This document shows, piece after piece, positions 1 through 64,000 of a DNA stretch of 64,000 nt. Position 1 is the first letter of the stretch. Each line of letters opens with the position of its first letter. The notes under the pieces are model-generated. The model was given only the letters and a program-made list of their open reading frames with translations, had not been told where the DNA came from and did no database searches. This DNA is from Candidatus Nomurabacteria bacterium (GTDB lineage: Bacteria; Patescibacteriota; Patescibacteriia; HK-STAS-PATE-3). The stretch lies in contig CP060223.1 in NCBI GenBank assembly GCA_023898465.1, positions 224,001 to 288,000 on the forward strand, written 5' to 3'. The position numbers were made by a program, and so were the translations under genes.

Positions 1-111
1 TGTATGATTATGATGCTAATATTGGAGCGCCACCGCTTTGTATCGATGAAAGTCTGCCTTGTGAAGTAAGCTAATTACAAAATGGAAATGAAAGGGGGTG
101 AGACAGAAAGA

Positions 112-666
112 ATGAAAAAAGGATTCACACTTATTGAGCTCTTGGTCGTGATCGCGATCATCGGTATTTTGTCTGCAATTGGGCTCGTCTCACTAAACGG
201 TGCACGTGAAAAGGCCCGTGACGCCCAAGCCAAGTCTGACCTTGGTCAGATGCGAACTGCTTTGACCTTGTTTGCTGATGATAATGGTGGAGAGTATCCG
301 GGAGAAGGTACAAACGGACAGCCAGATGCTAGCGGCACGGGATCTGGCGGAGGGCTTGGTGTATGGGCTGCCAGTGGGGCAATAATAGGCCCGTATCTTA
401 GTTCTGAACTAGAGTCACCTTCGAGCACTAGCTATAGTTATCTCTCAAACAGCGGAGCTGCACCTGACACTACAGGAACGGATTTCGTTTTGTATTATCA
501 GTTAGAGTCAGGCGCAGGTGATCATATCTACTCACTTTTAGCTGATGGTACTGTTCGAGACTACGATGACGGGGACACTAACTTACCTTGTTGTCAGAAT
601 GATGCGCTTTGCCACTATAATGACCCTGACCCGTTGCCGACAGATGCTTCTTGCGATGGAAGCTAG
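112..666 (+). CDS. type IV pilin / pseudopilin with prepilin-type N-terminal cleavage-methylation motif
   Basis: N-terminus MKKGFTLIELLVVIAIIGIL has the canonical G|FTLIE prepilin motif followed by a hydrophobic helix. The ORF in the track starts at 82, but ATG at 112 gives the canonical short leader. Confidence 0.8.
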   Translation: MKKGFTLIELLVVIAIIGILSAIGLVSLNGAREKARDAQAKSDLGQMRTALTLFADDNGGEYPGEGTNGQPDASGTGSGGGLGVWAASGAIIGPYLSSELESPSSTSYSYLSNSGAAPDTTGTDFVLYYQLESGAGDHIYSLLADGTVRDYDDGDTNLPCCQNDALCHYNDPDPLPTDASCDGS

Positions 667-687
667 TTAGTCAAACACTATGTGTAA

Positions 688-718
688 GAATCAAAAAAGA
701 GCAGAAATGCTCTTTTTT
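688..718 (+). terminator. intrinsic terminator hairpin (aagagca-gaaa-tgctctt) followed by a T-run
   Basis: GC-poor stem-loop immediately 3' of the first pilin gene, followed by TTTTTTG. Confidence 0.5.
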
Positions 719-813
719 GAATTTGGTGTAGCAGGTAGTTCCGGGAGTTTAAGTTATGTAATGCAAGGTGGTTGCCTTGGTGATTTTCGCTATTTCTTGT
801 ATAATAATACTAC

Positions 814-1404
814 ATGTCGAATTCGCTTTATCACGGTTTGCTTAGTCTGATCTTGCTTGCTCCCTACATTGCGACTGTCCAATGGCGGAAAGCGATGAGT
901 CGTAAGATTTTTATTTGGTCAGTCAGCGGTATCATTGTTCTGATGTGTATACAAATGAGTATTCAGAGTGTCCAACTTTGGAATGAATACTCTAACGATC
1001 CGGTTGCCGCCTATTTACTACCACCTCATTCGAATGTCGTTTATTCGCATATTCTGAGATTAGGACAGCCGATACTTGTAGCAGTTATTACCGCACTAGT
1101 TACCTTTTCTGTTCTTTACTTTGCAAAAAAATACTTCCGACTCGGACAGTATGATGCTGAGGATATTCGCTGGTTGAGTTTGTCAGCTCTCTTGAGTTCT
1201 TGGCCAGGCGTCCTTATTACTTTTGTAAGCATATTTCTCATTGCTGTGTTGGCTCAGATAGTACGGGTGCTCATGGCAATGCGTAGTTCAGCTGAGCCAC
1301 CTCGACTTGTCCTCACCCCCTTTGTCGCCCCTGTCACCATTTTTATCCTCTGGTTTCTCCCAGATATTCTCCATGTTACCGGACTTGAAAAAATCCGATT
1401 CTAG
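814..1404 (+). CDS. hypothetical polytopic membrane protein
   Basis: 196-aa ORF with several hydrophobic segments, sited between two pilin genes. No recognisable catalytic motif. Confidence 0.5.
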   Translation: MSNSLYHGLLSLILLAPYIATVQWRKAMSRKIFIWSVSGIIVLMCIQMSIQSVQLWNEYSNDPVAAYLLPPHSNVVYSHILRLGQPILVAVITALVTFSVLYFAKKYFRLGQYDAEDIRWLSLSALLSSWPGVLITFVSIFLIAVLAQIVRVLMAMRSSAEPPRLVLTPFVAPVTIFILWFLPDILHVTGLEKIRF

Positions 1405-1897
1405 AAAAGGATTTACCCTAATCGAATTATTAGTAGTGATTGCAATTATCGGCATACTTTCGGGTATTGGTATTACACAATTTAATAAGTCGCGCGAAAA
1501 AGCACGTGATGCACAACGTAAATCAGACCTGGCGAATATTAGATCCGCACTATTGCTTTATTATGATGATTACGATTTTCTTTATCCAACAACCGTGACT
1601 GTAGGTGCACCGGACGCTTCCTTAGACGGCGTAGGTGTATTTGATGCGGATGAGGGCAATAATCCAATAGTACCCGAATATCTTGCGTCTGTGATATTAC
1701 CAAAAACTGACGACACCAATCATGAGTATTGGTATGACGCGACTGATGATGGGAGTGCGTATCTTCTGTATACTCATTTAGAGGGAGCTGATACAGACTG
1801 GTATTGGCTTGATTCTAACGGCAAAAACGGTGTTGAGTTAAATGCCAATACCCATACGGCAGATAATTGCAATGCAGGAACTAGCTGTACGTGGTAA
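1373..1897 (+). CDS. type IV pilin / pseudopilin (prepilin N-terminal motif)
   Basis: The ORF contains KGFTLIELLVVIAIIGILSGIG. The true start is probably ATG 1373 or the in-frame TTG 1385, which would give MKKSDSRKGFTLIEL. The upstream part of the track ORF overlaps the preceding gene. Confidence 0.75.
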   Translation: MLPDLKKSDSRKGFTLIELLVVIAIIGILSGIGITQFNKSREKARDAQRKSDLANIRSALLLYYDDYDFLYPTTVTVGAPDASLDGVGVFDADEGNNPIVPEYLASVILPKTDDTNHEYWYDATDDGSAYLLYTHLEGADTDWYWLDSNGKNGVELNANTHTADNCNAGTSCTW

Positions 1898-1906
1898 AAT
1901 ACATAT

Positions 1907-2326
1907 ATGGAAAACGCTAAGCAAAAAGGATTAGGACTAATTGAGCTCATTATCATTATCGGCCTTTTTGGCTTATTGATCGTGCTTGGCGTGATAATGT
2001 TAGGGAACGAGCGGGCTCGGACGCGGGATAGCCAGCGTTTGGCTGATATGACACGGGTGCAGGCAGCTTTTCAGCTGCTCTATTACACACAGGCAAGCTA
2101 CGCCGAGGCAGCGGATGGCTGTGATGAGGTGGGGACTGCGGTGGCTGCGTGTGGATTAGATCGCTACCTGAACGGAATTGGTACTTTGCAAGATCCGGGG
2201 TCTTTCTCTTACCGCATTGCCAAAGTGCCGGATGAGCACGGCTACGCGGTTGAGTTTACCTTAGAGCGCGGATATGGCACCCTAGCCCCGGGGTCGCATT
2301 TCTTGACTGAGCAGGGGATTCAATAA
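1907..2326 (+). CDS. pilin-like protein with a degenerate prepilin motif (GLGLIELIIIIGLFG)
   Basis: N-terminus MENAKQKGLGLIELIII retains E at +5 after G, followed by a hydrophobic helix. Confidence 0.6.
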   Translation: MENAKQKGLGLIELIIIIGLFGLLIVLGVIMLGNERARTRDSQRLADMTRVQAAFQLLYYTQASYAEAADGCDEVGTAVAACGLDRYLNGIGTLQDPGSFSYRIAKVPDEHGYAVEFTLERGYGTLAPGSHFLTEQGIQ

Positions 2327-2334
2327 CGATTCAG

Positions 2335-3099
2335 ATGGGGGATATGGACCAAAGCATCGCACTCATTGGCGCTATTGCGGTAGCTGTCTTTGGTTTGATT
2401 ATTGGCAGCTTTTTAAATGCAGCGCTCTGGCGGATGCGGGTACGGCGCTCTTTAGTAAGCGATCGTTCGCGATGTCCACATTGCAAGCACGTGCTTGGTC
2501 CAGCTGAACTCATCCCAGTGTTTAGTTTTTTCTGGCAGCGTGGTCGCTGTCGGCACTGCCGCCGCAAAATTTCCTGGTGGTATCCCGGCATAGAGCTGGC
2601 AACAGCGGCAGTGTTTTGCGTGAACTGGTTTCGTTTTGGTTTATCAACTGAGTTTTTTTACGTCACTGTTATTTCCGCTTTCCTCATTGTCATTTTCGTC
2701 TATGATGCGCGCTACAGTTTAATTCTCGATCGAGTTTCTTTGCCAGGCGCGGCATTGGCCTTCATCGGCAGTTTGTTACTTGGTGTGCCTTTTTGGGACG
2801 TGCTGCTCGGCGCGCTGATTGGTGGAGGATTCTTTTTCCTGCAGTATGTCATTTCCCGTGGTCGCTGGATTGGCGGAGGTGATATGCGTCTCGGGCTGCT
2901 GCTTGGTGCCTTCTTAGCCTGGCCGGAAATTGTCTTTGCACTGTGCCTCGCCTATATATTGGGATCGTTATATGGCATTGGTCTGGTTTTGAGTAAGAAG
3001 AAGTCTTGGCAAAGCGCTATTCCCTTCGGCACCTTTTTGAGTTTAGCAGCATACATTTTTTATTTAATGAGCGATCGTGTCCTTCCATACCTCACCTAA
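2335..3099 (+). CDS. pilD: prepilin leader peptidase / N-methyltransferase (peptidase A24, PilD family)
   Basis: A CxxC...CxxC zinc-binding tetracysteine (CPHCKH...CRHCRR) is followed by polytopic membrane segments and a GGGDMRLG active-site-like motif. Confidence 0.85.
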   Translation: MGDMDQSIALIGAIAVAVFGLIIGSFLNAALWRMRVRRSLVSDRSRCPHCKHVLGPAELIPVFSFFWQRGRCRHCRRKISWWYPGIELATAAVFCVNWFRFGLSTEFFYVTVISAFLIVIFVYDARYSLILDRVSLPGAALAFIGSLLLGVPFWDVLLGALIGGGFFFLQYVISRGRWIGGGDMRLGLLLGAFLAWPEIVFALCLAYILGSLYGIGLVLSKKKSWQSAIPFGTFLSLAAYIFYLMSDRVLPYLT

Positions 3100-3751
3100 A
3101 AAATCGCAGCACGGTTTCACAATGATTGAGCTAGTTGTCTCAATCGCAATTTTTGGCATACTCGCCGGGATTCTTGGTTGGAATTTTAGCCGCTTCCGAG
3201 AAAATGATGATTTACGTCTAGCCGCTGAACAGCTGATGACTGATCTTCGTACTGCGCAAAATACTGCCATGACCGGTCAGGTGATTGATGATCCAGGACC
3301 AGGAGATCCAGCCGTGCCAATTGGCGGCTATGGCATTCATTTTAATCTCAACATAGGCAACAACGAATATTGGATGTTTGCGGATCGAGAGAGTTACAGT
3401 GGGACAACTTGTGTTCCTGTACGCAACGAGCGCTTTGATCAATTAGTAGCCGACCCTCCGAGCACGTGTATGACTGATGGGGTGAATGATGATTTAGATG
3501 CAGCGCCTAATCCGGTACAATTACCCGGCGATGTGATTATTGAAGCCTTGCGAGTAGATGGAACACAAAGCATTACCGACGTGGCCTTTTTGCCTCCTAA
3601 ACCACTCCCTTATGTAGCTTACGGCGATCTGACAAATGCCGCCGTAGCTGGGAAAACTATTGAGATTGACCTCCGTCATACCGTGACAAACCAGCTCCGA
3701 AGGGTTACTGTAGTAGGAGCATCAGGTCAAATAAGTGTCAGCACACCATAA
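3077..3751 (+). CDS. pseudopilin / minor pilin (prepilin N-terminal motif)
   Basis: Contains HGFTMIELVVSIAIFGILAG. The start overlaps the 3' end of pilD. Confidence 0.7.
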   Translation: MSFHTSPKKSQHGFTMIELVVSIAIFGILAGILGWNFSRFRENDDLRLAAEQLMTDLRTAQNTAMTGQVIDDPGPGDPAVPIGGYGIHFNLNIGNNEYWMFADRESYSGTTCVPVRNERFDQLVADPPSTCMTDGVNDDLDAAPNPVQLPGDVIIEALRVDGTQSITDVAFLPPKPLPYVAYGDLTNAAVAGKTIEIDLRHTVTNQLRRVTVVGASGQISVSTP

Positions 3752-3757
3752 TTATCT

Positions 3758-4342
3758 ATGCATCGATTTTCACACAATCAAGAAGGTCAAACCCTGGTCG
3801 AGGTGATTATCGCGGTTTCGATTCTCTTGGCTGGTATTGTTACCTCCTTAACCCTTGGCATTGTGACGGTGCGGGCTGGTCAAGTGTCCCAAAACCGTAC
3901 GATTGCAGATAATCTAGCTCGGGAGGGTTTAGAGTTGGTGCGTACTATGCGCGATACCAATTGGCTGCAGGATAATGTATGGGACCAGGGCTTATGTGCC
4001 TCTGATGACACTACTGCTATTCCAGATTTTTTACCGGATGTAAATGCGTGGAGTCTTGATTTCAGCGTAGATGATTTTGCGGACGCCAATGCACAGGTCT
4101 TATATAGAGAAGATCGAGAAAATTCACTTCGCCCGCTTGATTACTACATGCAAACAGCTGGACCTCGACCGGACGGATCAACGCCGAGTCGCTTCCGTCG
4201 TTTATTAACGATTAGTTCTGATGACGGTAGCTGTGTCGATGCTGATGTCTCGTATACAGTGAAGTCAGAAGTGCAGTGGGATGAGGGTGGAACAACCCAT
4301 TCCTCAATAGTAGAAGAGCGACTCTTTGATTGGAGGACATGA
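3758..4342 (+). CDS. pseudopilin, PilV-like (prepilin motif GQTLVEVIIAVSILLAG)
   Basis: N-terminal G-QTLVE motif plus a hydrophobic helix. Confidence 0.65.
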   Translation: MHRFSHNQEGQTLVEVIIAVSILLAGIVTSLTLGIVTVRAGQVSQNRTIADNLAREGLELVRTMRDTNWLQDNVWDQGLCASDDTTAIPDFLPDVNAWSLDFSVDDFADANAQVLYREDRENSLRPLDYYMQTAGPRPDGSTPSRFRRLLTISSDDGSCVDADVSYTVKSEVQWDEGGTTHSSIVEERLFDWRT

Positions 4343-5175
4343 TGAGGTTGCGACGCTTATTGTATAAGAAAATATTTGCCCGAGAAGAAAAAGGATTCAC
4401 CTTGGTGGAAATTCTCATGGTGCTCGGCATTTTCTCAACCGCACTACTTATGGTGGTGAATATTTTTGTTACCTCGACTCGTTTGCAGCAGCGCACACTG
4501 ACTGCCCAGCGCCTGAGTGCTGATGCGCGATTTACTTTAGAGACCATGGCCCGGGCAATTCGAAGTGGTACGGTTGACTATGATTTTTATCACGCACGAA
4601 CGCCATACGTTTCAACAGAGTACGAGATGAAGATTACCGACCCTAGCTATCCTCTGCATGTGTTGTCAGTTATTGATCCGGATGGAAACCGTACGATTTT
4701 TCGCCGTCAGAGTCTGGATCCGGTAAATGACCCCTGGGGGAATGATAAGAGTGGCGGATTTGAAAAAGTTGGAGACAAGCTAGAAGTATGTTTAGAGAGC
4801 AACCTTTGTATAGATCCAACAGATTATGAGGGTTCCTCAAAAACGCTTTGCAACTCTGACAGTGAGTGCGGAGAGACTGGTGAATCTTGTTTGCTTTCCT
4901 GTAATTACCAAGGTGCTTGGAGCGACATTACTCCAGAGGGCGTCCGTTTAACCGGTGGATCACAACATCCCACCGAGCCCTATGGCTTTAAGGTAACCTT
5001 GACCCCCCCGTATAGTCCTTTCTTAATTCAGAATAATGAAACTGGCGAATATAAAGCTGATGAGCAGCCCCGGGTTTCCATACTCATGATAACCAAGGGC
5101 AATGGCAATGACCAAGATGAGCTGAAAGAAGTGAAATTACAAACAACCGTAAGTACGCGTGTGTATGGACGTTAA
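4330..5175 (+). CDS. minor pilin, PilW-like (prepilin motif KGFTLVEILMVLGIF)
   Basis: N-terminal prepilin motif. The C-terminal part is Cys-rich. Confidence 0.6.
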   Translation: MEDMMRLRRLLYKKIFAREEKGFTLVEILMVLGIFSTALLMVVNIFVTSTRLQQRTLTAQRLSADARFTLETMARAIRSGTVDYDFYHARTPYVSTEYEMKITDPSYPLHVLSVIDPDGNRTIFRRQSLDPVNDPWGNDKSGGFEKVGDKLEVCLESNLCIDPTDYEGSSKTLCNSDSECGETGESCLLSCNYQGAWSDITPEGVRLTGGSQHPTEPYGFKVTLTPPYSPFLIQNNETGEYKADEQPRVSILMITKGNGNDQDELKEVKLQTTVSTRVYGR

Positions 5176-6034
5176 GCAATTTTCACATTCGCAAAAAGAT
5201 GAACGCGGTATCGTGATGCTTTTGTCTTTACTCGTATTAAGCGCCTTAACTGCGGTAGCGATTGGCACCTCGGTGCTGATTATTAAAGAAGTCCAACAGT
5301 CTTCAAACATTGATCGTTCTCTGATGGCCTACTACGCAGCAGAAACGGGAATTGAAAAAGGACTCTACACCGTTAAGATTGGTCGACAGACGAATCAAGA
5401 GCTTGCTGATATTCTCAATGATCTGAATGACGGCGGCGCCATGAGCAATGGAGCAAGCTGGTCAACGGATGAGAGTACCACCAGCGAGGAATATTCCCTC
5501 AGCTCGCTAAAGGAAAATCAATCAACCGTGCTTGATCTCTACGATCCTCTCGATCCAACTGAAGGTGGTTATGAGAGCTTTGGTGTTGAGGCGCTTGATG
5601 CAAAGCCGCTCCAAAATCCAGCTTGGTTGGAAATCAGTTATTTCCCTTGGACTATAAACGGCGGCTTACTTGATTGGGACGATGATAATGTGGAGAAGCG
5701 TCTCCGCTCAGTATATGAAACCCAGCCAAATGTGCCGGCCATCTTTGACCTCTTACCAAATCAAAATTATCGCATCCGCGTGCGGGCGCTCTATGATGAT
5801 CTGCGTAATGTGCGCATTACTGCTTTCACCGAAGATGACCCGACAGATACTGATGTATGTAATCCGGCCTATAGCTGCATAAAGTCGATTCCAAATCGAG
5901 TGTTGATTCGCTCGCTTGGTGCCTCGGGCGGTAACCAGAGTGCCTTATCAGCCTCAGTGCCATATCAAGCGCCAGCCTCTGGTATCTTTGACTTCGTGCT
6001 CTTCAGTGAGCAGACGATTGATAAGAGGACCTAG
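5159..6034 (+). CDS. PilX-like pilus assembly / minor pilin protein
   Basis: The N-terminus ERGIVMLLSLLVLSALTAVAIGTSVL resembles the PilX N-terminal domain. It is the last gene of the pilin cluster. Confidence 0.55.
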   Translation: MCMDVKQFSHSQKDERGIVMLLSLLVLSALTAVAIGTSVLIIKEVQQSSNIDRSLMAYYAAETGIEKGLYTVKIGRQTNQELADILNDLNDGGAMSNGASWSTDESTTSEEYSLSSLKENQSTVLDLYDPLDPTEGGYESFGVEALDAKPLQNPAWLEISYFPWTINGGLLDWDDDNVEKRLRSVYETQPNVPAIFDLLPNQNYRIRVRALYDDLRNVRITAFTEDDPTDTDVCNPAYSCIKSIPNRVLIRSLGASGGNQSALSASVPYQAPASGIFDFVLFSEQTIDKRT

Positions 6035-6113
6035 GTTAAGGAAATCTGAAATAAGAATATCGAAACACTAGACAATTTTGAAATTGGCTATTACTTCGAT
6101 TTTCGGAATACGT

Positions 6114-9035
<2,922 letters not shown>

Positions 9036-9076
9036 GCATAGCGACAGCTGGGACGAACTTTGCTAGACTAGCCTAT

Positions 9077-9376
9077 ATGTCATCGAAATATGCAAAAATC
9101 GACCTCTTAGCTGATATGGCAAAGATTGCCCTGACTGATGAGGAGCAGAAAAAACTAGAAAAAGAACTGCAAAGCATCTTAGCCTATGTGCAGGTCCTTG
9201 ATAAGGTTGATACTTCGAGTACACCGCCTACGCGTCATGTCAGCGGTCTCATCAATCAGACAAGAGAGGATAAGATTGTCCCTTCTGATCATGCGAGTGA
9301 GATTACTCGTCAATCCCCACGACGTTCAGGATTTGAGATTCCTTCGGTACGTAGCTTATGGACTTCAAAGAAATAA
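9077..9376 (+). CDS. gatC: Asp-tRNA(Asn)/Glu-tRNA(Gln) amidotransferase subunit C
   Basis: 99-aa protein immediately upstream of gatA and overlapping it. N-terminal I...LA.M..I.L..EE pattern typical of GatC. Confidence 0.8.
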   Translation: MSSKYAKIDLLADMAKIALTDEEQKKLEKELQSILAYVQVLDKVDTSSTPPTRHVSGLINQTREDKIVPSDHASEITRQSPRRSGFEIPSVRSLWTSKK

Positions 9377-10818
9377 CCCTTAGCCGAGCTCTGGAGGGAT
9401 TACGCTCGGGAGAATATAGCGCGATTGAGTTGACGCAAAGTTTGCTAGAACGCAGTGCTCAACTTAACCCCAAACTCAACGCCTACATTTCCATTCATGC
9501 TGAGCAGGCTATGGCCGCAGCCCAAGAGGCTGATGCCAAACTTTCTCGGGGTGAGGACATTGGACCCTTAACTGGCATCCCAATAGCAGTGAAGGATGGA
9601 ATTGTGACGAAGGGCCCATCAACGGCCGGCTCTCACATGCTTGAGCATTTTAGCGCTACGTATAATGCCAGTGTGGTGGAGCGATTACAGCAGGCCGGCG
9701 CTATTATCTTAGGCAAGACAAACTGCGATGAATTTGCTTTTGGCGTATCAGGTGAGTACTCAGCTTTTGGGCCAAGTCGTAACCCATGGGACACTGAGCG
9801 AGTGCCAGGTGGTTCATCATCCGGCTCAGCTGTTGCGGTTGCCGCAGGCTTAGCGCTTGGGTCACTTGGTAGTGATACCGGCGGATCAGTTCGTCAGCCG
9901 GCGAGCATGACTAATCTTGTCGGTATCCGCCCGAGTTATGGACGAGTAAGTCGATATGGTTTAATCGGCACCGCTTCCTCGCTTGATACGATTGGCGTCT
10001 TTGGTCGTAACGTTGAGGATGCCGTGCGCATCTTCCAGGCAATAGCCGGACATGATACTAAGGACGCAACTTCGTTGCCTGATGCAGTGCCGGACTATTT
10101 AGCGCTTATGCAGGAAAAAAATCGTAAACTGCGTATTGGTATACCAAAGGAATATTTTAGCGACGCCTTACGAGATGATGTGCGTGCAGTGGTAGAGCAG
10201 GCGATTATGACTTTGCGGCAGCTTGGTCACGAGCCAGTGGAGATTTCTTTGCCGCACACCGAGGAGTCGCTGGCAGTCTATTACATTCTCAACCCTTCTG
10301 AATCATCTTCCAACCTCGCACGCTTTGATGGCATTCGTTACGGACACTCAGCGCTGGAGAAAAATGAGAAAGCGCCGCTAGGTGAAGTGTTTGCGAAAAG
10401 TCGTGATGAGGGTTTTGGTCCAGAAGCAAAGCGACGCATTTTACTCGGCACCTTTGCCTTATCCAGCGGCTATGCAGCGAAATATTATGTGAAGGCGCAG
10501 CAAGTTCGCACTTTAGTAAAAGAGGACTTCACAAATGCCTTTCAATCGGTTGACCTGATTGTTACCCCGACTGTACCAGAGCCAGCCTGGAAAATCGGCG
10601 AAGTGCAAGATCCTTTGAAGCTCTATCTGGCTGATATTTTCATGACGGCGACCAGCTTAGCCGGACTGCCAGCCATTTCCGTTCCTGCTGGCTTTGTCGA
10701 CGGATTACCCGTTGGTATGCAGATTATTGGCAAGTCATTAGCCGAAGCAGAAATATTTGCCCTGGCTCAGCAATATGAGAATTCAAGTGAATGGGTAAAG
10801 CAATTTCCCAAACTTTAG
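9358..10818 (+). CDS. gatA: Glu-tRNA(Gln)/Asp-tRNA(Asn) amidotransferase subunit A (amidase signature family)
   Basis: Amidase signature GGSSSGSAVAVAAG...GSDTGGSVRQPAS. Length 486 aa. Confidence 0.95.
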   Translation: MDFKEITLSRALEGLRSGEYSAIELTQSLLERSAQLNPKLNAYISIHAEQAMAAAQEADAKLSRGEDIGPLTGIPIAVKDGIVTKGPSTAGSHMLEHFSATYNASVVERLQQAGAIILGKTNCDEFAFGVSGEYSAFGPSRNPWDTERVPGGSSSGSAVAVAAGLALGSLGSDTGGSVRQPASMTNLVGIRPSYGRVSRYGLIGTASSLDTIGVFGRNVEDAVRIFQAIAGHDTKDATSLPDAVPDYLALMQEKNRKLRIGIPKEYFSDALRDDVRAVVEQAIMTLRQLGHEPVEISLPHTEESLAVYYILNPSESSSNLARFDGIRYGHSALEKNEKAPLGEVFAKSRDEGFGPEAKRRILLGTFALSSGYAAKYYVKAQQVRTLVKEDFTNAFQSVDLIVTPTVPEPAWKIGEVQDPLKLYLADIFMTATSLAGLPAISVPAGFVDGLPVGMQIIGKSLAEAEIFALAQQYENSSEWVKQFPKL

Positions 10819-10882
10819 CACTTGTCAAAAGTCACTTTTTATTGTAGACTTATCGCGTTCCTAATCTGAAATCGCAGTAACT

Positions 10883-11260
10883 ATGGCGGAAAAAAAGACC
10901 AAGGTCCTTATTGTAGAAGACGAGAAAATGCTCGCCGATATGTATGGGACGAAATTCAGTATGGAGGGGTATGAAGTAGAAAAGGCGAATGATGGTGCGG
11001 CTGGTTTAGAAAAAGCAAAAACCATGCAGCCGGATATCATTCTCTTGGATGTTATTATGCCAAAGATGGACGGTTTTACCGTGCTTAAGGCGCTGAAAGA
11101 AGAGTCAAGGTTAAAAGATACCCCAGTCATCTTGTTGACCAATCTAGGTCAGGACGATGATGTAAAAAAAGGGAAAGAGCTCGGAGCAAATGATTATTAT
11201 GTGAAATCAAATCACAGTCCTTCCGAGATCGTCGAAAAAGTAAAACAAGTTATTCAGTAA
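10883..11260 (+). CDS. single-domain response regulator (CheY-like receiver)
   Basis: KVLIVEDE...DIILLDVIMPKMDG...K receiver motifs. No output domain. Confidence 0.85.
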   Translation: MAEKKTKVLIVEDEKMLADMYGTKFSMEGYEVEKANDGAAGLEKAKTMQPDIILLDVIMPKMDGFTVLKALKEESRLKDTPVILLTNLGQDDDVKKGKELGANDYYVKSNHSPSEIVEKVKQVIQ

Positions 11261-11284
11261 GATATTTTAATTTATCAAACGCGC

Positions 11285-11890
11285 ATGTCAGAGACACAGC
11301 CGAATTTTATCGAACGCACCGTTGTCTTGGTGAAACCAGATGGTGTGAAGCGGGGATTAGTCGGGGAAATAATTGGCCGATTTGAAAAGACCGGCTTAAA
11401 AATAGTCGGAATGAAAATGATCTGGGTTGATAAAGAGCTGGTGGCTAAGCACTACCCAGAATCACGCACCGAATTGCTGCGAGGTATCGGTGAAAAAACT
11501 TTGAAGACCTATCAAGAGTACGGCATGGATCCAAACGAGCAATTGGGAACTATGGATCCGCTGGAAATTGGTAAGATGGTGAATAACTGGAATATTGATT
11601 TCCTCACCTCAGGTCCAGTTATGGCTATGGTGCTCGAAGGTCTGCACGCCATTTCTAACGTACGACAAATAGTTGGTAATACTTTACCGGTCTTTGCTGA
11701 TCCAGGTACCATTCGTGGTGATTACTCACTGGATTCTCCGGCTATGGCCAATCAACAGAAGCGAACGGTCCGTAACCTGATTCACGCTTCAGGTAACGCT
11801 GAAGAAGCAAAGTATGAAGTTGAGCTATGGTTCCGTGAGAACGAGCTCTATACCTACAAGCGCAGCGACGAAGCGGTGATGTACGAGTAG
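11285..11890 (+). CDS. ndk: nucleoside-diphosphate kinase-like protein
   Basis: ERT(V/L)VLVKPDGV... and NLIHASG (NxIHxSD-like) motifs. It is longer than the canonical NDK because of inserted segments. Confidence 0.8.
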   Translation: MSETQPNFIERTVVLVKPDGVKRGLVGEIIGRFEKTGLKIVGMKMIWVDKELVAKHYPESRTELLRGIGEKTLKTYQEYGMDPNEQLGTMDPLEIGKMVNNWNIDFLTSGPVMAMVLEGLHAISNVRQIVGNTLPVFADPGTIRGDYSLDSPAMANQQKRTVRNLIHASGNAEEAKYEVELWFRENELYTYKRSDEAVMYE

Positions 11891-11905
11891 TTTATTCTCT
11901 GAAGC

Positions 11906-11940
11906 AAAAAAAAGACCGGGCCACGTGCCCGGTTTTTTAA
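11906..11940. terminator. bidirectional intrinsic terminator (aaaaaaaa-gaccgggc-cacg-tgcccggtc... tttttt)
   Basis: Perfect GC-rich hairpin flanked by an A-run and a T-run. It sits between the convergent ndk and the 11937..12569 gene. Confidence 0.7.
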
Positions 11941-12569
11941 ATGTGTTCTTTCGCTAGCCGTTTAAGTTTTTGGCCCGCAGAGGTTGTTGTAATTTTATTT
12001 GTAATGGCGAGTCCGTGCTTTAATTGGCTCACTGTTTTTTCAGGGGCATATGAATGCGGTGAGTCTGCAAACTTATCTAAAAAGTTTTCTTTTAGTGTTT
12101 TAAATTTTTGCTCATCAAATTTGTTAGAGTTACGATCGTAGCTGAGTTCATAAATTGTCGCTAGTTTGTCTTGATATACTTCAGCTCTATGTTCTGTTGT
12201 TACCCAAAAGAAATCATTATCTTTTTTTGAGGATTCTTGCATTGCTTCACATTGGCTATAAAAAACACTTATTTCTTGTAGTTCATCTTGATCAAAGTCC
12301 GCAGCAAAAAGATACGAGAAGTCTCTCCAGCTATTATTAGGTAAAATATGAGGAAAATCTTTTGCACCTCTCTCCACTAAGCCTCGTATTTCTTCGATCC
12401 TTTGTTCAGCGTTACGAATTTCGGTTAATAATATTCGCGCTACATCAGTTTTTTTATCTTTTCTCTGACGTCGATATAATATTAACGTAGATAGTCCAAG
12501 TAGGCCGACTAGAAATGTAGAGAACGCTTCAACGTGATCGATAAATAAGTAAGAAATAATATGATTCAT
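11937..12569 (-). CDS. hypothetical N-terminally membrane-anchored protein (AT-rich gene)
   Basis: 210-aa ORF with one N-terminal hydrophobic helix followed by a charged soluble region. No recognisable family. Confidence 0.5.
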   Translation of the reverse strand: MNHIISYLFIDHVEAFSTFLVGLLGLSTLILYRRQRKDKKTDVARILLTEIRNAEQRIEEIRGLVERGAKDFPHILPNNSWRDFSYLFAADFDQDELQEISVFYSQCEAMQESSKKDNDFFWVTTEHRAEVYQDKLATIYELSYDRNSNKFDEQKFKTLKENFLDKFADSPHSYAPEKTVSQLKHGLAITNKITTTSAGQKLKRLAKEHI

Positions 12570-12590
12570 ATAGAGTATTAGTTATTTGTA

Positions 12591-12667
12591 TGGTCGGGGT
12601 GGCGGGACTTGAACCCACGACCTCATGCACCCCATGCATGCGCGCTAGCCAACTGCGCCACACCCCG
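12591..12667 (-). tRNA. tRNA-Pro (anticodon GGG)
   Basis: The reverse complement folds as a cloverleaf: acceptor CGGGGTG/CACCCCG, D-stem GCGC/GCGC, anticodon stem CATGC/GCATG with loop ATGGGGT, T-arm GTGGG-TTCAAGT-CCCGC, discriminator A and an encoded CCA. Confidence 0.9.
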
Positions 12668-12742
12668 ACGGCGGCATAACCTTAGCACCTAGGGGAATGT
12701 CTCGTAAAGCGCTATACTGAGCTTGTAATAGGGTATGGGTAT

Positions 12743-13348
12743 ATGCGCATTCGTCAATGGATAATTGGCATTCTCGTGCTCGCCACTGGACTGACAGTGT
12801 CTATTCAAGCTGGTAACTTTGTGTCGAATCATTGGGCTACTCATCCCAGCGTGCATGACATTGTGCTTGAGCATATTCCTTATGTGAATTTATTTTTTAT
12901 AGGCGAGATGTTGTACTGGCTAGTGCTGGCTACATATTTGCTTTTGTATATTCGTTATCAACGCGCACAGATTCCTTACATTCTTTGCTTGGTCGGCATC
13001 TATTATCTCTTGCGTTCTCTCTTCCTTATTCTTTTACCCATTGGTCATCCGTTTAGTGCGCCAGAGTATGGAGAACGCTGGAGTGCCTATCCGCAATTTG
13101 CTTATTTTCCCAGCGGTCACCTTGGCTTCCTCACCATCATCACGCTTGGCTTAGGGCCGATTCGTTTTCACCGTTGGTTTTGGTTGCTCGTACTTTTCTT
13201 TGGTGTAGGCATGATCGTCACGCGGGCACATTACACTGTGGATATACTTGGAGCAGTGGTTATTGCGTATGCCGTGTACGCGTTTGCGGAACAACATTTA
13301 CGTTCGCGTTGGTTTGCAAAAAACACTCAGCCGGCGCTGGGCAAATAA
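12743..13348 (+). CDS. PAP2-superfamily membrane protein (phosphatidic-acid-phosphatase-like)
   Basis: Six hydrophobic segments with PSGH and RAHYTVD motifs, matching PAP2 motifs 2 and 3. Confidence 0.6.
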   Translation: MRIRQWIIGILVLATGLTVSIQAGNFVSNHWATHPSVHDIVLEHIPYVNLFFIGEMLYWLVLATYLLLYIRYQRAQIPYILCLVGIYYLLRSLFLILLPIGHPFSAPEYGERWSAYPQFAYFPSGHLGFLTIITLGLGPIRFHRWFWLLVLFFGVGMIVTRAHYTVDILGAVVIAYAVYAFAEQHLRSRWFAKNTQPALGK

Positions 13349-13361
13349 TTTTTCCTAGTGC

Positions 13362-14024
13362 TTATCTCAACCCTTCACTAAGCACCGCGTCTAAATCCCA
13401 ACGCACTCGGCGACGCTCTGGCTTGGCAAAAATATATTCAAAAACTTTTTGCATAAATCCAAACACTGCAGATCTCAATGAAAAGTCAGTTGGGCCAAGG
13501 AGTTTTTCACGCTCGCTGTTATTCAGTGGTCGGGCGCCAGCACTTTGTCTCAGCTCATCAAAGGCCTCATCGCCAATTTTTTGGTGTAAGGCATCCATAA
13601 AGCGGCGGAGCAATTTTCTTGCCCGCGCATAATCACGCAGATTCCAATCAGGGTTAAAAAAGAGCGAGAGGGTGCGCACGGCATGCTCCTCATTTGTCAT
13701 ACCCTGATGTACTGCCAGGTCTTGAATAAGGTGGATAGCAAAACCCAGCCAGACTAATCGCTCAGAGCTAGGGCTGTGTTGTATTTGCGCTATGTATTCT
13801 TTTAGCTGCGCACTGGTTGCTTGAGAGGCGAGCTTCGGGTCGGTAGGTTCGCCGTACTCAGTAGTACTCGGAGTTGCTGCATTTGGGATGCATTTATTCC
13901 AGCGGTGCCAATCAGTCCACTGGGCACTTTGGCCTAGGATGCCAGCAGTTTCTTTGCTAAAGCCGTATTCACGCGCTACAGCCATTGCTTGTCGTTTATG
14001 GAGGTAGGGGATCATGTTCTCCAT
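13362..14024 (-). CDS. hypothetical protein
   Basis: 220-aa ORF. It contains HLIQDLAVHQGMTNEEH (an H-x3-D...H pattern) but I cannot assign a family. Confidence 0.5.
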   Translation of the reverse strand: MENMIPYLHKRQAMAVAREYGFSKETAGILGQSAQWTDWHRWNKCIPNAATPSTTEYGEPTDPKLASQATSAQLKEYIAQIQHSPSSERLVWLGFAIHLIQDLAVHQGMTNEEHAVRTLSLFFNPDWNLRDYARARKLLRRFMDALHQKIGDEAFDELRQSAGARPLNNSEREKLLGPTDFSLRSAVFGFMQKVFEYIFAKPERRRVRWDLDAVLSEGLR

Positions 14025-14071
14025 AGTAGCCTGAAAAACTGAGTAAAGCGAATGGATATACTTGACAAATT

Positions 14072-14100
14072 ATATAATTAGTAGTATAATACTCAGTTCT
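14072..14100 (+). promoter_or_regulatory. consensus sigma70-type promoter (TTGACA - 17 nt - TATAAT) reading into the GC-rich islet
   Basis: Exact -35 TTGACA and -10 TATAAT with a 17-nt spacer. A second TTGACA lies about 35 nt downstream. Confidence 0.5.
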
Positions 14101-14265
14101 ACGCTAAAAATAGCGAAATTTGTCAAGCGTATGAACCCCCTCCGTATTGGCCTCGGACAAAATCGAGGTCAGTGCGGAGGGGCGCACATTGAGAATTCAT
14201 CTCGTGTATGTTACTCCGGCTTGCTTCGACGGAAGTAGGTCTAGACCAAACGTTTGGGGGAAGAA

Positions 14266-15516
14266 ATGCAAAGCAAGGGTTTCTGGTTCACGTTGATCAT
14301 GACCAGCTTGGTCATGTTGCTTCTCTCCGCGGCTATGGCGCAAGCCACGTCGCAACCGATGATTCCGAGGAGCCTCCTGGCAACCCCTTGGCACACTGCC
14401 GAGGACGCGAGTGGCGATCTCATCGTCACTACCCAGGATTCCGACATCAACGGTATCTGGTCTTCGTCTCACGCAGACTCGTCTGCCGAGGCCGTGGCTA
14501 TGTGGGCGGACATCGTCGCCTACAACAAGCAGCATGGAATGACTGGGAAGGACTTCACCCGGATGATTCCGGGCGAGACCACCTACCGTGTGCCTGTCTG
14601 GCGGGCGGAGCAGTTCAAAGCGTGGTACAAGTCTCGCAACAACGTGCCGACGGCCACGTCTGCAATCGAGTCTGCTCCGGAATCGACCAACCCTGGTCGC
14701 GGATTCCCAGGCTTCCTCGGCGGTCTACTGGCTGCTGGAGCTCTGGTCGGTGCGACTACTCTCGGAACCCGGCAACGGAGGCGCTTGCTTCAACCGTCCA
14801 ACGCAAACCCGATGCGGCAAAGCCCGCTCGAGAATGTCGAGGACGCGGCGACAGAGGTTCGGGAGCAGATCCTGGCCTTCAGTCGTCTCAACCCCACGTC
14901 TCCGGAATCTCTGGTGAATCCGGAGGAATGGACCATCGTCAGCGCTGTCCGTGGCCTCGGTAACGGGGCGGTCGAGTCCCACTTCAGCAACGGTTCCACG
15001 AGGAAGGAGAACTTCCACAACGAGCCGTGCTACGAAGTGACGGCGCGCAACACTTCGGGTGAGGAGCGCAAGTTCTACATCCGGATCAAGTGCGCGAACC
15101 AGCTCACCGGCCTGACGGGTCAGTTCGGGCTCGACGACTTCACCTTCACTCCTGGAGGCGATGCAGTCGAGCTGAACATGCCTTTCGTACCCGCCGCTGA
15201 CCCCACCCCCGCCACCACTGCTACCGCTGACTCGACTCCGGCTGCTACTTCGACCGAAAGCGCTCCTGCGCCGACGGACGAAGCTGCTCCGACCGAGGCT
15301 GCTCAGGTTCCGGCCGAGACCGAGGCAGATCTTGACCTGGTCAAGATCGAGGCTCTGGGCGAGGGTCAGTTCCGGATCACGCGATCTGGACAGCCCCTCG
15401 AAGTGAATGGTGACTACATCACCATTACTAGCTGGAAGGGCTTCAGCTTCTTTCATCGGGGGAATGAGACCCTGGTGATTCCGCCGAAGTCCACCGACAC
15501 CACCCCGCAGGCCTAA
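14266..15516 (+). CDS. secreted protein with Thr/Pro/Ala-rich linker (G+C-rich gene, probably horizontally acquired)
   Basis: Signal peptide MQSKGFWFTLIMTSLVMLLLSAAMAQA|TS. The low-complexity linker PTPATTATADSTPAATSTESAPAPTDEAAPTEAA is typical of high-GC Gram-positive secreted proteins. Codon usage is G/C-rich, unlike the flanking sequence. Confidence 0.6.
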   Translation: MQSKGFWFTLIMTSLVMLLLSAAMAQATSQPMIPRSLLATPWHTAEDASGDLIVTTQDSDINGIWSSSHADSSAEAVAMWADIVAYNKQHGMTGKDFTRMIPGETTYRVPVWRAEQFKAWYKSRNNVPTATSAIESAPESTNPGRGFPGFLGGLLAAGALVGATTLGTRQRRRLLQPSNANPMRQSPLENVEDAATEVREQILAFSRLNPTSPESLVNPEEWTIVSAVRGLGNGAVESHFSNGSTRKENFHNEPCYEVTARNTSGEERKFYIRIKCANQLTGLTGQFGLDDFTFTPGGDAVELNMPFVPAADPTPATTATADSTPAATSTESAPAPTDEAAPTEAAQVPAETEADLDLVKIEALGEGQFRITRSGQPLEVNGDYITITSWKGFSFFHRGNETLVIPPKSTDTTPQA

Positions 15517-15550
15517 GAGCCTAGCGGACACGAGATGAACCCGAGCCCCG

Positions 15551-15592
15551 TTTGCTACATGCAGCGGGGCTCTTTTCTTTGCTATACTGTAC
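15551..15592 (+). terminator. intrinsic terminator (gagccccg-...-cggggctc + TTTTCTTTG)
   Basis: GC-rich hairpin followed by a T-tract directly 3' of the secreted-protein gene. Confidence 0.6.
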
Positions 15593-15619
15593 ATAGACGT
15601 GCTTACACAGGAGGGAGTC

Positions 15620-15904
15620 ATGTCAGACGCTCATTGCAACGGTACTGCACAGGGAGTTCCTGAGATTCGCGAGGTGCAGATTGGACTTCACGAAGGGGTG
15701 GTACGTGCGCATCTGCTGCACGGGACTGGTCCTTTTGATCATGTAGAGCTCAAGGATGCCGGTAACTGCCTCTTGGTGACCGCTGATGGCACCGTGCTAT
15801 CGCTCACGCTTGCTTCGGAGACCATCATGGCTGCTACCTGGCATGGGCGACTTCAATCAGTGCAGGAAGCTGCTGAACGAGGTAGCGATGTGCCGCAGCA
15901 GTGA
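15620..15904 (+). CDS. hypothetical small protein (G+C-rich)
   Basis: ATG at 15620 is preceded by GGAGGGAG. The 94-aa protein begins MSDAHCNG. No family recognised. Confidence 0.4.
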   Translation: MSDAHCNGTAQGVPEIREVQIGLHEGVVRAHLLHGTGPFDHVELKDAGNCLLVTADGTVLSLTLASETIMAATWHGRLQSVQEAAERGSDVPQQ

Positions 15905-16029
15905 GACAAACACAATCAATATCCCACCTGCCTAGGTTTCATTACGAGACATGGGCAGGTTTCACATGTTGACAGCTTTTAGGGGATTCTCTAGAATCGA
16001 ACAGTCTTACTGGCTAAATAGAAAAACAC

Positions 16030-16344
16030 ATGCGCGAAAGCGAAGGATTCTCCCCAGAATTTATGGAAAACGAAAGCGACAGTGCGATGAGCGCTGAAGC
16101 GGCCGAAGCAAATTTCATTGATGAGGGAGCCCAACAGTGCGTGGTGATTGAGCCAGGCAATATTGACGTACAAACTGTCACCCAATTTGCCACAGAGCAG
16201 GGAGCGCTCATCGAGGACGAAGACGGTGGCAATCAGGATCGTTATGTGATTCGTTTCCCCGAGGGTGAACAGCAAGCGCTGACCTACGAGGAATTACGCG
16301 ACCAGATCGAAGTACATGCCCAGGAATGGGCCGAGGCAGCCTAG
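16030..16344 (+). CDS. hypothetical small acidic protein
   Basis: 104-aa, strongly acidic (E/D-rich) ORF preceded by a TTGACA-17-TAGAAT promoter at about 15969-15997. Confidence 0.45.
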   Translation: MRESEGFSPEFMENESDSAMSAEAAEANFIDEGAQQCVVIEPGNIDVQTVTQFATEQGALIEDEDGGNQDRYVIRFPEGEQQALTYEELRDQIEVHAQEWAEAA

Positions 16345-16717
16345 CCTAAAGAACGCAGCTCTTGTGCCCTAATGAGCAAGAGTGCGCTTTTCTATTGGGC
16401 GAAGTTTTAGTACAATGCAAAAACCGGCGACATGTCTTGCCTAGTACCGGTCTTTCCACTTACGCTTTCTGCTTCTGGTTGTGGGTTCGGATGCAAGAAG
16501 TGCAAGCCTTTACGCGCTTGCCATCAACCAGCAAGGTCTGCAAATTCACATGCTGCTTGCGCTTCGTAGCGATATTTGAGTGGCTGCGGCTGACTGCATT
16601 CATAGCTCCTCGACCGCAGATTGTACATGTCCGTGCCATACTGGCCTTTCCTTATTTCCAACAAGTAGTAACGCACCATAGACTAGCAGTCGACCCTAGT
16701 CTGGTCAAGTCCTTCCT

Positions 16718-17344
16718 ATGATTCTCGACCTCCTTTTCACCGATCCAGCCATATTCCTCATCTACCTAGGGGCAATAATCGTGCCAATTGCTTTGCATGA
16801 GTTTGCGCACGCGTTATCAGCCACGATGCAGGGCGATCCAACCCCAAAGGCTATGGGACGCCTGACCTTCAACCCATTGGCGCATATTGACCCCATGGGC
16901 ATCCTGCTCCTCCTTATTGCGGGATTTGGATGGGGGAAGCCAACCCCATTTAACCCAATAAACCTTAAAAATCCGCGTTTGGGTACGGTTTGGGTGGCCT
17001 TAGCCGGTCCTTTGTCAAACCTTATCCAGATCATAGTTTTTGGTATTTTCTTGAAATTTGTAGCGTTTTTAGGGCCAAGCAACTACCTGGTGATTTTCTT
17101 AGCCGCCTTGTTACAAATTAATATTATTCTCATGCTCTTTAACCTTATTCCCATTCCGCCTTTGGATGGATCAAAAGTACTTTTTGGTTTTTTGCCTCCC
17201 TCTACCTTGGAATTTCAAGCAAGATTTGAGCGTATTGGGCCGCTGGTGTTGCTGGGGATTATTATCGTAGATCAGTTTACCGGAATTGGAGTCTTTCACT
17301 GGATATTTAGCGGAATAACCAACGCAATCTTTTCATTTTTTTAA
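16718..17344 (+). CDS. site-2-protease-like zinc metalloprotease (peptidase M50 family), membrane
   Basis: HEFAH (HExxH) lies within the first TM helix of a polytopic membrane protein, the typical M50/SpoIVFB-like architecture. Confidence 0.7.
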   Translation: MILDLLFTDPAIFLIYLGAIIVPIALHEFAHALSATMQGDPTPKAMGRLTFNPLAHIDPMGILLLLIAGFGWGKPTPFNPINLKNPRLGTVWVALAGPLSNLIQIIVFGIFLKFVAFLGPSNYLVIFLAALLQINIILMLFNLIPIPPLDGSKVLFGFLPPSTLEFQARFERIGPLVLLGIIIVDQFTGIGVFHWIFSGITNAIFSFF

Positions 17345-17490
17345 AGAAAAGCACCTGAAGCGCAAAAAAGCCTCGTCGGCTTGACGAAGTGCCATGCTCA
17401 TGGTACCGTGCTCGTCGTTACACCCGATTTTCCGGTTGCAGCAATGTACGCGACTTTGGAAGCCAATCTGGTGCTGAATGAAGAATTTTT

Positions 17491-17907
17491 ATGCCTACAA
17501 CTAGCCAACTTGTCCGCAAAGGACGCAAACGAGAGCAAACGAAGTCAAAGACTCCGGCGCTCGAAACTACCTTAAACGCCTTGAAGCGCAAACGCACCTA
17601 CCTGAAGAAGGGTAGTCCTTTTAAGCGTGGTGTATGCGTGAAGGTAACGACTACTACCCCTAAAAAGCCAAACTCAGCTTTGCGCAAAATTGCTCGTGTA
17701 CGTCTTTCGAACGGCATGGAAGTGACTGCGTACATCCCGGGCATGGGTCATAATCTCCAAGAACACTCTGTGGTATTGATTCGTGGCGGTCGTGTCAAAG
17801 ACCTTCCAGGTGTCCGTTATCACATCGTCCGTGGCGTCTATGACACCCAGGGAGTAGCTGAACGGAAGCAAAGCCGCAGTATTTATGGAGCTAAGAAAGG
17901 AAAATAA
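17491..17907 (+). CDS. rpsL: 30S ribosomal protein S12
   Basis: [12 protein letters not shown]...[10 protein letters not shown]...[28 protein letters not shown]. Confidence 0.95.
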
Positions 17908-18371
17908 TGCGAGGAAAGCGAGCACCAAAGCGTACCATTGCCCCTGACGCACGTTACCAAAACGTCATGTTGGCAAAGTTTATCAATTTGATTATGGAGC
18001 GCGGTAAGAAGAGCGTAGCTACTCGAATCGTCTACGGCGCTTTTGATGTGATTAAGGAAAAGACTGAGCAAGATCCTATCGAGGTATTTGATCTCGCTAT
18101 CCGCAATGTCGCTCCAGTATTAGAAGTGAAATCAAAACGCGTTGGTGGTGCAAACTACCAAGTGCCGATTGAAGTCCGTGGTGATCGCCGCATTGGTTTA
18201 GCTATGCGTTGGATTATCGCTGCCGCCCAAGGCAAAAAAGGACAGCCAATGCACGTGAAATTGGCCGAAGAGCTCATTGCTGGCTCCAAAAAAGAGGGTG
18301 AAGCCATGAAGAAGCGAGAAGATGTGCATCGCATGGCCGAAGCAAACCGCGCCTTCGCTCACTTCGCGTAG
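17907..18371 (+). CDS. rpsG: 30S ribosomal protein S7
   Basis: Conserved S7 sequence. Follows rpsL in the str operon. Confidence 0.95.
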
Positions 18372-18462
18372 GGGAATGTCACATTTAAAAATGCACATTA
18401 CCCACTTGCATCTCTTGTAGATACTAGCCTTTTCAATTTTACCGCCTTAATTTTTTACCACC

Positions 18463-20550
18463 TTGCCACGAGAATATAGCCTAAATAACACCCGAAATAT
18501 TGGAATTATTGCGCACATTGACGCTGGTAAGACCACCGTGAGTGAGCGTATTTTGTATTACACCGGTAAGAAGCATAAAATCGGCGAGGTGCACGAGGGT
18601 GAAGCAGAAATGGACTGGATGGAGCAGGAGCGGGAACGTGGTATTACTATTACCGCTGCGGCTACCACCTGTTTCTGGAAAGACCATCGCATCAACATTA
18701 TCGATACCCCAGGTCACATTGACTTCACCGTAGAAGTACAGCGCTCTTTGCGCGTGCTTGATGGCGGTGTGGTGGTTTTTGATGGCGTGGCCGGTGTGGA
18801 ACCTCAGTCTGAAACTGTATGGAACCAAGCTGAGAAATTTGGCGTGCCTCGCATCTGTTTTGTGAACAAGATGGACCGCATGGGCGCAGATTTTTACAAA
18901 GACCTTGATTCAATTCATGAACGTCTTACCAAGAGCGCTCACCCGGTGCAGCTCCCAATTGGTGCTGCAGAAACCTTCCAAGGCATTATCGACCTCTTTA
19001 CCCGGACTGCTCGTGTATACACCGACGATATGGGTAAGGAATGGACAGATCAAGAAGTTCCGGAAGACATGAAAGAGCAGGTTGAGCAATATCGCAGCCA
19101 ACTCATTGAAGCAATTGTCGAGCACGATGAAGTATTGATGAATGCATACTTAGAAGGTAACGAACCTTCCATCGAAGATTTGCAAAAGACTCTCCGCAAA
19201 GCCTGCATTGCTAACCAATTAGTGCCGGTGCTTTGTGGCTCTGCTTTGAAGAACAAAGGCGTTCAGTTCTTAATGGATGCCGTAAACACGTACCTCCCAT
19301 CACCATTGGATGTGCCACCAGTGACCGGTACTGACCCGAAGACTGAACAGGAAGTGCAGCGAGAAACAGCTGATACTGCACCATTCTCAGCCTTAGCTTT
19401 CAAAATTGCTGCTGACCCATTTGTTGGTAAGCTTGCTTTCTTCCGTGTGTACTCTGGAATGATTAAGTCTGGCTCCTACATATACAATTCTACTACAGGA
19501 AATAAAGAGCGCATCGGTCGTATTGTTCGCTTGCACGCAAATCACCGAGAAGAAGTAGATGAGGTCTACGCCGGTGACATTGCCGCGGCCGTGGGATTAA
19601 AAGAAACAAAGACTGGTGACACGCTTTGCGATGAAGAGCACCCAATCGTGCTTGAATCCATTACCTTCCCAGCACCAGTTATCTCAGTGGCTATTGAGCC
19701 AAAAACCAAGGCTGACCAAGAAAAAATGGGTGTGGCGCTCGGTCGTTTGGCTGAAGAGGACCCAACTTTCCAGGTGAAATCTGACACTGAAACCGGTCAA
19801 ACCATTATTGCTGGTATGGGTGAACTTCACCTTGACATTATTGTCGATCGCATGAAGCGCGAGTTTAAAGTAGAAGCAAATGTTGGTAAGCCGCAGGTTG
19901 CCTACCGCGAAACCGTTACTGCCATGGCCGAGGGTGAAGGTAAATACATCCGTCAGTCAGGTGGACGCGGACAATATGGTCACTGTAAATTACGCGTCGA
20001 GCCTTTGGAACGCGGTACCGGCGTTGAGTTTGTTGACGCAGTAAAGGGCGGTAATATTCCTCGAGAGTACATCCCAGCTATTGAAAAAGGTATTCGCGAA
20101 GCGGCTGATAACGGTGTGTTGGCTGGTTATCCCTATGTTGACTTCCGAGCTACTGTACTTGATGGTAGTTATCACGAAGTCGACTCTTCAGAAGCGGCTT
20201 TCAAAATCGCTGGTTCTATGGGTTTGAAAGATGCCACTAAAAAGGCAAAGCCGGTTATTCTTGAGCCTGTTATGAAGATCGAAGTAGTAACTCCAGAAGA
20301 ATTCATGGGCGATGTGATTGGTGACCTGAACTCCAAGCGGGCAACTATTAAAGAAATGCGTGATCGAGCAAACACCAAAGTGATTGATGCTGATGTACCT
20401 TTGGCGGAAATGTTTGGCTATGCAACCGCACTTCGCTCCATGTCACAGGGCCGCGCTTCTTACTCTATGGAATTCTCACACTATGAGATTGTGCCACAGC
20501 ATGTTGCTGATACCATCATCGGTGAAAAGGCCAAAGCAAAAGCTGAATAG
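18463..20550 (+). CDS. fusA: elongation factor G
   Basis: GTPase motifs AHIDAGKTT and DTPGH, length 695 aa, EF-G domains III-V. Confidence 0.97.
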
Positions 20551-20626
20551 GTAAAGAAATACTTAAGAAAATATGAAGCGTTCGTGATGGACAATCACGG
20601 GCGCTTTTGGTTATAGTGATGACGGT

Positions 20627-21961
20627 ATGAAAAAGCAACTCGGGCCCCTGAGGTCACAAGGCGCAGCCCAGCGCGGTAACATACGGATTTTTGGTACCGT
20701 GCTTTTTGTTGTAGTGACTATCGCAATGAGCGTTCTTTTACTACGGTTGCCAGAAAAAAAGAATGGCAAAATTGCTGACTTGCCCTTTACTCCAGCTGAA
20801 AGAGTTGCCACACAGCCTCAAGAAGTGTTAGGAGCAAGTGATTTACCAGCAGGCAAGATAGTGCTTGCGCAACGAAGCGTTGTGGCAATTGACGGACAGG
20901 GCAATAATGCTTACCAATACGCCTTCTTTCTCAGCGATTTTACTGGGCAGCATCGTTTTACTTTTGCAAAAAGAGACGACCTACTTTACGAGGCAATGCA
21001 AGTTGTCGGCGGCGCATATTTAGCTGTATACGACGACAGCGGAGTGGGCACTAAAGACGTGTTCCGCTTTGATGGACAAGATCCATCATCCACCTTTGTT
21101 CCTCCATATCAGCCTGAAGGCGCTCTTTTTAGCGAGGATGGAAGCCAAATGGCATATGTGGAGAGTGATGAAATAGGTGATATGACGGTTATCGTGCGGA
21201 ATATGTCCACAAATGAGGTAGAGGAGTATGCCTCATCTGCGTTTTCCACAGACCCTGACGCTTCGCTGCTCCTCCAACCTTTAGCCTTTAGTATGGATAA
21301 TCAGGAGCTTTACATTGAGGCGATGCAGGATATTGGGCTCACTACTTCGCCCTATGTGCTTTATCGGGTCCAACTGTCTGATGCGTCAGTCACAACTGTA
21401 TTTCAGCAGGGTGAAGATGAGGTCAATACGCATTTTAAGCAGTTAGTAGGCCTTTTTTCCGATATGAATATGGCACTTTTTGAATCCCTCGATTATGGGG
21501 CTGCCAGTACGGCAATTGATAATGTGAATGTAAAAACCACTTTTACGACGCTCGATTTGACTACATTGGAGCAAAATGAATGGTTTCAGTATGAAAATGT
21601 AGCCTCACCCCTTGCGCACCAATACGCTTCTTTGAGTCCGGATCGGCAGTGGCTAGCCTTGGAATCGCTTGATCAGACAAATCCAGGAGTACTTCTTTGG
21701 AATACCGAGGATAAGTCATTCCGACGCTTAACAGCTACTGGTTCCTTCTTAGCCTGGAGTCCAGATAGTCGCTTTGTACTGACCGAGCAGGTGACTTTTG
21801 ATAATTCCGGGGCCTACACCTTGAGCTCAATTGACTTACAGAGCGGTAAGGAATATGTGATTTTTCAGCAAAGTGACCTAAGTGAAGGCACGGGTTTGAA
21901 TCAAATAGGCGATAGCTTTAGCTTGTTCTTGGGTATTGCCAGTGACTTATCCACAATCTAG
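20627..21961 (+). CDS. membrane-anchored protein with PD40/TolB-like beta-propeller repeats
   Basis: N-terminal TM helix (IRIFGTVLFVVVTIAMSVLLL). Repeated (L/W)SPD(R/S)..(L/V)... blades (LSPDRQWLALES, WSPDSRFVLTE). Confidence 0.55.
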   Translation: MKKQLGPLRSQGAAQRGNIRIFGTVLFVVVTIAMSVLLLRLPEKKNGKIADLPFTPAERVATQPQEVLGASDLPAGKIVLAQRSVVAIDGQGNNAYQYAFFLSDFTGQHRFTFAKRDDLLYEAMQVVGGAYLAVYDDSGVGTKDVFRFDGQDPSSTFVPPYQPEGALFSEDGSQMAYVESDEIGDMTVIVRNMSTNEVEEYASSAFSTDPDASLLLQPLAFSMDNQELYIEAMQDIGLTTSPYVLYRVQLSDASVTTVFQQGEDEVNTHFKQLVGLFSDMNMALFESLDYGAASTAIDNVNVKTTFTTLDLTTLEQNEWFQYENVASPLAHQYASLSPDRQWLALESLDQTNPGVLLWNTEDKSFRRLTATGSFLAWSPDSRFVLTEQVTFDNSGAYTLSSIDLQSGKEYVIFQQSDLSEGTGLNQIGDSFSLFLGIASDLSTI

Positions 21962-22069
21962 GTTTTTGGATAAAAGACTGCTAAAAACTTAATTTGGCTA
22001 ATATTAGCAAAATTTATTTTATCTTGAAAAACTAGGCCTAAACCCTTGCCAGGACAAAACAAGCCTGCT

Positions 22070-22098
22070 ATACTCGCCAGTGCATTCTGTCAAAGAAT
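22070..22098 (+). promoter_or_regulatory. putative sigma70 promoter (TTGCCA-17-TATACT) followed by the palindrome gcattctgtcaaagaatgc upstream of tuf
   Basis: Both hexamers and the spacing are seen in the sequence. A perfect inverted repeat lies 8 nt downstream. Confidence 0.4.
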
Positions 22099-22144
22099 GC
22101 GCCAATAATCATTGAATTTAATTGCAAATTAATCTCTAGAGAAC

Positions 22145-23329
22145 ATGGCAGAAAATTTTGAACGCTCGAAACCTCACAAGAACGTCGGTACTATTGGTCA
22201 CGTAGACCATGGTAAGACGACTTTAACTGCAGCAATCCTGAAGACATTGACTGACGCTGGTATGAAAGCGTCCAATCGTTCTGTCGATGAGATTGATAGC
22301 GCGCCTGAAGAAAAGGCACGCGGTATTACTATTGCTACTGCGCACGTTGAGTATGAGACTGAAAAGTATCACTATGCGCACGTTGACTGTCCTGGTCACG
22401 CTGACTATGTGAAAAACATGATCACCGGTGCCGCACAGATGGACGGTGCTATCTTGGTGGTGTCAGCAACTGACGGTCCTATGCCTCAGACTCGCGAACA
22501 CATTCTCTTGGCCTACCAGGTTGGTGTGCCAAAGATTGTCGTTTTCTTGAACAAAATTGACCAAGTCCAAGACCAAGAGCTTATTGAATTGGTTGAAGTT
22601 GAAATTCGCGATCTCTTGAAGAAGTACGAATATCCTGGCGATGAAGTGCCGATTATTCGCGGTTCAGCTTTGAAGGCCTTAGAAGGCGACGAAGAAGCTA
22701 AGAAATCCATCATGGAGCTTATGAAGGCTGTTGATGAGTATATTCCTGAGCCTGTTCGTGAAACAGAAAAGTCCTTCCTCATGCCTGTAGAAGATATCTT
22801 CTCCATTGAAGGTCGTGGTACCGTGGTTACCGGTCGTATTGAGAGCGGTATCATCAAGGTAAACGAAGAAGTTGAAATCGTCGGTATCCGAGACACCCAG
22901 AAGACTGTGGTGACCGGAGTAGAAATGTTCAACAAGACTTTGGACGAAGGTCGCGCTGGCGATAACGCCGGTCTCTTGATCCGCGGTTTGAAAAAGGAAG
23001 ATGTGGAGCGCGGACAAGTCTTGGCCAAGCCGGGTACTATCACCCCGCACACTGAATTTGAATGTGAAGTCTATATCTTAACCAAGGATGAAGGTGGTCG
23101 ACACACTCCATTCTTCAAGGGATATAAACCACAGTTCTACATTCGTACGACTGATGTGACCGGTGAAGTGATTCTTCCAGAAAACACTGAAATGGTTATG
23201 CCTGGCGACACCGTCAACATCAAGGTTACTCTCCAGAGTCCGATTGCCTTAACCGAGCAGCAGCGCTTCGCCATCCGCGAAGGCGGCCACACGGTCGGCG
23301 CCGGAGTCGTCACTAAGATTCTTAAGTAA
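22145..23329 (+). CDS. tuf: elongation factor Tu
   Basis: [15 protein letters not shown] and NKxD motifs. Length 394 aa. Confidence 0.97.
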
Positions 23330-23336
23330 GTGCTTA

Positions 23337-23385
23337 TCCGCCTCTCCTCACGGGACACCCAAGGACACGAGGCGGATTTGTAAAG
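23337..23385 (+). terminator. terminator/attenuator hairpin between tuf and rpsJ (atccgcctc...gaggcggat + TTTG)
   Basis: A 9-bp GC-rich inverted repeat with a short T-run. It is likely a partial terminator that allows read-through into the S10 operon. Confidence 0.5.
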
Positions 23386-23407
23386 CGATTCGATCATTCA
23401 ATCCACA

Positions 23408-23761
23408 ATGGCTGACAAGGAACACAAGGAAGCACCGAACAACGAAAGCGAAGCGCCATCGCAGCGTATTCGCATCAAGATTCGTGCATACGATCACAAG
23501 ATTGTAGACCAGTCGACTCGGACGATTATTGAAACTGCGCAGAAGTCTGGTGCAGCGGTAAAAGGACCAGTTCCTTTACCAACTGAGAAGACAAAGTACA
23601 CCGTACTGAAATCTTCCTTTGTGCATAAGAATGCTCGAGATCAATATGAAATGCGAGTGCACAAGCGCTTGCTGGACATTGTTGATCCGACACCAAAGAC
23701 TGTTGATGCATTGATGAGTTTGAGTCTACCAGCCGGTGTCGATATCGAAATTAAGATGTAA
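23408..23761 (+). CDS. rpsJ: 30S ribosomal protein S10 (with short N-terminal extension)
   Basis: [12 protein letters not shown]...[12 protein letters not shown]...[10 protein letters not shown] is the S10 core. Confidence 0.9.
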
Positions 23762-23990
23762 GTATGTCGATTGGTCAGTATATCTTACTTAATTTGCTGC
23801 CACTGATCGATTACCTTAAGTCTCTGTTTACTTAACACCTCGGTAATTGCGTTCTCGGGATGACAAGACTCGTAACGGTATAGCGTTAATCCCTAGATAA
23901 CCTTTTGCCAGCAAGCATCTCACCAACCGTGGTCATCAGGCCTCGTTCGGAAGTGATTGTCTGGCCTTCACGGTATTTTTGTGCAAGTGT

Positions 23991-24806
23991 ATGAAATTCA
24001 TTCTCGGTAAAAAACTTGGCATGTCTCAGCGCTTTCGACCTGACGGTACGAGAGTGTCAGTCACCCACGTGCAAGCCACTCCAATGGTTGTCACGCAGGT
24101 AAAGACAGCGGAAAAAGACGGCTATACTGCCGTCCAGCTTGGTATGACTGGCAAGCGTAATCTATCCAAGCCAGTTCAGCAGCACCTGAAGGATTTACCA
24201 CAAGTTGCCGAGCTGCATGAATTTCGCATGGACGACACTGCTAAATTCGAACGCGGTCAAACCTATACTGTACAGACTTTCACGCCAGGCGATGCCGTAA
24301 AGGTAACTGGAATTTCCAAAGGTAAAGGTTTCGCCGGTGTGGTAAAGCGTCATGGATTCGGCGGTAGTCCTAAAACACACGGTCATAAAGATCAACTTCG
24401 CATGCCTGGTTCCATTGGTGCAACAGACGCACAACGCGTTATGAAAGGTAAGCGCATGGCTGGTCGCATGGGCGCCGAACAAGTAACTATTCGCAATCTT
24501 GAAATCGTTGACATTGATGCCGAACATAATGAGCTCCTTATTTCCGGAGCAGTGCCTGGCGCGCGTCATGGATTGTTAATCATCACTGCTGAAGGAGATA
24601 TGCCTGAGCCAGTCCAAGAGCAAAAGCAGGAAGCTCCAGCAGAAGAGGTAAACAAGGTTGAGGAAGTTGCCAAGCCAGAAAATCCTGAAACTGAAGTAAA
24701 GGCAGAAGCGAGTGACGAAAAAACCGAAACCCCAGCAGCTGAAGTAACTCCAGAAAAGGCTGAAGAGAAAACTGAGGAAAATACCGAAGCGAAAAAGGAA
24801 GCCTAG
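23991..24806 (+). CDS. rplC: 50S ribosomal protein L3 with about 70-aa acidic/Lys-rich C-terminal tail
   Basis: MKFILGKKLGMSQ... is the L3 core. The C-terminal EAPAEEVNKVEEVAKPENPETEVKAEASDEKTET... tail is low complexity. I chose ATG 23991; the track ORF starts at 23979. Confidence 0.9.
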   Translation: MKFILGKKLGMSQRFRPDGTRVSVTHVQATPMVVTQVKTAEKDGYTAVQLGMTGKRNLSKPVQQHLKDLPQVAELHEFRMDDTAKFERGQTYTVQTFTPGDAVKVTGISKGKGFAGVVKRHGFGGSPKTHGHKDQLRMPGSIGATDAQRVMKGKRMAGRMGAEQVTIRNLEIVDIDAEHNELLISGAVPGARHGLLIITAEGDMPEPVQEQKQEAPAEEVNKVEEVAKPENPETEVKAEASDEKTETPAAEVTPEKAEEKTEENTEAKKEA

Positions 24807-24808
24807 GT

Positions 24809-25159
24809 ATGAAGAAACGGGGGCAGACCTATAACAAGCTAGTCCGCGATCTCATCCCCGAGATTATCGCCGAAGACGGTTATCACGCTGAGATCAGGGT
24901 GCTCGATGAAGTAGAGTATCTCAAAGCCCTTCGAGAAAAACTTTTCGAAGAAGCTAAAGAACTTGCCGAGGCTCCTGATGTCACCGCGATAACCAATGAA
25001 CTCATTGATCTTTATGAAGTGCTCGCCGCCTTTGAAAAGGCCTATGGACTCCGTCACAGCGAAGTGATCGAGCTCCAGGAAAAGAAGCGAGCTGAGCGCG
25101 GTGGATTCAAGAAACGCCTCTTCCTAGTTCGCACAGAGCTGGATGAGGATGAAGAATAA
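24809..25159 (+). CDS. all-alpha NTP pyrophosphohydrolase (MazG/HisE superfamily, COG4997-like) inserted in the S10 operon
   Basis: YNKLVRDLIPEII...EEAKELAEA...ELIDLYEVLAA...KKRAERGGFKKRLFL matches the small 'house-cleaning' NTP-PPase family (YNKLVRDRIPEII ... KK.ERGGF). Confidence 0.75.
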   Translation: MKKRGQTYNKLVRDLIPEIIAEDGYHAEIRVLDEVEYLKALREKLFEEAKELAEAPDVTAITNELIDLYEVLAAFEKAYGLRHSEVIELQEKKRAERGGFKKRLFLVRTELDEDEE

Positions 25160-25163
25160 TTTC

Positions 25164-25802
25164 ATGGAAAAAGTACAGACAACAATTCATGGTAAAGACG
25201 GCGCAGCTGCCGGAAATCTCGACCTCGACCCTTCAGTTTTCGGGATTGAGTGGAACGACGGATTAATCTATCAGGTCGTTCGCGTGCAGCAGCTTAATCG
25301 TCGACAGCCAGTGGCTCATACCAAAACTCGCGCAGAGGTGAGTGGTGGTGGTAAGAAGCCATGGCGTCAAAAAGGTACCGGTCGAGCCCGTCATGGTTCG
25401 ATTCGCTCGCCAATTTGGGTCGGTGGTGGTGTAGCCTTTGGTCCGCGCAATACTCGCGTGTATGCCTTAAAGGTGAACACCAAGGCCCGTCGTAAAGCGA
25501 TTCGTATGGCCTTGAGCGCCAAGTTACAGCACGATCAGATGTATGTGATTGATGATTTGCAGCTTGATCCAATGAAGACAAAGACCTTAGCTGACCTACT
25601 GAAGACGCATAAGTTAAAGAAGGTAACTCTGGTTCCTCCACAGCATATGCCTGAGCTGCGACGTATCGCAAAGAATATGCCTAATGTAAATGTTATCCGA
25701 GCTGACAGCTTAAATACCGTTGACATTCTGAACTCCAGCGTGTTATTGATGCCGAAGCAATCAGTCGAGGTAATTGAAAAAACTTTTCGTCCAAAAGAGT
25801 AA
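25164..25802 (+). CDS. rplD: 50S ribosomal protein L4
   Basis: GGGKKPWRQKGTGRARHGSIRSPIWVGGGVAFGP is the L4 core. Start chosen at ATG 25164, just after the upstream stop. Confidence 0.9.
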   Translation: MEKVQTTIHGKDGAAAGNLDLDPSVFGIEWNDGLIYQVVRVQQLNRRQPVAHTKTRAEVSGGGKKPWRQKGTGRARHGSIRSPIWVGGGVAFGPRNTRVYALKVNTKARRKAIRMALSAKLQHDQMYVIDDLQLDPMKTKTLADLLKTHKLKKVTLVPPQHMPELRRIAKNMPNVNVIRADSLNTVDILNSSVLLMPKQSVEVIEKTFRPKE

Positions 25803-25808
25803 TCCATC

Positions 25809-26330
25809 ATGGGAATTTTTGACCGCTTCACTCAGAAGCAAGACAAGAAAACACTGCAGGAAAAAGCCTCTCGTTCTGAGCGTCAGAAGGAGACAGTGAA
25901 GGCTGCAGCCAAGCGAGCTGAGGAAGAAAAGAAAAAGTCTTTTCAGTCAGTCCCGGCAGCTGGTAAAAAATCTGAAGTAAAGGAAGAGAAGAAGGAAGTG
26001 GAAAAGACAAGTGCAGCTGCACCGGTCAAAGCTAAGAAGACTGACACTGCGGCAGCTGATACTGTGCTGGTAAGGCCGATTATTACTGAAAAAGCCGGAT
26101 ATCTCAGCGCTAAGCATCAATACATTTTCGAGGTGCATCCTCAAGCAAATAAGATCATGATTCAGAAGGCGATTGAAGCAAATTATGGCGTACGGCCAAT
26201 CCGGGTAAATATTATCACGGTAGCTGGTCGAGAAGTTCGTTACGGACGCACCACTGGCCGCACAAATTTCTGGAAAAAAGCAATTGTGACATTACCAAAA
26301 GATAAGACTATTGACGTGTACGAGGTCTAA
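25809..26330 (+). CDS. rplW: 50S ribosomal protein L23 with about 80-aa Lys/Glu-rich N-terminal extension
   Basis: C-terminal core VLVRPIITEKA...FEVHPQANKIMIQKAIE. The N-terminal KE-rich extension is low complexity. Confidence 0.85.
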   Translation: MGIFDRFTQKQDKKTLQEKASRSERQKETVKAAAKRAEEEKKKSFQSVPAAGKKSEVKEEKKEVEKTSAAAPVKAKKTDTAAADTVLVRPIITEKAGYLSAKHQYIFEVHPQANKIMIQKAIEANYGVRPIRVNIITVAGREVRYGRTTGRTNFWKKAIVTLPKDKTIDVYEV

Positions 26331-26332
26331 GT

Positions 26333-27172
26333 ATGGCATTGAAGAAATACAAGCCAACCACACCTGGACGACGAGCCTCCTCAGTCGTCGATACCTCGTA
26401 TCTGACAAAGAAGCGTCCAGAGAAAAAGTTAATCTTCCGAGTGAAGAAGACGGGCGGACGTAACAGTCAGGGTAAAATTACTGTGCGTCACCGCGGCGGT
26501 GGCGAAAAGCGATTTTATCGCATGGTAGATTTTTTGCAGAATCGCTATGACGATGCAGCAAGCGTCATCGCGCTTGAGTATGATCCAAACCGCAGCGCTC
26601 ACATTGCATTGATCGAATTCCCTGATAAAGAGCGACGTTATATTCTCGCTCCACAAGGTTTGCAAGTTGGCGATACAGTTACTTCAGCTAAAGAGAAGAC
26701 TGCCATCCAAACCGGTAATCGCATGCCGATCGAGTTTATTCCAACTGGACTTTTCCTTCACAATATTGAATTGAAGCCGGGTGCAGGTGGGAAGCTTGTT
26801 CGTTCAGCTGGTATGCAGGCGAGCCTCATGGCCATCGATGGTGACTATGCGCAGATTAAGATGCCATCAGGTGAAGTACGAAAGTTTTCTAAAAAAGTGC
26901 ACGCGTCCATCGGTCAAATTGGAAATGTTGATCACGGTAATGTCCGCATTGGTAAGGCCGGTCGCGTACGCCGCATGGGTTTCCGTCCATCAGTTCGTGG
27001 TAAGGCCATGAACCCAGTTGATCACCCACACGGTGGTGGAGAAGGAAATCAGCCAATTGGTTTGAAGCATCCGAAGACCCCATGGGGCAAACCAGCCCTT
27101 GGCGTCCGTACTCGACGTCGTAAAGCGAGTGATGCATTGATTCTTCAACGTCGTAAAACTAAGAAGAGGTAA
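26333..27172 (+). CDS. rplB: 50S ribosomal protein L2
   Basis: Conserved L2 sequence (GRNSQGKITVRHRGGG...HPHGGGEG). Confidence 0.95.
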   Translation: MALKKYKPTTPGRRASSVVDTSYLTKKRPEKKLIFRVKKTGGRNSQGKITVRHRGGGEKRFYRMVDFLQNRYDDAASVIALEYDPNRSAHIALIEFPDKERRYILAPQGLQVGDTVTSAKEKTAIQTGNRMPIEFIPTGLFLHNIELKPGAGGKLVRSAGMQASLMAIDGDYAQIKMPSGEVRKFSKKVHASIGQIGNVDHGNVRIGKAGRVRRMGFRPSVRGKAMNPVDHPHGGGEGNQPIGLKHPKTPWGKPALGVRTRRRKASDALILQRRKTKKR

Positions 27173-27175
27173 GCT

Positions 27176-27511
27176 ATGTCACGAAGTCTAAAAAAAGGAC
27201 CATGGACTGACCCAAAGCTTCTCAAAAAGCTGGAGAAGTTTAAGAAGGGCGATCGCACGGTTATCAAAACTTGGTCACGCGATTCAGTTATTACGCCTGA
27301 AATGGTTGGATTCACCTTCGGTGTGCACAATGGCAAAGATCATATTTCAGTATTCGTGGTAGAAAATATGGTAGGACATCGCTTAGGTGAATTCTCCCCA
27401 TCACGTAAATTTGTTCGACACGGTGGACGTATGCAAAAAGAGGCTGAGCAAGCCGCTGCTGCAGCTCAGAAAAAGCAGACTGAGGCAGCTCAAACACCCG
27501 CCAAAAAATAA
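27176..27511 (+). CDS. rpsS: 30S ribosomal protein S19 (C-terminal Ala/Gln-rich tail)
   Basis: [10 protein letters not shown]...[11 protein letters not shown]. Confidence 0.9.
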
Positions 27512-27516
27512 TAACT

Positions 27517-28020
27517 ATGGAATTTCGAGCTCACATTTCTTATTTGCGCATTGCCCCTCGTAAGGTTCGCTTAGTAGCCGGACTCTTGCGTGGTAAGCGT
27601 GTCGATCAAGCGCTGCACCAGCTGCAGATTCTTCGTAAGGGTTCTACTAGCCCCTTACGCAAACTCTTGCTCTCGGCAGTAGCAAATGCAGCAAAGCAAG
27701 ATAAAAAGGCTGAAGATTTGTATGTTGCCACATTAGTGGTAAACGAAGGACCTCGCTTAAAGCGTTACCGCCCACGAGCCTTTGGTCGAGCTGCAGTTAT
27801 TCTGAAACGATCTTCTCACATCACCCTTACCTTGACAGATCAGCAAAAGGGTGGCAAAAAGAGCAAGTTATCTGCAAAAGAAGAAGCAAAGTCTGCTGAA
27901 GCGACTGAAGTGAAGAAAGAAGAGAAAAAGGCAGAGACAAGTAAAGCTGCGGCCCCTAAAAAGACTGCAACAAAGAAAGCTACTACTTCAACGGTAAAAA
28001 AGCCTCGCGCTAAGAAATAG
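27517..28020 (+). CDS. rplV: 50S ribosomal protein L22 (C-terminal Lys/Ala-rich tail)
   Basis: L22 core plus a KKSKLSAKEEAKSAEATEVKKEEKKAETSKAAAPKK tail. Confidence 0.9.
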   Translation: MEFRAHISYLRIAPRKVRLVAGLLRGKRVDQALHQLQILRKGSTSPLRKLLLSAVANAAKQDKKAEDLYVATLVVNEGPRLKRYRPRAFGRAAVILKRSSHITLTLTDQQKGGKKSKLSAKEEAKSAEATEVKKEEKKAETSKAAAPKKTATKKATTSTVKKPRAKK

Positions 28021-28021
28021 T

Positions 28022-28705
28022 ATGGGACAAAAAGTTCATCCAATTGGTTTTCGACTGGGTATTAATCGGAATTGGAATTCCCGATGGTTCTCAGCTCGTG
28101 CATATCGCGAATATCTGAAGCAGGATGTAAACATTCGTAAGCACATTACGAATAAGCTGAAAAATTCAGGTATTTCTCGCATCGACATCGAGCGTTCATC
28201 CGGCAGTATGACTGTCACCATTCATACCTCTAAGCCTGGCTTAGTGATCGGTCGTGGTGGCGCTGCTAGCGAAGAGTTGCGCGTTGAGATCCGCCGAAAA
28301 TTCATCCGAGACCCAAAGCTCCAACTGAAGTTGAGCATTCAAGAAATTACCCGCCCGGAAGTTGATGCAAATATCGTTGTCCAAAACGTTATTGAGCAAT
28401 TAGAAAAGCGTATGCCTTTCCGCCGCGTATTAAAGACCACGATTGAGTCAGTCAAGCGCGCAGGTGCTGAAGGTGTTAAAGTCATGGTAGCAGGTCGCCT
28501 CAACGGCGCAGAAATTGCTCGAACAGAATACTTAACCTGGGGCAAACTTCCTCTGCAAACCATTCGCGCGAACATTGATTACAGTCGCGGTGTGGCTCGA
28601 ACTATTTACGGCGCAATTGGCGTAAAGGTCTGGATTTATAAGGGTGAAGTCTTTGCTAAAGAGCAGGGCAATACTGAAGAAGAGCCTCTTGGAACGGTTC
28701 TCTAA
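28022..28705 (+). CDS. rpsC: 30S ribosomal protein S3
   Basis: MGQKVHPIGFRLG... KH domain. Confidence 0.95.
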   Translation: MGQKVHPIGFRLGINRNWNSRWFSARAYREYLKQDVNIRKHITNKLKNSGISRIDIERSSGSMTVTIHTSKPGLVIGRGGAASEELRVEIRRKFIRDPKLQLKLSIQEITRPEVDANIVVQNVIEQLEKRMPFRRVLKTTIESVKRAGAEGVKVMVAGRLNGAEIARTEYLTWGKLPLQTIRANIDYSRGVARTIYGAIGVKVWIYKGEVFAKEQGNTEEEPLGTVL

Positions 28706-28720
28706 GCCAACAATTTTTCT

Positions 28721-29137
28721 ATGTTAACTCCACGTAAAGTAAAGCATCGTAAATGGCATCGCGGCCGAGTCCGCGGTAAAGCGCAGCGCAAAATCGCGTT
28801 GAGCTTCGGCCAATACGGCATCAAGGCGCAGAGCTCGGCTTGGATGACAGCTCGTCAAATTGAAGCAGCCCGCCGTGCCATCACTCGTTTTATGCAAAAA
28901 GGTGGTAAAGTCTGGATTCGCATTTTCCCTGATAAGCCAGTGACGATTAAAGGTAATGAAATCCGCATGGGTGGAGGTAAAGGTTCAGTTGATCACTATG
29001 TTGCCGTAGTGAAGCCAGGTACAGTACTCTTTGAGATCAGCGGTGTTGATCGCGATACGGCAAAAGAAGCACTTCGGCTCGCTTCCTACAAGCTGCCGGT
29101 GCAAACACGATTTATTGAAAAAGTACACGTCGCATGA
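28721..29137 (+). CDS. rplP: 50S ribosomal protein L16
   Basis: [11 protein letters not shown]...[16 protein letters not shown]. Confidence 0.95.
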
Positions 29138-29340
29138 AACAGCAGGAATTACAAAATAAGACTGCGGCTGAGCTACAAAAAATTCTGGCTGAGAAGCGAG
29201 CTGAGTTGCGTGAATTACGTTTCAAGGTTGCGAATGGTCAGCTCAAAGACGTGCGTGATGTACGAACAGTCCGTAAGACTATTGCCCGTGTGCTGACTAT
29301 GTTGCACACTATGAAGTCAAAAGCAACGTCAAACTCCTAA
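29134..29340 (+). CDS. rpmC: 50S ribosomal protein L29
   Basis: 68 aa, KTAAELQKILAEKRAELRELRFK. Position in operon. Confidence 0.85.
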   Translation: MKQQELQNKTAAELQKILAEKRAELRELRFKVANGQLKDVRDVRTVRKTIARVLTMLHTMKSKATSNS

Positions 29341-29344
29341 TTTT

Positions 29345-29608
29345 ATGAACGAAGCATCATCAAAAAAAGTGCAGCAACGAACCCTGGAAGGTACTGTCGT
29401 ATCAACCAGCATGGATAAAACGCTTGTGGTTCGAGTAGAGCGCACAAAGCTCCATCCTAAATACGACAAGCGCTATATCACCACAAAGAAATTCTTGGTG
29501 CATGATCCAAAAAATAGCCATAAAGTCGGTGATAAAGTGCGCTTTGTTGCTTCACGTCCGATTTCCAAGCGGAAGCGATGGCTGGTTGTTGAGGAGAAAA
29601 GCTCATGA
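29345..29608 (+). CDS. rpsQ: 30S ribosomal protein S17
   Basis: [18 protein letters not shown]...HPKYDKRY. Confidence 0.9.
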
Positions 29609-29976
29609 TTCAACCTCGCACACTTCTCGTATTAGCTGATAACTCCGGCGCCCGCCGACTCCGCTGCATTAAAGTGCTTGGTGGTTACAAGAAGCGTTAT
29701 GCTCGCTTAGGCGATATCATCACTGCTTCAGTCATTGAAGCAACTCCGCACTCAGCAGTGAAGAAGGGTGAAGTCGTCCACGCGGTTATCGTACGCACTC
29801 GTAAAGAAACATTGCGCAAGGACGGATCCACTATTCGATTTGACGATAATGCCGCGGTATTAGTTGATCAAAAGAGTAAAGAACCTCGTGCCACTCGTAT
29901 TTTCGGACCAATTGGCCGTGAAATTAAGCAGCTGGGATTTGCAAAGATCGCATCTCTCGCTCCTGAAGTTTTGTAA
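29605..29976 (+). CDS. rplN: 50S ribosomal protein L14
   Basis: [17 protein letters not shown]... conserved. Confidence 0.95.
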
Positions 29977-29981
29977 AACGT

Positions 29982-30290
29982 ATGTATATCAAGAAAGGCG
30001 ACAACGTGCAGATGACCACCGGTAAAGACCGGGGAAAAAAGGGTAAAGTCACCCAAGTTTTTCCTAGTGACCAGCGGGTTGTGGTGGAAGGCTTGAATAA
30101 GATGAGTAAGAATGTCCGTGCACGAAACGCAAATGAAAAAGGCCAAGTCGTTGCCTTTGACGCGCCAGTACATATTTCTAATGTTATGTTGCTTTGCCCA
30201 AAGTGTGGTAAGACCACTCGGGTAGCCTATCATGTGGCTGATGACAAAAAGTCTCGCCAGTGCCGTAAATGTAAAGAAGCTTTTGCTTAA
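29982..30290 (+). CDS. rplX: 50S ribosomal protein L24 with C-terminal C4 zinc-ribbon
   Basis: KOW motif IKKGDNVQMTTGKDRGKKGKV, then CPKCG...CRKC at the C-terminus. Confidence 0.85.
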   Translation: MYIKKGDNVQMTTGKDRGKKGKVTQVFPSDQRVVVEGLNKMSKNVRARNANEKGQVVAFDAPVHISNVMLLCPKCGKTTRVAYHVADDKKSRQCRKCKEAFA

Positions 30291-30296
30291 ATCTCT

Positions 30297-30842
30297 ATGA
30301 CTCGGATTCGTGAACGATATGTAAAGGAAGTTGTTCCAGAGCTCAAAAAAGAGTTTGGATACACCAATGACCTTTCAGTGCCTCGATTGGAAAAAATCGT
30401 GGTAAACGTGGGCGTTGGTCGATCGCTCAAGGATCCGAAGCATATCGAGTTTGTCACGAAGGCACTTGAGCGGATCACTGGTCAGAAGCCATCTCCACGC
30501 AAGGCTCGTCTCTCCATTTCTGGATTCAAGATTCGCAAAGGCATGGTGGTTGGTCTGACTGTTACACTGCGCGGCACACGTATGGATGAATTCTTTGACC
30601 GCTTAGTAAATATCAGCCTGCCACGTGTACGTGACTTCCAAGGCTTAGACGAAAAATCTTTTGGTCAATCTGGCAATTATTCACTTGGATTAAAAGAGCA
30701 CACTGTTTTCCCAGAAACGCAATCAGATGACATTGATCAAACCTTTGGACTCGAAATTACTATTGTAACGACCGCCAAGAATGCGGCCGAAGGGAAAGCA
30801 CTCTTAACTCACTTGGGTTTCCCATTCAAGAAAGACGAGTAG
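30297..30842 (+). CDS. rplE: 50S ribosomal protein L5
   Basis: Conserved L5 sequence. Confidence 0.95.
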
Positions 30843-30843
30843 T

Positions 30844-31038
30844 ATGGCTAAAGAATCTCAAATCGCAAAGAGTCGTAAGAACAGCAAAAAGGCGAAGTAT
30901 TCAACCCGAATTGTTCGCCGATGCTGGCGCTGTGGTCGCAAACGCGGATACATGCGTAAGTTTGATCTCTGTCGTATTTGTTTCCGTGAGTTAGCCACCC
31001 GAGGTGAGATTCCGGGTGTGAAAAAGTCTTCCTGGTAA
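30844..31038 (+). CDS. rpsZ: 30S ribosomal protein S14, zinc-binding type Z
   Basis: 64 aa with [20 protein letters not shown] (C4 zinc site). Confidence 0.9.
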
Positions 31039-31049
31039 TACCATTTCCT

Positions 31050-31442
31050 ATGAGCATGTCTGACCCAATTTCCGACTTCCTTACTCGACTGCGCAATGCC
31101 GTTTTGGCAGGCCAGTGGCAGCTTGAATCACCATATTCAAAGTTGAAGCTTGCGATACTCGATATCCTCAAGCAGGAAGGTTATGTGGAATCATATAGCA
31201 CCGATGAAGGTCGTGGCGTGGTGACTATCATGCTGCAAAAGGCTGAGAACGGTCATCCAGTACTTCGTTCAATTCGTCGGGTCAGTCGACCTGGACACCG
31301 TATCTATGTGAAGCGTCAAAGTTTGCCACGCGTGGTCAATGATTATGGTATCGCAATTGTCTCTACTTCACAGGGAGTGATGACAAATCGAGAAGCGCGT
31401 AAGCGTTCCCTAGGCGGCGAAGTTATTTGTGAGGTTTCCTAA
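31050..31442 (+). CDS. rpsH: 30S ribosomal protein S8
   Basis: MSMSDPISDFLTRLRNA... conserved. Confidence 0.95.
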   Translation: MSMSDPISDFLTRLRNAVLAGQWQLESPYSKLKLAILDILKQEGYVESYSTDEGRGVVTIMLQKAENGHPVLRSIRRVSRPGHRIYVKRQSLPRVVNDYGIAIVSTSQGVMTNREARKRSLGGEVICEVS

Positions 31443-31450
31443 TATTTCCT

Positions 31451-31996
31451 ATGTCACGTATTGGTAAATTACCCATTGCAATCCCTGACGGCGTAACCGT
31501 AACACTCACTCCTGAGCTGATCACGGTGAAGGGTCCGAAAGGTGAATTACAGCAAGCCCTGCTTGCCAAGGTGCAGGTTACCCAAGAAAACGGTGCAGTG
31601 CAGGTTTCAGTGAAAGATCCTAATGAAAAGCAGCAACGTTCACTTTGGGGCTTATATCAGCGTCTAATTTCCAATATGATTATTGGAGTGACCAAGGGCT
31701 TTACGAAGCAATTGGAAATCAACGGTGTGGGATATCAAGCTGTCATGAAGGGTAAGAATTTGGTGCTGTCAGTTGGATTTTCTCACCCGGTAGAATTTCC
31801 TATTCCAGATGATTTAATTGCCACTGCCGAAAAGAACCAAATTACTATTAGCGGATCTGATAAACAGCGAGTGGGCGAGATAGCCGCGCAGATTCGTCGC
31901 ATCCGTAAGCCAGAACCATATAAAGGTAAGGGTATTAAATACTCTGATGAAATTATCCGCCGTAAGGCCGGTAAACAAGCCAAGGCTGGCGCATAA
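31451..31996 (+). CDS. rplF: 50S ribosomal protein L6
   Basis: MSRIGKLPIAIPDGVTV... Confidence 0.95.
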   Translation: MSRIGKLPIAIPDGVTVTLTPELITVKGPKGELQQALLAKVQVTQENGAVQVSVKDPNEKQQRSLWGLYQRLISNMIIGVTKGFTKQLEINGVGYQAVMKGKNLVLSVGFSHPVEFPIPDDLIATAEKNQITISGSDKQRVGEIAAQIRRIRKPEPYKGKGIKYSDEIIRRKAGKQAKAGA

Positions 31997-32005
31997 GGTA
32001 TAGTT

Positions 32006-32365
32006 ATGAGCACACATTTAATGCACAAACAAGCAAAATTACAGCGACGAAAGCGCCGAGTTCGCGCGCGAGTTTCTGGCACTGCTGAACGACCTCGTTT
32101 AAGCGTCAGCCGCAGCGTGAAACACGTGCTTGTTCAGTTAATTGATGACACTACGCATCGCACACTTTTAACTATGACTGATCGTGGAGCAAAAGATATC
32201 ACCGGTACGAAGACCGAACGAGCTCGCGAATTAGGAAAGCGTTTTGCCAAGGCCGCCCAAGAAAAGGGTCTTACCCAAGCAGTTTTTGATCGAGGCGGAC
32301 GACTTTATCACGGCCGTGTCCAAGCAATCGCTGAAGGCGCCCGAGAAGCCGGACTTAAATTATAA
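32006..32365 (+). CDS. rplR: 50S ribosomal protein L18
   Basis: RLSVSRS.KH...QLIDD... L18 core. Confidence 0.9.
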   Translation: MSTHLMHKQAKLQRRKRRVRARVSGTAERPRLSVSRSVKHVLVQLIDDTTHRTLLTMTDRGAKDITGTKTERARELGKRFAKAAQEKGLTQAVFDRGGRLYHGRVQAIAEGAREAGLKL

Positions 32366-32369
32366 GACT

Positions 32370-32885
32370 ATGAGCAATCAGCAACGACGATCTCGACGAG
32401 ATGTAGAACAAAAAGACCGCGAATTTGAGCAGCGGGTTGTAGAAATTAGTCGTGTTACCCGTGTGGTAGCCGGCGGTAAGCGCATGCGATTTCGTGCTAC
32501 GGTTGTGTTGGGTGATGCCAAGGGTCGGGTTGGTTACGGTACTCGGAAAGGTCTCGATGTCAGTGGTGCAGTCAGTAAGGCTTCTGCGGCAGCGCGTAAA
32601 ACCATGATGCGAGTTCCGATGCAAGAGACTACCATTCCTCATGAAGTAAATACGCATTACGGTGCCGCTCATGTGCTTTTGAAGCCAGCTCCAGCCGGTC
32701 GTGGTGTTATTGCTGGTGGTGCGGTCCGCATTGTCATGGAATTAGCAGGCGTTAAGGATGTGGTGGCAAAAATGTTTGGCTCACGTAATAAATTGAACAA
32801 CATTAAGGCTACGTTCCGTGCCTTAGAGCAACTCCGTCCACCAAAGCCAAAGAAGACGGAAGAGAAGGAGAAGTCACATGACTAA
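32370..32885 (+). CDS. rpsE: 30S ribosomal protein S5
   Basis: The internal ATG at 32370 (MSNQQRR...) gives a 171-aa S5 (RVVEISRVTRVVAGGKRMRFRA...). The longer track ORF starts at 32244 and overlaps L18. rplO follows directly, with no rpmD (L30). Confidence 0.9.
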   Translation: MSNQQRRSRRDVEQKDREFEQRVVEISRVTRVVAGGKRMRFRATVVLGDAKGRVGYGTRKGLDVSGAVSKASAAARKTMMRVPMQETTIPHEVNTHYGAAHVLLKPAPAGRGVIAGGAVRIVMELAGVKDVVAKMFGSRNKLNNIKATFRALEQLRPPKPKKTEEKEKSHD

Positions 32886-33357
32886 AGGTTTGCACACACT
32901 TCGCCAACCAAAAGGTGCTAAGTCTGGCAAGCGACGAGGTCGCGGTCATGGCAGCGGTTTAGGTACCTATTCCGGACGCGGTATGAAGGGTCAGCGAGCT
33001 CGTACTGGTGGACGCCAAGGAACCCTGCGACGTACCATGAAGCAGTTGATTGCTCGCATACCAAAGACGCGAGGTTTTTCCAGCGGCAAAAAAGCAGCAA
33101 CTGAAGTATACCTCAGTCAGCTCAATGTTTTTCCTGAGGGCAGTGAAGTATATCCTGGCTTATTGAAGAAACAGGGGATTATTCAGAGTGATCGACTCGT
33201 GAAGGTGATCGGCAACGCTGGATTGGAAAAAAGGCTTGATGTGAAGGCACATCGCTTTTCTGAAGGTGCTCGACGTGCTATAACTGAAAAAGGTGGCAAA
33301 GTTGTTCTCCTTCCTTTACCAATCGGTCCGCAACCAAAGCGACATCAAAGCTCATAG
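32878..33357 (+). CDS. rplO: 50S ribosomal protein L15
   Basis: Gly/Arg-rich N-terminus GKRRGRGHGSG...GRGMKGQ. Confidence 0.9.
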   Translation: MTKGLHTLRQPKGAKSGKRRGRGHGSGLGTYSGRGMKGQRARTGGRQGTLRRTMKQLIARIPKTRGFSSGKKAATEVYLSQLNVFPEGSEVYPGLLKKQGIIQSDRLVKVIGNAGLEKRLDVKAHRFSEGARRAITEKGGKVVLLPLPIGPQPKRHQSS

Positions 33358-33360
33358 CCC

Positions 33361-34638
33361 ATGTGGGAAAAAATCTCACTCATCTGGCGAATTCCTGAAA
33401 TACGAAAAAAGATTCTGATTGTACTCGGACTCTTAGTTGTTTTTCGTGTCGCCGCACACATTCCAATTCCTGGCGTGAACACCTCTGAGTTGCAGAGTTT
33501 TTTTAATTCAAACCAATTCCTCGGACTCCTCAATATTTTTTCTGGAGGAGCCTTAGAGAATTTCTCCATTGTCATGTTGGGCGTAGGTCCATACATTACA
33601 GCTTCAATTATTTTCCAATTGTTGGTGATGATTATCCCTCGCTTAGAAGAGTTGCAAAAAGAAGGCGAGCGTGGACAGCAAAAAATCAACCAATGGACGC
33701 GTCTGCTTACTGTGCCGCTGGCCGTGTTGCAGGGCTATGCCACTATTACTTTTTTGAAACAGCAGCAGGGTGCCCAACTCATTGGCACACTCAGTAGCTT
33801 TGATCTCGTTGTTGCGCTTGTTACCGTTACTGCTGGTACTATTTTCTTAATGTGGATTGGTGAATTGATTTCTGAGCAGAAAGTAGGCAACGGTATTTCC
33901 TTACTTATTTTTGCCGGTATTGTTGCGCAAATTCCATTACAAATTCAACAACTCGCTGCCACCTTTGATGCAACCCAGATACTCAATGTTGGTGTCTTTG
34001 TCCTCATTGGACTTATCACCATCGCTGGGGTGGTCTATGTGACTGAAGCGCAACGAAACATTCCGGTGTCCTACGCTCGCCGCATTCGTGGTAATCGTAT
34101 GTTTGGTGGCGTCAATACCCATTTGCCTTTGCGCGTGAACCAGGCTGGTGTGATTCCAATCATCTTCGCAGTTTCGCTTGTGCTTTTTCCATCCTTGATT
34201 GCGCAGTTTTTTGTGAATTCAACTAATGCTACGGTGGCGGGTATTGCGCAATGGGTGACAACCGCTTTTCAAGGTGGATGGCTCTATGGCACTCTTTATT
34301 TCATCCTCGTGTTTGCCTTTACCTACTTCTACACCTCAGTAGTTTTCCATCCCAATCAGGTTGCAGAGAATTTGCAGAAGCAAGGCGGCTTTATTCCCGG
34401 CATCCGGCCTGGTCGACATACCGAAGAGTACCTAGGCTATGTTTCTAATCGCATCATTTTAGCCGGTGCGCTTTTCCTAGGTATCGTGGCAGTATTACCA
34501 ATTGCCCTCCAATCAGCCGCTCCATCTCAATCCCTCGTGATTGGTGGCACTAGCTTGCTGATTGTGGTAAGCGTGGTCATCGAAACCGTGCGACAAATTG
34601 AGTCCCAGTTGATTGTCCGGGACTACGAAGGATTTTAA
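33361..34638 (+). CDS. secY: preprotein translocase subunit SecY
   Basis: 10-TM protein of 425 aa with conserved SecY segments (GxxPYITASII, QxxxGxxP). Confidence 0.95.
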   Translation: MWEKISLIWRIPEIRKKILIVLGLLVVFRVAAHIPIPGVNTSELQSFFNSNQFLGLLNIFSGGALENFSIVMLGVGPYITASIIFQLLVMIIPRLEELQKEGERGQQKINQWTRLLTVPLAVLQGYATITFLKQQQGAQLIGTLSSFDLVVALVTVTAGTIFLMWIGELISEQKVGNGISLLIFAGIVAQIPLQIQQLAATFDATQILNVGVFVLIGLITIAGVVYVTEAQRNIPVSYARRIRGNRMFGGVNTHLPLRVNQAGVIPIIFAVSLVLFPSLIAQFFVNSTNATVAGIAQWVTTAFQGGWLYGTLYFILVFAFTYFYTSVVFHPNQVAENLQKQGGFIPGIRPGRHTEEYLGYVSNRIILAGALFLGIVAVLPIALQSAAPSQSLVIGGTSLLIVVSVVIETVRQIESQLIVRDYEGF

Positions 34639-34646
34639 CTACGCCT

Positions 34647-35246
34647 ATGGACACTACTTCAACGAGTGCGTCGTCTGAGCAGTCGAGTGCTTTGCATATT
34701 ATCATTTTAGGGCCGCAAGGTTCTGGCAAGGGCACCCAGGCTGAGGTGTTGGCGCAAAAGTATAACCTTTTTCACTTAGAAACAGGTAAATTAATGCGAG
34801 CAGCTGCTCAGGAAGAGAGCGACTTAGGTCGTCAGGTGAATGAATACATCAACGTGAAGGGAGAACTTGTGCCCTTCGATATTGTGATGGAAATTTTCCG
34901 GCGAGAAGTTGAACGTGTACCGCTCACTCAAGGAATTGTTTTTGATGGTACACCACGGCGAATGCCAGAAGTGGCATATTGGGATAAAGAGCTGCCCAAG
35001 TTGGGCCGGCGATTTACGCACATCTTTTCGCTGAGTTTATCCGAAGAGAAAACCATGGAGCGACTCATGCTGCGGAAACGAGAAGACGATACTGAGGAAA
35101 CTATTCGCAAGCGCTTGGATGAATACTATCGACAAACTGCTCCAGTATTAGCGCACTATAAAGAGGCAGGGGAGTTGATTGAAATTAACGGCGATCAAAG
35201 TATTGAAGAGGTATTTCGCGACCTTGAAAAGCATTTTCAAGTATGA
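34647..35246 (+). CDS. adk: adenylate kinase (short form without zinc lid)
   Basis: P-loop GPQGSGKGTQ. Follows secY. Confidence 0.9.
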   Translation: MDTTSTSASSEQSSALHIIILGPQGSGKGTQAEVLAQKYNLFHLETGKLMRAAAQEESDLGRQVNEYINVKGELVPFDIVMEIFRREVERVPLTQGIVFDGTPRRMPEVAYWDKELPKLGRRFTHIFSLSLSEEKTMERLMLRKREDDTEETIRKRLDEYYRQTAPVLAHYKEAGELIEINGDQSIEEVFRDLEKHFQV

Positions 35247-36016
35247 GTCAATTGAAGCAGCCAAATGAAATAAAGAAAATGGCTGCGTCTGGTCGTCAGC
35301 TGGCTGAGATATTAGACGAAGTCAAAAAGCATGTGCGGGTTGGGATAAGCACAGGCGAGCTTGATCGGATTGCCGCAAAACTGATGCAAGATGCCGGCGT
35401 GAAGCCAGCCTTCTTGGGATATCGCGGTTACCCCGGCGTATTGTGTACCTCACGCAATGAACAGGTGGTGCATGGAATTCCTTCAAACGATGAAATATTA
35501 CAGAACGGTGACTTACTGAGTATCGATATCGGCATAGTGAAAGAAGGTTGGTATGCTGACATGGCTGAAACGGTCGCAGTTGGGAACATAAGCTATGCGG
35601 CAGAGCGTTTAATGAGTACCACTCGCGAAGCGCTGCAACGTGGTATTGCCGCTTTAAAAATCGGTGAGCCATTAGGCAGGGTTGGTGCTGCGGTACAGAG
35701 CTTTAGCGAATCGCGTGGTTACGGAGTTGTGCGAGATCTTTGCGGACACGGCATTGGCCGAGCTATGCACGAGGATCCCATGGTGCCGAACTACGGTAGT
35801 GCGGAGAGTGGTCCTATTGTGCAGCCGGGTCTAGTTATTGCGATTGAGCCAATGATCACGGCAGGAAAATGGCAGGTAAAAACTTTAGCCGATGGATGGA
35901 CAGTGGTCACTGCCGATGGAGGCTTAAGCGCCCATTTTGAAAAAACAGTAGCGGTGACCGAACACGGTGTGGAGATATTAACCGGACTCAGCCATGGCAA
36001 GAATTCTCGCGCTTGA
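35243..36016 (+). CDS. map: methionine aminopeptidase type I
   Basis: MetAP fold motifs (HGIP...D...D...H...E...E). Follows adk. Confidence 0.95.
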   Translation: MSQLKQPNEIKKMAASGRQLAEILDEVKKHVRVGISTGELDRIAAKLMQDAGVKPAFLGYRGYPGVLCTSRNEQVVHGIPSNDEILQNGDLLSIDIGIVKEGWYADMAETVAVGNISYAAERLMSTTREALQRGIAALKIGEPLGRVGAAVQSFSESRGYGVVRDLCGHGIGRAMHEDPMVPNYGSAESGPIVQPGLVIAIEPMITAGKWQVKTLADGWTVVTADGGLSAHFEKTVAVTEHGVEILTGLSHGKNSRA

Positions 36017-36398
36017 TCTAGGTAAACAAAAGACCGGTCTTGCTTTATCAGACCCTGATCAGCGCTGGGCCTTTGGACGTGGTATCGTCAAGGGCAGTAT
36101 TGAAGATGTAGTAAAGGCGATTACTGACATTCGGACTACTGATGAGATTGAGCGCGTGGTAATTGGCTTACCGCTTTCTCTGCAAGGTACGGGTATAGGG
36201 GAGCAAGAGCAGTGGGTCCGCGAACAGGCTGAAAAGATTCGCCAAGGTGTGCAATTGCCCGTAGAGTTTATGGAAGAACGTTTTAGCAGCGAGATGGGGA
36301 GGCGTTTGCAGCAAGAGGCGGGCAAAAAAGGGGACGATGATGAGGCGGCAGCGAAAATTATTTTGCAGTCTTATTTAGATCAGCGTTTTCGCACATGA
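35994..36398 (+). CDS. ruvX: Holliday-junction-resolvase-like / pre-16S rRNA nuclease YqgF (RuvX)
   Basis: MARILALDLGKQKTGLALSD is the YqgF/RNase H-like fold N-terminus. Confidence 0.85.
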   Translation: MARILALDLGKQKTGLALSDPDQRWAFGRGIVKGSIEDVVKAITDIRTTDEIERVVIGLPLSLQGTGIGEQEQWVREQAEKIRQGVQLPVEFMEERFSSEMGRRLQQEAGKKGDDDEAAAKIILQSYLDQRFRT

Positions 36399-37495
36399 GT
36401 TTTTGGCTTGTCAACGGTATTTTTTTCCTAAGCAGTTTTGTGCTGGCTGCCTTGAGCACGCCGCTTTTTCGCCGGATCGCATATCGATTTCATTTACTTG
36501 ACACCCCGGCCAGCGCACCAGAACGAAAACTGCAGACTCAGCCAATTCCTTTACTTGGAGGTTGGGCGATTTTCTTTTCCTTTACCATGGTTATTCTTTT
36601 GGGTGCGTGGCTCGGCTGGTTTCAGGATGGAGTCATAAGCGCAAAAGCCTTGTATGGTGTGCTCCTCGGTGGTGGACTCATTATGGTTGGCGGTACAATA
36701 GATGATAAGTGGGGAGTAGGCCCGGCTAAGCAACTTATTTGGTCCTTCCTCGCTTGTGCTATTGTTGTGGTTTCAGGAATTGGCATCAGCTTCATTACCA
36801 ATCCATTTGGGGGTGAGTTACGCTTAGACACGCTTTCCTGGTCCGTGTTCACCATGAATGATATTTCTTATCAATTTGTGGTGTGGGCTGATCTGCTCAC
36901 TTTAGCTTGGCTCATGGGCATGATGTATACGACCAAGCTGCTTGATGGTTTAGATGGACTAGTGTCCGGAGTTGGTGCAATTGCCAGCCTTATTCTTTTT
37001 GGCGTCACCCAACTGCAAGATGTGCAGCAAGCGACCACGGGATATATTGCGCTCGCGCTGGCCGGGGCTTGTCTGGGTTTCCTTATATATAATTTTTCGC
37101 CAGCGAAGATATATTTGGGACAAGGTGGAAGTTTGCTTATCGGATTTTTCTTAGGTGTGCTTTCCATCGTGAGTGGAGGAAAAATTGCTACCGCACTTCT
37201 GGTGATGGGGATTCCGATACTGGATGTGGCGTGGGTGATTCTTCGTCGAGTGATTATCGAAAAGCGTTCGCCGCTCTCGGCAGATCGTAAGCATTTGCAT
37301 TTTCGTTTACTCGATGTTGGCTTTAGTCATCGCGGCGCCGTTCTTTTTCTCTATCTGCTCACAGCATTATTCGGTAGTGCGACATTATTCTTCCGAGGAG
37401 TGGCCAAGCTATACGCGCTCGGAGCGCTTCTCTTGGTTATGTGTGCCTTGGGTATCTGGCTCGTACGTCGATATCAAGGTTTCAATAAATCGTAG
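36395..37495 (+). CDS. glycosyltransferase family 4 polyprenyl-phosphate sugar-1-phosphate transferase (MraY/WecA family)
   Basis: 10-11 TM protein with LLDGLDGL and the conserved MraY/WecA cytoplasmic loops. It is not in a dcw context, so WecA/TagO-like is more likely than MraY. Confidence 0.75.
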   Translation: MSFWLVNGIFFLSSFVLAALSTPLFRRIAYRFHLLDTPASAPERKLQTQPIPLLGGWAIFFSFTMVILLGAWLGWFQDGVISAKALYGVLLGGGLIMVGGTIDDKWGVGPAKQLIWSFLACAIVVVSGIGISFITNPFGGELRLDTLSWSVFTMNDISYQFVVWADLLTLAWLMGMMYTTKLLDGLDGLVSGVGAIASLILFGVTQLQDVQQATTGYIALALAGACLGFLIYNFSPAKIYLGQGGSLLIGFFLGVLSIVSGGKIATALLVMGIPILDVAWVILRRVIIEKRSPLSADRKHLHFRLLDVGFSHRGAVLFLYLLTALFGSATLFFRGVAKLYALGALLLVMCALGIWLVRRYQGFNKS

Positions 37496-37498
37496 TCT

Positions 37499-37993
37499 AT
37501 GCAGCGACGTTTTTTCATTGGCCTCATTGTCGTGCTGCTAGGGCTGGCGGCCGGCATAGTTTGGTGGCTTTGGTTCGCGCCAGTGAGCACAAGCGGTACG
37601 CCGACGAGTGGCGATGGTCAGGCAAAGCTGACTATTCATGAACATGAGTTCCTTGTTGATCTAGCTATTCGATCAGAAACGCAAGCTACTGGCTTAGCCT
37701 ATCGTGATGATTTGGCGAGTGACAGGGGAATGTTGTTCCTTTTTACCGAGCCGCAGAGATTGAGTTTTTGGATGAAAGGTATGCGTTTTCCTCTTGATAT
37801 TATTTGGATACGAGATCAGCGGGTCATCGCTATTAGCCCTGAGGTCCCGCTAGCGCCTCGACGGGGCATTTTGCCAACCTATGCACCAAAAAGCCCAGCC
37901 GATGCCGTGCTTGAGGTCAGAGCGGGATTAGCAAAAAACCTAGGAATTTCGGTCGGTGACACAGTTTCTTGGGAGATATTGACGTCAGAGTGA
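37499..37993 (+). CDS. DUF192 (COG1430) family protein with N-terminal membrane anchor
   Basis: FWMKGMRFPLDIIWIRDQRVIAI matches the DUF192 core. Confidence 0.65.
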   Translation: MQRRFFIGLIVVLLGLAAGIVWWLWFAPVSTSGTPTSGDGQAKLTIHEHEFLVDLAIRSETQATGLAYRDDLASDRGMLFLFTEPQRLSFWMKGMRFPLDIIWIRDQRVIAISPEVPLAPRRGILPTYAPKSPADAVLEVRAGLAKNLGISVGDTVSWEILTSE

Positions 37994-38016
37994 GTGCGTG
38001 CTAGCATACTGCCGTT

Positions 38017-38346
38017 ATGCCTAAAGAAGAAAACAAGCAACTCGCGGTTATTGCCCAGGGCGGACGTCAATATGTAGTTCGGCCAAACGCAAAAATTACG
38101 GTCAATTCTTTCACCCATGAAGGCGACACTGTCACGCTCGATAATGTGCTTTTAGTGCATGATGGAAAAACCACCAAGGTTGGTAAGCCTCAAGTGGAGG
38201 GTGCCACGGTTACCGCAAAAGTGCTGAAAGTAGGCAAAGGTAAAAAAGTAGTTATTCAAAAGTACAAGCCAAAGGTACGATACCGTCGCAAGACCGGTCA
38301 TCGCCAAGGTATTGTTGAATTGCAGATACAGGATATTCATTCCTAA
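38017..38346 (+). CDS. rplU: 50S ribosomal protein L21
   Basis: AVIAQGGRQYVVRPN... with a basic C-terminus. No rpmA (L27) downstream. Confidence 0.9.
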   Translation: MPKEENKQLAVIAQGGRQYVVRPNAKITVNSFTHEGDTVTLDNVLLVHDGKTTKVGKPQVEGATVTAKVLKVGKGKKVVIQKYKPKVRYRRKTGHRQGIVELQIQDIHS

Positions 38347-38375
38347 GCACGAAGTTCGAATTTCGAAACAATATT

Positions 38376-38408
38376 AAAACACGAATGTTTCAAACATTCT
38401 GTTTTTTG
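38376..38408. terminator. intrinsic terminator (gaatgtttcaaacattc + TGTTTTTT), probably bidirectional
   Basis: Hairpin plus T-run between rplU (+) and recR (-). Confidence 0.55.
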
Positions 38409-38434
38409 TAATAAAGCTTGTTAGTATTTCGAGA

Positions 38435-39058
38435 TTAGGAATTTTGAGTTTGGTCAGCCTGCATGGCACTTCTCCCTTTTATCGCATTGGAGAGCGTTAC
38501 CTCGTCAGTGTATTCCAAATCGCTTCCCATTGGTAAGCCACGGGCCAGGCGGGTGACTTTTACATGCAGGGGTTTTAACTGCTGATGAAGATATAAGCCG
38601 GTTGCCTCACCCTCCATATCGGGGTTTGTAGCGATAATAAGTTCCTCGATAGATTCTTTCTGCACTCGATCAAGGAGTTGAGTCACGCGCAGTTGCTCAG
38701 GACCGATGCCGTCAATTGGATTGAGTACGCCGCCTAAAACATGATAGCGTCCCTGATACTCACCAGTACTCTCAATAGCCAGCATGTCAGCGCTGGTTGC
38801 TACTACACAGAGGGTATGCAAATCGCGTTGCGTGTCACGGCAAATGCGACAGGGAGAGGATTCAGTATAGGTTCCACAGATCTCGCAGCTGCGCACCTGC
38901 TCTTTAAGCACGCGCAAACTATCCACCAGATGTTCAATCTGTTCCGGGGGCCGAGTGAGGAGATAGAGCACATAGCGCTCGGCGGTTTTACGACCAACAC
39001 CGGGCAGACGAGCAAAATCCTCGATCAAATCATGAATCGGGGCGGGGAATTGCGTCAT
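38435..39058 (-). CDS. recR: recombination protein RecR
   Basis: C4 zinc finger CEICGTYTESSPCRIC and Toprim domain. Length 207 aa. Confidence 0.95.
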   Translation of the reverse strand: MTQFPAPIHDLIEDFARLPGVGRKTAERYVLYLLTRPPEQIEHLVDSLRVLKEQVRSCEICGTYTESSPCRICRDTQRDLHTLCVVATSADMLAIESTGEYQGRYHVLGGVLNPIDGIGPEQLRVTQLLDRVQKESIEELIIATNPDMEGEATGLYLHQQLKPLHVKVTRLARGLPMGSDLEYTDEVTLSNAIKGRSAMQADQTQNS

Positions 39059-39067
39059 ACACGTACG

Positions 39068-39364
39068 CTAGCCTAAGCCAGGGATCTGCATGCCTGAGGA
39101 ACGCATTTTCATTGCTACAGCTTTTTGTACTTTTTTTGTAGCCTCAGAAAAAAGTTCCTTGAGAGCCTTTTCCAGTTCATCCTTTTTCTCAGGATTGAGA
39201 AATTCCGGATCAATGGATAGGGAGAGCACTTCTTGATTTCCATCCATGACCAGGGAGATTTTTCCACCCTTTACGTCGTGGTGGATAGTTTCTTGTGCCA
39301 GCATATTTTGCAGCACTTTTGCTTGGTCTCGGAGGTCTTTGATTTGCTTGAGTTTGTTGAACAT
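39068..39364 (-). CDS. ybaB: nucleoid-associated protein YbaB/EbfC
   Basis: 98 aa, lies between dnaB-side genes and recR as in the canonical dnaX-ybaB-recR arrangement. Conserved GG.ISL...G fold. Confidence 0.85.
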   Translation of the reverse strand: MFNKLKQIKDLRDQAKVLQNMLAQETIHHDVKGGKISLVMDGNQEVLSLSIDPEFLNPEKKDELEKALKELFSEATKKVQKAVAMKMRSSGMQIPGLG

Positions 39365-39436
39365 AGTATGGGAAGTTTAGCAAAAATACCCAATTCTGTC
39401 ACTCTGAAACAAGTTCAGGGTGACAACTGCTTGTGT

Positions 39437-40786
39437 TTAAAATGGTTCCTGAACTCGGGTTTCGAGGTTTTTGAAACTCACCGTGTTCTCATCGAAGAAC
39501 ATTTGCACGATGCCGGTAGGGCCATTACGGTGCTTGGCAATGTGAATTTCAGCCACATTGCGTCGGTCGGTCTCGGGCTTATAGAGTGCTTCACGATAGA
39601 TAAACATCACCACGTCGGCATCTTGCTCAATAGAACCGGATTCGCGCAGGTCGGCCAGCTTTGGTATCGGAGGAGTGCGGGATTCCACTGCACGAGAAAG
39701 CTGAGAAAGTGCTAAGACCGGCACATCGAGCTCTTTTGCAATACCCTTGAGTCCACGCGTGATTTCCGCAACCTGCTGCACACGGCTCTCTGAATCAACA
39801 CGTCCTTCCATTAACTGGAGGTAGTCGACAACAAGTAAGCCGAGGCCGTGTTCAGTTTTGAGGCGACGGGCCTTGGTGCGCATTTCCATGACCGAGGTCA
39901 CTGCTGAGTCATCGATGAAAATTTGTGCTTCGGATAGCGTACCAATCGCGTGGCCAATGCGAGGGAAGTCATCATCCTGTTCATCAGATGAGAGTTTACC
40001 AGTACGCATTTTCCAAAGGCTAACACCAGCTTCAGCACAGATCATACGATCGACCAATTGCTCCTTGGACATTTCTAAGCTGAAAATGCCAACCGGTTGC
40101 TTGCTCTTAATCGCCACATTACGGGCCAGGTCCATTGCCAGCGAAGTTTTACCAACTGATGGACGGGCAGCTAAAATAATGAGGTCAGAACGTTGTAAGC
40201 CCGCCAGGATATTATCAAGATCAGTGTAGCCAGTTGGTAAACCGCGCAGAGTACCACTTTGCTTATGCAGCTCGTCGATGCGTTCAAAAGCATCTGATAG
40301 GGCGCTTTGCAGACTGATAAACTGCTGGCGCATGTATTTTTGCGAGACCTCGAAGAGTCGCTGTTCAGCTTGGTCCAGCAGAATATCAACCTCGTCGGTT
40401 TCTTTATAGCCCAGCGCATTAATTTCCTGAGAAGCACCAATCAAGCGACGCAGCGTAGCCTTGCGTTGCACAATATTGGAATGATGCACGATATTTGAGG
40501 CAGTTGCTACGGCGTTAGAAAGTTCCGCCAAATAACTACGTCCGCCAATCATCTCGAGCTGTTTTCGCTCATTCAGGCGATTGGTGAGCGAGAGGATGTC
40601 GATAGGCTCCTGCTTGGCATAGAGCTCCAACATAGCCTCAAAAATCATTCGATGCGTGTCCTTATAAAAGTCCTCTGGCCGCAGCTGGTCCGCAATCTTA
40701 ATAATGGCGTCTTTATCTATAAGTAGACTGCCAAGAGTGGCCTGCTCTGCTTCGATATTCTGGGGTGGGATGATTTCCTGTGGCAT
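39437..40786 (-). CDS. dnaB: replicative DNA helicase DnaB
   Basis: EAEQATLGSLL N-terminal domain, Walker A ARPSVGKTS and RecA-like core. Length 449 aa. Confidence 0.95.
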   Translation of the reverse strand: MPQEIIPPQNIEAEQATLGSLLIDKDAIIKIADQLRPEDFYKDTHRMIFEAMLELYAKQEPIDILSLTNRLNERKQLEMIGGRSYLAELSNAVATASNIVHHSNIVQRKATLRRLIGASQEINALGYKETDEVDILLDQAEQRLFEVSQKYMRQQFISLQSALSDAFERIDELHKQSGTLRGLPTGYTDLDNILAGLQRSDLIILAARPSVGKTSLAMDLARNVAIKSKQPVGIFSLEMSKEQLVDRMICAEAGVSLWKMRTGKLSSDEQDDDFPRIGHAIGTLSEAQIFIDDSAVTSVMEMRTKARRLKTEHGLGLLVVDYLQLMEGRVDSESRVQQVAEITRGLKGIAKELDVPVLALSQLSRAVESRTPPIPKLADLRESGSIEQDADVVMFIYREALYKPETDRRNVAEIHIAKHRNGPTGIVQMFFDENTVSFKNLETRVQEPF

Positions 40787-40914
40787 AGGCGTGGGTTGAT
40801 TGTAGGCTGAGCCGGCGGCAAAGGCAAGTCAGCGCTCCACAGCTTTTTCCCCATAATTTTCCCCTGTTTCTCCTGCTTGAAAAGGTGGGAGCTCTTCAGT
40901 ATAATGATCCGGTT

Positions 40915-41442
40915 ATGGGGCAAAATAATCTTGAACTCGTCGTCCTGGATGTAGAAACATCAGGCATGCGGCCAGAAGATGGTCATTGCGTGATTGAATT
41001 GGGCGCCCAACGCTTACGGGGCACCGAAATATTGGCGTCTTTTGATTATCTTATCAAGCCCTCACGTCCATTAGACCCTGAGTCGCAGGCCGTGCACGGT
41101 ATTACCGAAGCGGAATTGCTAGAAAAGGGGAGAGAGCCGGCCGAGGTCTTTGCAGAGTTTCGGGAATTTAGCAAGGATGCAGTTTTAGTGGGACACAATG
41201 TAGGTTTTGATCTTGCCTTCATAAATGCTGAATATCGCCGTTTAGGGCAGGAAGCCTTAACAAACGAAATTCTCGATACTATTGCCTTAGCACGACGTTA
41301 TCTTATTTTACCAAGCTACAGCTTAAAAAACGTCGCAGCATATTTGAAAGTGCCTCAACCAAGCGCCCACCGAGCCTTAGCCGACGTGCAAACAACAACC
41401 GAAGTGCTACTCAAATTGATTGAGCGGGCGAAGCAGCGTTGA
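40915..41442 (+). CDS. DnaQ-like 3'-5' exonuclease (DNA polymerase III epsilon family)
   Basis: Exo I VVLDVETSG, Exo II LVGHNVGFDLAF and Exo III H...ALADV motifs. Confidence 0.8.
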   Translation: MGQNNLELVVLDVETSGMRPEDGHCVIELGAQRLRGTEILASFDYLIKPSRPLDPESQAVHGITEAELLEKGREPAEVFAEFREFSKDAVLVGHNVGFDLAFINAEYRRLGQEALTNEILDTIALARRYLILPSYSLKNVAAYLKVPQPSAHRALADVQTTTEVLLKLIERAKQR

Positions 41443-41523
41443 GAGAGGTTTCCCTTGCTAGGACTTGAAAAAATATCAGCATTTTGCTATGTTCCCTACG
41501 ATTTAAGGGAAACATAAGAATCT

Positions 41524-41598
41524 GGGTCCATAGCTCAATGGTAGAGCAACTGCCTTTTAAGCAGTGGGTTGGTGGTTCGAGCCCACCTGGACCCACCA
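41524..41598 (+). tRNA. tRNA-Lys (anticodon TTT)
   Basis: Cloverleaf: acceptor GGGTCCA/TGGACCC, D-arm GCTC-AATGGTA-GAGC, anticodon stem ACTGC/GCAGT with loop CTTTTAA, T-arm GGTGG-TTCGAGC-CCACC, encoded CCA. Confidence 0.9.
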
Positions 41599-42100
41599 GT
41601 CATATCGCGCTTTTTGCATACCCAAGAAGCGAGACCCAGCATAGCGTGGGTCTCGTGTGAGTTCAGACGCCTTTGCGGGCGTGGGGATTGTGGCGATAGA
41701 TCGCCATTCCCGGCTTTGCGGTACTGGGAACCTCGATCAGGATATCTCCGCTAGCACCGAAGACGTTTCGCGTCGTTGCCCCGAGGTCAACACGCAGGGT
41801 TGTCAGAGGCGCTGCTCCGAGCGGATCCCCGAGACAAATAATGTCTCGATCATGCAGCGTCACTCCTTGTTTGAGGCTGGCCGTATGCGTTCGTTGGAAC
41901 TGCACACTGCCGAGTACGCCAATCTTGATCCAGTCGGTCTGCGTAGCCGCTTGCGTCGACATAGTACCCCCATTCTTCCAGTGAAAGGCACGCACGGATC
42001 TCATCCTGAGAATGTGCAAATCTTGCCACGGAGTGTAGCGCTGTGGATTTTCTTTGTCAAGCAAAACGGACACACTCAAGTGAGGTGTCCGTAGTTGGGG

Positions 42101-42898
42101 TTAGTTGACGGAGGCGATCTCTTCATCAGGGATTGCGGCTATCAAGCGTCCGAGCGCCTTTTGCAGCGAAAGATTAGAGCGGGCTAAGCGTTCATCATAT
42201 CGGAAGAAGTGAAAGGGGATAGCAGAGGGGTCGGTCAACGCCATTTGTCCAAGCGCTCCAAGCTGCTGGAATACTGCCCCAAGATCGAGTTCGAGGTCGA
42301 ACAGGAGCTCCCAATCAATGCAAGATCGAAGCGCTTCCCAGGGTAGTGGCTCTTCCATGCAGCATGAGCGCCCGGCCAGCATTCTGACAAAGTGGCAGAG
42401 CCCAGGGTTGAAGAAGCTTTTTCTCCTTTGATCAGTCAGCAAGGTGCTTCTTGGGTCAAAGGGGTACACGGTGTCGTCCTCTCCCTGCATGAGCCATCCC
42501 TTGAGCAGCTCAAGATCAACCACGCTGGTGACCAAATCTTGGGTGGCGAGGGCCTTGCGATCAAAGCTCACGATGTCGCCCCAGGGGATCGGCAGACAGA
42601 TTGAGGCAACAAGTTCCACCCAAGCACCTAGTGTGTCTTGGCGATCCTCTGGGACAACCAAGAGAAAAGAATCAAGAGTTCTGGGAAGTGCCATAGCACC
42701 AAGGGCGGAGAGAAAGTTCCCGGCTTTTTTTCCTACAGCGTCGATGATGAGGCTTCGTATAGGCTCACCATCAGTATCTTCCAAGATGCTTTGAGAATCC
42801 TCAAGACTTGAGCAGACGGTGATGGTGTGGCAGTTGATCCGAGCTGCCAAATGGCGGGCTCGTTTCTGACTACCAGAAAAAACCAAGAGGTGTGCCAT
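42101..42898 (-). CDS. hypothetical protein (G+C-rich island gene)
   Basis: 265-aa ORF whose G+C-rich codon usage matches the island. No family recognised. Confidence 0.45.
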   Translation of the reverse strand: MAHLLVFSGSQKRARHLAARINCHTITVCSSLEDSQSILEDTDGEPIRSLIIDAVGKKAGNFLSALGAMALPRTLDSFLLVVPEDRQDTLGAWVELVASICLPIPWGDIVSFDRKALATQDLVTSVVDLELLKGWLMQGEDDTVYPFDPRSTLLTDQRRKSFFNPGLCHFVRMLAGRSCCMEEPLPWEALRSCIDWELLFDLELDLGAVFQQLGALGQMALTDPSAIPFHFFRYDERLARSNLSLQKALGRLIAAIPDEEIASVN

Positions 42899-42972
42899 AC
42901 TCAGACCTCCGTTGAGTTATGAAGGTGCTTCCTCCTATAGAGAAGTGTAGACGCATTGCGCATCTTCGACAA

Positions 42973-43391
42973 TACTTGACAACCCACTTCACAGGAGTAC
43001 ACTAAATGCACAATTGGTGGCGATCTCTGCCTGGCACTGACCAGGTTGTCCGGAGACGCCATGTTTTTGTATGCGCGTGTTCTTCCTCCTTGCCGCAGGG
43101 TGTAGCTCGGCTCCGCTCGCTACCCATTTCTCGGCATCGGTCTCTTTGCGATGATCGAAACGAAGAGCGTCTTTTTCTACTCTCCTGCAGGGGCGGTGCG
43201 GGAGCGCGGAATAGTTCCGGGCTTCATTTCCTCACATGAGGAAAGCGGCTTTGTTGCCGTTTTGCACCTTGAAATGCATGGAGGTTCGCCATGACTTGGC
43301 GTTTCCGACTCTTCCTGCTCATGGCCATCGCGTTGACCATGACACCCCTCGCTTTCATGACCGGCTGCCAGGAGCTGCCGACGGAGGGGGA
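42973..43391 (+). repeat. direct repeat copy A: promoter + 5' leader + signal-peptide cassette (partner at 46570..46894)
   Basis: Near-identical to copy B apart from one insertion of about 94 nt and scattered substitutions. It spans TTGACA through the first about 34 codons of the lipoprotein gene. Confidence 0.85.
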
Positions 43392-44028
43392 TTCACAGGA
43401 TCAAGTGGTTGAGAGTCCGGAAGCTCAACCCGGTCCAGCGATTCAGTCTACTGGGCCCGAATGGTATAATCAGGTCGTAAGTGAAGCAAAGTACACATTG
43501 TGCCAGCTTCGAAACGGCACATCGCATGAGGTCTATCAGGGTAAGGCTATGGGTGATTGGCCCTACCCACATCAAGGGGATTGTTGTAACGCCCTTGGTG
43601 TAGTCCGTCAATATATGTACGGTGGTGGCTCTCCAGGACCGCTTGGCGAATGGAATGGCTTCCAGCAAGGCGGTTGGTGCAAGTTCTTTGTCAACTTGGT
43701 GCTCTACCGCTCTAGCTATGGCTACCCGGGCGGACATTTGCTCTTGCCCACTTCTACGTATCGTTACAATAATCCACGCCCGGTTTCCGAAGCACAACCT
43801 GGATGGATCTTGCAGTCAGAAACACTACCTCATACTGCGATCGTAGTAGAACGACTAGGCGGTGGCTTGGATGTAATCGATTCAAACTGGATCGGAACTT
43901 ACAAGCGTCCGGACGGAAGTTATTACTACTCATATGCCATCGCAAGGCATGAAATCACAAATACGGAGTTGGATCGCTACGATTTCATGGCATATCGTCC
44001 GCATGAGGCGTGCGTGCTGCATAACTAG
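43291..44028 (+). CDS. lipoprotein with CHAP-like (cysteine, histidine-dependent amidohydrolase/peptidase) domain
   Basis: Signal peptide plus lipobox LAFMTG|C. QGDCCNALGVVRQY (Cys motif) and LPHTAIVVERLGGGLDVIDSNW (His motif) resemble the CHAP catalytic dyad. Confidence 0.55.
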   Translation: MTWRFRLFLLMAIALTMTPLAFMTGCQELPTEGDSQDQVVESPEAQPGPAIQSTGPEWYNQVVSEAKYTLCQLRNGTSHEVYQGKAMGDWPYPHQGDCCNALGVVRQYMYGGGSPGPLGEWNGFQQGGWCKFFVNLVLYRSSYGYPGGHLLLPTSTYRYNNPRPVSEAQPGWILQSETLPHTAIVVERLGGGLDVIDSNWIGTYKRPDGSYYYSYAIARHEITNTELDRYDFMAYRPHEACVLHN

Positions 44029-44101
44029 ATAGTGGGGGGTGCTGGAAAGTTTTTCAGTTCCCCCCACCTCCCACAAAGTCAATTATTTACTTCATAAGTA
44101 T

Positions 44102-44617
44102 ATGAAAAAAATCCAAATAGTCTTTCTCTTATTTTCAAGCATTGTTCTTGCGTCGGTGATTTTTTATTCCGGACATGCTATTTCATATAAAAATACAACC
44201 TACGGATATTCTTTTAGTACAATAAAAAAGTCTAATATTAAAGTTCTTGATCCAGCGCTTGTTCAAGTTTCAATTATAGGAGAAGAGGTTATTGAGGAGA
44301 GTCCAATAATAAACATATATGCTATTAAGTTGGAGCAAGATTCTTTGTCTGCAACCCAAGAACTTGAAACGTGGGTAGGGGAAGATCTTAATGGTTTCTC
44401 TGATATTAATATTCAGAGTACAACGACCGAAACAGAAAAAATAATTAACGTTACTTATACGGGAGGGGGGATGTCTGGAAGTATTAAATACGTCGGATTT
44501 TATGTTTTCAATCAGGAAGAAAAAACAATAATTAAGGTAGTAGCTTCTCAGTATAATGATAATATGGAATTGTTTGAGGCCTACAAAAAAATTCTTTCTT
44601 CCTTTCAGTTAATATAA
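44102..44617 (+). CDS. hypothetical membrane-anchored protein (AT-rich insert within the island)
   Basis: MKKIQIVFLLFSSIVLASVIFYSGH N-terminal anchor. 171 aa. Confidence 0.45.
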   Translation: MKKIQIVFLLFSSIVLASVIFYSGHAISYKNTTYGYSFSTIKKSNIKVLDPALVQVSIIGEEVIEESPIINIYAIKLEQDSLSATQELETWVGEDLNGFSDINIQSTTTETEKIINVTYTGGGMSGSIKYVGFYVFNQEEKTIIKVVASQYNDNMELFEAYKKILSSFQLI

Positions 44618-45255
44618 TGACCACCACTCATCGTCTCCTCATATTACTCATTGTCGTAGTTGCCGCAGGCTTTCTCTATCTTGGATTAAGATCAGATTCC
44701 TCCGATGTAACAACGACGAACAAAACAGTCAACAAAGATTTCCGTGAACTTGAAATGCTCAGTTCAGCTGGTCACAAGGTGTTTCAATCAGAGAATTATG
44801 ATTTCACCTATACGATTGATCATGGTGTTGACTGGAGCGTTAGCGAGGCTGCAGAGCCGACTTTGCTCACCACTTGGTTTTCTTTACCAAATCCAAATAG
44901 TGAAGAGGAAGAAAGAGATGATATTCCGAATGGGTTTAATACCTTTGAAAAAAATAGTTTTCGACTTGATGTATATCCTAACTCAGGTTCAGTAAGTCCA
45001 AATGGAGAAGCGGAGCTAAAAGATTGGTTAAAAAATGATCTTAATAGTGAGTATATTCCTGGAAGCTTTTTAACCTTATCCATTGCAAGAAACCGTTTAT
45101 TCAAAGTAGTTGATTTTCAGGGGATTGATGTGCGAGAGGCGCATTATTATCTATTTGGCTCTGCATTTGTATATGTCTTTTCAAGCGGTGATTTCACTGA
45201 GCAAGAAATGCGCGAGTTTATTAGCGGTTTTACCTACGAAAGAGCGCCTTTATAA
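44617..45255 (+). CDS. hypothetical membrane-anchored protein (AT-rich)
   Basis: Start overlaps the upstream stop (TAATG). N-terminal TM anchor. 212 aa. Confidence 0.45.
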   Translation: MTTTHRLLILLIVVVAAGFLYLGLRSDSSDVTTTNKTVNKDFRELEMLSSAGHKVFQSENYDFTYTIDHGVDWSVSEAAEPTLLTTWFSLPNPNSEEEERDDIPNGFNTFEKNSFRLDVYPNSGSVSPNGEAELKDWLKNDLNSEYIPGSFLTLSIARNRLFKVVDFQGIDVREAHYYLFGSAFVYVFSSGDFTEQEMREFISGFTYERAPL

Positions 45256-45462
45256 GCGCTTCATCTCATCTTTATTTCTTTACTTGACGCATCTCAGTAG
45301 TCCGAGCATAATCATTTTTGGGTAGTAACCCACGTTTTGATAAGCAGGAGAAGTACGGTAGATTCGATGGATGCGCCATGCGCACCCCATCTGCGTTGGA
45401 TTGTCACACTGAACCTCGGGTCAGGATAGCACCCTGACAAATCTGGAAAGAAAGGAGGCGTC

Positions 45463-46470
45463 ATGAACCGCCTGTTTGTCGTACTCGCGCTGATCACCAT
45501 CGGGGCTCTGGGTTTTGTTGGCTGCGGCGGTAAGGACGCCGCTACGAAGCCGGAAGAAATCCGCAGTCCAGATCAGATCGTGCAGTCTGAGATTGTCTAT
45601 ACCGTGAACCCAGACTACTCAGGGGTGAATGTTTCGTGGAAAACAAACATCCCGACAGTTGGAAGGGTGTACTATGGTAGGACTCCTCAACCAACTGACT
45701 ACGTCATCGAGGAGGTGAGCACTACTCAACATTTGTTGTGTGCACCTCGACTCAGGGGAGATGCGCTCTTCTACTTCCAAGTGCAATCATCCTTTTCCGA
45801 GGAAGTGATTAGCGCTCGGGAACCGAGCGAAGGCGATACACTTCGCACCCCACGATGGGTTGATTGGTCTCCACCTACCGTAAGATGGGTCGATCCTCGA
45901 GAAGGCGCAATAAAGGGCGGGACGATTGATCTCACTGTTTCGGCAAACGAATACGTTGTCAACGGGGTGGTAGAGGTGAAATTCTTTATCGATGGCAGGG
46001 TCATCGCTGTAGTGACTGAACCCGATGACGGTGATAAGATCTTCGTCGTGCATGACTTCAATACTACCCAGCTCACCGATGGCTTGCATAGCTTTCACGC
46101 GTTGGCAACAGATGTAAACGGTAACAGAGAGTCAAGGGGAATTACGGTCGACATCGACAACTCGAAGCCGGTCATCTATCGATGGGATGCTCCGAGAAAT
46201 CAGCGGGAGATCGGGAATTCTATCAATTTGCGAGTGGTGGCTCAGGACTTTCGTGGTGAACACGTCGATGATGTGTACATCACCCTCGATGGTCAACCAT
46301 TTGCGAGGCTTGAGGTGTGTGAACTGCGAGCTAGCGGCGTAGGAGATGTGTGGTGTAGAGACGTTGATACGTCGACGCTGTCACCCGGTCAGCACTACTT
46401 CGGTGCCGTTTCAGTAGATCATGCTGGCAACGAGTCAGATCCGGTCTACATCGGCGTCATCAAGCAGTAG
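45463..46470 (+). CDS. lipoprotein with Ig-like/FN3-like beta-sandwich repeats (G+C-rich)
   Basis: Lipobox LGFVG|C. Repeated beta-strand-rich segments (VNVSWKTN...VYYGRTPQ, IDLTVSANE..., FHALATDVNGN..., FGAVSVDHAGNES) typical of Big/FN3 folds. Confidence 0.5.
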   Translation: MNRLFVVLALITIGALGFVGCGGKDAATKPEEIRSPDQIVQSEIVYTVNPDYSGVNVSWKTNIPTVGRVYYGRTPQPTDYVIEEVSTTQHLLCAPRLRGDALFYFQVQSSFSEEVISAREPSEGDTLRTPRWVDWSPPTVRWVDPREGAIKGGTIDLTVSANEYVVNGVVEVKFFIDGRVIAVVTEPDDGDKIFVVHDFNTTQLTDGLHSFHALATDVNGNRESRGITVDIDNSKPVIYRWDAPRNQREIGNSINLRVVAQDFRGEHVDDVYITLDGQPFARLEVCELRASGVGDVWCRDVDTSTLSPGQHYFGAVSVDHAGNESDPVYIGVIKQ

Positions 46471-46569
46471 CCTTTCCAGTCCGTCAGGAATCCAACAGAG
46501 CCTGGGATCATCGATCTCGGGCTCTTCTCTTTTTGATACGCTCCAGAATGAAAAAGTGAAGTTTACTAT

Positions 46570-46894
46570 TACTTGACAACCCACTTCACAGGAGTACACT
46601 AAATGCACAATTGGTGGCGATCTCTGCCTGGCACTGACCAGGATGTCTGGAGACGCCATGTTTTTGTATAGGCGTATTCCACCCTCCCTTGCCGTGGCGT
46701 TGGGGAGCGCGGAATAGTTCCGGGCTTCATTTCCTCACATGAGGAAAGCGGCTTTGTTGCCGTTTTGCACTTTGAAATGCATGGAGGTTCGCCATGACTT
46801 GGCGTTTCCGACTCTTCCTGCTCATGGCCATCGCGTTGACCATGACACCCCTCGCTTTCATGACCGGCTGTCAGGAGCTGCCGACGGAGGGGGA
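46570..46894 (+). repeat. direct repeat copy B of the promoter/leader/signal-peptide cassette
   Basis: See copy A. This copy lacks the segment of about 94 nt. Confidence 0.85.
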
Positions 46895-47492
46895 GACTTC
46901 GGTGATCTCTGATGAGTTGCCGGATGCTTCACCCTCAGCTCAGTCAAGCCCGATGACTTGGCCCTCTTCGATCCAGGATTTCAAACTCCCTTATGATGGG
47001 ATCCGGGATGCATGCGGGGGTCAGATTTGGAAGGTTGTTTGCGGGTACGGATGTGGTTATCATCACAACACAAACTACATGGCCGCCGCGTACCATTCGA
47101 TTGATCTTGTACGGCAGGATGCGCCGACCACTCATAGCGCAGTACTCGCTCCGGCGCGTGGCATCGTTTCGTTTGTCGGATGGAGGAATGGGTACGGTTG
47201 GTGCGTGGAGATGGATCATCGAAACGGCTGGAAGTCGCTTGTGGCCCATCTCGAAACGGATCCTTGGGAATTCGTCCATACCTATGACGACCTGCGGCAG
47301 GGGACTTTCCTGGGCTATGCAGGGAACAGCGGAGCGAGTACGACACCCCACATTCACTTCTCGGTGTGGCGGAACAACGTCACTCATACGCTCGATGGCG
47401 TATCGTTGATCAACCCGCGTCTAAATGGGCGATACAATTCCGGCAATGATTATGTTGCGCCACCGACGGGAAATCCGAACCCGATTCCTTAA
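46794..47492 (+). CDS. lipoprotein peptidase M23 family (LytM/lysostaphin-like peptidoglycan endopeptidase)
   Basis: Identical signal peptide and lipobox to the 43291 gene. HSIDLV (HxxxD) and TPHIHFSVW (HxH) are M23 zinc ligand motifs. Confidence 0.7.
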   Translation: MTWRFRLFLLMAIALTMTPLAFMTGCQELPTEGETSVISDELPDASPSAQSSPMTWPSSIQDFKLPYDGIRDACGGQIWKVVCGYGCGYHHNTNYMAAAYHSIDLVRQDAPTTHSAVLAPARGIVSFVGWRNGYGWCVEMDHRNGWKSLVAHLETDPWEFVHTYDDLRQGTFLGYAGNSGASTTPHIHFSVWRNNVTHTLDGVSLINPRLNGRYNSGNDYVAPPTGNPNPIP

Positions 47493-47498
47493 CACGAT

Positions 47499-47535
47499 AG
47501 CGGAGAAGGTTTTTCATTAGAAAGCCTTCTCCGCT
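47499..47535. terminator. long perfect hairpin (agcggagaagg-...-ccttctccgct) at the 3' boundary of the GC-rich island
   Basis: 11-bp perfect inverted repeat with no strong T-run. It is a terminator-like or boundary element. Confidence 0.45.
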
Positions 47536-47668
47536 GTCTCTCCTCTCTATGAATAGTCATGTTGCTATTCTTTCTGTTAGCGATCACCATCCTTTTAGTT
47601 GATTTAGGATTAAAACTATAATTACGTTATTCTGGAGCATTTTCTCATAATATCGTAATCTTACTACT

Positions 47669-48682
47669 ATGAATCGTTTTTCTATCTTCATCGCAGTGTT
47701 CGTTCTTATCAGCGCAGTGGTTTATGCTTTCTTTTTTGCTACATTATTTGGGGAAAAGAAAGCTATTGAAGGAGTGCAGGGACCTGCTTTTATGTTTGCA
47801 ACCCTGCCTGACTCAGATGCATCTGCCGCGATAAGCATTTTTGAGATTCCTACAATGTCGAAGCGAAAGGCTGAAGACACATCTTTGCCAATGCATTTTC
47901 TTAAAAAACTAGGAGATCCGAGAGAGTATTTTGATCCCATACTTTCTTCAAGTGGTGCATATTTGGCTTTTAATCGTAATATTGGGGAGCCGAAACAGGA
48001 TAAGACAAATTTAGTAATACTTGCAGCTGACGGAAAAGAAAGGAGCGTGGAGAGCGGCTCTGCTGGAGATATAGGAATAGGAATGCTCACGCCCTTGCAG
48101 TGGAGTGCTGATGAAAAAACGCTCTACGCTTTTTATACACACGCAACTGAAGGTAATATCGTAGGCCTGGTGGCAATTGATGTGGCAACTTTAAGCCAAC
48201 AACGAATTGAAAAAATTGATGATCTACGTGTAAGTAACTACGTCTTTGATGAAGTCGGAAATACCTACGGTTTTGAACCGCACTATCGATTCCGCCCTGA
48301 AGACGAGGCTCAAACAACCTTTTATCGAATTTCTTTGACTAGTGGCGAAACAAAAAGCTTTACACTCCAGCAATCGAGTTTGGACGATCTCTTGACCGTA
48401 GATCCAAGCGGGAGATACCTCGTGTACGCAAACGGAGATGATTTTAATTCTCGTAACATTTGGATGTATGACATGGAAACCGGTGAGGAGCGCGCGTTGA
48501 CTGAAAATGCTGTTGTTAATGAAATTTTGCCCTGGAAAGATGGATATTTGGTATTTCTGGAGGAAAGTGTAAACACCCCCGCAGAAAAAACACTTGTATC
48601 ATACGATGTAAATTCTGGCATTCGCAAAGTTCTTTTAGAAAATGTTACAGGGACGTTCCGGCTTCTTGGTTGGTATCCCTAA
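47669..48682 (+). CDS. membrane-anchored PD40/TolB-like beta-propeller protein (paralog-type of 20627..21961)
   Basis: N-terminal TM helix. WSADEKTLYAF and DPSGRYLVYANGDD blades. Confidence 0.5.
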   Translation: MNRFSIFIAVFVLISAVVYAFFFATLFGEKKAIEGVQGPAFMFATLPDSDASAAISIFEIPTMSKRKAEDTSLPMHFLKKLGDPREYFDPILSSSGAYLAFNRNIGEPKQDKTNLVILAADGKERSVESGSAGDIGIGMLTPLQWSADEKTLYAFYTHATEGNIVGLVAIDVATLSQQRIEKIDDLRVSNYVFDEVGNTYGFEPHYRFRPEDEAQTTFYRISLTSGETKSFTLQQSSLDDLLTVDPSGRYLVYANGDDFNSRNIWMYDMETGEERALTENAVVNEILPWKDGYLVFLEESVNTPAEKTLVSYDVNSGIRKVLLENVTGTFRLLGWYP

Positions 48683-48715
48683 TTTCATATATCAGTTGGG
48701 AGGTTTTTATTAAAC

Positions 48716-48746
48716 CTTGCCCCTCCCCTTAAAAAGTGGTATAGTC
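48716..48746 (+). promoter_or_regulatory. putative promoter with extended -10 (TTGCCC-17-TGgTATAGT) for the sensor-module array operon
   Basis: Hexamers and spacing seen directly in the sequence. It is followed by an untranslated leader of about 190 nt before the first paralog. Confidence 0.4.
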
Positions 48747-48940
48747 ATTGAGCTATTCTGAATATCTCAATATTCTAGCAACCGCGTGAAAATGTCAGCA
48801 AAAACAGACATCGCGGAGGGGGAAATCACTCAAGAGCAGCACATACTCTTGTATACTCAAGCGTCCCTAGTAAAAAGGGATGTTTTTTGTGTGCAAAGTA
48901 GCCTCGTAGCTGCCACAAGTTCTGAAAGGAGCGAAGGCGC

Positions 48941-49600
48941 ATGTTAGGTTATCTTTTGCTCATTATATCGGTTGTAGAGTTTTTTATTGGCCTGTACCTT
49001 ATTTTTCGCTATGAAAAAAGCCAGGCAACAACATATTACGGTCTCTTTGCAATAAGTGTTGCGATCTATGTTGCCGCGAACGGTTTCGGATTTACCCGAG
49101 CTTCTGATAACGAGTTTATTTTTGAGCAACTTGCTTGGTTTGGCGGCTTACTTAGCGCCCCATTTATCCTTGGCTTCAGTTATAGCTTTCCTAGCCCTAA
49201 AAAATATCCCACTGAGCTATTTCCGTGGGTAATTTGGCCAGTAGTGTTATTTGGCGCAGGAATTTTTACTTCAAATATTTTCCTGGAGAAAACGTATATT
49301 TATTCCTTTGCCGAAGGCTACACTGCGCCAATCGGTGTCTTTTTCTGGTTCGCCATTGCAGTATTTGCGATGTATTGGATATGGGCAATACGAAACCTGC
49401 TGTATACGAGATTGCACACAAGCGGTTTTTATAGGAATTTTCTTACCATTGTGCTCATAGGGCTTTTTTCATCACTGCTTATTTCAGCAATTTTTGATAT
49501 TTACATTCCCTTAGTTTCAGTCACGCGCTACGGATATATTGGAGCATTATTCTCGTCTATTTGGCTGTTTACTACCGCGTATTTAATGGTGAGGAAGTAA
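48941..49600 (+). CDS. standalone 7TM membrane protein, paralog 1 (homologous to the HisKA_7TM-type N-terminal sensor module of the downstream histidine kinase)
   Basis: 219 aa, about 7 hydrophobic helices. Conserved blocks (N/R)xFLxIxLIGLxxSLL(I/V)S and GY(I/M)G(A/P)L(F/A)SSIWLF...YL(M/I)(V/L)RK are shared with the other paralogs and with HK residues about 190-230. Confidence 0.7.
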   Translation: MLGYLLLIISVVEFFIGLYLIFRYEKSQATTYYGLFAISVAIYVAANGFGFTRASDNEFIFEQLAWFGGLLSAPFILGFSYSFPSPKKYPTELFPWVIWPVVLFGAGIFTSNIFLEKTYIYSFAEGYTAPIGVFFWFAIAVFAMYWIWAIRNLLYTRLHTSGFYRNFLTIVLIGLFSSLLISAIFDIYIPLVSVTRYGYIGALFSSIWLFTTAYLMVRK

Positions 49601-49601
49601 G

Positions 49602-50261
49602 ATGATTGGATATATATTACTCATTATCTCAGTTGTTGAAGTAATACTCGGTTTTTATTTGATTTTTCGATATGTAAAAAGTCCAGCAACTATATATTAC
49701 GGCCTATTCGCGCTAAGTGTAGCACTCTATGTAGGTGCAAACGGGTATGGTTTTAGTCCGTTTTCAGAAAATGATATATGGCTGGAAATAATTGCCTGGA
49801 TTGGCGGGACCTTTACCGCTCCTTTTATTCTTGGCTTCAGTTACTCATTCCCTTATCCACGTAAGTCCAATAAGGAAATACTGTCTTTAGTTCTTAGTCC
49901 ACTCGTTTTTTTCTTCGTCGTAATACTTTTTTCTAATACTTTTGTAGATCATAATAGTGTTATCAGCTTTGATGAAGGATTTCAAAGACCTGTCGGGGAG
50001 TTACACTGGTTTGTATTATCAGTATTCTTTTTCTATTGGGTTTGGTCTTTTATTGAACTAGTAAAGAGTCGAAAAAAATCCGACGGCTTTAATAAGAATT
50101 TTCTTCTTATTTTAATTATAGGCTTAGTTTTTTCTTTGTTGGTTTCGGTATTTACTAACATCATTCATCCACTTGTCGATGTTTCAAAGTTAGGTTATAT
50201 GGGCCCCTTAGCCTCTTCAATCTGGCTATTTATTACTGGGTACTTGATATTGAGGAAGTAA
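49602..50261 (+). CDS. standalone 7TM sensor-module paralog 2
   Basis: 219 aa. Starts 1 nt after the paralog 1 stop, with an RBS aggaag. About 60% identical to paralog 1 by eye. Confidence 0.7.
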   Translation: MIGYILLIISVVEVILGFYLIFRYVKSPATIYYGLFALSVALYVGANGYGFSPFSENDIWLEIIAWIGGTFTAPFILGFSYSFPYPRKSNKEILSLVLSPLVFFFVVILFSNTFVDHNSVISFDEGFQRPVGELHWFVLSVFFFYWVWSFIELVKSRKKSDGFNKNFLLILIIGLVFSLLVSVFTNIIHPLVDVSKLGYMGPLASSIWLFITGYLILRK

Positions 50262-50932
50262 TGAACACCTTTCATTTAGTTTTACTTTTTACACTTTTCT
50301 TTATTCACGCGACTCTCGCAATATGGATGTTGCGTAGATATGTGCAGACGCTATCCATTCGTTATTACTCAGGCTTTTTATTTGGACTAGCACTTATTGC
50401 ACTATTAAATGGTTTATTGCTGTTATTTGGCGGTCAGGAGAGTCAAACAGTCCTTCATAAGATCGGCTTTATCTCAGGCACCTTCACTTTTGTGATGTTC
50501 TTTATGTTTAGTAAGTACTTTCCAATTTCTACTGCAAGACCAAACTCCCGCGACATTCTTTTTTGGGTAATTCCGATTACATTTTTTATTCCATTCATAC
50601 TTTTTAATCAGCAGTTTATCCAGTCTGTGATTATAGAAAATGGAATAAGTAAGCCTACATTTGGAGTCTGGTATACACCATTTATGTTAGTTTTGGCCAC
50701 CTTTGTTCTGGGGGCTATCTATAATCTCATACAGAAATATAAAATAACCACTGAACTTGAAATTAGGAAGAACATTAGAGACATTACGGCAGTATTTTTC
50801 GTATCAGGACTCCTTGGCTTTTTGTTGGACGTTGTGTTGCCAAGGTTTAATGTTTATACGGCACATTACTTTGCCATTGAATCTTCACTTTTTGTTGCGC
50901 TAACTACTGCAATTATTATTGCAAAGAAGTAA
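50261..50932 (+). CDS. standalone 7TM sensor-module paralog 3 (divergent)
   Basis: 223 aa. TAATG stop/start overlap with paralog 2. Confidence 0.65.
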   Translation: MNTFHLVLLFTLFFIHATLAIWMLRRYVQTLSIRYYSGFLFGLALIALLNGLLLLFGGQESQTVLHKIGFISGTFTFVMFFMFSKYFPISTARPNSRDILFWVIPITFFIPFILFNQQFIQSVIIENGISKPTFGVWYTPFMLVLATFVLGAIYNLIQKYKITTELEIRKNIRDITAVFFVSGLLGFLLDVVLPRFNVYTAHYFAIESSLFVALTTAIIIAKK

Positions 50933-50933
50933 G

Positions 50934-51605
50934 ATGAAAGAGTTTCTCATCATTGCAAATTATCTGGTTGGAATAGGGGAGTTGATGCTCGCTGGATATT
51001 TTTGGAAAACAAACAGCGGCAGCGCAATTCGGAAGGTGATGGTGTTGTTGGCGTTTTCGACTGGTATGTGGGTCATTTTTACCGGAACCTTTACCTACCG
51101 CTGGATTTTGCTTGATTACTTTGATCTCGGCATATCATTTGTATATTTCTTTGGAATTTTGTTCCTTACCGCCTTACTTCATTTAGTAATTCTCTTTCCT
51201 CACAAGATTTTCCCGTTTGATAGGCTACATACAGTTTTGTTGTATATTCCAACACTCATATTAGGTTTTGCCGCTTTTACTCCAGCGATAATTAAAGAAA
51301 ATATCACTCCGTCGAGCGGGTATACCACAAGTTATCCCGGACCAGCACATTGGATGTTTAATAGCTATCTTTTTCTCATGTATGCAATGGTGATAATCCT
51401 ACTCATTGTTAAGATCAAGCGTTTTGATGGATTTAGCAGAGATAACGCAAAAACTTTGCTTTGGGGTATTATTTTAGGCGGCCTACCCATCGTTTTCTTA
51501 GATTTGGTTTTGACAACTTTGGGCATCTACCCAAATGCTGCCGTTGCCAGCCTTTTCACAGTTGTCTGGCTTGGGTTTACTACTTACATAATTGTACGGA
51601 AATGA
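50934..51605 (+). CDS. standalone 7TM sensor-module paralog 4 (divergent)
   Basis: ATG 50934 lies 1 nt after the paralog 3 stop. The track ORF at 50919 uses an upstream TTG. C-terminus ...YIIVRK. Confidence 0.65.
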   Translation: MKEFLIIANYLVGIGELMLAGYFWKTNSGSAIRKVMVLLAFSTGMWVIFTGTFTYRWILLDYFDLGISFVYFFGILFLTALLHLVILFPHKIFPFDRLHTVLLYIPTLILGFAAFTPAIIKENITPSSGYTTSYPGPAHWMFNSYLFLMYAMVIILLIVKIKRFDGFSRDNAKTLLWGIILGGLPIVFLDLVLTTLGIYPNAAVASLFTVVWLGFTTYIIVRK

Positions 51606-52288
51606 ACGGAGAAATAGTATTTTTTGATTTAATTTTACTTAGCGTTGTTGGATTATTAGAATTAGCCTTTGGGATTTATTTAATAGTCCGTTATGTGAGG
51701 ACAAGTTCGATAGTATTTTTTGCACTTTTCGTTTTCTTTCTTTCTTTGTGGGTGCTTACAAATGCGGCTGCTTTCGTAATACCAATACATAATGTCTTCT
51801 TTGATATTGATTCAAAGTTGAGTTTTGTTTTTGCAATATTACTTTTTCCAGCGCTATACTTATATGTAATTAATTTTCCCATCCCTACAATATTAATAAA
51901 TTGGCGTTTAATACTTTTTGTGTTTACTGCGCCAATACTTCTTAGTACAATGATTTTAGGGTCGGGAACGGTTGTATTTGGATTTGATAAATTGATAGAG
52001 AATCAGCCAACTATATTTGGAGAAGCTTTTTGGGCCTATTCTTTTTATATGTTGTTCATGTATGCAATTATTTTATTTGAATTAATAAGGCAGATTAATA
52101 AGTCCAAGGGTTCTCACAGATGGTATGCACAAATTTTATTTTTTGCTGTTTTCATTTCTGGCGCAATAGGGCTATTATTTAATCTTGTTCTGCCTTCGAT
52201 GTTCGATATTAGAATTGCTTATTGGATAGCCCCATCTAGTTCAATTATTTGGCTTGCTCTTGTTTGGTGGGCGACGCAGAGGAAATAA
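51602..52288 (+). CDS. standalone 7TM sensor-module paralog 5
   Basis: ATGA start/stop overlap with paralog 4. Conserved YLIVRYVRTS and C-terminal ...WWATQRK. Confidence 0.65.
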   Translation: MNGEIVFFDLILLSVVGLLELAFGIYLIVRYVRTSSIVFFALFVFFLSLWVLTNAAAFVIPIHNVFFDIDSKLSFVFAILLFPALYLYVINFPIPTILINWRLILFVFTAPILLSTMILGSGTVVFGFDKLIENQPTIFGEAFWAYSFYMLFMYAIILFELIRQINKSKGSHRWYAQILFFAVFISGAIGLLFNLVLPSMFDIRIAYWIAPSSSIIWLALVWWATQRK

Positions 52289-52290
52289 TT

Positions 52291-52959
52291 ATGGATTATG
52301 GTGTATACTTATTATTAGTTATTGCGGGCCTAGAACTTTGGTTGACAATATACATATTTACTCGCTACCAAAGAACAAAAGCTATTTTTTTCTTTGGACT
52401 CTTTACTGCTTGTGTGACTGGATGGGTGCTAACTAATTCTATTCCGCTTCTTTTTTCCTATTCAAGTTGGCAATCTGATTTTTTGCAACGCCTCTCGTTT
52501 TCTTTTGCTGCATTTATTTTTCCTTTTCTTTATTATTATATTCTTTTACATCCATTTCCAAGCATTGATATCAACAAGCGATTCATATTATTCACATCCC
52601 TCCCGGCCTTCTTTGTTTCTATTGCCACTCTCTTTGATAAAAACTTTGTTATAGGATTCTATGATACCTCAGTAAGGGCAACAATATACGGCGACTCTTT
52701 TTGGATGTATGCGGTAGTTATGTTGCTATTTGCAATTCTTATTCCTGTGGAAATAATTTTAAAAAGAAGAAGACTGGATGGATATTATCGCTACCAATTC
52801 AAATTATTATTCAGCGCCTATTTGTTTTCAGCGGCAGTAGGATTACTAATTAATTTAATATTGCCATATTTTTTCGACTTAAAAATTAACTATTGGCTTG
52901 GGCCCGCGTCATCGATTATTTGGGTGAGTATGGTTTGGTGGGTTATTAATAGAAGGTAA
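52291..52959 (+). CDS. standalone 7TM sensor-module paralog 6
   Basis: Starts 2 nt after the paralog 5 stop. C-terminal WLGPASSIIWVSMVWWVINRR matches the HK GFGPLSTLFLLFFISYAIIRHR block. Confidence 0.65.
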   Translation: MDYGVYLLLVIAGLELWLTIYIFTRYQRTKAIFFFGLFTACVTGWVLTNSIPLLFSYSSWQSDFLQRLSFSFAAFIFPFLYYYILLHPFPSIDINKRFILFTSLPAFFVSIATLFDKNFVIGFYDTSVRATIYGDSFWMYAVVMLLFAILIPVEIILKRRRLDGYYRYQFKLLFSAYLFSAAVGLLINLILPYFFDLKINYWLGPASSIIWVSMVWWVINRR

Positions 52960-52981
52960 TGTTTAATTGCGATTTTCAAAA

Positions 52982-53641
52982 ATGACAATAGGACATGTAG
53001 TTGAAGAATTTAAAAGTCGGTATATTAAAAGACAACTAGATCATAATTTTATTGTTTTAGAGACTCAAAATAACAACCAACTAAATTTATCATATAGATT
53101 AAGATACGAAGTATATTGTCTAGAATGTAAATATTTAGACGTGAATAATTATCCCAATAGGTCTGAAAAGGATGAGTATGATGATTGTTCAATACATTTC
53201 ATCGCAATAAATAAAAAGACAAAAAATGTTGTTGGCACAATTCGACTTATTAAACGCACTAATAGGAATTTGCCAATAGAGCATGATTTTGGAATTTCTC
53301 TGAATGGATCAATTAGTTCTAAAAAAGTTGTGGAGATTTCTAGACTAGCGGTTGATAAAAAATTTAGGAAGTCGAGTTTAAAGCATCCAAGTATTATGTT
53401 AGGTTTATTAAAAGCATGCTATAGATACGCCGAAGAAAATGGAATTGCAATGTTTGTAGCGGCAATAGATCAAAATGTATATAATATGTTAAAAAAGTTT
53501 CGTTTTTCATTTAATTTATTAGGGGAACCAAAACATTATATGGGTTCAATCTCAGTACCCGTGTTAATTGATATCGAAAAAGAATCGCAGTGGTTAAAAA
53601 TAGTAAATCCTGGACTATGGACATTTCTTTCAAGCAATTAG
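52982..53641 (+). CDS. GNAT-fold N-acyltransferase resembling LuxI/FeeM-type autoinducer / N-acyl amino acid synthases
   Basis: LRYEVYCLECKYL...EKDEYDDCSIHFIAINKKTKNVVGTIRLI...LPIEHDFGISL...VVEISRLAVDKKFRK follows the R.EVF...E.D.YD...(Y/H)(L/F).A......G..RL.P......E..F...E.SR.AV pattern of the Autoind_synth/Acetyltransf_5 families. Confidence 0.5.
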   Translation: MTIGHVVEEFKSRYIKRQLDHNFIVLETQNNNQLNLSYRLRYEVYCLECKYLDVNNYPNRSEKDEYDDCSIHFIAINKKTKNVVGTIRLIKRTNRNLPIEHDFGISLNGSISSKKVVEISRLAVDKKFRKSSLKHPSIMLGLLKACYRYAEENGIAMFVAAIDQNVYNMLKKFRFSFNLLGEPKHYMGSISVPVLIDIEKESQWLKIVNPGLWTFLSSN

Positions 53642-54276
53642 CTCATAAAATTGTATTATTCTATTTAAGACGGGCTAGCCACAAAAAATACCTAACATTT
53701 AGCTTTAGCGATCTTATTATACTCTGTCCCCCAAACGTGTTCCCGCCTAATTCGTTTACCACTGACCTAATGGCTAAGTGGCTAGTAAACGAAGAGATGG
53801 AAGGTAAACAGGTTTTAGAGATGGGTTGTGGAAGTGGATACATTTCGATTATTGCCGCACGAAAAGGGGCAAAAGTAATTGCAAGCGACATCAGCCCTAT
53901 CGCGGTTGATGCCGCAAAAATCAATACCATAATAAATAAGATAAAAAATGTCGAATGTTATTGCTCGGACTTATTTTCTAACTTAGAAGGAAAGTTTGAT
54001 TTAATTCTCTTCAACGCACCTTTTTTTCATGGAGAACCCACTTCTTTATTAGATAACAATTGGATGAGTAAGGATGGGGAGGTGGTCAGTAAATTTTTTA
54101 AAGACGCAAGAGAATATATTAATCCAATGGGGAAGGTAGTTATTACTAGTTCGACTCTAGTTAATCAAGATGCTCTGAAAATATTAATTAAAGAAAGCGG
54201 ATTTAATATTGAAAACGTGAAAACAAAAAATATTATTATTGAAAAATTTTTCTTGTATGAATGTAGAGCTTTTTAA
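53617..54276 (+). CDS. class I SAM-dependent methyltransferase, small-domain (HemK/Mtq2-like)
   Basis: The VFPPNSFTTDL entry motif resembles the Mtq2/HemK N-terminal motif. GxGxG is VLEMGCGSGYISI, followed by an acidic loop ASDIS and DLILFNAPFF (NPP(Y/F)-like). The start overlaps the GNAT gene by 25 nt. Confidence 0.7.
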   Translation: MDISFKQLAHKIVLFYLRRASHKKYLTFSFSDLIILCPPNVFPPNSFTTDLMAKWLVNEEMEGKQVLEMGCGSGYISIIAARKGAKVIASDISPIAVDAAKINTIINKIKNVECYCSDLFSNLEGKFDLILFNAPFFHGEPTSLLDNNWMSKDGEVVSKFFKDAREYINPMGKVVITSSTLVNQDALKILIKESGFNIENVKTKNIIIEKFFLYECRAF

Positions 54277-55021
54277 TAGAAATCAACCATTTATAACTAA
54301 AAAAGAACAAAAAATTCTCACAAAACAGAAAGTTTGTTTTATTGGATGTGGTCTTGCAAGTCAAGCCGCACTCCTTATTGCCAGGACAGGTATTGGAAAA
54401 ATAGTACTTTGTGATGGAGACAAGGTCGAGTTGAGTAATCTTAACAGGCAAGCATTTGACATTGGTGATATTGGAGAAAACAAAGCAGAAAGCTTAATGA
54501 GAAAGATATTAAGCATCAATTCAAATATTGAAGTGGAGCAGTATCCGGTTTTTTTAAAAAAATCGATTATTTCAAATGTAATAAAAGATTCAGATATTGT
54601 AGTGAGCACAGTTGATGCGGGTCCTTTATATTTTGAAATTCAGGAATATATTAATAAAAAAGGCATTATGGGAATATTCCCCATGAATATTGCCTTTGGA
54701 TCACTCGTATTCGTATCAAAAAATGGAAAGGGTGATTTTAAATCGTTATTTGGGGAGAAATTACCTGAAAATAATTCTGAATTTTTTTATCAACTTTACA
54801 ATAAACTTAAACAAAATGTACCAAGCTATTTATCTCCTCATATTGAAATCTTATTAAGTGGATTTAAAACAAACAGTCCAATTCCACAGCTAGGATTAAC
54901 GACTTTACTTACCGCATCTTTGATTACTGAGATAATACTGGCTGGGAACAGGGCTGAGCAATTATTGTTAACTCCAAGATTCTATTATTTTGATATTCGT
55001 GAATTCGTTCGAAATGGATAA
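54257..55021 (+). CDS. ThiF/MoeB/E1-like adenylyltransferase
   Basis: Rossmann VCFIGCGLASQ followed by DGDKVELSNLNRQ, the ThiF signature. The core is 254 aa with no rhodanese or peptide-clamp extension. Confidence 0.75.
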   Translation: MNVELFNRNQPFITKKEQKILTKQKVCFIGCGLASQAALLIARTGIGKIVLCDGDKVELSNLNRQAFDIGDIGENKAESLMRKILSINSNIEVEQYPVFLKKSIISNVIKDSDIVVSTVDAGPLYFEIQEYINKKGIMGIFPMNIAFGSLVFVSKNGKGDFKSLFGEKLPENNSEFFYQLYNKLKQNVPSYLSPHIEILLSGFKTNSPIPQLGLTTLLTASLITEIILAGNRAEQLLLTPRFYYFDIREFVRNG

Positions 55022-57785
55022 ATTGCTAATCCCACAAAATTTAGCACTTATTATATTGCTCTTCGGATATTTAAGTCTGATAATTCTTCTTTTGAGACGC
55101 GAGAACACAAGTAGTAGATTATTTGGTGCTACCGTTATTACTCTCTCTCTTTGGATATTATCAATTTTACTTTTAAATATCAGCTCCTCAAAAGAAGAAA
55201 TTTTATTCTTTTCGCGATCGTCATTTATCGGGCCAATTATTCTCATACCAACATTCCTTCTTTTTTCTTGGTATTTTCCGAAAAAAACTATACATCTAAG
55301 GAAAAGTATTATTATTGTCGTTTCTTTAACGGCATGCTTCTTTTTAATTGCGACGTTTACGCCGTATGTAATTCAAGATGTCACAATAAAAGTAGGTGAA
55401 GGAGTCAGTCTAACCTATCAACTTGGAACACTATATTTTTTCCAATTTATTTTTTTAGCATTCTCATTACTTTATTCTTTTTTTATTCTTTATAAAAAAT
55501 ATAAAAAATCAAAAGGCCTAGAAAAATTACAAATTAGATATCTTTTTCTTGGCACCGTTATTACTGCAGTATTGACCTTGAGTACTAACGTAATTTTACC
55601 AATTTTTAATTTTTCATCTCTTGCTGGATTTGGCCCTCTTAGTACTCTATTTCTCTTATTTTTTATTTCATATGCCATCATCCGCCACCGCCTCCTCGAC
55701 ATCCGTCTTGTTATCACGCGTTCCTTAATTTATTTTTTCCTTATCCTGTTCGTCGCAGGATCATTTACTGGAATTACCTTACTCGCAAAGTTATTATTTG
55801 AAGAATTTGTTGGTGAAATAACCGCTACAATACTTGTTTCTCTCATCATCGTTATTGGTTTCGAGCCATTGAAGCGATGGGTCTCTCGTTCTACTGACTC
55901 GGTTTTTTATAAGGCAAAAATTGACTACGCTGATGTGTTGCGGGAAATCAGCGAAATTATTAACCGTGAAATTGTCCTGGATCCGCTCGTCACCTCCATC
56001 AGCGCCACGCTTGAGAGTAGGCTCAAGCTCAAGCACGCGGGCATTGCATTGAAAAGCGCCAAGGGGGATTTTGTTGAATACATAAACCACGATCACTTTG
56101 ATCCCAAAACCTTTTCCAGCCGATCCGGTATGATCGGATTCTTACGTTTCACATCTCGTATCACCATTTTAGAATCGCTCGAGCGCAAAATTCAGGACAC
56201 GAGCGAAGGGGACGAATTAAAAGAGTTGAAGCGATCGCGCGAGGAAATGGAAACGAACCACATTGCCTTAGCTGCTCCGATTGTGGCGCAAGGCAAATTC
56301 AACGCAGTCCTCATCCTGGGGCCGAAACTTTCCGGTGATAGCTTCTCGACCGAAGAGTTGAAGATGATTGAAACGTTGACTCCGCAGATCGGATCAGCGA
56401 TTGAGAAATCCATGCTCTTCGAAGAGGTGAAGAACTTCTCCAGTCAATTAAAGGTGAAAGTTGATGAGGCGACAAAGGAGTTGAAAGAGCGCAATCGTTT
56501 CCTTGGCGCTTTGCAGGATATCACGAGCACCATTACGCACTCTCTTGATTACAAAAAAGTAGGACAGGACATTGTGGACGGAGTAGCCAAGAAGCTCGGT
56601 TACATCGGTGCCGTGCTCCTGCTCTATGATCCAAAGACTGGCCAGTCATGGGCTGAGGCAATTACGCAAACGCCGGTTACTCGCGCGGCAATGAAATTAC
56701 TGCCCAAGCCGGTGAACGAATACCATGGGCACGTGGATGAGAATTCCATGACCGACCAAGTTATTTTGACTGGTGAAATGCGCGAAAGTGATTCACTAGC
56801 TGAATTCTTAGCACCGGCCGTGCCTAAAGCTTTTTGTTTCGCCATGCAGAAGTTGATTCGCGCAAAGTATATTGTGGCAGTGCCAATCTATGCCGAGGGT
56901 GAAATTCTCGGTGCCTTGGTTTTTGTGCTCGGGAAGAAGAAAGAGGAGATCAGTAGTCAGGAGCGGGCTATGATGATCGCTTTAGGTGACCAGGCCGGAA
57001 TCGTGCTGCACAATATTAAACTCTTTGATCGCATCCAGGATACGAATAAGCAGTTGGAGCAGGCGAATGAACACTTGAAGCAGCTTGATCAAGCTAAGTC
57101 GGAATTCGTCTCCATTGCCTCGCACCAATTACGCACGCCGATGACTGGCATTATGGGCTATCTTTCCATGATGGTGCAGGGGGATTTCGGTAAAATGGAG
57201 CCGGAGCACACCAAACTGCTGACTGAATTGTTGAGTGAGAGTCAGCGCATGATTCGTCTCATCAACCTCTTCTTGAACGTCTCAAAGATTGAGTCAGGTA
57301 AGATGACGATTAACAAGCAGCCGACGCAGATTAAGGATCTCATTGACCAACAGATTAAGGATCAGAAAAAGCCAGCCGAGGATAAAGGATTGGTGCTGAA
57401 AGTGGAAGTTGATAAAGAGCTGCCGATAATTGAAGCTGACGGTGATAAGCTCATGAACGTGGTGCAGAACCTGATTGATAACGCTATCAAATATACAGAG
57501 CGGGGAAGCGTGACTGTTCGCGCCTTTCAGACCGATGGCCATATCCAGGTAGAAATTCAAGACACTGGCGTTGGTATTAAGCGCGAAGATGTGCATGAAC
57601 TCTTTGGTAAGTTTGTGCGCGGGTCTGGCATTGCGCAGATCAATCCTGATGGCTCCGGTCTCGGACTCTTTATTGCCAAGTCAATTGTGGAAATGCACGG
57701 CGGTAAGATTTGGGTAGAATCAGAAGGTGAAGGGAAAGGTACTAAATTCGCATTCACGATACCAATTACACAGCCGAAAAAATGA
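54990..57785 (+). CDS. sensor histidine kinase: N-terminal 7TM (HisKA_7TM-like) sensor, GAF domains, HisKA, HATPase_c
   Basis: N-terminal about 230 aa are hydrophobic and homologous to the six upstream paralogs. H-box SIASHQLRTPMTGIMGY. N/G1/G2 boxes NLIDNAIKYT, DTGVGI and GSGLGL. ATG 55014 would give an ATGGATAA start/stop overlap with the E1-like gene. Confidence 0.85.
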   Translation: MIFVNSFEMDKLLIPQNLALIILLFGYLSLIILLLRRENTSSRLFGATVITLSLWILSILLLNISSSKEEILFFSRSSFIGPIILIPTFLLFSWYFPKKTIHLRKSIIIVVSLTACFFLIATFTPYVIQDVTIKVGEGVSLTYQLGTLYFFQFIFLAFSLLYSFFILYKKYKKSKGLEKLQIRYLFLGTVITAVLTLSTNVILPIFNFSSLAGFGPLSTLFLLFFISYAIIRHRLLDIRLVITRSLIYFFLILFVAGSFTGITLLAKLLFEEFVGEITATILVSLIIVIGFEPLKRWVSRSTDSVFYKAKIDYADVLREISEIINREIVLDPLVTSISATLESRLKLKHAGIALKSAKGDFVEYINHDHFDPKTFSSRSGMIGFLRFTSRITILESLERKIQDTSEGDELKELKRSREEMETNHIALAAPIVAQGKFNAVLILGPKLSGDSFSTEELKMIETLTPQIGSAIEKSMLFEEVKNFSSQLKVKVDEATKELKERNRFLGALQDITSTITHSLDYKKVGQDIVDGVAKKLGYIGAVLLLYDPKTGQSWAEAITQTPVTRAAMKLLPKPVNEYHGHVDENSMTDQVILTGEMRESDSLAEFLAPAVPKAFCFAMQKLIRAKYIVAVPIYAEGEILGALVFVLGKKKEEISSQERAMMIALGDQAGIVLHNIKLFDRIQDTNKQLEQANEHLKQLDQAKSEFVSIASHQLRTPMTGIMGYLSMMVQGDFGKMEPEHTKLLTELLSESQRMIRLINLFLNVSKIESGKMTINKQPTQIKDLIDQQIKDQKKPAEDKGLVLKVEVDKELPIIEADGDKLMNVVQNLIDNAIKYTERGSVTVRAFQTDGHIQVEIQDTGVGIKREDVHELFGKFVRGSGIAQINPDGSGLGLFIAKSIVEMHGGKIWVESEGEGKGTKFAFTIPITQPKK

Positions 57786-58216
57786 AACAGGTAAGGGGGA
57801 AACAACCAAAACGCATCCTACTTGTCGAGGACGAGCCGCTCTTAGCAACGATGTATATGTTGGCGTTGCAGCAACGAGTAAAGGCTGAGGTGTACGGGGC
57901 TAAGACACGCGAAGAAGCGGAGCGCATTATTGAGCGTGTGAAGCCGGATTTAGTGCTGCTTGATCTCATGATTCCCTCGATTACCATCCAAGACACGGAG
58001 CAGGATTTTCATCATCCAGTAGGGCTGCAATTCTTAGCCCAAATTCGGAAGAGTCCAAAGACGCGTTCAATCAAGGTAATGATTCTCTCCAACCTTGATG
58101 CGGATGAGCAACGCAAGCGGGCCATTGATTTAGGTGCCGAGGATTACCTATTAAAAGCCAGTCTGCAGCCGCACGCGATTGTGGAAAAGGTAAAGCATAG
58201 TTTAGGGATAAAATAA
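57782..58216 (+). CDS. single-domain response regulator (receiver only)
   Basis: RILLVEDEPLL...DLVLLDLMIP...K receiver motifs. ATGA overlap with the HK stop. No output domain. Confidence 0.85.
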   Translation: MKQVRGKQPKRILLVEDEPLLATMYMLALQQRVKAEVYGAKTREEAERIIERVKPDLVLLDLMIPSITIQDTEQDFHHPVGLQFLAQIRKSPKTRSIKVMILSNLDADEQRKRAIDLGAEDYLLKASLQPHAIVEKVKHSLGIK

Positions 58217-58333
58217 GCCAGTCAATAATCTCATCCTTGACAGAGCCGGTGGTTTTTGTATACTTTCTGGCCCTGTTCTTTCCCATCGCGAATATCGGCA
58301 ACGGCCTCATTCTTAACATGTTTGGGAGGCCGT

Positions 58334-58531
58334 ATGTCGATTGCGTTTACTCCCACTGAGCTTATTCTCCTCGGAGGATTTCTCGTCTGGATCATGGCCC
58401 AAATCTATGCTCCAATGAAAGGTCGCCGCAAAGCTGTCAGCTTCGGCGCCATCGAGATTGTCTTCCTGCTCGTGGGTCTCGCGGTATTGCTCCTCGGAGC
58501 AATCACCCTTGCACAGAATCCTGCCTTCTAG
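58334..58531 (+). CDS. putative small two-TM membrane protein
   Basis: A 65-aa ORF from ATG 58334 with two hydrophobic helices. A TTGACA-16-TATACT promoter lies at about 58231-58262 and a terminator overlaps the 3' end. Confidence 0.3.
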   Translation: MSIAFTPTELILLGGFLVWIMAQIYAPMKGRRKAVSFGAIEIVFLLVGLAVLLLGAITLAQNPAF

Positions 58532-58548
58532 GCGGGATTCTTTTTTTA
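58510..58548 (+). terminator. intrinsic terminator (gaatcctgcc...ggcgggattc + TTTTTTT)
   Basis: GC-rich inverted repeat followed by a 7-T run. Confidence 0.5.
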
Positions 58549-58568
58549 AAAGATGCTAGAGTATAGCT

Positions 58569-59003
58569 ATGAAAAATATTTTTCCAAAAGGGGTCGAGGT
58601 AGTAGCGGGGGTAATAATATTCCATAAAGGGAAGATTCTGATTGCACGCTCACCGAAGTGGTCAGATAAATGGACATTGCCGGGCGGCCATATTGATCCC
58701 GGAGAAACAATTGCAGAGGCGGCTATGCGAGAAGCGGAAGAAGAGACGGGCTTAAAGGTTCATCCACTTGGTTTTGTGAAAGCAGGTGAACTTATTTATT
58801 CAAAGGATTTTCACCGGCCTGCGCATTTTCTCTATTTTGATTATGCTGTTGAAGCAGATGATGGTAATGCAACACTTGATAAGCGCGAATTAACGGAAAT
58901 GCAATGGTGTTCTCCAAAAGAAGCGCTCCAGATGGACTTAGCAGAAAGTTTTTCTGAATCAATCCAAGCTTTTTTAGAAAAGTTTCCGCAATACGCCGGG
59001 TAG
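58569..59003 (+). CDS. NUDIX hydrolase
   Basis: Nudix box GGHIDPGETIAEAAMREAEEETGL (GX5EX7REUXEEXGU). Confidence 0.85.
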   Translation: MKNIFPKGVEVVAGVIIFHKGKILIARSPKWSDKWTLPGGHIDPGETIAEAAMREAEEETGLKVHPLGFVKAGELIYSKDFHRPAHFLYFDYAVEADDGNATLDKRELTEMQWCSPKEALQMDLAESFSESIQAFLEKFPQYAG

Positions 59004-59045
59004 TGCTGCTTTTCTGAAGCGCGAAAAAATGGTATAGTAGGGCGC

Positions 59046-61721
59046 ATGACAGGGGGGCAAACCTGGCACAAATACAGCACAAAAGACACAATACAAAAAC
59101 TGCGGGGGAGCCGACAGGGTCTTCGTTCTAAGCAAGCGCAGCAACGGCTCAAGCAGTACGGACCAAATGTGTTACCCGCGGCAGCTGGACGTACCGCGCT
59201 GCAAATTTGGGGTAGGCAATTTGCCAGTCCATTGATGTTGTTATTGATCGCGGCAGCTGGAGTGAGCTTTGCCCTGCGCGATACCATCGATGCACAAGTA
59301 ATTCTCGCCGCAGTTGTTTTAAATGTGGTGGTAGGATTTATCCAGGAGTATCGAGCCGAACGTACTTTGGAATCTTTGCGCAAGGTGGTTACTTTTGATG
59401 CGCTGGTGTTGCGCGATGGAGTAGAGCGGAGCGTGGCGGCGCAGGATATTGTGCCCGGTGATGTTTTGGTAGTGCGGGCCGGGATGCGAGTGGTGGCTGA
59501 TGCGCGTCTTCTCGAAGTAAATGATTTGCAGGTAAATGAAGCAAGTCTCACCGGTGAAAGCACGCCAGTAGAGAAAATACATAGTGCCCTCGACGGACAT
59601 TTGGGTTTAGGCGACCAGCACAACATGCTTTTTAACGGAACAACGGTTATTGCCGGTTCAGGTCAGGCAATAGTCGTAGCGACCGGCACCTCGACCGAGT
59701 TCGGTCAAATTGCTCAAACCGTGCAGAATGTAAAAGAGGATGCGACACCCTGGCAGCAGCGTTTGCAACGATTTAGCCGTTTTATTACCCTGGTCGTCCT
59801 GGGCGTTGCGGCAGCAATTTTCATATTAGGTGCTTTTACTGGCCGTTCCTTGCCTGAAATGTTTGCTGTGTCGGTAGCCATCGCTGTTGCCGCAATTCCG
59901 GAGGGTTTGGCTATTGGGGTAACTGTGGTGCTGGTGATTGGCATGCGACGTATTTTGCAGCAGCAAGCGCTGACTCGACAGCTGGTCGCCGTGGAAACGC
60001 TCGGTGCAATCAGTGTGCTGTGCTTTGATAAGACAGGCACGGTGACTGAAGGCAACATGGCTGTAGTGCGCGTGGTAACCGAAAACCATGATCTGCACGC
60101 CTCCTCCGACGAGCTGCACGCGCATAGTAAAGATGTGGCTTCAACCAAGAGCACTGTCCGACTTTTCAAAATCGCTCTGCTCTGCAATGACGCGCATATT
60201 GAAAATGAAGATAAAGCGCTGGAGCATCGCCTGGTCACGGGTAATCCCACTGAGCGCGCGCTCGTAAATGCAGCCCACGCTCTAGGATTGACTCGACATG
60301 CCCTCGAATCTGACGCGCCTCGAGTCGCCAGCATACCCTTTAGCTCAAATCGTAAATTCATGCTAACCGTGCATCATGATGCGCAAGGCGATGTGGCCTA
60401 TGCAAAAGGCGCGCCAGAGGTAATTTTACAGGCCACGCATGCTATAGATTTGGATGGGAAGGAAGTAAAGATACACAATGATCGTCGTCGTGAGCTTCTC
60501 CAACGCGCTGAGACTTTGAGTCGCGAAGGCCTCCGCGTCCTCGCTTTTGCCTATGCACGCTTGCCTGATCATAAGAATGACGAGCCAAGTGCGCTGCCGC
60601 AACTCACCTTTGTCGGATTTGCCGGCTTAAAAGATCCACTCCGCGCTGAGGCAAAAACAGCTGTGCAGGCGCTCCAACACGCTGGCATTCACGCTGCCAT
60701 GATTACCGGTGATCACAAATTTACTGCTCAGGCAATTGCGAAAGAGTTAGGCTTACCCATTGCGGCAAAACACATCCTAACTGGCCAGGACCTAGAGCGA
60801 CTCAGCGATGCGGACCTGCAAAAGAAAATTCGCGGCATCCATGTGTACGCTCGCGTGTCGGCAAAAGACAAGATACGCATTGTAAAAGCCTGGAAAGCCT
60901 TAGGCGAGGTGGTGGCTATGACCGGCGATGGTATCAACGACGCCGCAGCCTTGAAAGCAGCTGACGTTGGCATTGGTTTAGGGTCAGGTACTGAGGTAGC
61001 CAAAGAAGCTGCTAAGGTAATTCTGCTCAACGATAATATTCAAACGATTGAGTCAGCAGTGGAGCAGGGGAGGATAATTTTTGAAAATATTAAAAAGGTG
61101 ACGCTGTATTTACTTTCCGATGCCTTTTCCGCAGTTATTTTAGTCGCACTCAGTTTACTTGGCGGTTTACCACTGGCGCTTTCAGCTGCGCAGATACTCT
61201 GGATAAACCTTGTTACCGACGGCCTGCCAAACATGGCCCTGACTATTGAGCCAAAGGAGCGTAATGTGATGGCAGAAAAACCGCGTCCACGCAGCGAGCC
61301 ACTGCTTGATCAGACCGGTAAAATCTTTGTCGCCAGTATCAGTGCAGTTACGGGCGTGTTGTCTTTCATACTCTTCTTCATTGTGTTGCGGGAAAGTGGC
61401 AATGAAATTCTGGCTCGCTCGGTTGCCTATGCCGCCTTAGGCACTACGACTTTGCTATACGCCTTTAGCCTGCGTCATATCCGACAAGGCTTATTTAGTG
61501 GTAATCCATTTCAGAATCGTTGGCTCAATCTCGCGGTCGGTGTTGGACTCATTCTCCAAATCGGCGTGTTGTATTGGGCTCCTTTGCAGCATTTCCTTGG
61601 CACAACTGCGATTGACTGGACGCATTGGAAGTTAATTTTTGTTATGAATATCACGGTCTTGCTCTTTATTGAAGCGTTGAAGCTTTTTGTCCACAGTGGA
61701 AAGAAAAAGGCAGCTGCGTAG
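59046..61721 (+). CDS. cation-transporting P-type ATPase (type IIA-like, Ca2+/Mg2+ family)
   Basis: Phosphorylation motif CFDKTGTVT, TM4 PEGL, ITGDHKFTA and hinge MTGDGINDAAALKAADVGIGLG. Length 891 aa. Confidence 0.9.
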   Translation: MTGGQTWHKYSTKDTIQKLRGSRQGLRSKQAQQRLKQYGPNVLPAAAGRTALQIWGRQFASPLMLLLIAAAGVSFALRDTIDAQVILAAVVLNVVVGFIQEYRAERTLESLRKVVTFDALVLRDGVERSVAAQDIVPGDVLVVRAGMRVVADARLLEVNDLQVNEASLTGESTPVEKIHSALDGHLGLGDQHNMLFNGTTVIAGSGQAIVVATGTSTEFGQIAQTVQNVKEDATPWQQRLQRFSRFITLVVLGVAAAIFILGAFTGRSLPEMFAVSVAIAVAAIPEGLAIGVTVVLVIGMRRILQQQALTRQLVAVETLGAISVLCFDKTGTVTEGNMAVVRVVTENHDLHASSDELHAHSKDVASTKSTVRLFKIALLCNDAHIENEDKALEHRLVTGNPTERALVNAAHALGLTRHALESDAPRVASIPFSSNRKFMLTVHHDAQGDVAYAKGAPEVILQATHAIDLDGKEVKIHNDRRRELLQRAETLSREGLRVLAFAYARLPDHKNDEPSALPQLTFVGFAGLKDPLRAEAKTAVQALQHAGIHAAMITGDHKFTAQAIAKELGLPIAAKHILTGQDLERLSDADLQKKIRGIHVYARVSAKDKIRIVKAWKALGEVVAMTGDGINDAAALKAADVGIGLGSGTEVAKEAAKVILLNDNIQTIESAVEQGRIIFENIKKVTLYLLSDAFSAVILVALSLLGGLPLALSAAQILWINLVTDGLPNMALTIEPKERNVMAEKPRPRSEPLLDQTGKIFVASISAVTGVLSFILFFIVLRESGNEILARSVAYAALGTTTLLYAFSLRHIRQGLFSGNPFQNRWLNLAVGVGLILQIGVLYWAPLQHFLGTTAIDWTHWKLIFVMNITVLLFIEALKLFVHSGKKKAAA

Positions 61722-61784
61722 TCATTAGGGTAAAGTTGACGTTTCGCTTCAGAATAAGTACAATTTTAAGGTATTTACTGAACT

Positions 61785-63077
61785 ATGCCGACACTTCGGA
61801 TATCGGATATTGCTGAGCGTACCGGAGAGGAAATCACGCTCAAGGGTTGGGTAGCGAACCTGCGTTCCTCAGGTTCCATACTTTTTGTGCAGTTTCGTGA
61901 CGGAAGCGGCTTATTGCAGGCAATAGTGAGCAAAGACGCAGTTGGCGAGGAGCTTTTTCAGCAGGCAAAAACACTTACCATAGAGTCGTCCCTTAGCTTA
62001 ACCGGCGTCGTGCAGCAGGATGATCGCGCTCCGGGCGGCTATGAAATGCAGGTAAGTGCCTTGCACATCGTGCAGGTAGGTCAGGAATACCCCATAGGTA
62101 AAAAGGAGCACGGCGTTGATTTCCTCATGGATCATCGCCATTTGTGGCTGCGTTCACCGCGTCAGACTGCGATTTTGCGTATTCGCGACGAGATTATTTG
62201 GCAGTTGCGCAAATGGATGAAGGAAAACGGTTTTGTGTTAACTGATACGCCGATTCTCACTCCAACCTCTTGCGAAGGAACTACTACGCTTTTTGAAACT
62301 GATTACTTTGGCGAACCAGCGTATCTCGCACAGTCAGGTCAACTCTATTTAGAGGCAACCACTGCGGCCTTTGGGCGCGCCTATGACTTTGGACCGACCT
62401 TCCGGGCAGAAAAATCCAAAACCCGTCGCCATTTAACCGAATTCTGGATGCTCGATGCTGAAGCGGCTTTTGTGGACTTTGCCGGCAACATGGAAATTCA
62501 AGAGCAAATGATTTCGGCGGTCGTGCAAAATGTGTTACGGGAGCGTCAAAGTGATTTTGCCTTACTTGAACGCGATACCAGCTTCCTCGAAAAAGTAAAA
62601 GCGCCATTTCCACGACTCCGTTACGACGATGCCGTGAAAAAACTTCAGGAATTAGGAAATCCCATTAAAGTTGGTGACGATATTGGGGCTGACGAGGAAA
62701 TGCTTTTAACTAAGGAGTACGACACACCTTTCTTCCTCACGCATTTCCCCGCAGCGATTAAGGGATTTTATTTCCAGCCTGAGGAGGGGAACCCAGAGCG
62801 CGTCTTGGGCAGTGATTTACTCGCTCCTGAGGGTTATGGAGAGATTATTGGCGGCGCCCAGCGTATTCATGATCTCGCTTTACTCGAACAAAAAATGAAG
62901 GAATATAAGTTGCCGGTCAAAGACTACCAATGGTATCTCGACCTGCGTCGCTATGGTTCTTTCCCACATTCCGGTTTTGGACTCGGCTTGGAGCGAGTTG
63001 TGGCCTGGATGTGTGGATTGGATCACGTGCGAGAGAGTATTCCTTTTCCTCGACTCTTAACCAGACTACGCCCATGA
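61785..63077 (+). CDS. asnS: asparagine--tRNA ligase
   Basis: Class IIb aa[23 protein letters not shown] (motif 2) and GEIIGGAQR...[27 protein letters not shown]...IPFPR closely follow the AsnRS pattern. Confidence 0.8.
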
Positions 63078-63487
63078 ACAAACAATGGATCATCTCCATC
63101 GTGAGTATTGCAGTTCTTTCTTTTGCTGCTGGCGTTTTCTTACTTGCTCGCGAGCAAAATAACTCTATCGATGCAGAAGTGCGCGGAGCAACCGATACGC
63201 GCGGTGTGTACAGTGTCTTAGTGCAAGCACATAGCCAAACAAGCGCTGATTTAAGCGGAATTCAGATTGAGGCGAGTCAATTAGGGACTGTGCAAGGTGA
63301 AAATCCTTTTTCTCAAATCTTAGCGATTGATACACAAAACGAGATTGTTTTTTCTCTTCCTGAAGGCAAATATTTACTGCATCCGGTGGATCAGGAATCC
63401 TATGCCGGTAGCACAGTTGTCGAGTTAAAGGGAAATACTACGGTTGATTTACGACTTGTTATGAAAACCCAAGAGGAAGCGCAATGA
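63074..63487 (+). CDS. hypothetical membrane-anchored protein
   Basis: ATG 63074 ([25 protein letters not shown]) has an ATGA overlap with the asnS stop and ends 4 nt into aspS. 137 aa. Confidence 0.4.
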
Positions 63488-64000
63488 ATCGACGATTAAC
63501 TCGGGAAACGCCGGAACTTGTTGGCGAGGAAATAGTCTTAAAAGGATGGGTACATGCTCGCCGAAACATGGGTAAGCTTGTGTTTGTAGATTTGCGCGAC
63601 CGCTCTGGACTTGTACAGCTGGTTTTTTCGCAGGAAAACGCTGAGGTATACGCGATTGGTAAAAGTTTCCGCTCTGAGTTTGTGGTGAGCGTGCAAGGCA
63701 AGGTAGTGGAAAGAGAGGCAAATCGCGTTTCTGATGCGCCAAATGGTAAAGTTGAGGTGCTAGTGGAAAAAGCCGAGATTATCAGCCAATCTGAAACGCC
63801 TCCCTTTGAAATCGTGAATGAGGATCGCCAGGCAAATGACGAGCTGCGCTTGCAATATCGCTATCTAGATTTGCGACATGAACGCATGCAGCGAAATATC
63901 AAGAAGCGACATCAGATGGCACAGTTTGTTCGCCGCTATTTAAGCGAGCAGGATTTCACTGAAATTCACACGCCGATTTTATCGAAATCGACTCCAGAAG
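63484..64000 (+). CDS. aspS: aspartate--tRNA ligase, bacterial type (5' part; continues beyond window)
   Basis: N-terminal OB fold followed by the LRLQYRYLDLR signature of bacterial AspRS. Truncated at the window end. Confidence 0.85.
   Translation, partial: MNRRLTRETPELVGEEIVLKGWVHARRNMGKLVFVDLRDRSGLVQLVFSQENAEVYAIGKSFRSEFVVSVQGKVVEREANRVSDAPNGKVEVLVEKAEIISQSETPPFEIVNEDRQANDELRLQYRYLDLRHERMQRNIKKRHQMAQFVRRYLSEQDFTEIHTPILSKSTPE

Follow-up and report, generated by a model that had tools for sequence, protein, structure and literature searches.

Several described signalling systems include a separate transmitter-less polytopic membrane protein that informs the polytopic kinase encoded at the same locus, as in UhpC/UhpB, DcuB/DcuS, BceAB/BceS and SaeQ/SaeS. 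These co-sensors, which are either transporters or small proteins of unrelated kinds, occur in a single copy and are not paralogs of the sensor domain of their kinase. In the acyl-homoserine-lactone circuits LuxM/LuxN and AinS/AinR, an acyl-signal synthase is paired with a kinase that has its ligand site in a multi-helix membrane domain; we know of no acyl-signal circuit with extra transmitter-less copies of the receptor. In comQXPA and agrBDCA, one unit comprises the genes for signal synthesis together with the membrane-sensor half of the kinase, and a second comprises the kinase core and the regulator. Polymorphism of comQXP has been reported for comQXPA pherotype loci (PMC4408185).

The window, a stretch of 64,000 nucleotides from a Candidatus Nomurabacteria contig (CP060223.1), includes an operon of ~9.6 kb with 11–12 genes (Table 1). 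Six genes for 7TM proteins come first (W1 to W6), followed by genes for an N-acyl amino-acid synthase, a methyltransferase, a ThiF-type enzyme, a kinase, and a receiver-only regulator. The 7TM proteins are homologous to the kinase sensor domains HisKA_7TM (PF16927) and 7TMR-DISM_7TM (PF07695), and the kinase of the operon carries HisKA_7TM itself. Whereas PF16927 is defined as a kinase N-terminal region, the array module is a complete, transmitter-less protein present in 3–6 tandem copies. The array is like the co-sensors in placing separate transmitter-less polytopic proteins at the locus of a polytopic kinase, but unlike them it consists of multiple paralogs of the sensor domain. The combination of an acyl-amide synthase (matches to Autoind_synth, FeeM and TIGR03694) with a membrane-domain kinase resembles LuxM/LuxN and AinS/AinR, though the receptor belongs to a different domain family.

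Table 1. Features of the operon, with positions in the window.
Feature	Position	Strand	Description
Sigma-70-like promoter candidate	48717-48745	+	TTGCCC-17-TATAGT with TG; lies in the 258-nt gap before W1; consensus match only
W1	48941-49600	+	Subfamily I, 219 aa; PF16927 34.6 bits; 7 TM helices; leave-one-group-out HMM E 1.1e-30; identical to NCBI H6760_01290 (Candidatus Nomurabacteria MAG)
W2	49602-50261	+	Subfamily I standalone HisKA_7TM module, 219 aa; PF16927 41.1 bits
W3	50261-50932	+	Subfamily III, 223 aa; no Pfam match; 7 TM helices; 131.5 bits, E 1.6e-36 (HMM without own subfamily)
W4	50934-51605	+	Subfamily II, 223 aa from ATG (228 aa from alternative TTG 50919); PF16927 22.4 bits (sub-threshold); leave-one-group-out HMM E 1.1e-34
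W5	51602-52288	+	Subfamily IV, 228 aa; PF16927 15.1 bits (sub-threshold); leave-one-group-out HMM E 5.4e-39
W6	52291-52959	+	Subfamily IV, 222 aa; no Pfam match; leave-one-group-out HMM E 1.1e-39; BLASTP against W2 E 9e-13
N-acyl amino-acid synthase (FeeM/autoinducer-synthase-like GNAT)	52967-53641	+	TIGR03694 139.6 bits (cut-off 112); Pfam FeeM 58, Acetyltransf_5 55.5, Autoind_synth 47.3 bits
HemK2/MTQ2-like class I SAM methyltransferase	53617-54276	+	TIGR00537 108.8 bits (cut-off 87); Pfam MTS 70.9 bits; start from the gene call in identical locus L002, alternative GTG 53590
ThiF-family (E1-like) adenylyltransferase	54257-55021	+	Pfam ThiF 102 bits; alternative TTG start 54239
Sensor histidine kinase	54990-57785	+	HisKA_7TM + 2 TM helices + GAF + GAF + HisKA + HATPase_c (Pfam); 931 aa from TTG 54990, 923 aa from ATG 55014 (likelier start)
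Receiver-only response regulator	57782-58216	+	144 aa; receiver-domain matches only; overlaps kinase stop
Small membrane ORF	58256/58334-58531	+	65-91 aa; precedes the terminator-like hairpin
Intrinsic-terminator-like hairpin	58515-58541	+	12-bp stem + T-run; strongest hairpin of the region

The array consists of six co-oriented ORFs between positions 48941 and 52959, encoding products of 219–228 aa. Translational coupling, as originally predicted, is seen at all five junctions: W1/W2 and W3/W4 are separated by 1 nt and W5/W6 by 2 nt, and the genes overlap as TAATG at W2/W3 and as ATGA at W4/W5. Each gene starts with an ATG of its own, and most have a clear Shine-Dalgarno (SD) sequence, that of W4 and W5 being weaker; the SD motifs (GAGGAAG) are made up of the Arg-Lys codons at the 3' end of the upstream gene. 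All six proteins have seven hydrophobic helices, and the distribution of Lys and Arg indicates an N-out/C-in orientation in each. W1 and W2 are 53% and W5 and W6 39% identical, while the remaining pairs share about 15–28% identity. Each protein ends 2–3 basic residues past TM7, i.e. at the module boundary. It had been stated that the paralogs stop where the kinase becomes cytoplasmic. The module boundary bears this out, but the kinase has nine TM helices, and two extra ones at about residues 240–290 precede its GAF domains.

Only W1 and W2 exceed the gathering score of PF16927 (28.6 bits), and W2 is also above threshold for PF07695. W4 and W5 fall below that score, and W3 and W6 gave no match in the Pfam search, W3–W6 being too diverged for the Pfam model. 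The kinase matches PF16927 over residues 20–238 with 59.2 bits. Protein identity between the array members and the kinase module is 14–23%, and the conserved motifs quoted in the original prediction are found in W1, W2 and the kinase. Profiles built without the subfamily of the target nonetheless matched all six paralogs and the kinase N-terminus with E values of 1e-30 to 1e-39, and an HMM of the standalone family from which the kinase was left out matched the kinase N-terminus with 108 bits (E 9.5e-33). None of 357 shuffled or reversed decoy sequences matched the profiles; hence the similarity between the paralogs and the kinase is not due to hydrophobic composition. No transporter or enzyme family was matched in Pfam and NCBIfam profile searches, and the AlphaFold model, with a pLDDT of 94, shows a GPCR-like bundle, neither a transporter nor an enzyme fold. 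The six genes are therefore real paralogs, each encoding one HisKA_7TM module, a GPCR-like seven-helix bundle with no output domain, and the earlier description of transmitter-less copies of the kinase sensor stands. The fold is similar to the 7TM bundles of eukaryotic GPCRs, including class C heterodimers (GABA-B), but identity is 7–13%, so that homology cannot be claimed, and there are no G proteins; this likeness may be generic to seven-helix bundles. Among the best-conserved positions of standalone and kinase modules are two cytoplasmic-loop sites, namely the proline of the 'FP' that follows TM3 and, in the TM5-6 loop, the glycine of an SDGxxR-like motif, a pattern that would fit a common cytoplasmic or lateral partner.

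The array had been described as lying next to its kinase. The two are in the same operon, but the 2 kb separating them are occupied by the three enzyme genes, which had been overlooked. Enzymes annotated with TIGR03694, members of the PF13444/TIGR03694 family of N-acyl amide synthases, produced long-chain N-acyl amides on heterologous expression (PMC9762135). The ThiF-type gene has no NCBIfam equivalog above its cut-off, and domain matches revealed no output domain in the response regulator. No hairpin comparable to that at 58515 occurs between the genes of the operon, and it is probably the operon end. The promoter candidate at 48717 is weak evidence because the region shows no enrichment of promoter-like sites relative to shuffles.

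A profile of the six paralogs retrieved 3972 proteins at E ≤ 1e-3, and of the best 150 of these, 110 are 200–250 aa long and matched over their full length. Thus, the standalone relatives of ~220 aa form a large unnamed family; W3 is the closest paralog for 14 standalone database relatives. The array had been taken for a one-off, but arrays of 3–6 copies are present at all nine distinct loci, and those that are named all belong to Patescibacteria. Of the eight loci with a visible downstream region, seven have a 7TM-GAF kinase no more than three genes after the array; at L009 a 7TM-GAF protein without kinase domains comes after the array. A FeeM-like synthase is encoded in five loci, lying between array and kinase in L001, L003, L004 and L011, and was not seen at L006, L012 and L009. 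The ThiF-type gene recurs in L003 and L011. The kinase is followed by a ~145-aa receiver-only regulator in L004 and L011 and by a receiver-domain ORF in L001. Subfamilies are retained across genomes as full-length ORFs with 35–47% identity, and W4 has orthologues (35–61% identity) in L001, L003, L004, L008 and L009. The arrays are assembled from the subfamilies in a mix-and-match manner (I,I,III,II,IV,IV; I,II,II; I,IV,IV; I,I,I,II). The array is therefore a recurrent operon type of Patescibacteria with 3–6 standalone modules from at least four conserved subfamilies. As originally supposed, no published description of standalone 7TM-module arrays was found, the only two papers with the term 'HisKA_7TM' being concerned with fused kinases. 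In the tiny-genome bacterium of the window, six adjacent genes for sensor-only modules share an operon with a lipid-signal synthase and a full kinase.

Several modules of the same family per transmitter also occur in tandem-module kinases (P0006, P0021, P0034, P0047 and others). All 18 hits of >800 aa among the matches listed have 2–4 tandem modules followed by PAS/GAF-HisKA-HATPase. An extra linker helix preserves the module topology (7+1+7+2 TM helices), and the two-module region of a fused kinase was predicted to fold with pTM 0.72. Unlike in the array, the modules are in one chain, and the genomic contexts are different and lack the synthase. The extra modules are kinase-type duplicates, nearest to the kinase-type module or ambiguous, and are not clearly of subfamilies I–IV; hence an argument from fusion is valid at the family level only.

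The GC3 of the kinase gene rises from 0.27 before codon 284 to 0.56 beyond it, and a sharp step at the 7TM boundary is present in all five loci examined, which shows that the 7TM module is a unit of its own in evolution or composition. This step, along with 31–35% versus 50–57% identity between loci, is the counterpart of the two-unit split in comQXPA and agrBDCA; the signal here is not a peptide, and the split is known from comparison between loci and not from alleles within a species.

Lacking a transmitter, the standalone modules would work as accessory receptor subunits. In our preferred reading, which is inferred and tentative, they would signal via the 7TM module of the kinase as part of a circuit for sensing lipid amides. 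The synthase and the variable tailoring enzymes would make a lipid-like N-acyl amide, and the 7TM bundles would sense, inside the membrane, either this amphiphile or related lipids that come from neighbouring cells or a host. The standalone modules would pack laterally on the kinase module as the in trans equivalent of modules fused in cis, widening or tuning the response range of a single kinase by activation or inhibition. The kinase would then phosphorylate the single-domain regulator, leading to a protein-protein contact and not to DNA binding. A role as co-receptor or decoy subunits, as first suggested, is plausible given the conserved operon link to a 7TM kinase and the 2–4 modules fused in cis in related kinases. 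Against accessory subunits, the mix-and-match arrays resemble a repertoire of receptors undergoing diversification more than a set of fixed subunits, the 7TM-GAF protein after the L009 array has no kinase domains, the synthase is missing at L006 and L012, and the fused kinases are found in synthase-free contexts. Many Patescibacteria are also thought to lack fatty-acid synthesis, which counts against this reading with regard to the acyl donor.

It is unlikely, though worth weighing, that the bundles handle the lipid itself, flipping, exporting or sequestering the N-acyl amide or protecting the producer membrane, independently of a merely co-regulated kinase. Co-transcription with the synthase in five loci, the absence of an output domain and the GPCR-type fold would agree with this, as some GPCR-fold proteins scramble lipids, and several diverged copies could suit several lipid species. 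However, arrays exist with no visible synthase (L006, L012, L009), the kinase uses this same module as its sensor, and the most constant neighbour of the arrays is a 7TM-bearing kinase or GAF protein; fused multi-module kinases likewise favour a sensory role, and profile searches gave zero transporter family matches. Rather improbable is a function in membrane homeostasis, in which the FeeM-like enzyme would produce structural lipids as an aminolipid synthase of the OlsB type, and the kinase and modules would sense the state of the bilayer rather than a diffusible signal and would adjust lipid modification. The wholly intramembrane sensing domain with its short loops is in keeping with this, as are weak matches of the synthases to OlsB (L-ornithine N-acyltransferase), but these reach 25–36 bits, far under the cut-off of 320–350, and the TIGR03694 and autoinducer-synthase matches are better. 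Moreover, variable tailoring genes (methyltransferase, ThiF, unknown proteins) suit a specialised metabolite over a bulk lipid, and the need for 3–6 diverged sensor copies is left unexplained. The inhibitory form of the heteromer model, with dominant-negative decoys that set a threshold by drawing the kinase into inactive heteromers or by capturing ligand, shares the structural and contextual evidence for accessory subunits, and truncation exactly at the module boundary is the form expected of a decoy. It is nevertheless improbable, since fixed co-transcription with the kinase would leave decoy dosage unregulated, four subfamilies conserved over deep divergence suggest distinct positive functions, and the extra modules of fused kinases belong to a working receptor.

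The other function originally proposed, a silent-cassette library donating sensor modules to the 5' end of the kinase gene by programmed recombination, is largely refuted and retains only a very slight chance. The GC3 step and the co-orientation of array and kinase 2 kb apart could be cited in its favour. However, DNA comparison of the array with the kinase 5' end gave only chance matches of 20–28 nt at 70–80%, protein identity is low (14–23%), and the locus showed neither inverted repeats nor recombinase sites. The copies also have their own start codons and, for most, clear SD sequences, and belong to subfamilies conserved at full length across genomes. A second assembly of the source organism shows 100% identity along 14.8 kb.

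Six consecutive genes, W1 to W6, each encode a standalone HisKA_7TM-type module and lie in one operon with a histidine kinase that carries a module of the same family at its N-terminus. When the 64 kb window was searched with a profile of the family, seven proteins matched, namely the six paralogs and the kinase. All six genes have an ATG start and an intact full-length frame, and they are closely spaced: W1/W2 and W3/W4 are each separated by 1 nt and W5/W6 by 2 nt, and overlaps are present in W2/W3 (TAATG) and W4/W5 (ATGA). The Shine-Dalgarno (SD) sequences, typically GAGGAAG, are located within the final codons of the gene before and are supplied by the conserved C-terminal Arg-Lys codons AGG-AAG of the preceding paralog; an SD-like motif is clear for W1, W2, W3 and W6 and weaker for W4 and W5. 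At window positions 49571-49605, 50232-50266 and 50903-50937, the C-terminal Arg/Lys-Lys codons (AGG AAG TAA or AAG AAG TAA) constitute the SD of the next gene, and because these codons have a double role, the basic C-terminal end and the translational coupling are specified by the same bases.

Features of the array operon, with positions in the window
Feature	Position	Strand	Length	Remarks
W1	48941-49600	+	219 aa	
W2	49602-50261	+	219 aa	
W3	50261-50932	+	223 aa	
W4	50934-51605	+	223 aa	228 aa from TTG 50919
W5	51602-52288	+	228 aa	
W6	52291-52959	+	222 aa	
N-acyl amino-acid synthase	52967-53641			TIGR03694, FeeM, Acetyltransf_5, Autoind_synth matches
HemK2/MTQ2-like methyltransferase				downstream of synthase
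ThiF-family adenylyltransferase				after methyltransferase, before kinase
Histidine kinase	54990-57785			7TM + 2 TM + GAF + GAF + HisKA + HATPase_c
Receiver-only regulator	57782-58216		144 aa	
Strong terminator-like hairpin	58515-58541			

In each of the six paralogs, the hydropathy profile has seven peaks and the K+R distribution follows the positive-inside rule, indicating seven helices in an N-out/C-in orientation with a cytoplasmic C-terminus. Every ORF ends 2-3 residues past TM7 and includes no transmitter, as originally predicted. The kinase had been thought to run directly from TM7 into its cytoplasmic region; this part of the prediction was incorrect, as two more TM helices (residues ~240-290) precede the GAF domains.

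Pairwise identity among the paralogs is low, except for W1/W2 (53%) and W5/W6 (39%). With Pfam HisKA_7TM (PF16927; gathering threshold 28.6 bits), the kinase scored 59 bits over residues 20-238, and of the paralogs, for which this family had been proposed, W1 (34.6 bits) and W2 (41.1 bits) exceeded the threshold; W4 (22.4 bits) and W5 (15.1 bits) remained below the threshold, and no match to PF16927 was obtained for W3 and W6. HMMs were then built from database relatives only, the tested subfamily being removed each time. These leave-one-group-out HMMs matched all six paralogs and the kinase N-terminus with 110-142 bits (E-values of 1e-30 to 1e-39, calculated for a search space of a million sequences), and none of 357 shuffled or reversed control sequences gave a match, including with filters off. 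Hence, an artefact of hydrophobic composition was rejected, and the likeness noted originally is genuine: as judged by these sequence comparisons, the paralogs and the kinase N-terminus are firmly assigned as true homologues. The leave-one-group-out matches therefore extend to all six proteins a homology that the Pfam model reaches only in part.

AlphaFold2 modelling of W2 (60-sequence alignment) gave seven helices with pLDDT 93.9 and pTM 0.91, and the predicted 7TM bundle has the GPCR topology. Foldseek agreement was weak (TM-scores 0.5-0.64), the structural alignments showed 7-16% identity, and sequence homology to the GPCR superfamily was not detectable, the family profile having no match among PDB sequences at E <= 1. 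A protein-family scan of 16 kb around the array matched the 7TM proteins to no transporter, enzyme or defence family. The PADLOC anti-phage defence models had no match for W1, W3, W4 and W6, and the ThiF and methyltransferase proteins matched just generic E1 and methyltransferase domains; membership of an anti-phage defence system was thus rejected. A membrane-embedded Glu in TM1 (W2 residue ~13) occurs in ~71% of the family modules aligned (nearly all standalone proteins); W3 has His at this position and the window kinase has Tyr. The residue could serve in ligand binding or helix packing.

Among 1.84 billion representatives, the six-paralog profile matched 3972 proteins with E <= 1e-3, of which 1186 had E <= 1e-10, and 110 of the 150 best relatives are 200-250 aa long and match end to end. 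Standalone relatives exist for each of the four subfamilies in the window, I (W1/W2), II (W4), III (W3) and IV (W5/W6). Word-index protein searches returned 2, 9 and 7 matches, the low numbers being due to the divergence of the family, which is too great for this method. The named members, taken solely from the 7-match search, belong to Candidatus Nomurabacteria (the source of the window), Candidatus Komeilibacteria and 'Patescibacteria group', i.e. to Patescibacteria, and one is labelled by NCBI as 'histidine kinase N-terminal 7TM domain-containing protein'. A genome-collection search with the subfamily-I alignment detected one locus, through a single peptide pattern.

Array loci compared (nine distinct loci)
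Locus	Standalone copies	Genes that follow
Window (= L002)	6	synthase, methyltransferase, ThiF, kinase, regulator
L001	3	synthase, kinase, regulator
L003	5	synthase, ThiF, kinase (cut by contig end)
L004	3	methyltransferase, synthase, kinase, regulator
L006	3	two unknown genes, kinase start
L007/L008	at least 3	contig ends there
L009/L010	4	7TM-GAF protein without kinase domains
L011	3	synthase, ThiF, kinase, regulator
L012	3	small ORF, methyltransferase, kinase start

Arrays recur in related genomes, with a copy number of 3-6 and a varying subfamily composition; none of the nine distinct loci has a single copy. An identical contig is contained in SRR12358676, from the source sample of the window. 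The compositions seen are I,I,III,II,IV,IV; I,II,II; I,I,II,II,II; I,IV,IV; III,II,I; and I,I,I,II, subfamily I being included in almost every array. The genes upstream of the arrays, which include those for secreted hydrolase-like proteins (CHAP, M23), are partly common to most of the nine loci, and the array locus has therefore probably been inherited vertically within a clade. The kinase of L011 appeared to be split, its 7TM part being called as a gene of its own, but this was a gene-caller artefact, the ORF being continuous from 12860. In L009 (3101-4543), the four-copy array is followed by a protein of 480 aa that comprises a 7TM module and a GAF-like region and lacks HisKA and HATPase; the database protein P0099 (470 aa, HisKA_7TM + GAF_3) has the same architecture, which suggests an output independent of a kinase. 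The contig of L001 (CAYGGC010000002.1) is labelled 'uncultured Gammaproteobacteria bacterium', although both its array-synthase-kinase locus and the genes upstream of it are similar to the loci of the Patescibacteria type; the label may be wrong.

The synthase in the window exceeded the cut-offs of TIGR03694 (139.6 vs 111.95 bits), FeeM (58 vs 27 bits) and Acetyltransf_5 (55.5 vs 22.4 bits). Enzymes annotated with TIGR03694 have been shown to give long-chain N-acyl amides when expressed in E. coli, and production of long-chain N-acyl amino acids has been demonstrated for a Neisseria homologue (PMC9762135). The kinase matched HisKA (58.2 bits) and HATPase_c (101 bits) in Pfam and adjoins the receiver protein, and the pair thus constitutes a two-component system. 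No hairpin as strong as the terminator-like one after the regulator was found inside the operon. Membership of the PEP-CTERM PrsK/PrsR system, considered because of the TIGR03694 match, was rejected. The kinase is not PrsK (TIGR02916): its N-terminus (330 aa) had LIC10906_fam as the sole family match (24.8 bits), and TIGR02916 was absent from the best 25 of 92 matches of the full kinase. The regulator is not PrsR (TIGR02915), as it scored 28.8 bits against a cut-off of 502.6 and lacks a sigma-54 activator domain.

In five loci (window, L001, L003, L004 and L011), GC3 is 0.17-0.33 over the later paralogs, the synthase, ThiF, the methyltransferase and the kinase 7TM module, and it rises to 0.54-0.63 in the cytoplasmic part of the kinase and the regulator in the four loci where that part is visible. 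The first paralog has a GC3 of 0.40-0.68 in four of the five arrays; that of L011, at 0.35, shows no such high start. The trough in the window extends over 49400-55850, and the step occurs at kinase codon ~284 (about 55840). Maximum-likelihood change-points were placed 0-81 codons past the end of TM7 (likelihood-ratio chi-square 38-172), and in L011 the change-point coincides exactly with RHQLM, the last motif of the module. Between loci, the kinases share 31-35% identity in the 7TM part vs 50-57% in the cytoplasmic part. Since the GC3 pattern is kept in five deeply diverged loci, whose upstream genes are partly shared in most, one recent horizontal transfer does not explain the low-GC block and is unlikely as its source. 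By analogy, the pattern appears to resemble that of pherotype loci, in which a synthase and the sensor half of a kinase evolve as a unit. The discontinuity at the module boundary is a separate puzzle concerning the evolution of the sensor and transmitter halves of one gene.

All 18 family matches longer than 800 aa include 2-4 tandem modules, and a Pfam scan of seven of these identified them as kinases, with PAS and/or GAF domains in addition to HisKA and HATPase_c. In the fused protein P0047 (7+1+7+2 TM helices), an extra linker helix between the modules restores the topology. The kinase-proximal module is of the kinase type, and the distal modules are of the kinase type or ambiguous. An AlphaFold model of a natural two-module kinase N-terminus (12 sequences) was of moderate confidence (pLDDT 79, pTM 0.72). 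The fused kinases have genomic contexts that differ from those of the arrays and lack the synthase. These kinases show that one transmitter can be served by several modules of the family, which is no proof that free modules do so. In L013 and L014, conserved housekeeping genes (NusA, trigger factor, ClpP, RNase Y, HU) surround the fused kinases P0006 and P0021, each of which has four 7TM modules. The four-module kinase of L014 is followed by a response regulator and by another 7TM kinase, this one with a single module.

Histidine-kinase sensor domains are normally studied as parts of kinases, and to our knowledge no described accessory membrane protein is related to the sensor of the kinase itself. 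What the homology, fold, operon structure, conserved array-kinase link and copy-number variation demonstrated here add is a sensor module that was freed as a separate protein, multiplied, diversified and kept in an operon with the kinase across the clade. The parts are of known kinds (sensor domain, two-component system, N-acyl synthase); free multiplied sensor modules in a conserved operon are not. In the literature searched, the term 'HisKA_7TM' was used for fused archaeal kinases only, and no description of such arrays was found in work on 7TM modules encoded alone, on signalling in Patescibacteria or on connections with N-acyl synthases, consistent with the original view that the array type is undescribed. 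At ~4 kb, the paralogs are a large investment in a clade with ~1 Mb genomes.

As regards function, a silent-cassette library for switching of the kinase sensor had been proposed. The pilS/pilE and vls-type systems have DNA homology between cassettes and the expression site, and their cassettes lack translation signals of their own. The array differs in both respects: it shares with the kinase 5' end only chance-level repeats of 16-28 nt and no cassette homology, and the paralogs carry their own translation signals. Programmed cassette switching was thus rejected. The free modules may instead act by lateral association with the 7TM module of the kinase, where the synthase and the tailoring enzymes would make a lipid-like amide and the 7TM bundles would sense amphiphiles within the membrane. 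Two of the most conserved positions in the family, the FP proline that follows TM3 and the glycine of an SDGxxR-like motif between TM5 and TM6, are located in cytoplasmic loops; both are common to free and kinase-borne modules, which fits a common partner. Alternatively, the standalone modules may handle lipids, contribute to bilayer homeostasis or act as inhibitory decoys. If they do signal through the kinase, they would represent a new route to widen the input range of two-component systems and a tractable model of bacterial 7TM-7TM communication. The N-acyl amide synthase link suggests lipid-based communication in Patescibacteria, in which signalling and host recognition are largely unknown.

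A wider and rather doubtful reading is that Patescibacteria signal through a receptor repertoire. GPCR-fold 7TM subunits evolving by birth and death, as separate proteins each with its own membrane-soluble ligand, would all feed one 7TM kinase by intramembrane heteromerisation, and the synthase together with the kinase 7TM module would form a pherotype-like specificity cassette. The ligands would be N-acyl amides that the cell makes itself, lipids of the host, or both. The specificity cassette would evolve apart from the conserved kinase core, the array paralogs less sharply so, and this separation would explain the conserved GC3 step at the module boundary. If real, such a repertoire would give prokaryotes a counterpart of multi-receptor families and offer a first approach to the way in which these episymbionts sense their partners.

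The regions upstream of the arrays (window 43291-48682; L001 5565-9800; L003 184-2762; L004 7735-9804; L011 1-5758), partly shared across loci, encode many secreted proteins that match known families weakly or not at all, as well as cell-wall hydrolase domains (M23, CHAP/NlpC-P60, Big_7). Possible roles of these proteins are as targets of the two-component system or as tools of host contact. In the window, an identical 33-residue lipoprotein-type signal peptide, MTWRFRLFLLMAIALTMTPLAFMTGCQELPTEG, is encoded at 43291-43391 and 46794-46894, in a 245-aa protein and an M23 peptidase, respectively; its DNA is 98% identical over 54 nt, and the remaining parts of the two proteins are unrelated. Directly upstream of the array of L011, a Patescibacteria contig, genes for a methyltransferase, a 73-aa ORF and two radical SAM/SPASM enzymes (5841-9041) look like a peptide-modification cluster, which could be another signal source.

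Follow-up and report, generated by a model that had tools for sequence, protein, structure and literature searches.

The window, by which we mean the whole 64-kb stretch of DNA analysed, carries three overlapping open reading frames at 52982-55021 on the + strand, just upstream of a sensor histidine kinase gene. They encode a GNAT-type N-acyltransferase, a methyltransferase and a ThiF-like adenylating enzyme. Six tandem genes for stand-alone 7TM proteins lie 5' of this trio, and the kinase and a receiver-only response regulator follow it 3'. The M23 peptidase gene further upstream is probably the first gene of the transcription unit. The locus is also present, with identical gene calls, in a second, independent Logan assembly contig. 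For the GNAT gene, an alternative TTG start is found at 52967.

Features of the cluster and its surroundings (positions in the window)
Feature	Position	Strand	Remarks
Terminator-like hairpin	46497-46525		just upstream of the M23 gene
Promoter-like site	46573-46600		upstream of the M23 gene
M23 peptidase lipoprotein	46794..47492	+	Peptidase_M23 2e-18; context gene
Six tandem stand-alone 7TM genes	48941..52959	+	paralogues of the membrane sensor domain of the kinase
7TM paralogue, copy 1	48941-49600	+	~220 aa
7TM paralogue, copy 2	49602-50261	+	~220 aa
7TM paralogue, copy 3	50261-50932	+	~220 aa
7TM paralogue, copy 4	50934-51605	+	~220 aa
7TM paralogue, copy 5	51602-52288	+	~220 aa
7TM paralogue, copy 6	52291-52959	+	~220 aa
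FeeM/OxzA/LuxI-superfamily GNAT	52982..53641	+	ATG start; predicted N-acyl amino acid synthase
Class I SAM methyltransferase, MTS/HemK2-like	53617..54276	+	overlaps the GNAT gene by 25 nt
Stand-alone ThiF/E1-like adenylating enzyme	54257..55021	+	254 aa; overlaps the methyltransferase gene by 20 nt
Sensor histidine kinase	55014..57785	+	overlaps the ThiF gene by 8 nt
Receiver-only response regulator	57782..58216	+	ATGA start, 4 nt overlap with the kinase stop codon
Terminator-like hairpin, putative end of the transcription unit	58515..58541	+	12 bp stem, then T-run; consensus match only

Sensor genes and composition of the cluster

The kinase comprises a HisKA_7TM domain (Pfam, 6.7e-16), two GAF domains, HisKA (8.4e-16) and HATPase_c (6.7e-29), and the response regulator contains Response_reg (3.8e-16) and no DNA-binding output domain. 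The 7TM copies are related to one another and to the N-terminus of the kinase (tblastn and alignment), and the first of them matches HisKA_7TM itself (2.3e-8). Every copy terminates in RK, KK or RR, exactly where the kinase runs on into its linker helix. HisKA_7TM is widespread in bacteria and archaea, and the sources consulted name no ligand for it. The only, weak, match of the kinase N-terminus and the paralogues is to the LIC10906 membrane protein. A PrsK-like sensor was considered and rejected, as neither matches a PEP-CTERM kinase model. Active cassette switching among the paralogues was likewise rejected: there are no long DNA repeats, the longest being 69 nt at 74% identity.

The composition of the cluster changes abruptly within the kinase gene. 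GC3 is low in the genes for the GNAT (0.22), the methyltransferase (0.33) and the ThiF-like enzyme (0.24) and in the 7TM part of the kinase (0.27); it reaches 0.55 where the kinase gene codes for the cytoplasmic part and 0.54 in the response regulator gene. Inside the kinase gene it climbs from 0.10-0.33 to 0.5-0.7 at codons ~290-300 (nt ~55.9 kb), which coincides with the end of the membrane domain, and the same break is present within the kinase gene of two other genomes (loci L004 and L002). The enzymes and the sensor domain of the kinase appear to move jointly, as a single cassette set apart by its composition. What the low-GC3 island records is a common history and not a common function. 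The identity profile between the kinases of the window and of L004 is not decisive and has no sharp drop limited to the sensor part. In comQXPA of Bacillus and agrBDCA of Staphylococcus, genes that make a ribosomal peptide signal lie directly 5' of a polytopic membrane histidine kinase, and the variable or foreign segment ends within the kinase gene, at the boundary between sensor and cytoplasmic part. The cluster resembles them in having putative synthase genes 5' of the kinase and a compositional edge at that same boundary, but its predicted signal is a lipoamino acid derivative and its evidence is a GC3 discontinuity rather than variation between strains.

The three enzymes

The GNAT protein passes the NCBIfam model TIGR03694 (139.6 bits against a cutoff of 111.95) and matches the Pfam families FeeM (1.3e-15; 58 bits, cutoff 27), Acetyltransf_5 (1e-14) and Autoind_synth (2.3e-12; 47.3 bits, cutoff 24). 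Its AlphaFold model (pLDDT 91.7) has FeeM as top PDB match (2g0b, E 1e-10), followed by the AHL synthases BjaI, TofI and LasI. As modelled, the protein is of the FeeM/LuxI-type fold with a conserved general-base Glu. Residues R41, D64, R88, P98, E118, S120 and R121 are invariant in the family and E62 and D67 nearly so, and the E-x-S-R motif (E118, S120, R121) is invariant in alignments of 31 and of 36 sequences. The predicted product is an N-acyl amino acid, presumably formed from acyl-ACP or acyl-CoA. Members of its enzyme family use these acyl donors, and many CPR bacteria are thought to be unable to make them. The AHL synthase equivalog models fail (NF052393, 44.3 against 250; NF010408, 40.3 against 292), and the OlsB model gives a weak match (28.6 bits against a cutoff of 350). 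In the profile search there is no match to RimI, and Acetyltransf_1 stays under its cutoff. Relatives of the GNAT were found by an HMMER library search; a word-based search for homologues, queried with this one protein, returned nothing except the query. No PEP-CTERM or exosortase genes occur among the ORFs annotated around the cluster in the window, and no protein with GerE or Autoind_bind (a LuxR-type receptor) in the cluster.

The ThiF-like protein has a PF00899 domain (3.8e-29) and no further domain, and its ATP-binding motifs are intact (GCGLAS, DGDKVELSNLNRQ, NKA and D120). Its cysteines are confined to residues 27, 31 and 52, and because none lies past residue 52 the protein has neither a zinc site of the CxxC type nor a crossover-loop cysteine. 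The ThiF/MoeB equivalog models all score under their cutoffs (98.8 against 159, 87.4 against 275, 79.2 against 152 and 52.7 against 377), and neither strand of the whole window contains an ORF of 55-120 aa ending in GG that could be a ThiS/MoaD partner. The best NCBIfam names for the protein are ThiF/MoeB models. Its nearest solved relative is AclA of Tenacibaculum discolor (PDB 9egb), with a phmmer E of 3e-21 over residues 5-244 at ~25-28% identity and a Foldseek TM of 0.85 in a full-length alignment. Like AclA (PDB 9egb/9egc/9egd, 2025), it has no extra domain and carries the R-N and P-x-Q motifs, here R8-N9 and P-x-Q211, of which R8, N9 and Q211 do not vary in alignments of 11 and of 25 sequences. 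Judged by these motifs, it is a member of the AclA-like subfamily that 9egb and its relatives define. The next PDB matches are MccB and PaaA, and the alignment to MccB begins only at MccB residue 112. AclA was crystallised with substrate (9egb), and we found no publication in the literature describing its reaction. AclA-clade genes in Bacteroidota adjoin lanthipeptide genes or PAS-LuxR regulators, so that action on peptides is possible; these members differ from the present one in not lying beside FeeM-type GNATs or 7TM kinases. ThiF matches in Aliivibrio, Rheinheimera and SAR86 from a genome scan cover the Rossmann part only, have different neighbours and were set aside.

The methyltransferase matches MTS (1.3e-19) and passes TIGR00537 (HemK2/MTQ2; 108.8 bits against a cutoff of 87), and fails the bacterial PrmC model (68.8 against 199). 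Its motif IV reads N-A-P-F, compared with NPPY in the HemK2/MTQ2 protein glutamine methyltransferases, and by sequence it comes closest in the PDB to three N-methyltransferases, GenN, RsmC and PrmA. It is probably an N-methyltransferase. A methyltransferase of this MTS/HemK2-like type is missing from every other locus of this kind, and the gene is a lineage-specific accessory. Where GNATs of other loci carry a fused methyltransferase, it belongs to a different class I subtype (25% identity, E 4e-4), and a class I methyltransferase of a different subtype also adjoins GNATs without being fused to them. The sequence-only reading had placed overlapping, translationally coupled genes for a LuxI/FeeM-like N-acyltransferase, a SAM methyltransferase and a ThiF/E1-like adenylyltransferase between the array of sensor modules and the kinase, and the gene overlaps, the flanking genes and the profile and structural matches agree with it on all these points.

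Recurrence and comparison with known systems

Such enzymes lie directly 5' of a HisKA_7TM kinase in at least eight loci from CPR, Chloroflexota and unclassified bacteria. The order GNAT-ThiF-HisKA_7TM kinase is found in the window, in L004/L005/L012 and in L073, and the order ThiF-adenylating enzyme-HisKA_7TM kinase-response regulator in L002/L017, L008, L013 (Saccharibacteria) and L011 (Dehalococcoidaceae). L103 has GNAT-kinase, and in L142 a methyltransferase-GNAT fusion gene stands between a response regulator and a HisKA_7TM kinase. Among 79 metagenomic loci with relatives of the GNAT, a ThiF is present in 14 and a PaaK/GH3-like adenylate-forming enzyme in 15, and the two occur together in none. 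When the locus has at least 2.5 kb on both sides of the GNAT, a ThiF, a PaaK/GH3-like enzyme or a kinase is present in 17 of 27 cases. The GNAT-linked ThiFs are all of one subfamily, with the R-N and P-x-Q motifs in common. Gene fusions connect the same functions: P0088 joins a FeeM-GNAT to a ThiF, and P0077, P0081, P0112 and P0128 join a methyltransferase to a FeeM-GNAT. An M23 gene likewise accompanies the module in L004/L005, where it is 45% identical and sits directly 5' of the GNAT, and in L008.

By analogy, the closest characterised system is OxzAB, known from Pseudoalteromonas rubra and about 50 Proteobacteria (de Rond, Asay and Moore 2021; bioRxiv 10.1101/2020.06.11.147165; PMC12596934). 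The sequence-only reading did not name this precedent. OxzA produces N-decanoyl-tyrosine, which is converted to an oxazolone by OxzB, a ThiF-nitroreductase, in a reaction that requires ATP; the products are labile, and the authors suggest a role as signals while calling the biological role unclear (bioRxiv 10.1101/2020.06.11.147165). Peptides, proteins or tRNA are the substrates of nearly every ThiF-like enzyme so far characterised, and OxzB is the sole one with a small-molecule substrate according to a review (PMC12596934). As in OxzAB, an N-acyltransferase gene lies 5' of a ThiF-like gene on the same strand, and the predicted logic, compared by description and not by sequence, is that of an N-acyl amino acid undergoing ATP-dependent adenylation of its carboxylate and then cyclisation. 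In contrast to OxzAB, the ThiF-like protein stands alone and has no nitroreductase domain, and oxidation to a conjugated arylidene oxazolone is therefore not expected. Other differences are the methyltransferase gene inserted between the GNAT and ThiF genes, the translational coupling to a 7TM kinase and the CPR host, which is not a proteobacterium.

The FeeM-type and PEP-CTERM/exosortase-associated N-acyl amino acid synthases (TIGR03694; Craig, Cherry and Brady 2011, cited in PMC11631085) are similar to the GNAT in that it passes their family cutoff, has the FeeM fold as modelled and shares the conserved E-x-S-R catalytic motif. Relatives in PEP-CTERM loci also have AclA-like ThiF partners (L074); the partners here are a methyltransferase, a ThiF and a 7TM kinase. 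The adjacency of LuxI-like genes and kinases in CPR is already published: Bernard et al. (2020; PMC7567580) reported 18 cases of LuxI homologues adjoining sensory kinases in CPR genomes, and, as here, a LuxI-superfamily gene beside a CPR membrane kinase was seen as a possible complete quorum-sensing system. The genes in that study were classed as AHL synthases, ThiF was not mentioned, and methyltransferase or adenylating-enzyme partners, fusion proteins and a compositional cassette formed no part of it. The further claim of the sequence-only reading, that a trio of enzymes hard-wired to a 7TM kinase and a receiver would be unusual for a reduced CPR genome, survives in its first half, and the arrangement recurs in other genomes; its second half was overstated in view of those 18 cases.

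Proposed pathway and competing explanations

Most likely the trio builds a modified fatty-acyl amino acid. We tentatively favor, at somewhat less than an even chance, an OxzAB-type small-molecule pathway of two steps plus tailoring within a two-component operon, the product of which would be a membrane signal for the kinase. In this pathway, the GNAT would N-acylate an amino acid with a fatty acyl or some other acyl group, as its family membership suggests. [quoted passage not shown] The acyl-adenylate may cyclise to an oxazolone (azlactone), or to a lactone or imide according to the side chain, or may be captured by another nucleophile. As there is no nitroreductase gene in the cluster, the product should be saturated, reactive and short-lived, unlike the conjugated tyrazolones. 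The methyltransferase may have an accessory role and N-methylate the amino acid or the product. Gene order and composition suggest that the hydrophobic and labile product would enter the membrane and be read by the HisKA_7TM domain of the downstream kinase, which would signal to the receiver-only regulator, and the six stand-alone 7TM paralogues could be co-receptors or buffers. Enzymes and sensor would move as a unit, as do the comQXP and agrBDC specificity cassettes.

The adjacency of the kinase fits the enzymes as a regulated output equally well as it fits them as the source of a signal. In the former case, for which we see perhaps one chance in a few, a structural aminolipid or another envelope component would be their product or their substrate, with chemistry comparable to that of OlsB/GlsB, and the 7TM kinase would sense the state of the membrane or envelope and control an operon that includes the M23 peptidase. 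Among the members of the GNAT superfamily is OlsB, an N-acyltransferase that makes aminolipids, and L013 has a PlsC-type acyltransferase directly 5' of the ThiF, resembling an OlsA/GlsA partner. Envelope functions also surround the module: M23 peptidases recur in its neighborhood, L142 has a PBP and a Mur ligase as neighbors, and relatives on Proteobacteria-like contigs lie in PEP-CTERM/exosortase envelope loci, such as L074 with a TPR protein, two GNATs, a ThiF and a PEP-CTERM protein. However, the OlsB score is far under its cutoff, no known aminolipid pathway contains an ATP-dependent activation step of the ThiF type, and the regulator has no DNA-binding output domain. The enzymes moreover sit inside two-component operons, between regulator and kinase in L142 and translationally coupled in the window, and such a placement is typical of synthase-receptor pairs. 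Classical quorum sensing, in which the GNAT would be a true LuxI enzyme that uses SAM to form an acyl-homoserine lactone and the kinase would be the receptor for it, is highly improbable. The Autoind_synth match exceeds its cutoff, AHL synthases rank high among the structural matches, LuxI-like residues are conserved (R41, D64, D67, R88, E118, S120 and R121), and CPR LuxI homologues beside kinases have been proposed as complete systems (PMC7567580). Against this, the AHL equivalog models fail while TIGR03694 is passed, FeeM is the top structural match, the cluster has no LuxR-type receptor, and partners of the ThiF or another adenylating type, for which a LuxI has no need, are usual in this clade.

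The sequence-only reading had also raised a microcin C-like set, and more generally the ThiF-like enzyme could be a RiPP-tailoring or protein-conjugating E1 that adenylates the C-terminus of a peptide or protein, with the GNAT and the methyltransferase tailoring the product or giving self-immunity. MccB and PaaA do rank next behind AclA, nearly all characterised enzymes of the ThiF-like kind act on such substrates or on tRNA (PMC12596934), and on Chryseobacterium-like contigs AclA-clade genes end a class I lanthipeptide cluster, beside Acetyltransf_3 GNATs. Microcin C shares with the cluster the combination of a ThiF-like adenylating enzyme (MccB) with a GNAT (MccE). The ThiF-like protein has, however, neither the N-terminal peptide clamp of MccB nor an RRE domain, and the GNAT is FeeM-type, not MccE/RimL-type. 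A search for a precursor yielded no small Asn-ending or MccA-like ORF in the operon gaps and no GG-ending ORF of 55-120 aa in the window, and there is no protease or exporter in the cluster. The microcin C-like reading is not supported, and we regard the peptide- or protein-directed alternatives as highly improbable altogether. The least credible explanation is a chance adjacency of housekeeping genes, namely a RimI-like acetyltransferase, a release-factor or rRNA methyltransferase and a cofactor ThiF/MoeB. The methyltransferase does exceed the HemK2/MTQ2 cutoff and the ThiF-like protein takes its best names from ThiF/MoeB models, but the ThiF/MoeB and PrmC scores, the missing zinc site, the lack of a ThiS/MoaD partner in the window and the lack of a RimI match speak against it, and genes that are fused or repeatedly found side by side in other genomes are unlikely to be neighbors by chance. 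Family scores and conserved synteny effectively refute it.

If the trio does form an OxzAB-type pathway, its physical position inside a two-component operon indicates a testable receptor for OxzAB-type products. The gene set opens three questions to test: which purpose N-acyl amino acid synthases and OxzAB-type products serve, what HisKA_7TM domains bind, and whether host-dependent CPR bacteria have chemical signaling of their own, which has so far been predicted from homology only. A broader generalisation, which we consider speculative and unlikely, is that cyclised or activated N-acyl amino acids are membrane-borne autoinducers in CPR and some other phyla. Their synthases (GNAT, ThiF and/or PaaK/GH3-like enzyme, with or without a methyltransferase) and the matching HisKA_7TM sensor domain would then form 'dialect' cassettes that pass from genome to genome and recombine inside the kinase gene. 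If true, HisKA_7TM sensors would gain their first ligand class and CPR bacteria their first defined signaling chemistry, and the orphan N-acyl amino acid synthase and oxazolone pathways would acquire a biological function. An AclA-like subfamily tied to GNATs across phyla would, in addition, considerably widen the class of ThiF-like enzymes that act on small molecules.

Gene layout and identity of the three enzymes

Three overlapping genes, encoding a GNAT, a methyltransferase and a ThiF-like protein, lie between an array of stand-alone relatives of the HisKA_7TM membrane sensor domain (7TM paralogues) and the histidine kinase that carries this domain, and the ORF coordinates bear out the layout that the sequence-only reading had described for 52982-55021. 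An independent Logan contig carries the same locus with identical gene calls, and NCBI lists the identical GNAT protein under a Candidatus Nomurabacteria MAG. The stretch bounded by terminator-like hairpins, with an M23 peptidase gene first, is a possible transcription unit.

Features of the enzyme-kinase locus, in window positions
Feature	Position	Strand	GC3	Remark
Terminator-like hairpin	46497-46525			flank of putative transcription unit
Six stand-alone 7TM genes (~220 aa each)	48941-52959	+	0.28-0.43 (five of six)	upstream of GNAT gene
GNAT gene	52982-53641	+	0.22	ATG start; alternative TTG at 52967
Methyltransferase gene	53617-54276	+	0.33	shares 25 nt with GNAT gene
ThiF-like gene	54257-55021	+	0.24	shares 20 nt with methyltransferase gene
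Histidine kinase gene	55014-57785	+	0.27 (7TM part); 0.55 (cytoplasmic part)	shares 8 nt with ThiF-like gene
Response regulator (RR) gene	57782-58216	+	0.54	shares 4 nt with kinase gene
Promoter-like site	58237-58264			score 11/12; near 65-aa membrane protein gene
Small two-helix membrane protein gene (65 aa)	58334-58531			between RR gene and following hairpin
Terminator-like hairpin	58515-58541			flank of putative transcription unit
Other window genes			0.44-0.50

The three proteins had been read as a LuxI/FeeM-like N-acyltransferase, a small-domain SAM methyltransferase and a ThiF/E1-like adenylyltransferase, and profile searches agree on each. The GNAT matches Pfam FeeM (1.3e-15), as well as Acetyltransf_5 and Autoind_synth, and scores 139.6 bits against NCBIfam TIGR03694, the PEP-CTERM/exosortase-associated acyltransferase family, above the curated cutoff of 111.95. 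For two AHL synthase equivalog models, whose cutoffs are 250 and 292 bits, its scores are only 44 and 40. The predicted structure, of high confidence (pLDDT 91.7), matches FeeM best, followed by the AHL synthases BjaI, TofI, LasI and RpaI, and the LuxI/FeeM core residues R41, D64, R88, E118, S120 and R121 are invariant among its relatives, which JGI labels "N-acyl amino acid synthase of PEP-CTERM/exosortase system" or "N-acyl-L-homoserine lactone synthetase". Among class I SAM enzymes the methyltransferase falls in the MTS group (1.3e-19); it scores above the HemK2/MTQ2 family cutoff and below that of the bacterial PrmC model. Its motif IV is N-A-P-F, and its best solved relatives are the N-methyltransferases GenN, RsmC and PrmA.

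The sole Pfam match of the ThiF-like protein (254 aa) is PF00899 (3.8e-29). It retains the nucleotide-binding and adenylation motifs. Cysteines are absent beyond residue 52, and with them the zinc CxxC motifs and the cysteine of the crossover loop. Its closest full-length solved relative is AclA of Tenacibaculum discolor (E 3e-21 by sequence, TM 0.85 by structure; PDB 9egb/9egc/9egd), which the PDB title describes as "in complex with substrate", and for which our literature search found no describing publication; well behind AclA come PaaA, E. coli ThiF and MccB. Neither a housekeeping RimI-type acetyltransferase nor an ordinary MoeB/ThiF with moaD/thiS partners accounts for these proteins, since the GNAT is FeeM-type, the ThiF-like protein reaches no ThiF/MoeB equivalog cutoff, and no Gly-Gly-ending ORF of 55-120 aa occurs anywhere in the window. 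A microcin C-like tailoring set, which the sequence-only reading had also considered, is not supported: the alignment with MccB begins only at residue 112 of the latter, which leaves the ThiF-like protein without the peptide clamp, and a search of the operon gaps for a precursor peptide yielded no short Asn-ending ORF.

The ThiF proteins aligned fall into four groups: those linked to kinases in CPR genomes, that of a GNAT-ThiF fusion, those neighboring GNATs in PEP-CTERM-type loci, and members of the AclA clade. All share an N-terminal R-N and a C-terminal P-x-Q motif, and the alignment shows the four groups as one distinct subfamily. In Bacteroidota, AclA-clade genes adjoin a PAS-LuxR-type regulator or end a class I lanthipeptide cluster. 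In the former loci (L009, 8001-9502; L010, 8001-9507) the ThiF gene is convergent to that of a ~252-aa PAS-LuxR-type (GerE) regulator; in the latter (L144, 7311-16000, Chryseobacterium-like contigs) it closes the cluster, with Acetyltransf_3 GNATs beside it.

Kinase linkage and enzyme partnerships in other genomes

In each of the following loci, the enzymes are encoded on the same strand as, and directly 5' of, a HisKA_7TM kinase, and this linkage is conserved across different enzyme sets. The order GNAT-ThiF-kinase is found in the window (with the methyltransferase gene between GNAT and ThiF), in the patescibacterial loci L004/L005/L012, which also encode an M23 peptidase and a stand-alone 7TM protein, and in L073. 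ThiF, an adenylating enzyme of ~510-533 aa, kinase and RR follow one another in L002/L017, L008, L013 (Saccharibacteria) and L011 (Dehalococcoidaceae); this adenylating enzyme has the ANL motifs TSGxxG, YGxTE and GRxD, and in L011 exceeds the GH3_M, GH3_C and GH3 cutoffs. A GNAT alone precedes the kinase in L103, and in L142 a methyltransferase-GNAT fusion stands between an OmpR-type RR and the kinase. The three L142 genes overlap in one string (6425-10558; the fusion is 425 aa long), which adjoins genes for a PBP transpeptidase and a Mur ligase.

The three enzymes are also functionally linked in other genomes, as seen in fusion proteins, in a locus survey and in individual loci. A HMMER search with the GNAT against 1.8 billion representatives gave 2411 relatives, among them a FeeM-GNAT joined to a ThiF (P0088), four fusions of a class I methyltransferase with a FeeM-GNAT (P0077, P0081, P0112, P0128) and two tandem GNAT proteins (P0093, P0143). 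A metagenome survey recovered 79 loci with GNAT relatives; 14 have an AclA-like ThiF within ~1-3 kb, 15 a PaaK/F390/GH3-like adenylate-forming enzyme directly downstream, and none both. Flanks of 2.5 kb or more to each side are available for 27 loci, and 17 of these contain ThiF, an adenylate-forming partner or a kinase. Locus L074 reads TPR protein, GNAT, GNAT, ThiF, PEP-CTERM protein, and in L072 ThiF is paired with a short-chain dehydrogenase. Methyltransferase and GNAT are adjacent or fused in L089, L114, L133 and L142, with a methyltransferase type only 25% identical to that of the window. ThiF and the adenylating enzyme co-occur in kinase-linked loci without a GNAT, and are mutually exclusive in the GNAT-anchored loci L065-L143.

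Compositional cassette and 7TM paralogues

An island of low third-position GC (GC3) at 49600-55900 (0.22-0.43 vs. 0.44-0.55 elsewhere) takes in the genes for five 7TM paralogues and for the three enzymes, and of the kinase gene no more than the part that encodes the membrane domain. Within the kinase gene GC3 changes around codons 290-300, near nt 55.9 kb, where the membrane domain ends. The P-type ATPase of the window, likewise a membrane protein, has a GC3 of 0.50, so low GC3 is not a membrane-protein effect as such. A break within the kinase gene recurs in L004 (GNAT 0.28, ThiF 0.20, kinase N-terminus 0.33, rest 0.56) and L002 (ThiF 0.21, adenylating enzyme 0.28, kinase N-terminus 0.26, rest 0.48); L008, L011 and L013 show it weakly or not at all. 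In the comQXP and agrBDC specificity cassettes the variable segment ends within the kinase gene, and the GC3 island of the window resembles them in this respect. The cassette shows a shared history, not a function. Between the kinases of the window and of L004, identity shows no sharp fall limited to the sensor part.

The six 7TM paralogues look like sensor domains devoid of a kinase. The residue pair RK, KK or RR closes each of them, at the very point where the kinase runs on into its linker; identity is 53% between copies 1 and 2 and 40% between copies 5 and 6. Active switching among the paralogues is not indicated by any long repeats. In L004/L005 the stand-alone 7TM gene likewise precedes the module, and its called length differs between the two samples (368 aa and 475 aa).

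Proposed pathway, its rival and neighboring genes

The closest characterized system to the GNAT and ThiF pair is OxzAB, in which OxzA forms N-decanoyl-tyrosine from decanoyl-CoA and the ThiF-nitroreductase OxzB, whose ThiF domain is in UniProt A0A5S3UR53, turns this product into an oxazolone in an ATP-dependent reaction (PMC12596934; bioRxiv 10.1101/2020.06.11.147165). OxzB is, by a review's count, the sole ThiF-like enzyme acting on a small molecule (PMC12596934), and the products are labile and possibly signals according to their authors (bioRxiv 10.1101/2020.06.11.147165). For this reason we model the window enzymes on OxzAB: the GNAT would make an N-acyl amino acid, whose carboxylate the ThiF-like enzyme would adenylate; the adenylate would either cyclize, to an oxazolone or, with certain side chains, to a lactone or imide, or pass to a nucleophile; the methyltransferase would add an N-methyl group, and the hydrophobic product would be sensed within the membrane by the HisKA_7TM domain. 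The locus arrangements give the pairings GNAT with ThiF, GNAT with adenylating enzyme, and ThiF with adenylating enzyme, and fit a scheme of two roles, one amide-forming (GNAT or GH3-like) and one carboxylate-activating (ThiF or adenylating enzyme). What the analysis shows directly is the family to which each protein belongs, the order of the genes, the fusions and the composition; all the chemical steps, like the ligand-receptor relation, are inferred. In the main rival reading the kinase would regulate the enzymes as an envelope or lipid output, in favor of which are the relationship of the GNAT to OlsB, a PlsC-type neighbor in L013, the M23 and cell-wall genes close by, and the PEP-CTERM contexts of relatives.

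The window system is best filed as a variant of the N-acyltransferase and ThiF small-molecule pathway; several defining features of LuxI, of ThiF/MoeB and of MccB are each missing, and its ThiF lacks the fused nitroreductase of OxzAB, which places it outside that system. Eighteen CPR LuxI homologues adjoining sensory kinases have been described as candidate complete quorum-sensing systems (Bernard et al., 2020; PMC7567580), so the bare adjacency of LuxI-like protein and kinase is not new. Six points are new as far as we found: an AclA-like ThiF is a conserved partner, adenylating enzymes and methyltransferases serve as alternative partners, fusion proteins exist, the system spans CPR, Chloroflexota and PEP-CTERM loci, the enzymes are embedded in HisKA_7TM operons, and there is a compositional cassette.

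Elsewhere in the window, 14000-16000 has a GC of 0.57 against ~0.47 around it, with long ORFs overlapping on opposite strands (14254-15516, +; 14725-15621, -); these ORFs have no Pfam match and the region no Rfam match. A gene run at 42101-45255 and 47669-48682 (265, 245, 192, 212 and 337 aa), without Pfam matches, adjoins the M23 peptidase gene and that of a secreted protein with an Ig domain (45463-46470), and may encode surface or secreted proteins under two-component control.

Follow-up and report, generated by a model that had tools for sequence, protein, structure and literature searches.

[quoted passage not shown] A survey of the CPR (Bernard et al. 2020, PMC7567580), in the sections consulted, reported 51 CqsA-homologue/kinase and 18 LuxI-homologue/kinase adjacencies and proposed complete quorum-sensing systems in these bacteria; the adjacencies are probably the same as, or overlapping with, the loci described here. 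Those sections made no mention of allelic replacement, intragenic breakpoints, a composition boundary, synthase/sensor co-variation or arrays of kinase-less 7TM paralogs, and a term search of the paper returned neither polymorphism nor a 7TM module.

The locus lies in a stretch of 64,000 nucleotides from Candidatus Nomurabacteria bacterium (the window), in which an initial annotation had noted a base-composition boundary inside a histidine kinase gene. Our analysis indicated that this boundary is likely to be the right-hand edge of an exchangeable cassette, a pherotype-like signal-synthase/receptor unit within a conserved Patescibacteria two-component locus. The features of the locus are as follows:

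48717-48745, promoter-like site
48859..48885, + strand, terminator-like hairpin 5' of the paralog array, possibly marking the start of the operon (consensus scan only)
48941..49600, + strand, standalone 7TM paralog s1, 219 aa, kinase-less HisKA_7TM copy (Pfam PF16927, 34.6 bits, over the 28.6 cut-off), collinear with kinase residues 1-225 and ending at the junction; orthologues in L084, L085 and L086 (42% identity); GC3 0.37-0.40
49602..50261, + strand, standalone 7TM paralog s2, 219 aa (alignment with the kinase sensor), 53% identity to s1; GC3 0.29-0.31
50261..50932, + strand, standalone 7TM paralog s3, 223 aa (alignment with the kinase sensor), best match L085_s1 (35%); GC3 0.33-0.36
50985..51605, + strand, standalone 7TM paralog s4, 206 aa from ATG (gene call in L001; ORF open from TTG 50919), weak PF16927 match (E 1.3e-4); orthologues L087_s1 and L086_s2 (38-41%)
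51602..52288, + strand, standalone 7TM paralog s5, 228 aa (alignment with the kinase sensor); orthologues L085_s4 and L084_s3 (38-42%); GC3 0.23-0.28
52291..52959, + strand, standalone 7TM paralog s6, 222 aa (alignment with the kinase sensor), final gene before the presumed left cassette edge; identical copy on contigs from other samples
52967..53641, + strand, GNAT-fold acyltransferase of the LuxI/FeeM kind (N-acyl amino acid synthase-like; TIGR03694, Pfam), first gene of the cassette; GC3 0.19-0.22
53617..54276, + strand, SAM-dependent methyltransferase of the cassette (MTS/HemK-like small domain; Pfam PF05175, 70.9 bits; NCBIfam TIGR00537, 108.8 bits, cut-off 87); GC3 0.30-0.33
54257..55021, + strand, ThiF/E1-like adenylyltransferase of the cassette (Pfam PF00899, 102 bits), overlapping the kinase start; GC3 0.22-0.24
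54990/55014-57785, + strand, whole histidine kinase gene
55014..55676, + strand, kinase 7TM sensor module (HisKA_7TM, Pfam PF16927, 59.2 bits; kinase residues 20-238), right-hand part of the cassette
55677..55712, + strand, junction motif I-I-R-H-R-L-L-D-I-R-L-V, where the composition changepoint falls and where the recombination breakpoints of relatives lie
55713..55856, + strand, kinase transitional zone (eighth helix and linker) of intermediate GC3 (0.40), containing the second changepoint optimum at 55842
55857..57785, + strand, kinase core of GAF, GAF, HisKA and HATPase_c domains (Pfam), the conserved 'chassis'; GC3 0.55
57782..58216, + strand, single-domain response regulator (receiver-domain matches), overlapping the kinase stop; GC3 0.53-0.54
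58515..58541, + strand, terminator-like hairpin (12-bp stem and T run) 3' of the response regulator, possible operon end (consensus scan only)

Between about 49 kb and about 55.7 kb the G+C content was 0.27-0.40, rising to 0.47-0.50 downstream, in comparison to approximately 0.47 for the whole window, and within the kinase gene GC3 rose from 0.22-0.24 over the 7TM sensor (codons 1-228) to 0.55-0.56 after it. As initially annotated, the AT-rich stretch comprised six 7TM paralogs of about 220 aa, the GNAT, methyltransferase and ThiF/E1-like genes and the 5' 684 nt or so of the kinase gene, but its start, placed near 48.9 kb, is too far downstream, as AT-richness was already evident from about 47.5 kb. 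The return to core-genome G+C past the junction was borne out in overall content, with the qualification that kinase core GC3 was slightly above the core level (0.55 versus 0.45 expected, z +5.1). Changepoint analysis of GC3 placed the switch at 55674, one codon ahead of the junction motif (LLR 35.9 versus 8.1, the maximum of 300 permutations), with a 2-lnL support interval of 55665-55974 and near-equal optima at 55674 and 55842. All ten codons from 228 to 237 (55674-55703, A-I-I-R-H-R-L-L-D-I) end in G or C, GC3 then drops back to about 0.40 for some 46 codons, and the core level is attained near 55.85-55.9 kb. The switch had been described as abrupt and completed within a few codons; the step is real, but it is joined to a gradient of about 200 codons into the kinase core.

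Expected GC3 was obtained by recoding the same amino acids with the window's core codon usage. In this amino-acid-controlled comparison the 7TM sensor had a GC3 of 0.22 against 0.44 expected (z -6.9), and the deficit was shared by the GNAT (0.19, z -7.6), ThiF (0.22, z -6.9) and methyltransferase (0.30, z -3.9) genes, while SecY, two other membrane proteins and a P-type ATPase of the window were as expected. The deficit thus lies at synonymous sites and is unexplained by amino-acid composition, and the earlier argument that hydrophobic-codon bias is insufficient holds, since the soluble GNAT and ThiF genes are equally low or lower. The strongest GC3 deviation in the window was the block 52967-55676, with the six standalone paralogs only moderately low (0.28-0.43). 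Some conserved neighbouring genes are AT-rich, as are the standalone paralogs, and low G+C alone is therefore no marker of exchanged DNA.

The kinase belongs to a family of more than 60 full-length homologues with a common 7TM, GAF, GAF, HisKA and HATPase architecture. In other Patescibacteria, 21 of 21 distinct full-length family genes showed the same GC3 jump, from a mean of 0.25 in the sensor (0.16-0.34) to 0.57 in the core (0.36-0.74), with low GC3 extending 60 codons beyond the junction motif in loci L085-L087. These data demonstrated that the cassettes are always AT-rich at synonymous sites, regardless of host G+C. Family loci typically consist of 3-6 kinase-less 7TM paralogs, variable small-molecule enzymes, the kinase and often a receiver-only response regulator, which directly follows the kinase in L084-L087 as it does here. 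Enzymes in other alleles include alpha-oxoamine synthases of the BioF/Kbl/CqsA family, a PaaK-like ligase or other GNATs; the methyltransferase model, built from the window sequence only, found no match in the remaining 20 distinct loci of the family that were examined. Around the locus, genes for M23 peptidases, CHAP proteins and lipoproteins are abundant.

Sensor identity was about 25% in nearly all pairs, independent of core identity. The extreme pair, P0036/P0052, had 98% core and 17% sensor identity, followed by P0022/P0033 (90/29), P0031/P0050 (87/23) and P0025/P0026 (86/24). Mantel correlations between the 7TM and other kinase regions were 0.06-0.10 and not significant, as opposed to 0.58-0.83 among the core regions, with the linker partly coupled to the core (0.58-0.62 versus about 0.8 between core regions); it is important to note that near-saturated sensor distances (mean 0.75, SD 0.05) weaken distance correlations by themselves. 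The two halves of the kinase therefore have incongruent histories among homologues of the same domain architecture, the module pairing itself being conserved. The window's kinase core is 46-65% identical to family members with its regions mutually congruent, and GAF2 (about 56510-56990) showed a separate affinity. Its 7TM sensor reached at most 39% identity to any of 1.84 billion cluster representatives.

Three sister-genome pairs (L082/L083, L086/L087 and L088/L089) located the breakpoints. Flanks and kinase core shared 79-99% nucleotide identity, and in all three pairs nucleotide similarity was undetectable across the enzymes and 7TM segment, being regained at -2, +11 and -5 codons, respectively, from the first residue of IIRHRLLDIR. 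On the left, similarity in L082/L083 and L086/L087 ended at the stop codon of the final standalone paralog that is conserved, or no more than 36 nt past it; this edge was not cleanly resolved in the more diverged L088/L089. The standalone paralogs were kept at flank-like identity in two of the three pairs. Gene content of the segment differed as well: GNAT and ThiF versus a PaaK-like ligase and a 351-aa ThiF in one pair, a methyltransferase and GNAT versus two unrelated ORFs in another, and GNAT/ThiF versus an oxoamine synthase in another. The enzymes and the kinase 7TM module are thus replaced jointly, in a segment that starts where the last standalone 7TM gene ends and extends to the conserved IIRHRLLDIR junction, while the kinase core and flanks are vertically inherited. 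The corresponding unit in the window comprises the enzyme genes together with the 7TM sensor, at about 52960-55676. All other contigs of the window's own species were 100% identical, with no sister genome carrying an alternative cassette, so that replacement in this particular genome is one we infer by homology and do not observe.

Comparison of sequence identities showed that enzyme similarity follows sensor similarity and not core similarity. GNAT identity correlated with 7TM identity (r 0.66, p 2e-4) and not with the core (r 0.19); for ThiF the values were 0.93, inflated by one near-identical pair, and 0.35. The cassettes of L088 and L104 are 63-65% identical with cores at 46%, and L094/L104, a control pair with the same cassette, had 97% sensor and 96% core identity. 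The window's own cassette is likewise incongruent with its kinase core on sequence similarity: the core is nearest to L084 (64%), while the nearest relatives of its GNAT and ThiF are in loci with distant cores, the GNAT being nearest to that of L137 (44%, 189 bits; 81 bits to L084), whose core is among the most distant (45%).

These results retain the enzymes and sensor from the initially proposed recombination of a sensor module and upstream block onto a resident kinase, and place the six paralogs outside the exchanged unit. Modular sensor swapping was likewise upheld as a process recurrent across the Patescibacteria kinase family, though not as a one-off event: it is allele or cassette replacement within one conserved architecture and not the creation of a new one. 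Imported DNA may enter by ordinary homologous recombination, for which the conserved kinase core would serve as the right-hand anchor and the conserved paralog array as the left-hand one. Selection would retain only recombinants that have a matched enzyme/sensor pair, which would account for the clustering of breakpoints at the domain junction. Such exchange would involve no DNA-level site, repeat or recombinase. AT-richness may reflect circulation in a low-G+C horizontal pool or escape from GC-biased gene conversion, as non-homologous alleles cannot recombine; the latter would also explain the GC3 gradient into the core.

We infer a quorum-sensing function for the locus, in which the enzymes would produce a lipid-like or amino-acid-derived signal and the co-inherited GPCR-like 7TM bundle would sense it, so that each type of cassette would constitute a private 'dialect' (pherotype) of signalling, comparable to those of agrBDC and comQXP. 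In the window the putative signal enzymes would be the LuxI/FeeM-like N-acyl amino acid synthase, the methyltransferase and the ThiF-like adenylating enzyme, of which a role for the latter two in signal synthesis is guesswork. The classical pherotype model does not provide for 7TM paralogs that lack a kinase.

It is possible, though less likely, that cassette exchange is real but that the system has a role other than quorum sensing. The enzymes might synthesize or alter a membrane lipid, a surface molecule or an antimicrobial, with the 7TM kinase monitoring the product or the envelope state (self-surveillance or immunity regulation), or the product could act on the bacterial host of these episymbionts. 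All the enzymes come from generic families that conjugate acyl groups or amino acids, and none reaches an equivalog cut-off for an autoinducer synthase, the response regulator lacks a DNA-binding output, the fold match of the predicted sensor model to lipid-sensing GPCRs would fit membrane-lipid sensing equally, and the nearby peptidase, CHAP and lipoprotein genes are consistent with such a role. However, joint replacement and co-variation of producer and sensor are a hallmark of signal/receptor specificity pairs, and a LuxI-like GNAT and a CqsA-family oxoamine synthase, both from families with autoinducer synthases among their known members, alternate at the same position beside the sensor. 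Rapid divergence in place, with vertical inheritance under diversifying selection or local AT-biased hypermutation and no horizontal replacement, is improbable: it would account for the uniform sensor identity of about 25%, a GC3 uniformly near 0.25 in all lineages and the absence of any relative of the window's sensor above 39% identity, but sister genomes with 95-99% identical flanks hold different genes in the segment, which largely refutes it. Cassettes are moreover sometimes closer than cores (L088/L104), the sensor is conserved as much as the core where the cassette is the same (L094/L104), and neither a reverse transcriptase nor a template repeat was seen.

The six tandem paralogs directly upstream, collinear with the kinase sensor and stopping exactly at the junction, could suggest a silent sensor store (pilS/pilE-like or shufflon-like) from which copies would be transferred into the kinase through gene conversion or through site-specific recombination. 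This is highly improbable, as no fused sensor exceeds 34% identity to a standalone paralog, the best matches of fused sensors (34-41%) being other fused sensors, and no nucleotide similarity was found to the paralogs in the same genome or in sister genomes. Each paralog has a start and a stop codon of its own, the paralogs show translational-coupling overlaps, orthologous subfamilies and the flank-like conservation described above, and neither a junction-like DNA repeat nor a recombinase was found within the window. A G+C drop without recombination, due to hydrophobic amino acids or codon choice tuned for membrane-protein translation, would agree with the abundance of F, I, L, Y and K in the 7TM part and with a small membrane-part GC3 deficit in unrelated HisKA_7TM kinases (median difference 0.09). 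The amino-acid-controlled test ruled out this reading, with soluble genes as low as the sensor and SecY normal, and the sister pairs have breakpoints. The chance of an assembly chimera of two organisms fused at the junction is practically negligible, even though the junction motif is near-invariant across the family and the source is a metagenome-assembled genome. An independent Logan assembly of SRR12358676 was 100% identical over 46841-64000, including the join, as were short contigs from four other assemblies wherever they overlapped the window; the source contig spans 1.08 Mb, neither the reading frame nor the domain is disrupted, and the same pattern occurs at 21 loci in unrelated assemblies. 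The motif showed no excess synonymous conservation, and the lack of conservation in its DNA sequence makes it ill suited to mis-joining. Misassembly of the window is thus unlikely.

With joint exchange of enzymes and sensor as the preferred reading, the locus can be set against known systems. Its sensor resembles bacterial 7TM receptor modules (Pfam HisKA_7TM, with weak 7TMR-DISM_7TM matches), and the AF2 model predicted a GPCR-like 7-helix bundle, comparable to eukaryotic GPCR transmembrane domains; sequence identity in this comparison, which uses a predicted model built from a 7-sequence alignment, was 6-14%. The sensor acts on a histidine kinase and not on a G protein, and the paralogs have no output domain at all. 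The window's GNAT passes curated cut-offs for PEP-CTERM/exosortase-associated acyltransferases (NCBIfam TIGR03694, 139.6 bits, cut-off 111.95) and, in Pfam, for FeeM-type N-acyl amino acid synthases, Acetyltransf_5 and, like LuxI-type synthases, Autoind_synth, while the sensor and GAF part of the kinase had no match to PrsK (TIGR02916), and no exosortase or PEP-CTERM genes came to notice at the locus or elsewhere in the window. The same GNAT scored 44 bits against AHL-synthase equivalog models, far under their 250-bit cut-off, and the classical LuxI partner is a cytoplasmic LuxR and not a kinase. As in the alpha-hydroxyketone systems CqsA/CqsS and LqsA/LqsS, a putative small-molecule autoinducer synthase gene adjoins a multi-pass membrane sensor kinase, and the L085 and L089 alleles encode alpha-oxoamine synthases of the CqsA superfamily (PDB 2wk8/3hqt, E about 5e-30), but these score higher to Kbl, BioF and serine palmitoyltransferase and reach 195-207 bits in comparison to the 428-bit CqsA-type equivalog cut-off.

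Staphylococcal agr shares a variable block that terminates within the kinase gene. Its signal, however, is a cyclic thiolactone peptide (AgrD processed by AgrB) whose genes are absent here, AgrC is a kinase of another class (HPK10), and agr has four alleles per species as opposed to near-saturated sensor divergence across a whole superphylum. In comparison to comQXPA, where the signal is a ribosomal peptide with isoprenyl transferase modification, no ComQ or ComX homologues were found, and the locus instead encodes a GNAT, ThiF, methyltransferase, oxoamine synthase or ligase. Its sensor, a GPCR-like HisKA_7TM bundle, precedes two GAF domains, its alleles vary in gene content as well as in sequence, and it has an additional series of 7TM paralogs that lack a kinase. 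The two systems are nonetheless alike in having signal-production genes, here putative, directly upstream of a multi-pass membrane histidine kinase, in the variability of these genes and of the kinase sensor part, with breakpoints here at the sensor/transmitter junction, and in producer/sensor co-variation, and by analogy the Patescibacteria locus may have a pherotype function.

Domain analysis placed the kinase among the HisKA_7TM sensor kinases, with its N-terminus (residues 20–238) scoring 59.2 bits against the PF16927 gathering cut-off of 28.6, followed downstream by two GAF regions, HisKA and HATPase_c in Pfam searches. The genes relevant to this analysis were as follows:

48941-52959, six standalone 7TM paralogs (s1–s6) upstream of the kinase, membrane proteins of ~220 aa that are collinear with its 7TM module and end exactly at the module end
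52967-53641, same orientation as the kinase, GNAT
53617-54276, same orientation as the kinase, methyltransferase (MTS/HemK-like)
54257-55021, same orientation as the kinase, ThiF
54990-57785, kinase ORF with ATG start at 55014, 923 aa on record, NCBI H6760_01335 of a Candidatus Nomurabacteria MAG, on a 1.08-Mb contig

In gene content the window matches a Patescibacteria genome. The recorded kinase is the ATG-55014 product, and the 931-aa TTG-start product had no exact database match. The three enzyme genes overlap one another and the kinase start, and the receiver gene (response regulator), in the same orientation, overlaps the kinase stop. Genes from 48941 to 58216 are closely spaced and have terminator-like hairpins on both sides (consensus matches only), and this packing and bracketing fit a predicted single operon.

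Base composition within this region showed that G+C, ~0.47 in the window, fell to 0.27–0.40 from ~49 kb to 55.7 kb and returned to 0.47–0.50 inside ORF 54990-57785. Third-position G+C (GC3) of the kinase was 0.24 in codons 1–228 and 0.55–0.56 in later codons, and the likelihood-ratio statistic of this changepoint was 35.9 compared to a permutation maximum of 8.1 (300 permutations), confirming the intragenic boundary reported by the initial annotation. When GC3 was predicted from the actual amino acids with codon usage taken from 17 core genes, 0.44 was expected for every segment; observed values were 0.22 for the 7TM module (z -6.9), 0.19 for GNAT (z -7.6), 0.22 for ThiF (z -6.9) and 0.30 for the methyltransferase (z -3.9), while SecY, a P-type ATPase and two other membrane proteins matched expectation. 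The drop is therefore not explained by hydrophobic amino acid content. The initial description held except for the sharpness of the boundary and the extent of the block: codons 228–237 (55674–55703) have G or C at every third position, but the next ~46 codons have a GC3 of ~0.40, and the changepoint support interval runs from 55665 to 55974 with optima at 55674 and 55842. The six standalone paralogs were only moderately depressed (GC3 0.28–0.43). Misassembly of this join is unlikely; a Logan assembly was 100% identical to the window over 17 kb, and overlapping short contigs from four other assemblies were also identical.

Comparison of three pairs of sister loci demonstrated that, while the kinase core is inherited vertically, its sensor module and the enzyme genes are exchanged together, up to a right breakpoint at the domain junction. 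The syntenic loci L082 and L083 share flanks of 95–99% nucleotide identity (96.7% upstream, 97–100% downstream) around different cassettes, with no detectable nucleotide similarity between L082 7818-10654 and L083 7293-10639. In one genome this segment comprised a partial 7TM ORF, GNAT, ThiF and the kinase sensor, and in the other a PaaK-like ligase, a 351-aa ThiF and the kinase sensor. Similarity returned (94.6%) two codons ahead of the junction motif IIRHRLLDIR at the sensor/core border, and the right edge lay 11 codons past the motif start in L086/L087 (methyltransferase and GNAT versus two unrelated ORFs) and five codons before it in L088/L089 (a GNAT and ThiF set versus an alpha-oxoamine synthase). 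The last standalone 7TM gene borders the left edge in L082/L083 and L086/L087, which fell 0–36 nt past its stop codon, and this gene and the other paralogs retained flank-like identity in both pairs; in the more diverged L088/L089 the left edge was not cleanly resolved. For L082/L083 and L086/L087 the exchanged segment measured 1.8–3.3 kb, and its window counterpart is about 52960–55676. In the window the motif starts at 55677, one codon past the left-hand changepoint optimum, so that the shift in composition falls where the relatives have their recombination boundary. The proposal that the sensor and upstream block were recombined onto a resident kinase is supported in a refined form, in which the unit comprises the enzymes and sensor without the paralogs and exchange recurs instead of being a one-time event.

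Within the window's own species, exact-match searches with the response regulator and paralog s6 recovered only identical short contigs and no alternative cassette. One 1064-nt contig covering the s5/s6 region (L175) was 100% identical except for nucleotides 1–82, which do not match the window and could be a contig-end artefact or an s5 strain variant.

Across the family, more than 60 full-length homologs had the same kinase architecture (42–57% identity, 95–99% coverage), so the pairing of 7TM and core modules is itself conserved. Sensor sequence was uncoupled from core sequence, as in an alignment of 38 homologs the window 7TM module was 21–33% identical to every homolog and the rest of the protein 46–65%. 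Over all pairs, sensor identity was ~25% regardless of core identity, with extreme core/sensor values of 98/17%, 90/29%, 87/23% and 86/24%. Mantel correlations of 7TM distances with linker, GAF1, GAF2 or kinase distances were 0.06–0.10 and not significant, in comparison to 0.58–0.83 (p 0.0005) among the latter four. Searched exhaustively with HMMER, 1.84 billion cluster representatives gave no match above 39% identity to the window sensor. The best-scoring relatives of this sensor (P0121–P0127, P0130, P0143) are ~1080–1090 aa long with two matched stretches, the top one at residues ~270–480, which suggests that they may be kinases with duplicated sensor modules.

The kinase core itself appeared mosaic at one domain. 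The window protein grouped with homologs P0002–P0004 in GAF1 (61–64% identity) and in the kinase domain (80–83%), while in GAF2 (56510–56990, residues ~500–660) it grouped with P0007, P0008 and P0016 (56–58%) and was only 40–44% identical to P0002–P0004, which are 66% identical among themselves there. This pattern suggests a possible separate replacement of GAF2, a second mosaic inside the kinase that carries no composition signal.

Profile searches of upstream regions showed that the stretch separating the paralog array from the kinase holds a mosaic of enzyme genes, encoding LuxI/FeeM-like GNAT, ThiF, methyltransferases of two kinds, a PaaK-like adenylate-forming ligase, an alpha-oxoamine synthase of the BioF/Kbl/CqsA superfamily, a second GNAT type and a small membrane protein. 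Enzyme identity tracked sensor identity and not core identity: GNAT correlated with the sensor at r 0.66 (p 2e-4) and with the core at 0.19 (n=11 loci), and ThiF at 0.93 and 0.35, respectively (n=10 loci). For example, ThiF and sensor were 63–65% identical between L088 and L104, whose cores were 46% identical. The window core was closest to L084 (64%) and L085 (62%), neither of which has the closest GNAT or ThiF; the closest GNAT was in L137 (189 bits versus 81 bits for L084) and the closest ThiF genes were in L101 and L082. Rapid mutation of the sensor would be an alternative source of such divergence, but L094 and L104, which share one cassette, had sensors 97% and cores 96% identical, which counts against hypermutation.

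The window GNAT scored 139.6 bits against TIGR03694 (cut-off 111.95) and also passed Pfam FeeM, and both models scored higher than LuxI-type models; it reached 47.3 bits against Autoind_synth PF00765 (cut-off 24) and 40–44 bits against NCBIfam TraI-type AHL-synthase equivalogs (cut-offs 250–292). The oxoamine synthases found in L085 and L089, and not in the window, scored 195–207 bits against the CqsA/LqsA equivalog NF005526 (cut-off 428); Kbl, BioF and serine palmitoyltransferase models scored better, none above its own cut-off, and PDB searches gave E values of about 5e-30 for CqsA and 1e-77 for Kbl.

The composition step was a family feature. Independent assemblies supplied 21 distinct full-length genes of the family, with GC3 of 0.16–0.34 (mean 0.25) in the sensor and 0.36–0.74 (mean 0.57) in the core, and the jump was present in 21/21. 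Adjoining enzyme genes had GC3 of 0.14–0.37, nearly all at or below 0.30, and paralogs were intermediate. The median sensor/core difference was only 0.09 in unrelated HisKA_7TM kinases; these controls were taken from a full-length-alignment contig scan with H-box patterns and were mostly unrelated Saccharibacteria kinases, with L002 the only family member. Family-average GC3 was flat at ~0.25 in the sensor, stepped to ~0.35 at the motif and rose gradually to ~0.6 over ~200 codons. Together with the L082/L083 kinase core, which is 88–97% identical compared to 97–100% for downstream genes, and a linker only partly coupled to the remaining core, this gradient suggests either variable recombination endpoints or reduced recombination beside the heterologous block. 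Other AT-rich genes in the window (44039-45255, 11937-12569 and 47669-48682; GC3 0.26–0.36) encode secreted or membrane proteins, and as comparable neighbours are 96.7% conserved between L082 and L083, low G+C alone is no marker of recent exchange here.

The cassette would be replaced through homologous recombination, with the conserved flanks as anchors, and selection would keep matched producer/sensor pairs. Several other routes were weighed against this. Silent donors of the pilE/pilS kind would draw new sensors from the standalone paralogs, but kinase-fused and standalone sensors share no nucleotide tracts, their protein identity is at most 34%, and the paralogs form orthologous subfamilies across genomes, with no fused sensor having one of them as its closest relative. 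The junction as a recombination site at the DNA level was rejected, as synonymous-site identity is no higher there and the motif is conserved in protein only; the window junction 39-mer was absent from every other locus. Carriage by a phage or virus was likewise rejected: junction alignment found no IMG/VR relative and blastn no match to phage records. Searches of the window for island markers found neither flanking direct repeats nor an integrase, and tRNAs only at 12.6 and 41.5 kb.

Additional features of the locus were recorded. The sequence TGGCGAAACAAAAAGCTTTA at 48343-48362, in a 337-aa ORF upstream of the array of paralogs, and its reverse complement at 56825-56844, in the GAF2 region of the kinase, form a perfect 20-nt inverted repeat with arms 8.5 kb apart; a naive estimate puts the chance expectation at about 6e-5 for the 11.5-kb region, and inversion would disrupt both genes. 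An IS200/IS605-type Y1 transposase ORF is present in the paralog array of L082 (full-length, 6450-6947) and L083 (truncated, 5256-5540) and is found in neither the window nor other loci. A ~480-aa protein opens the array in L082 (4950-6410), L084 (5016-6464), L101, L102, L105 and L137; in L082, Pfam identified a 7TM module and a weak GAF-like region with no kinase domain, as in a truncated kinase-like receptor, while the others were matched by 7TM model and size only, and the window has no such gene. Genes 43291-44028 and 46794-47492 share an identical 33-residue N-terminus, MTWRFRLFLLMAIALTMTPLAFMTGCQELPTEG (lipoprotein-type signal), and then diverge; in L082 and L083 the kinase locus is likewise flanked by genes with a duplicated leader, one copy being a Peptidase_M23 (Pfam). 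A gene run at 82-6034 encodes prepilin-type N-terminal motifs (e.g. GFTLIELLVV) of type IV pilus or competence-like pilins, possibly relevant only as a DNA-uptake route for cassette exchange.

A putative quorum-sensing or pherotype function is plausible for this locus, in which the enzymes, judged by family membership only, would produce an acylated or amino-acid-derived signal detected by the co-inherited sensor. Assignment of the kinase to PrsK of PEP-CTERM systems was rejected, as its sensor and GAF part had no PrsK match, and no exosortase was found among the locus genes that would link the GNAT to exosortase/PEP-CTERM. Family searches of the called cassette genes found neither an AgrD/ComX precursor nor an AgrB/ComQ enzyme, and the genes are too tightly packed for an annotated small ORF. 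In a broader interpretation, offered tentatively and with the balance somewhat against it as a whole, one conserved kinase chassis in CPR bacteria would accept plug-and-play cassettes, each pairing a GPCR-like 7TM sensor with its own chemistry for small molecules (N-acyl amino acid synthase, alpha-oxoamine synthase, acyl ligase or ThiF-dependent modification), and private chemical dialects would then be available to these ultra-small symbionts in very large numbers. The kinase-less 7TM paralogs might then serve as extra decoy or eavesdropping receptors tuning the kinase, and AT-richness with the GC3 gradient might reflect recombination that is suppressed around a balanced polymorphism of great age. 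The step-plus-gradient shape is a test case for base-composition theory, as it bears on the question of whether local base composition is shaped by suppressed recombination and the resulting absence of GC-biased gene conversion.

If the functional reading is true, Patescibacteria would have a pherotype system like those of Firmicutes, extending social discrimination to CPR bacteria that are tiny, largely uncultured and host-dependent, with pherotypes operating through small molecules and a GPCR-like sensor at a cassette diversity near sequence saturation. Defined synthase/sensor pairs that can be heterologously expressed provide a testable hypothesis for CPR communication, and the IIRHRLLDIR junction behind the seventh helix offers receptor engineering a naturally validated exchange boundary. 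For genome scanning, an intragenic synonymous-site G+C step can pinpoint a domain-level recombination boundary. CqsA- and LuxI-like genes adjoining sensor kinases in CPR genomes were already described in passages of an earlier report (PMC7567580); a term search of that report returned no mention of polymorphism or the 7TM module, and these passages do not mention cassette replacement, an intragenic boundary, producer/sensor co-variation or paralog arrays. Full-text literature searches on HisKA_7TM and on CPR with hypervariable two-component loci yielded no description of such a system.

Identities, Mantel tests and the breakpoints of three pairs showed a variable block made up of the putative production genes and the kinase's sensor part, the transmitter part being conserved. 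This corresponds to comQXP, where comQ, comX and the 5' end of comP vary (PMC6334282), and to the agr hypervariable region, which lies within agrB, agrD and agrC (PMC10482373). Classical pherotype loci (agr, comQXP) use peptide precursors, whereas the cassettes described here use small-molecule enzymes, and their alleles differ in gene content and probably also in chemistry. The comQXP variable region is reportedly low in G+C too. In comparison to these classical loci, the present family has a GPCR-like 7TM-GAF-GAF kinase accompanied by conserved kinase-less 7TM paralogs, and its sensor divergence is near saturation over the superphylum.
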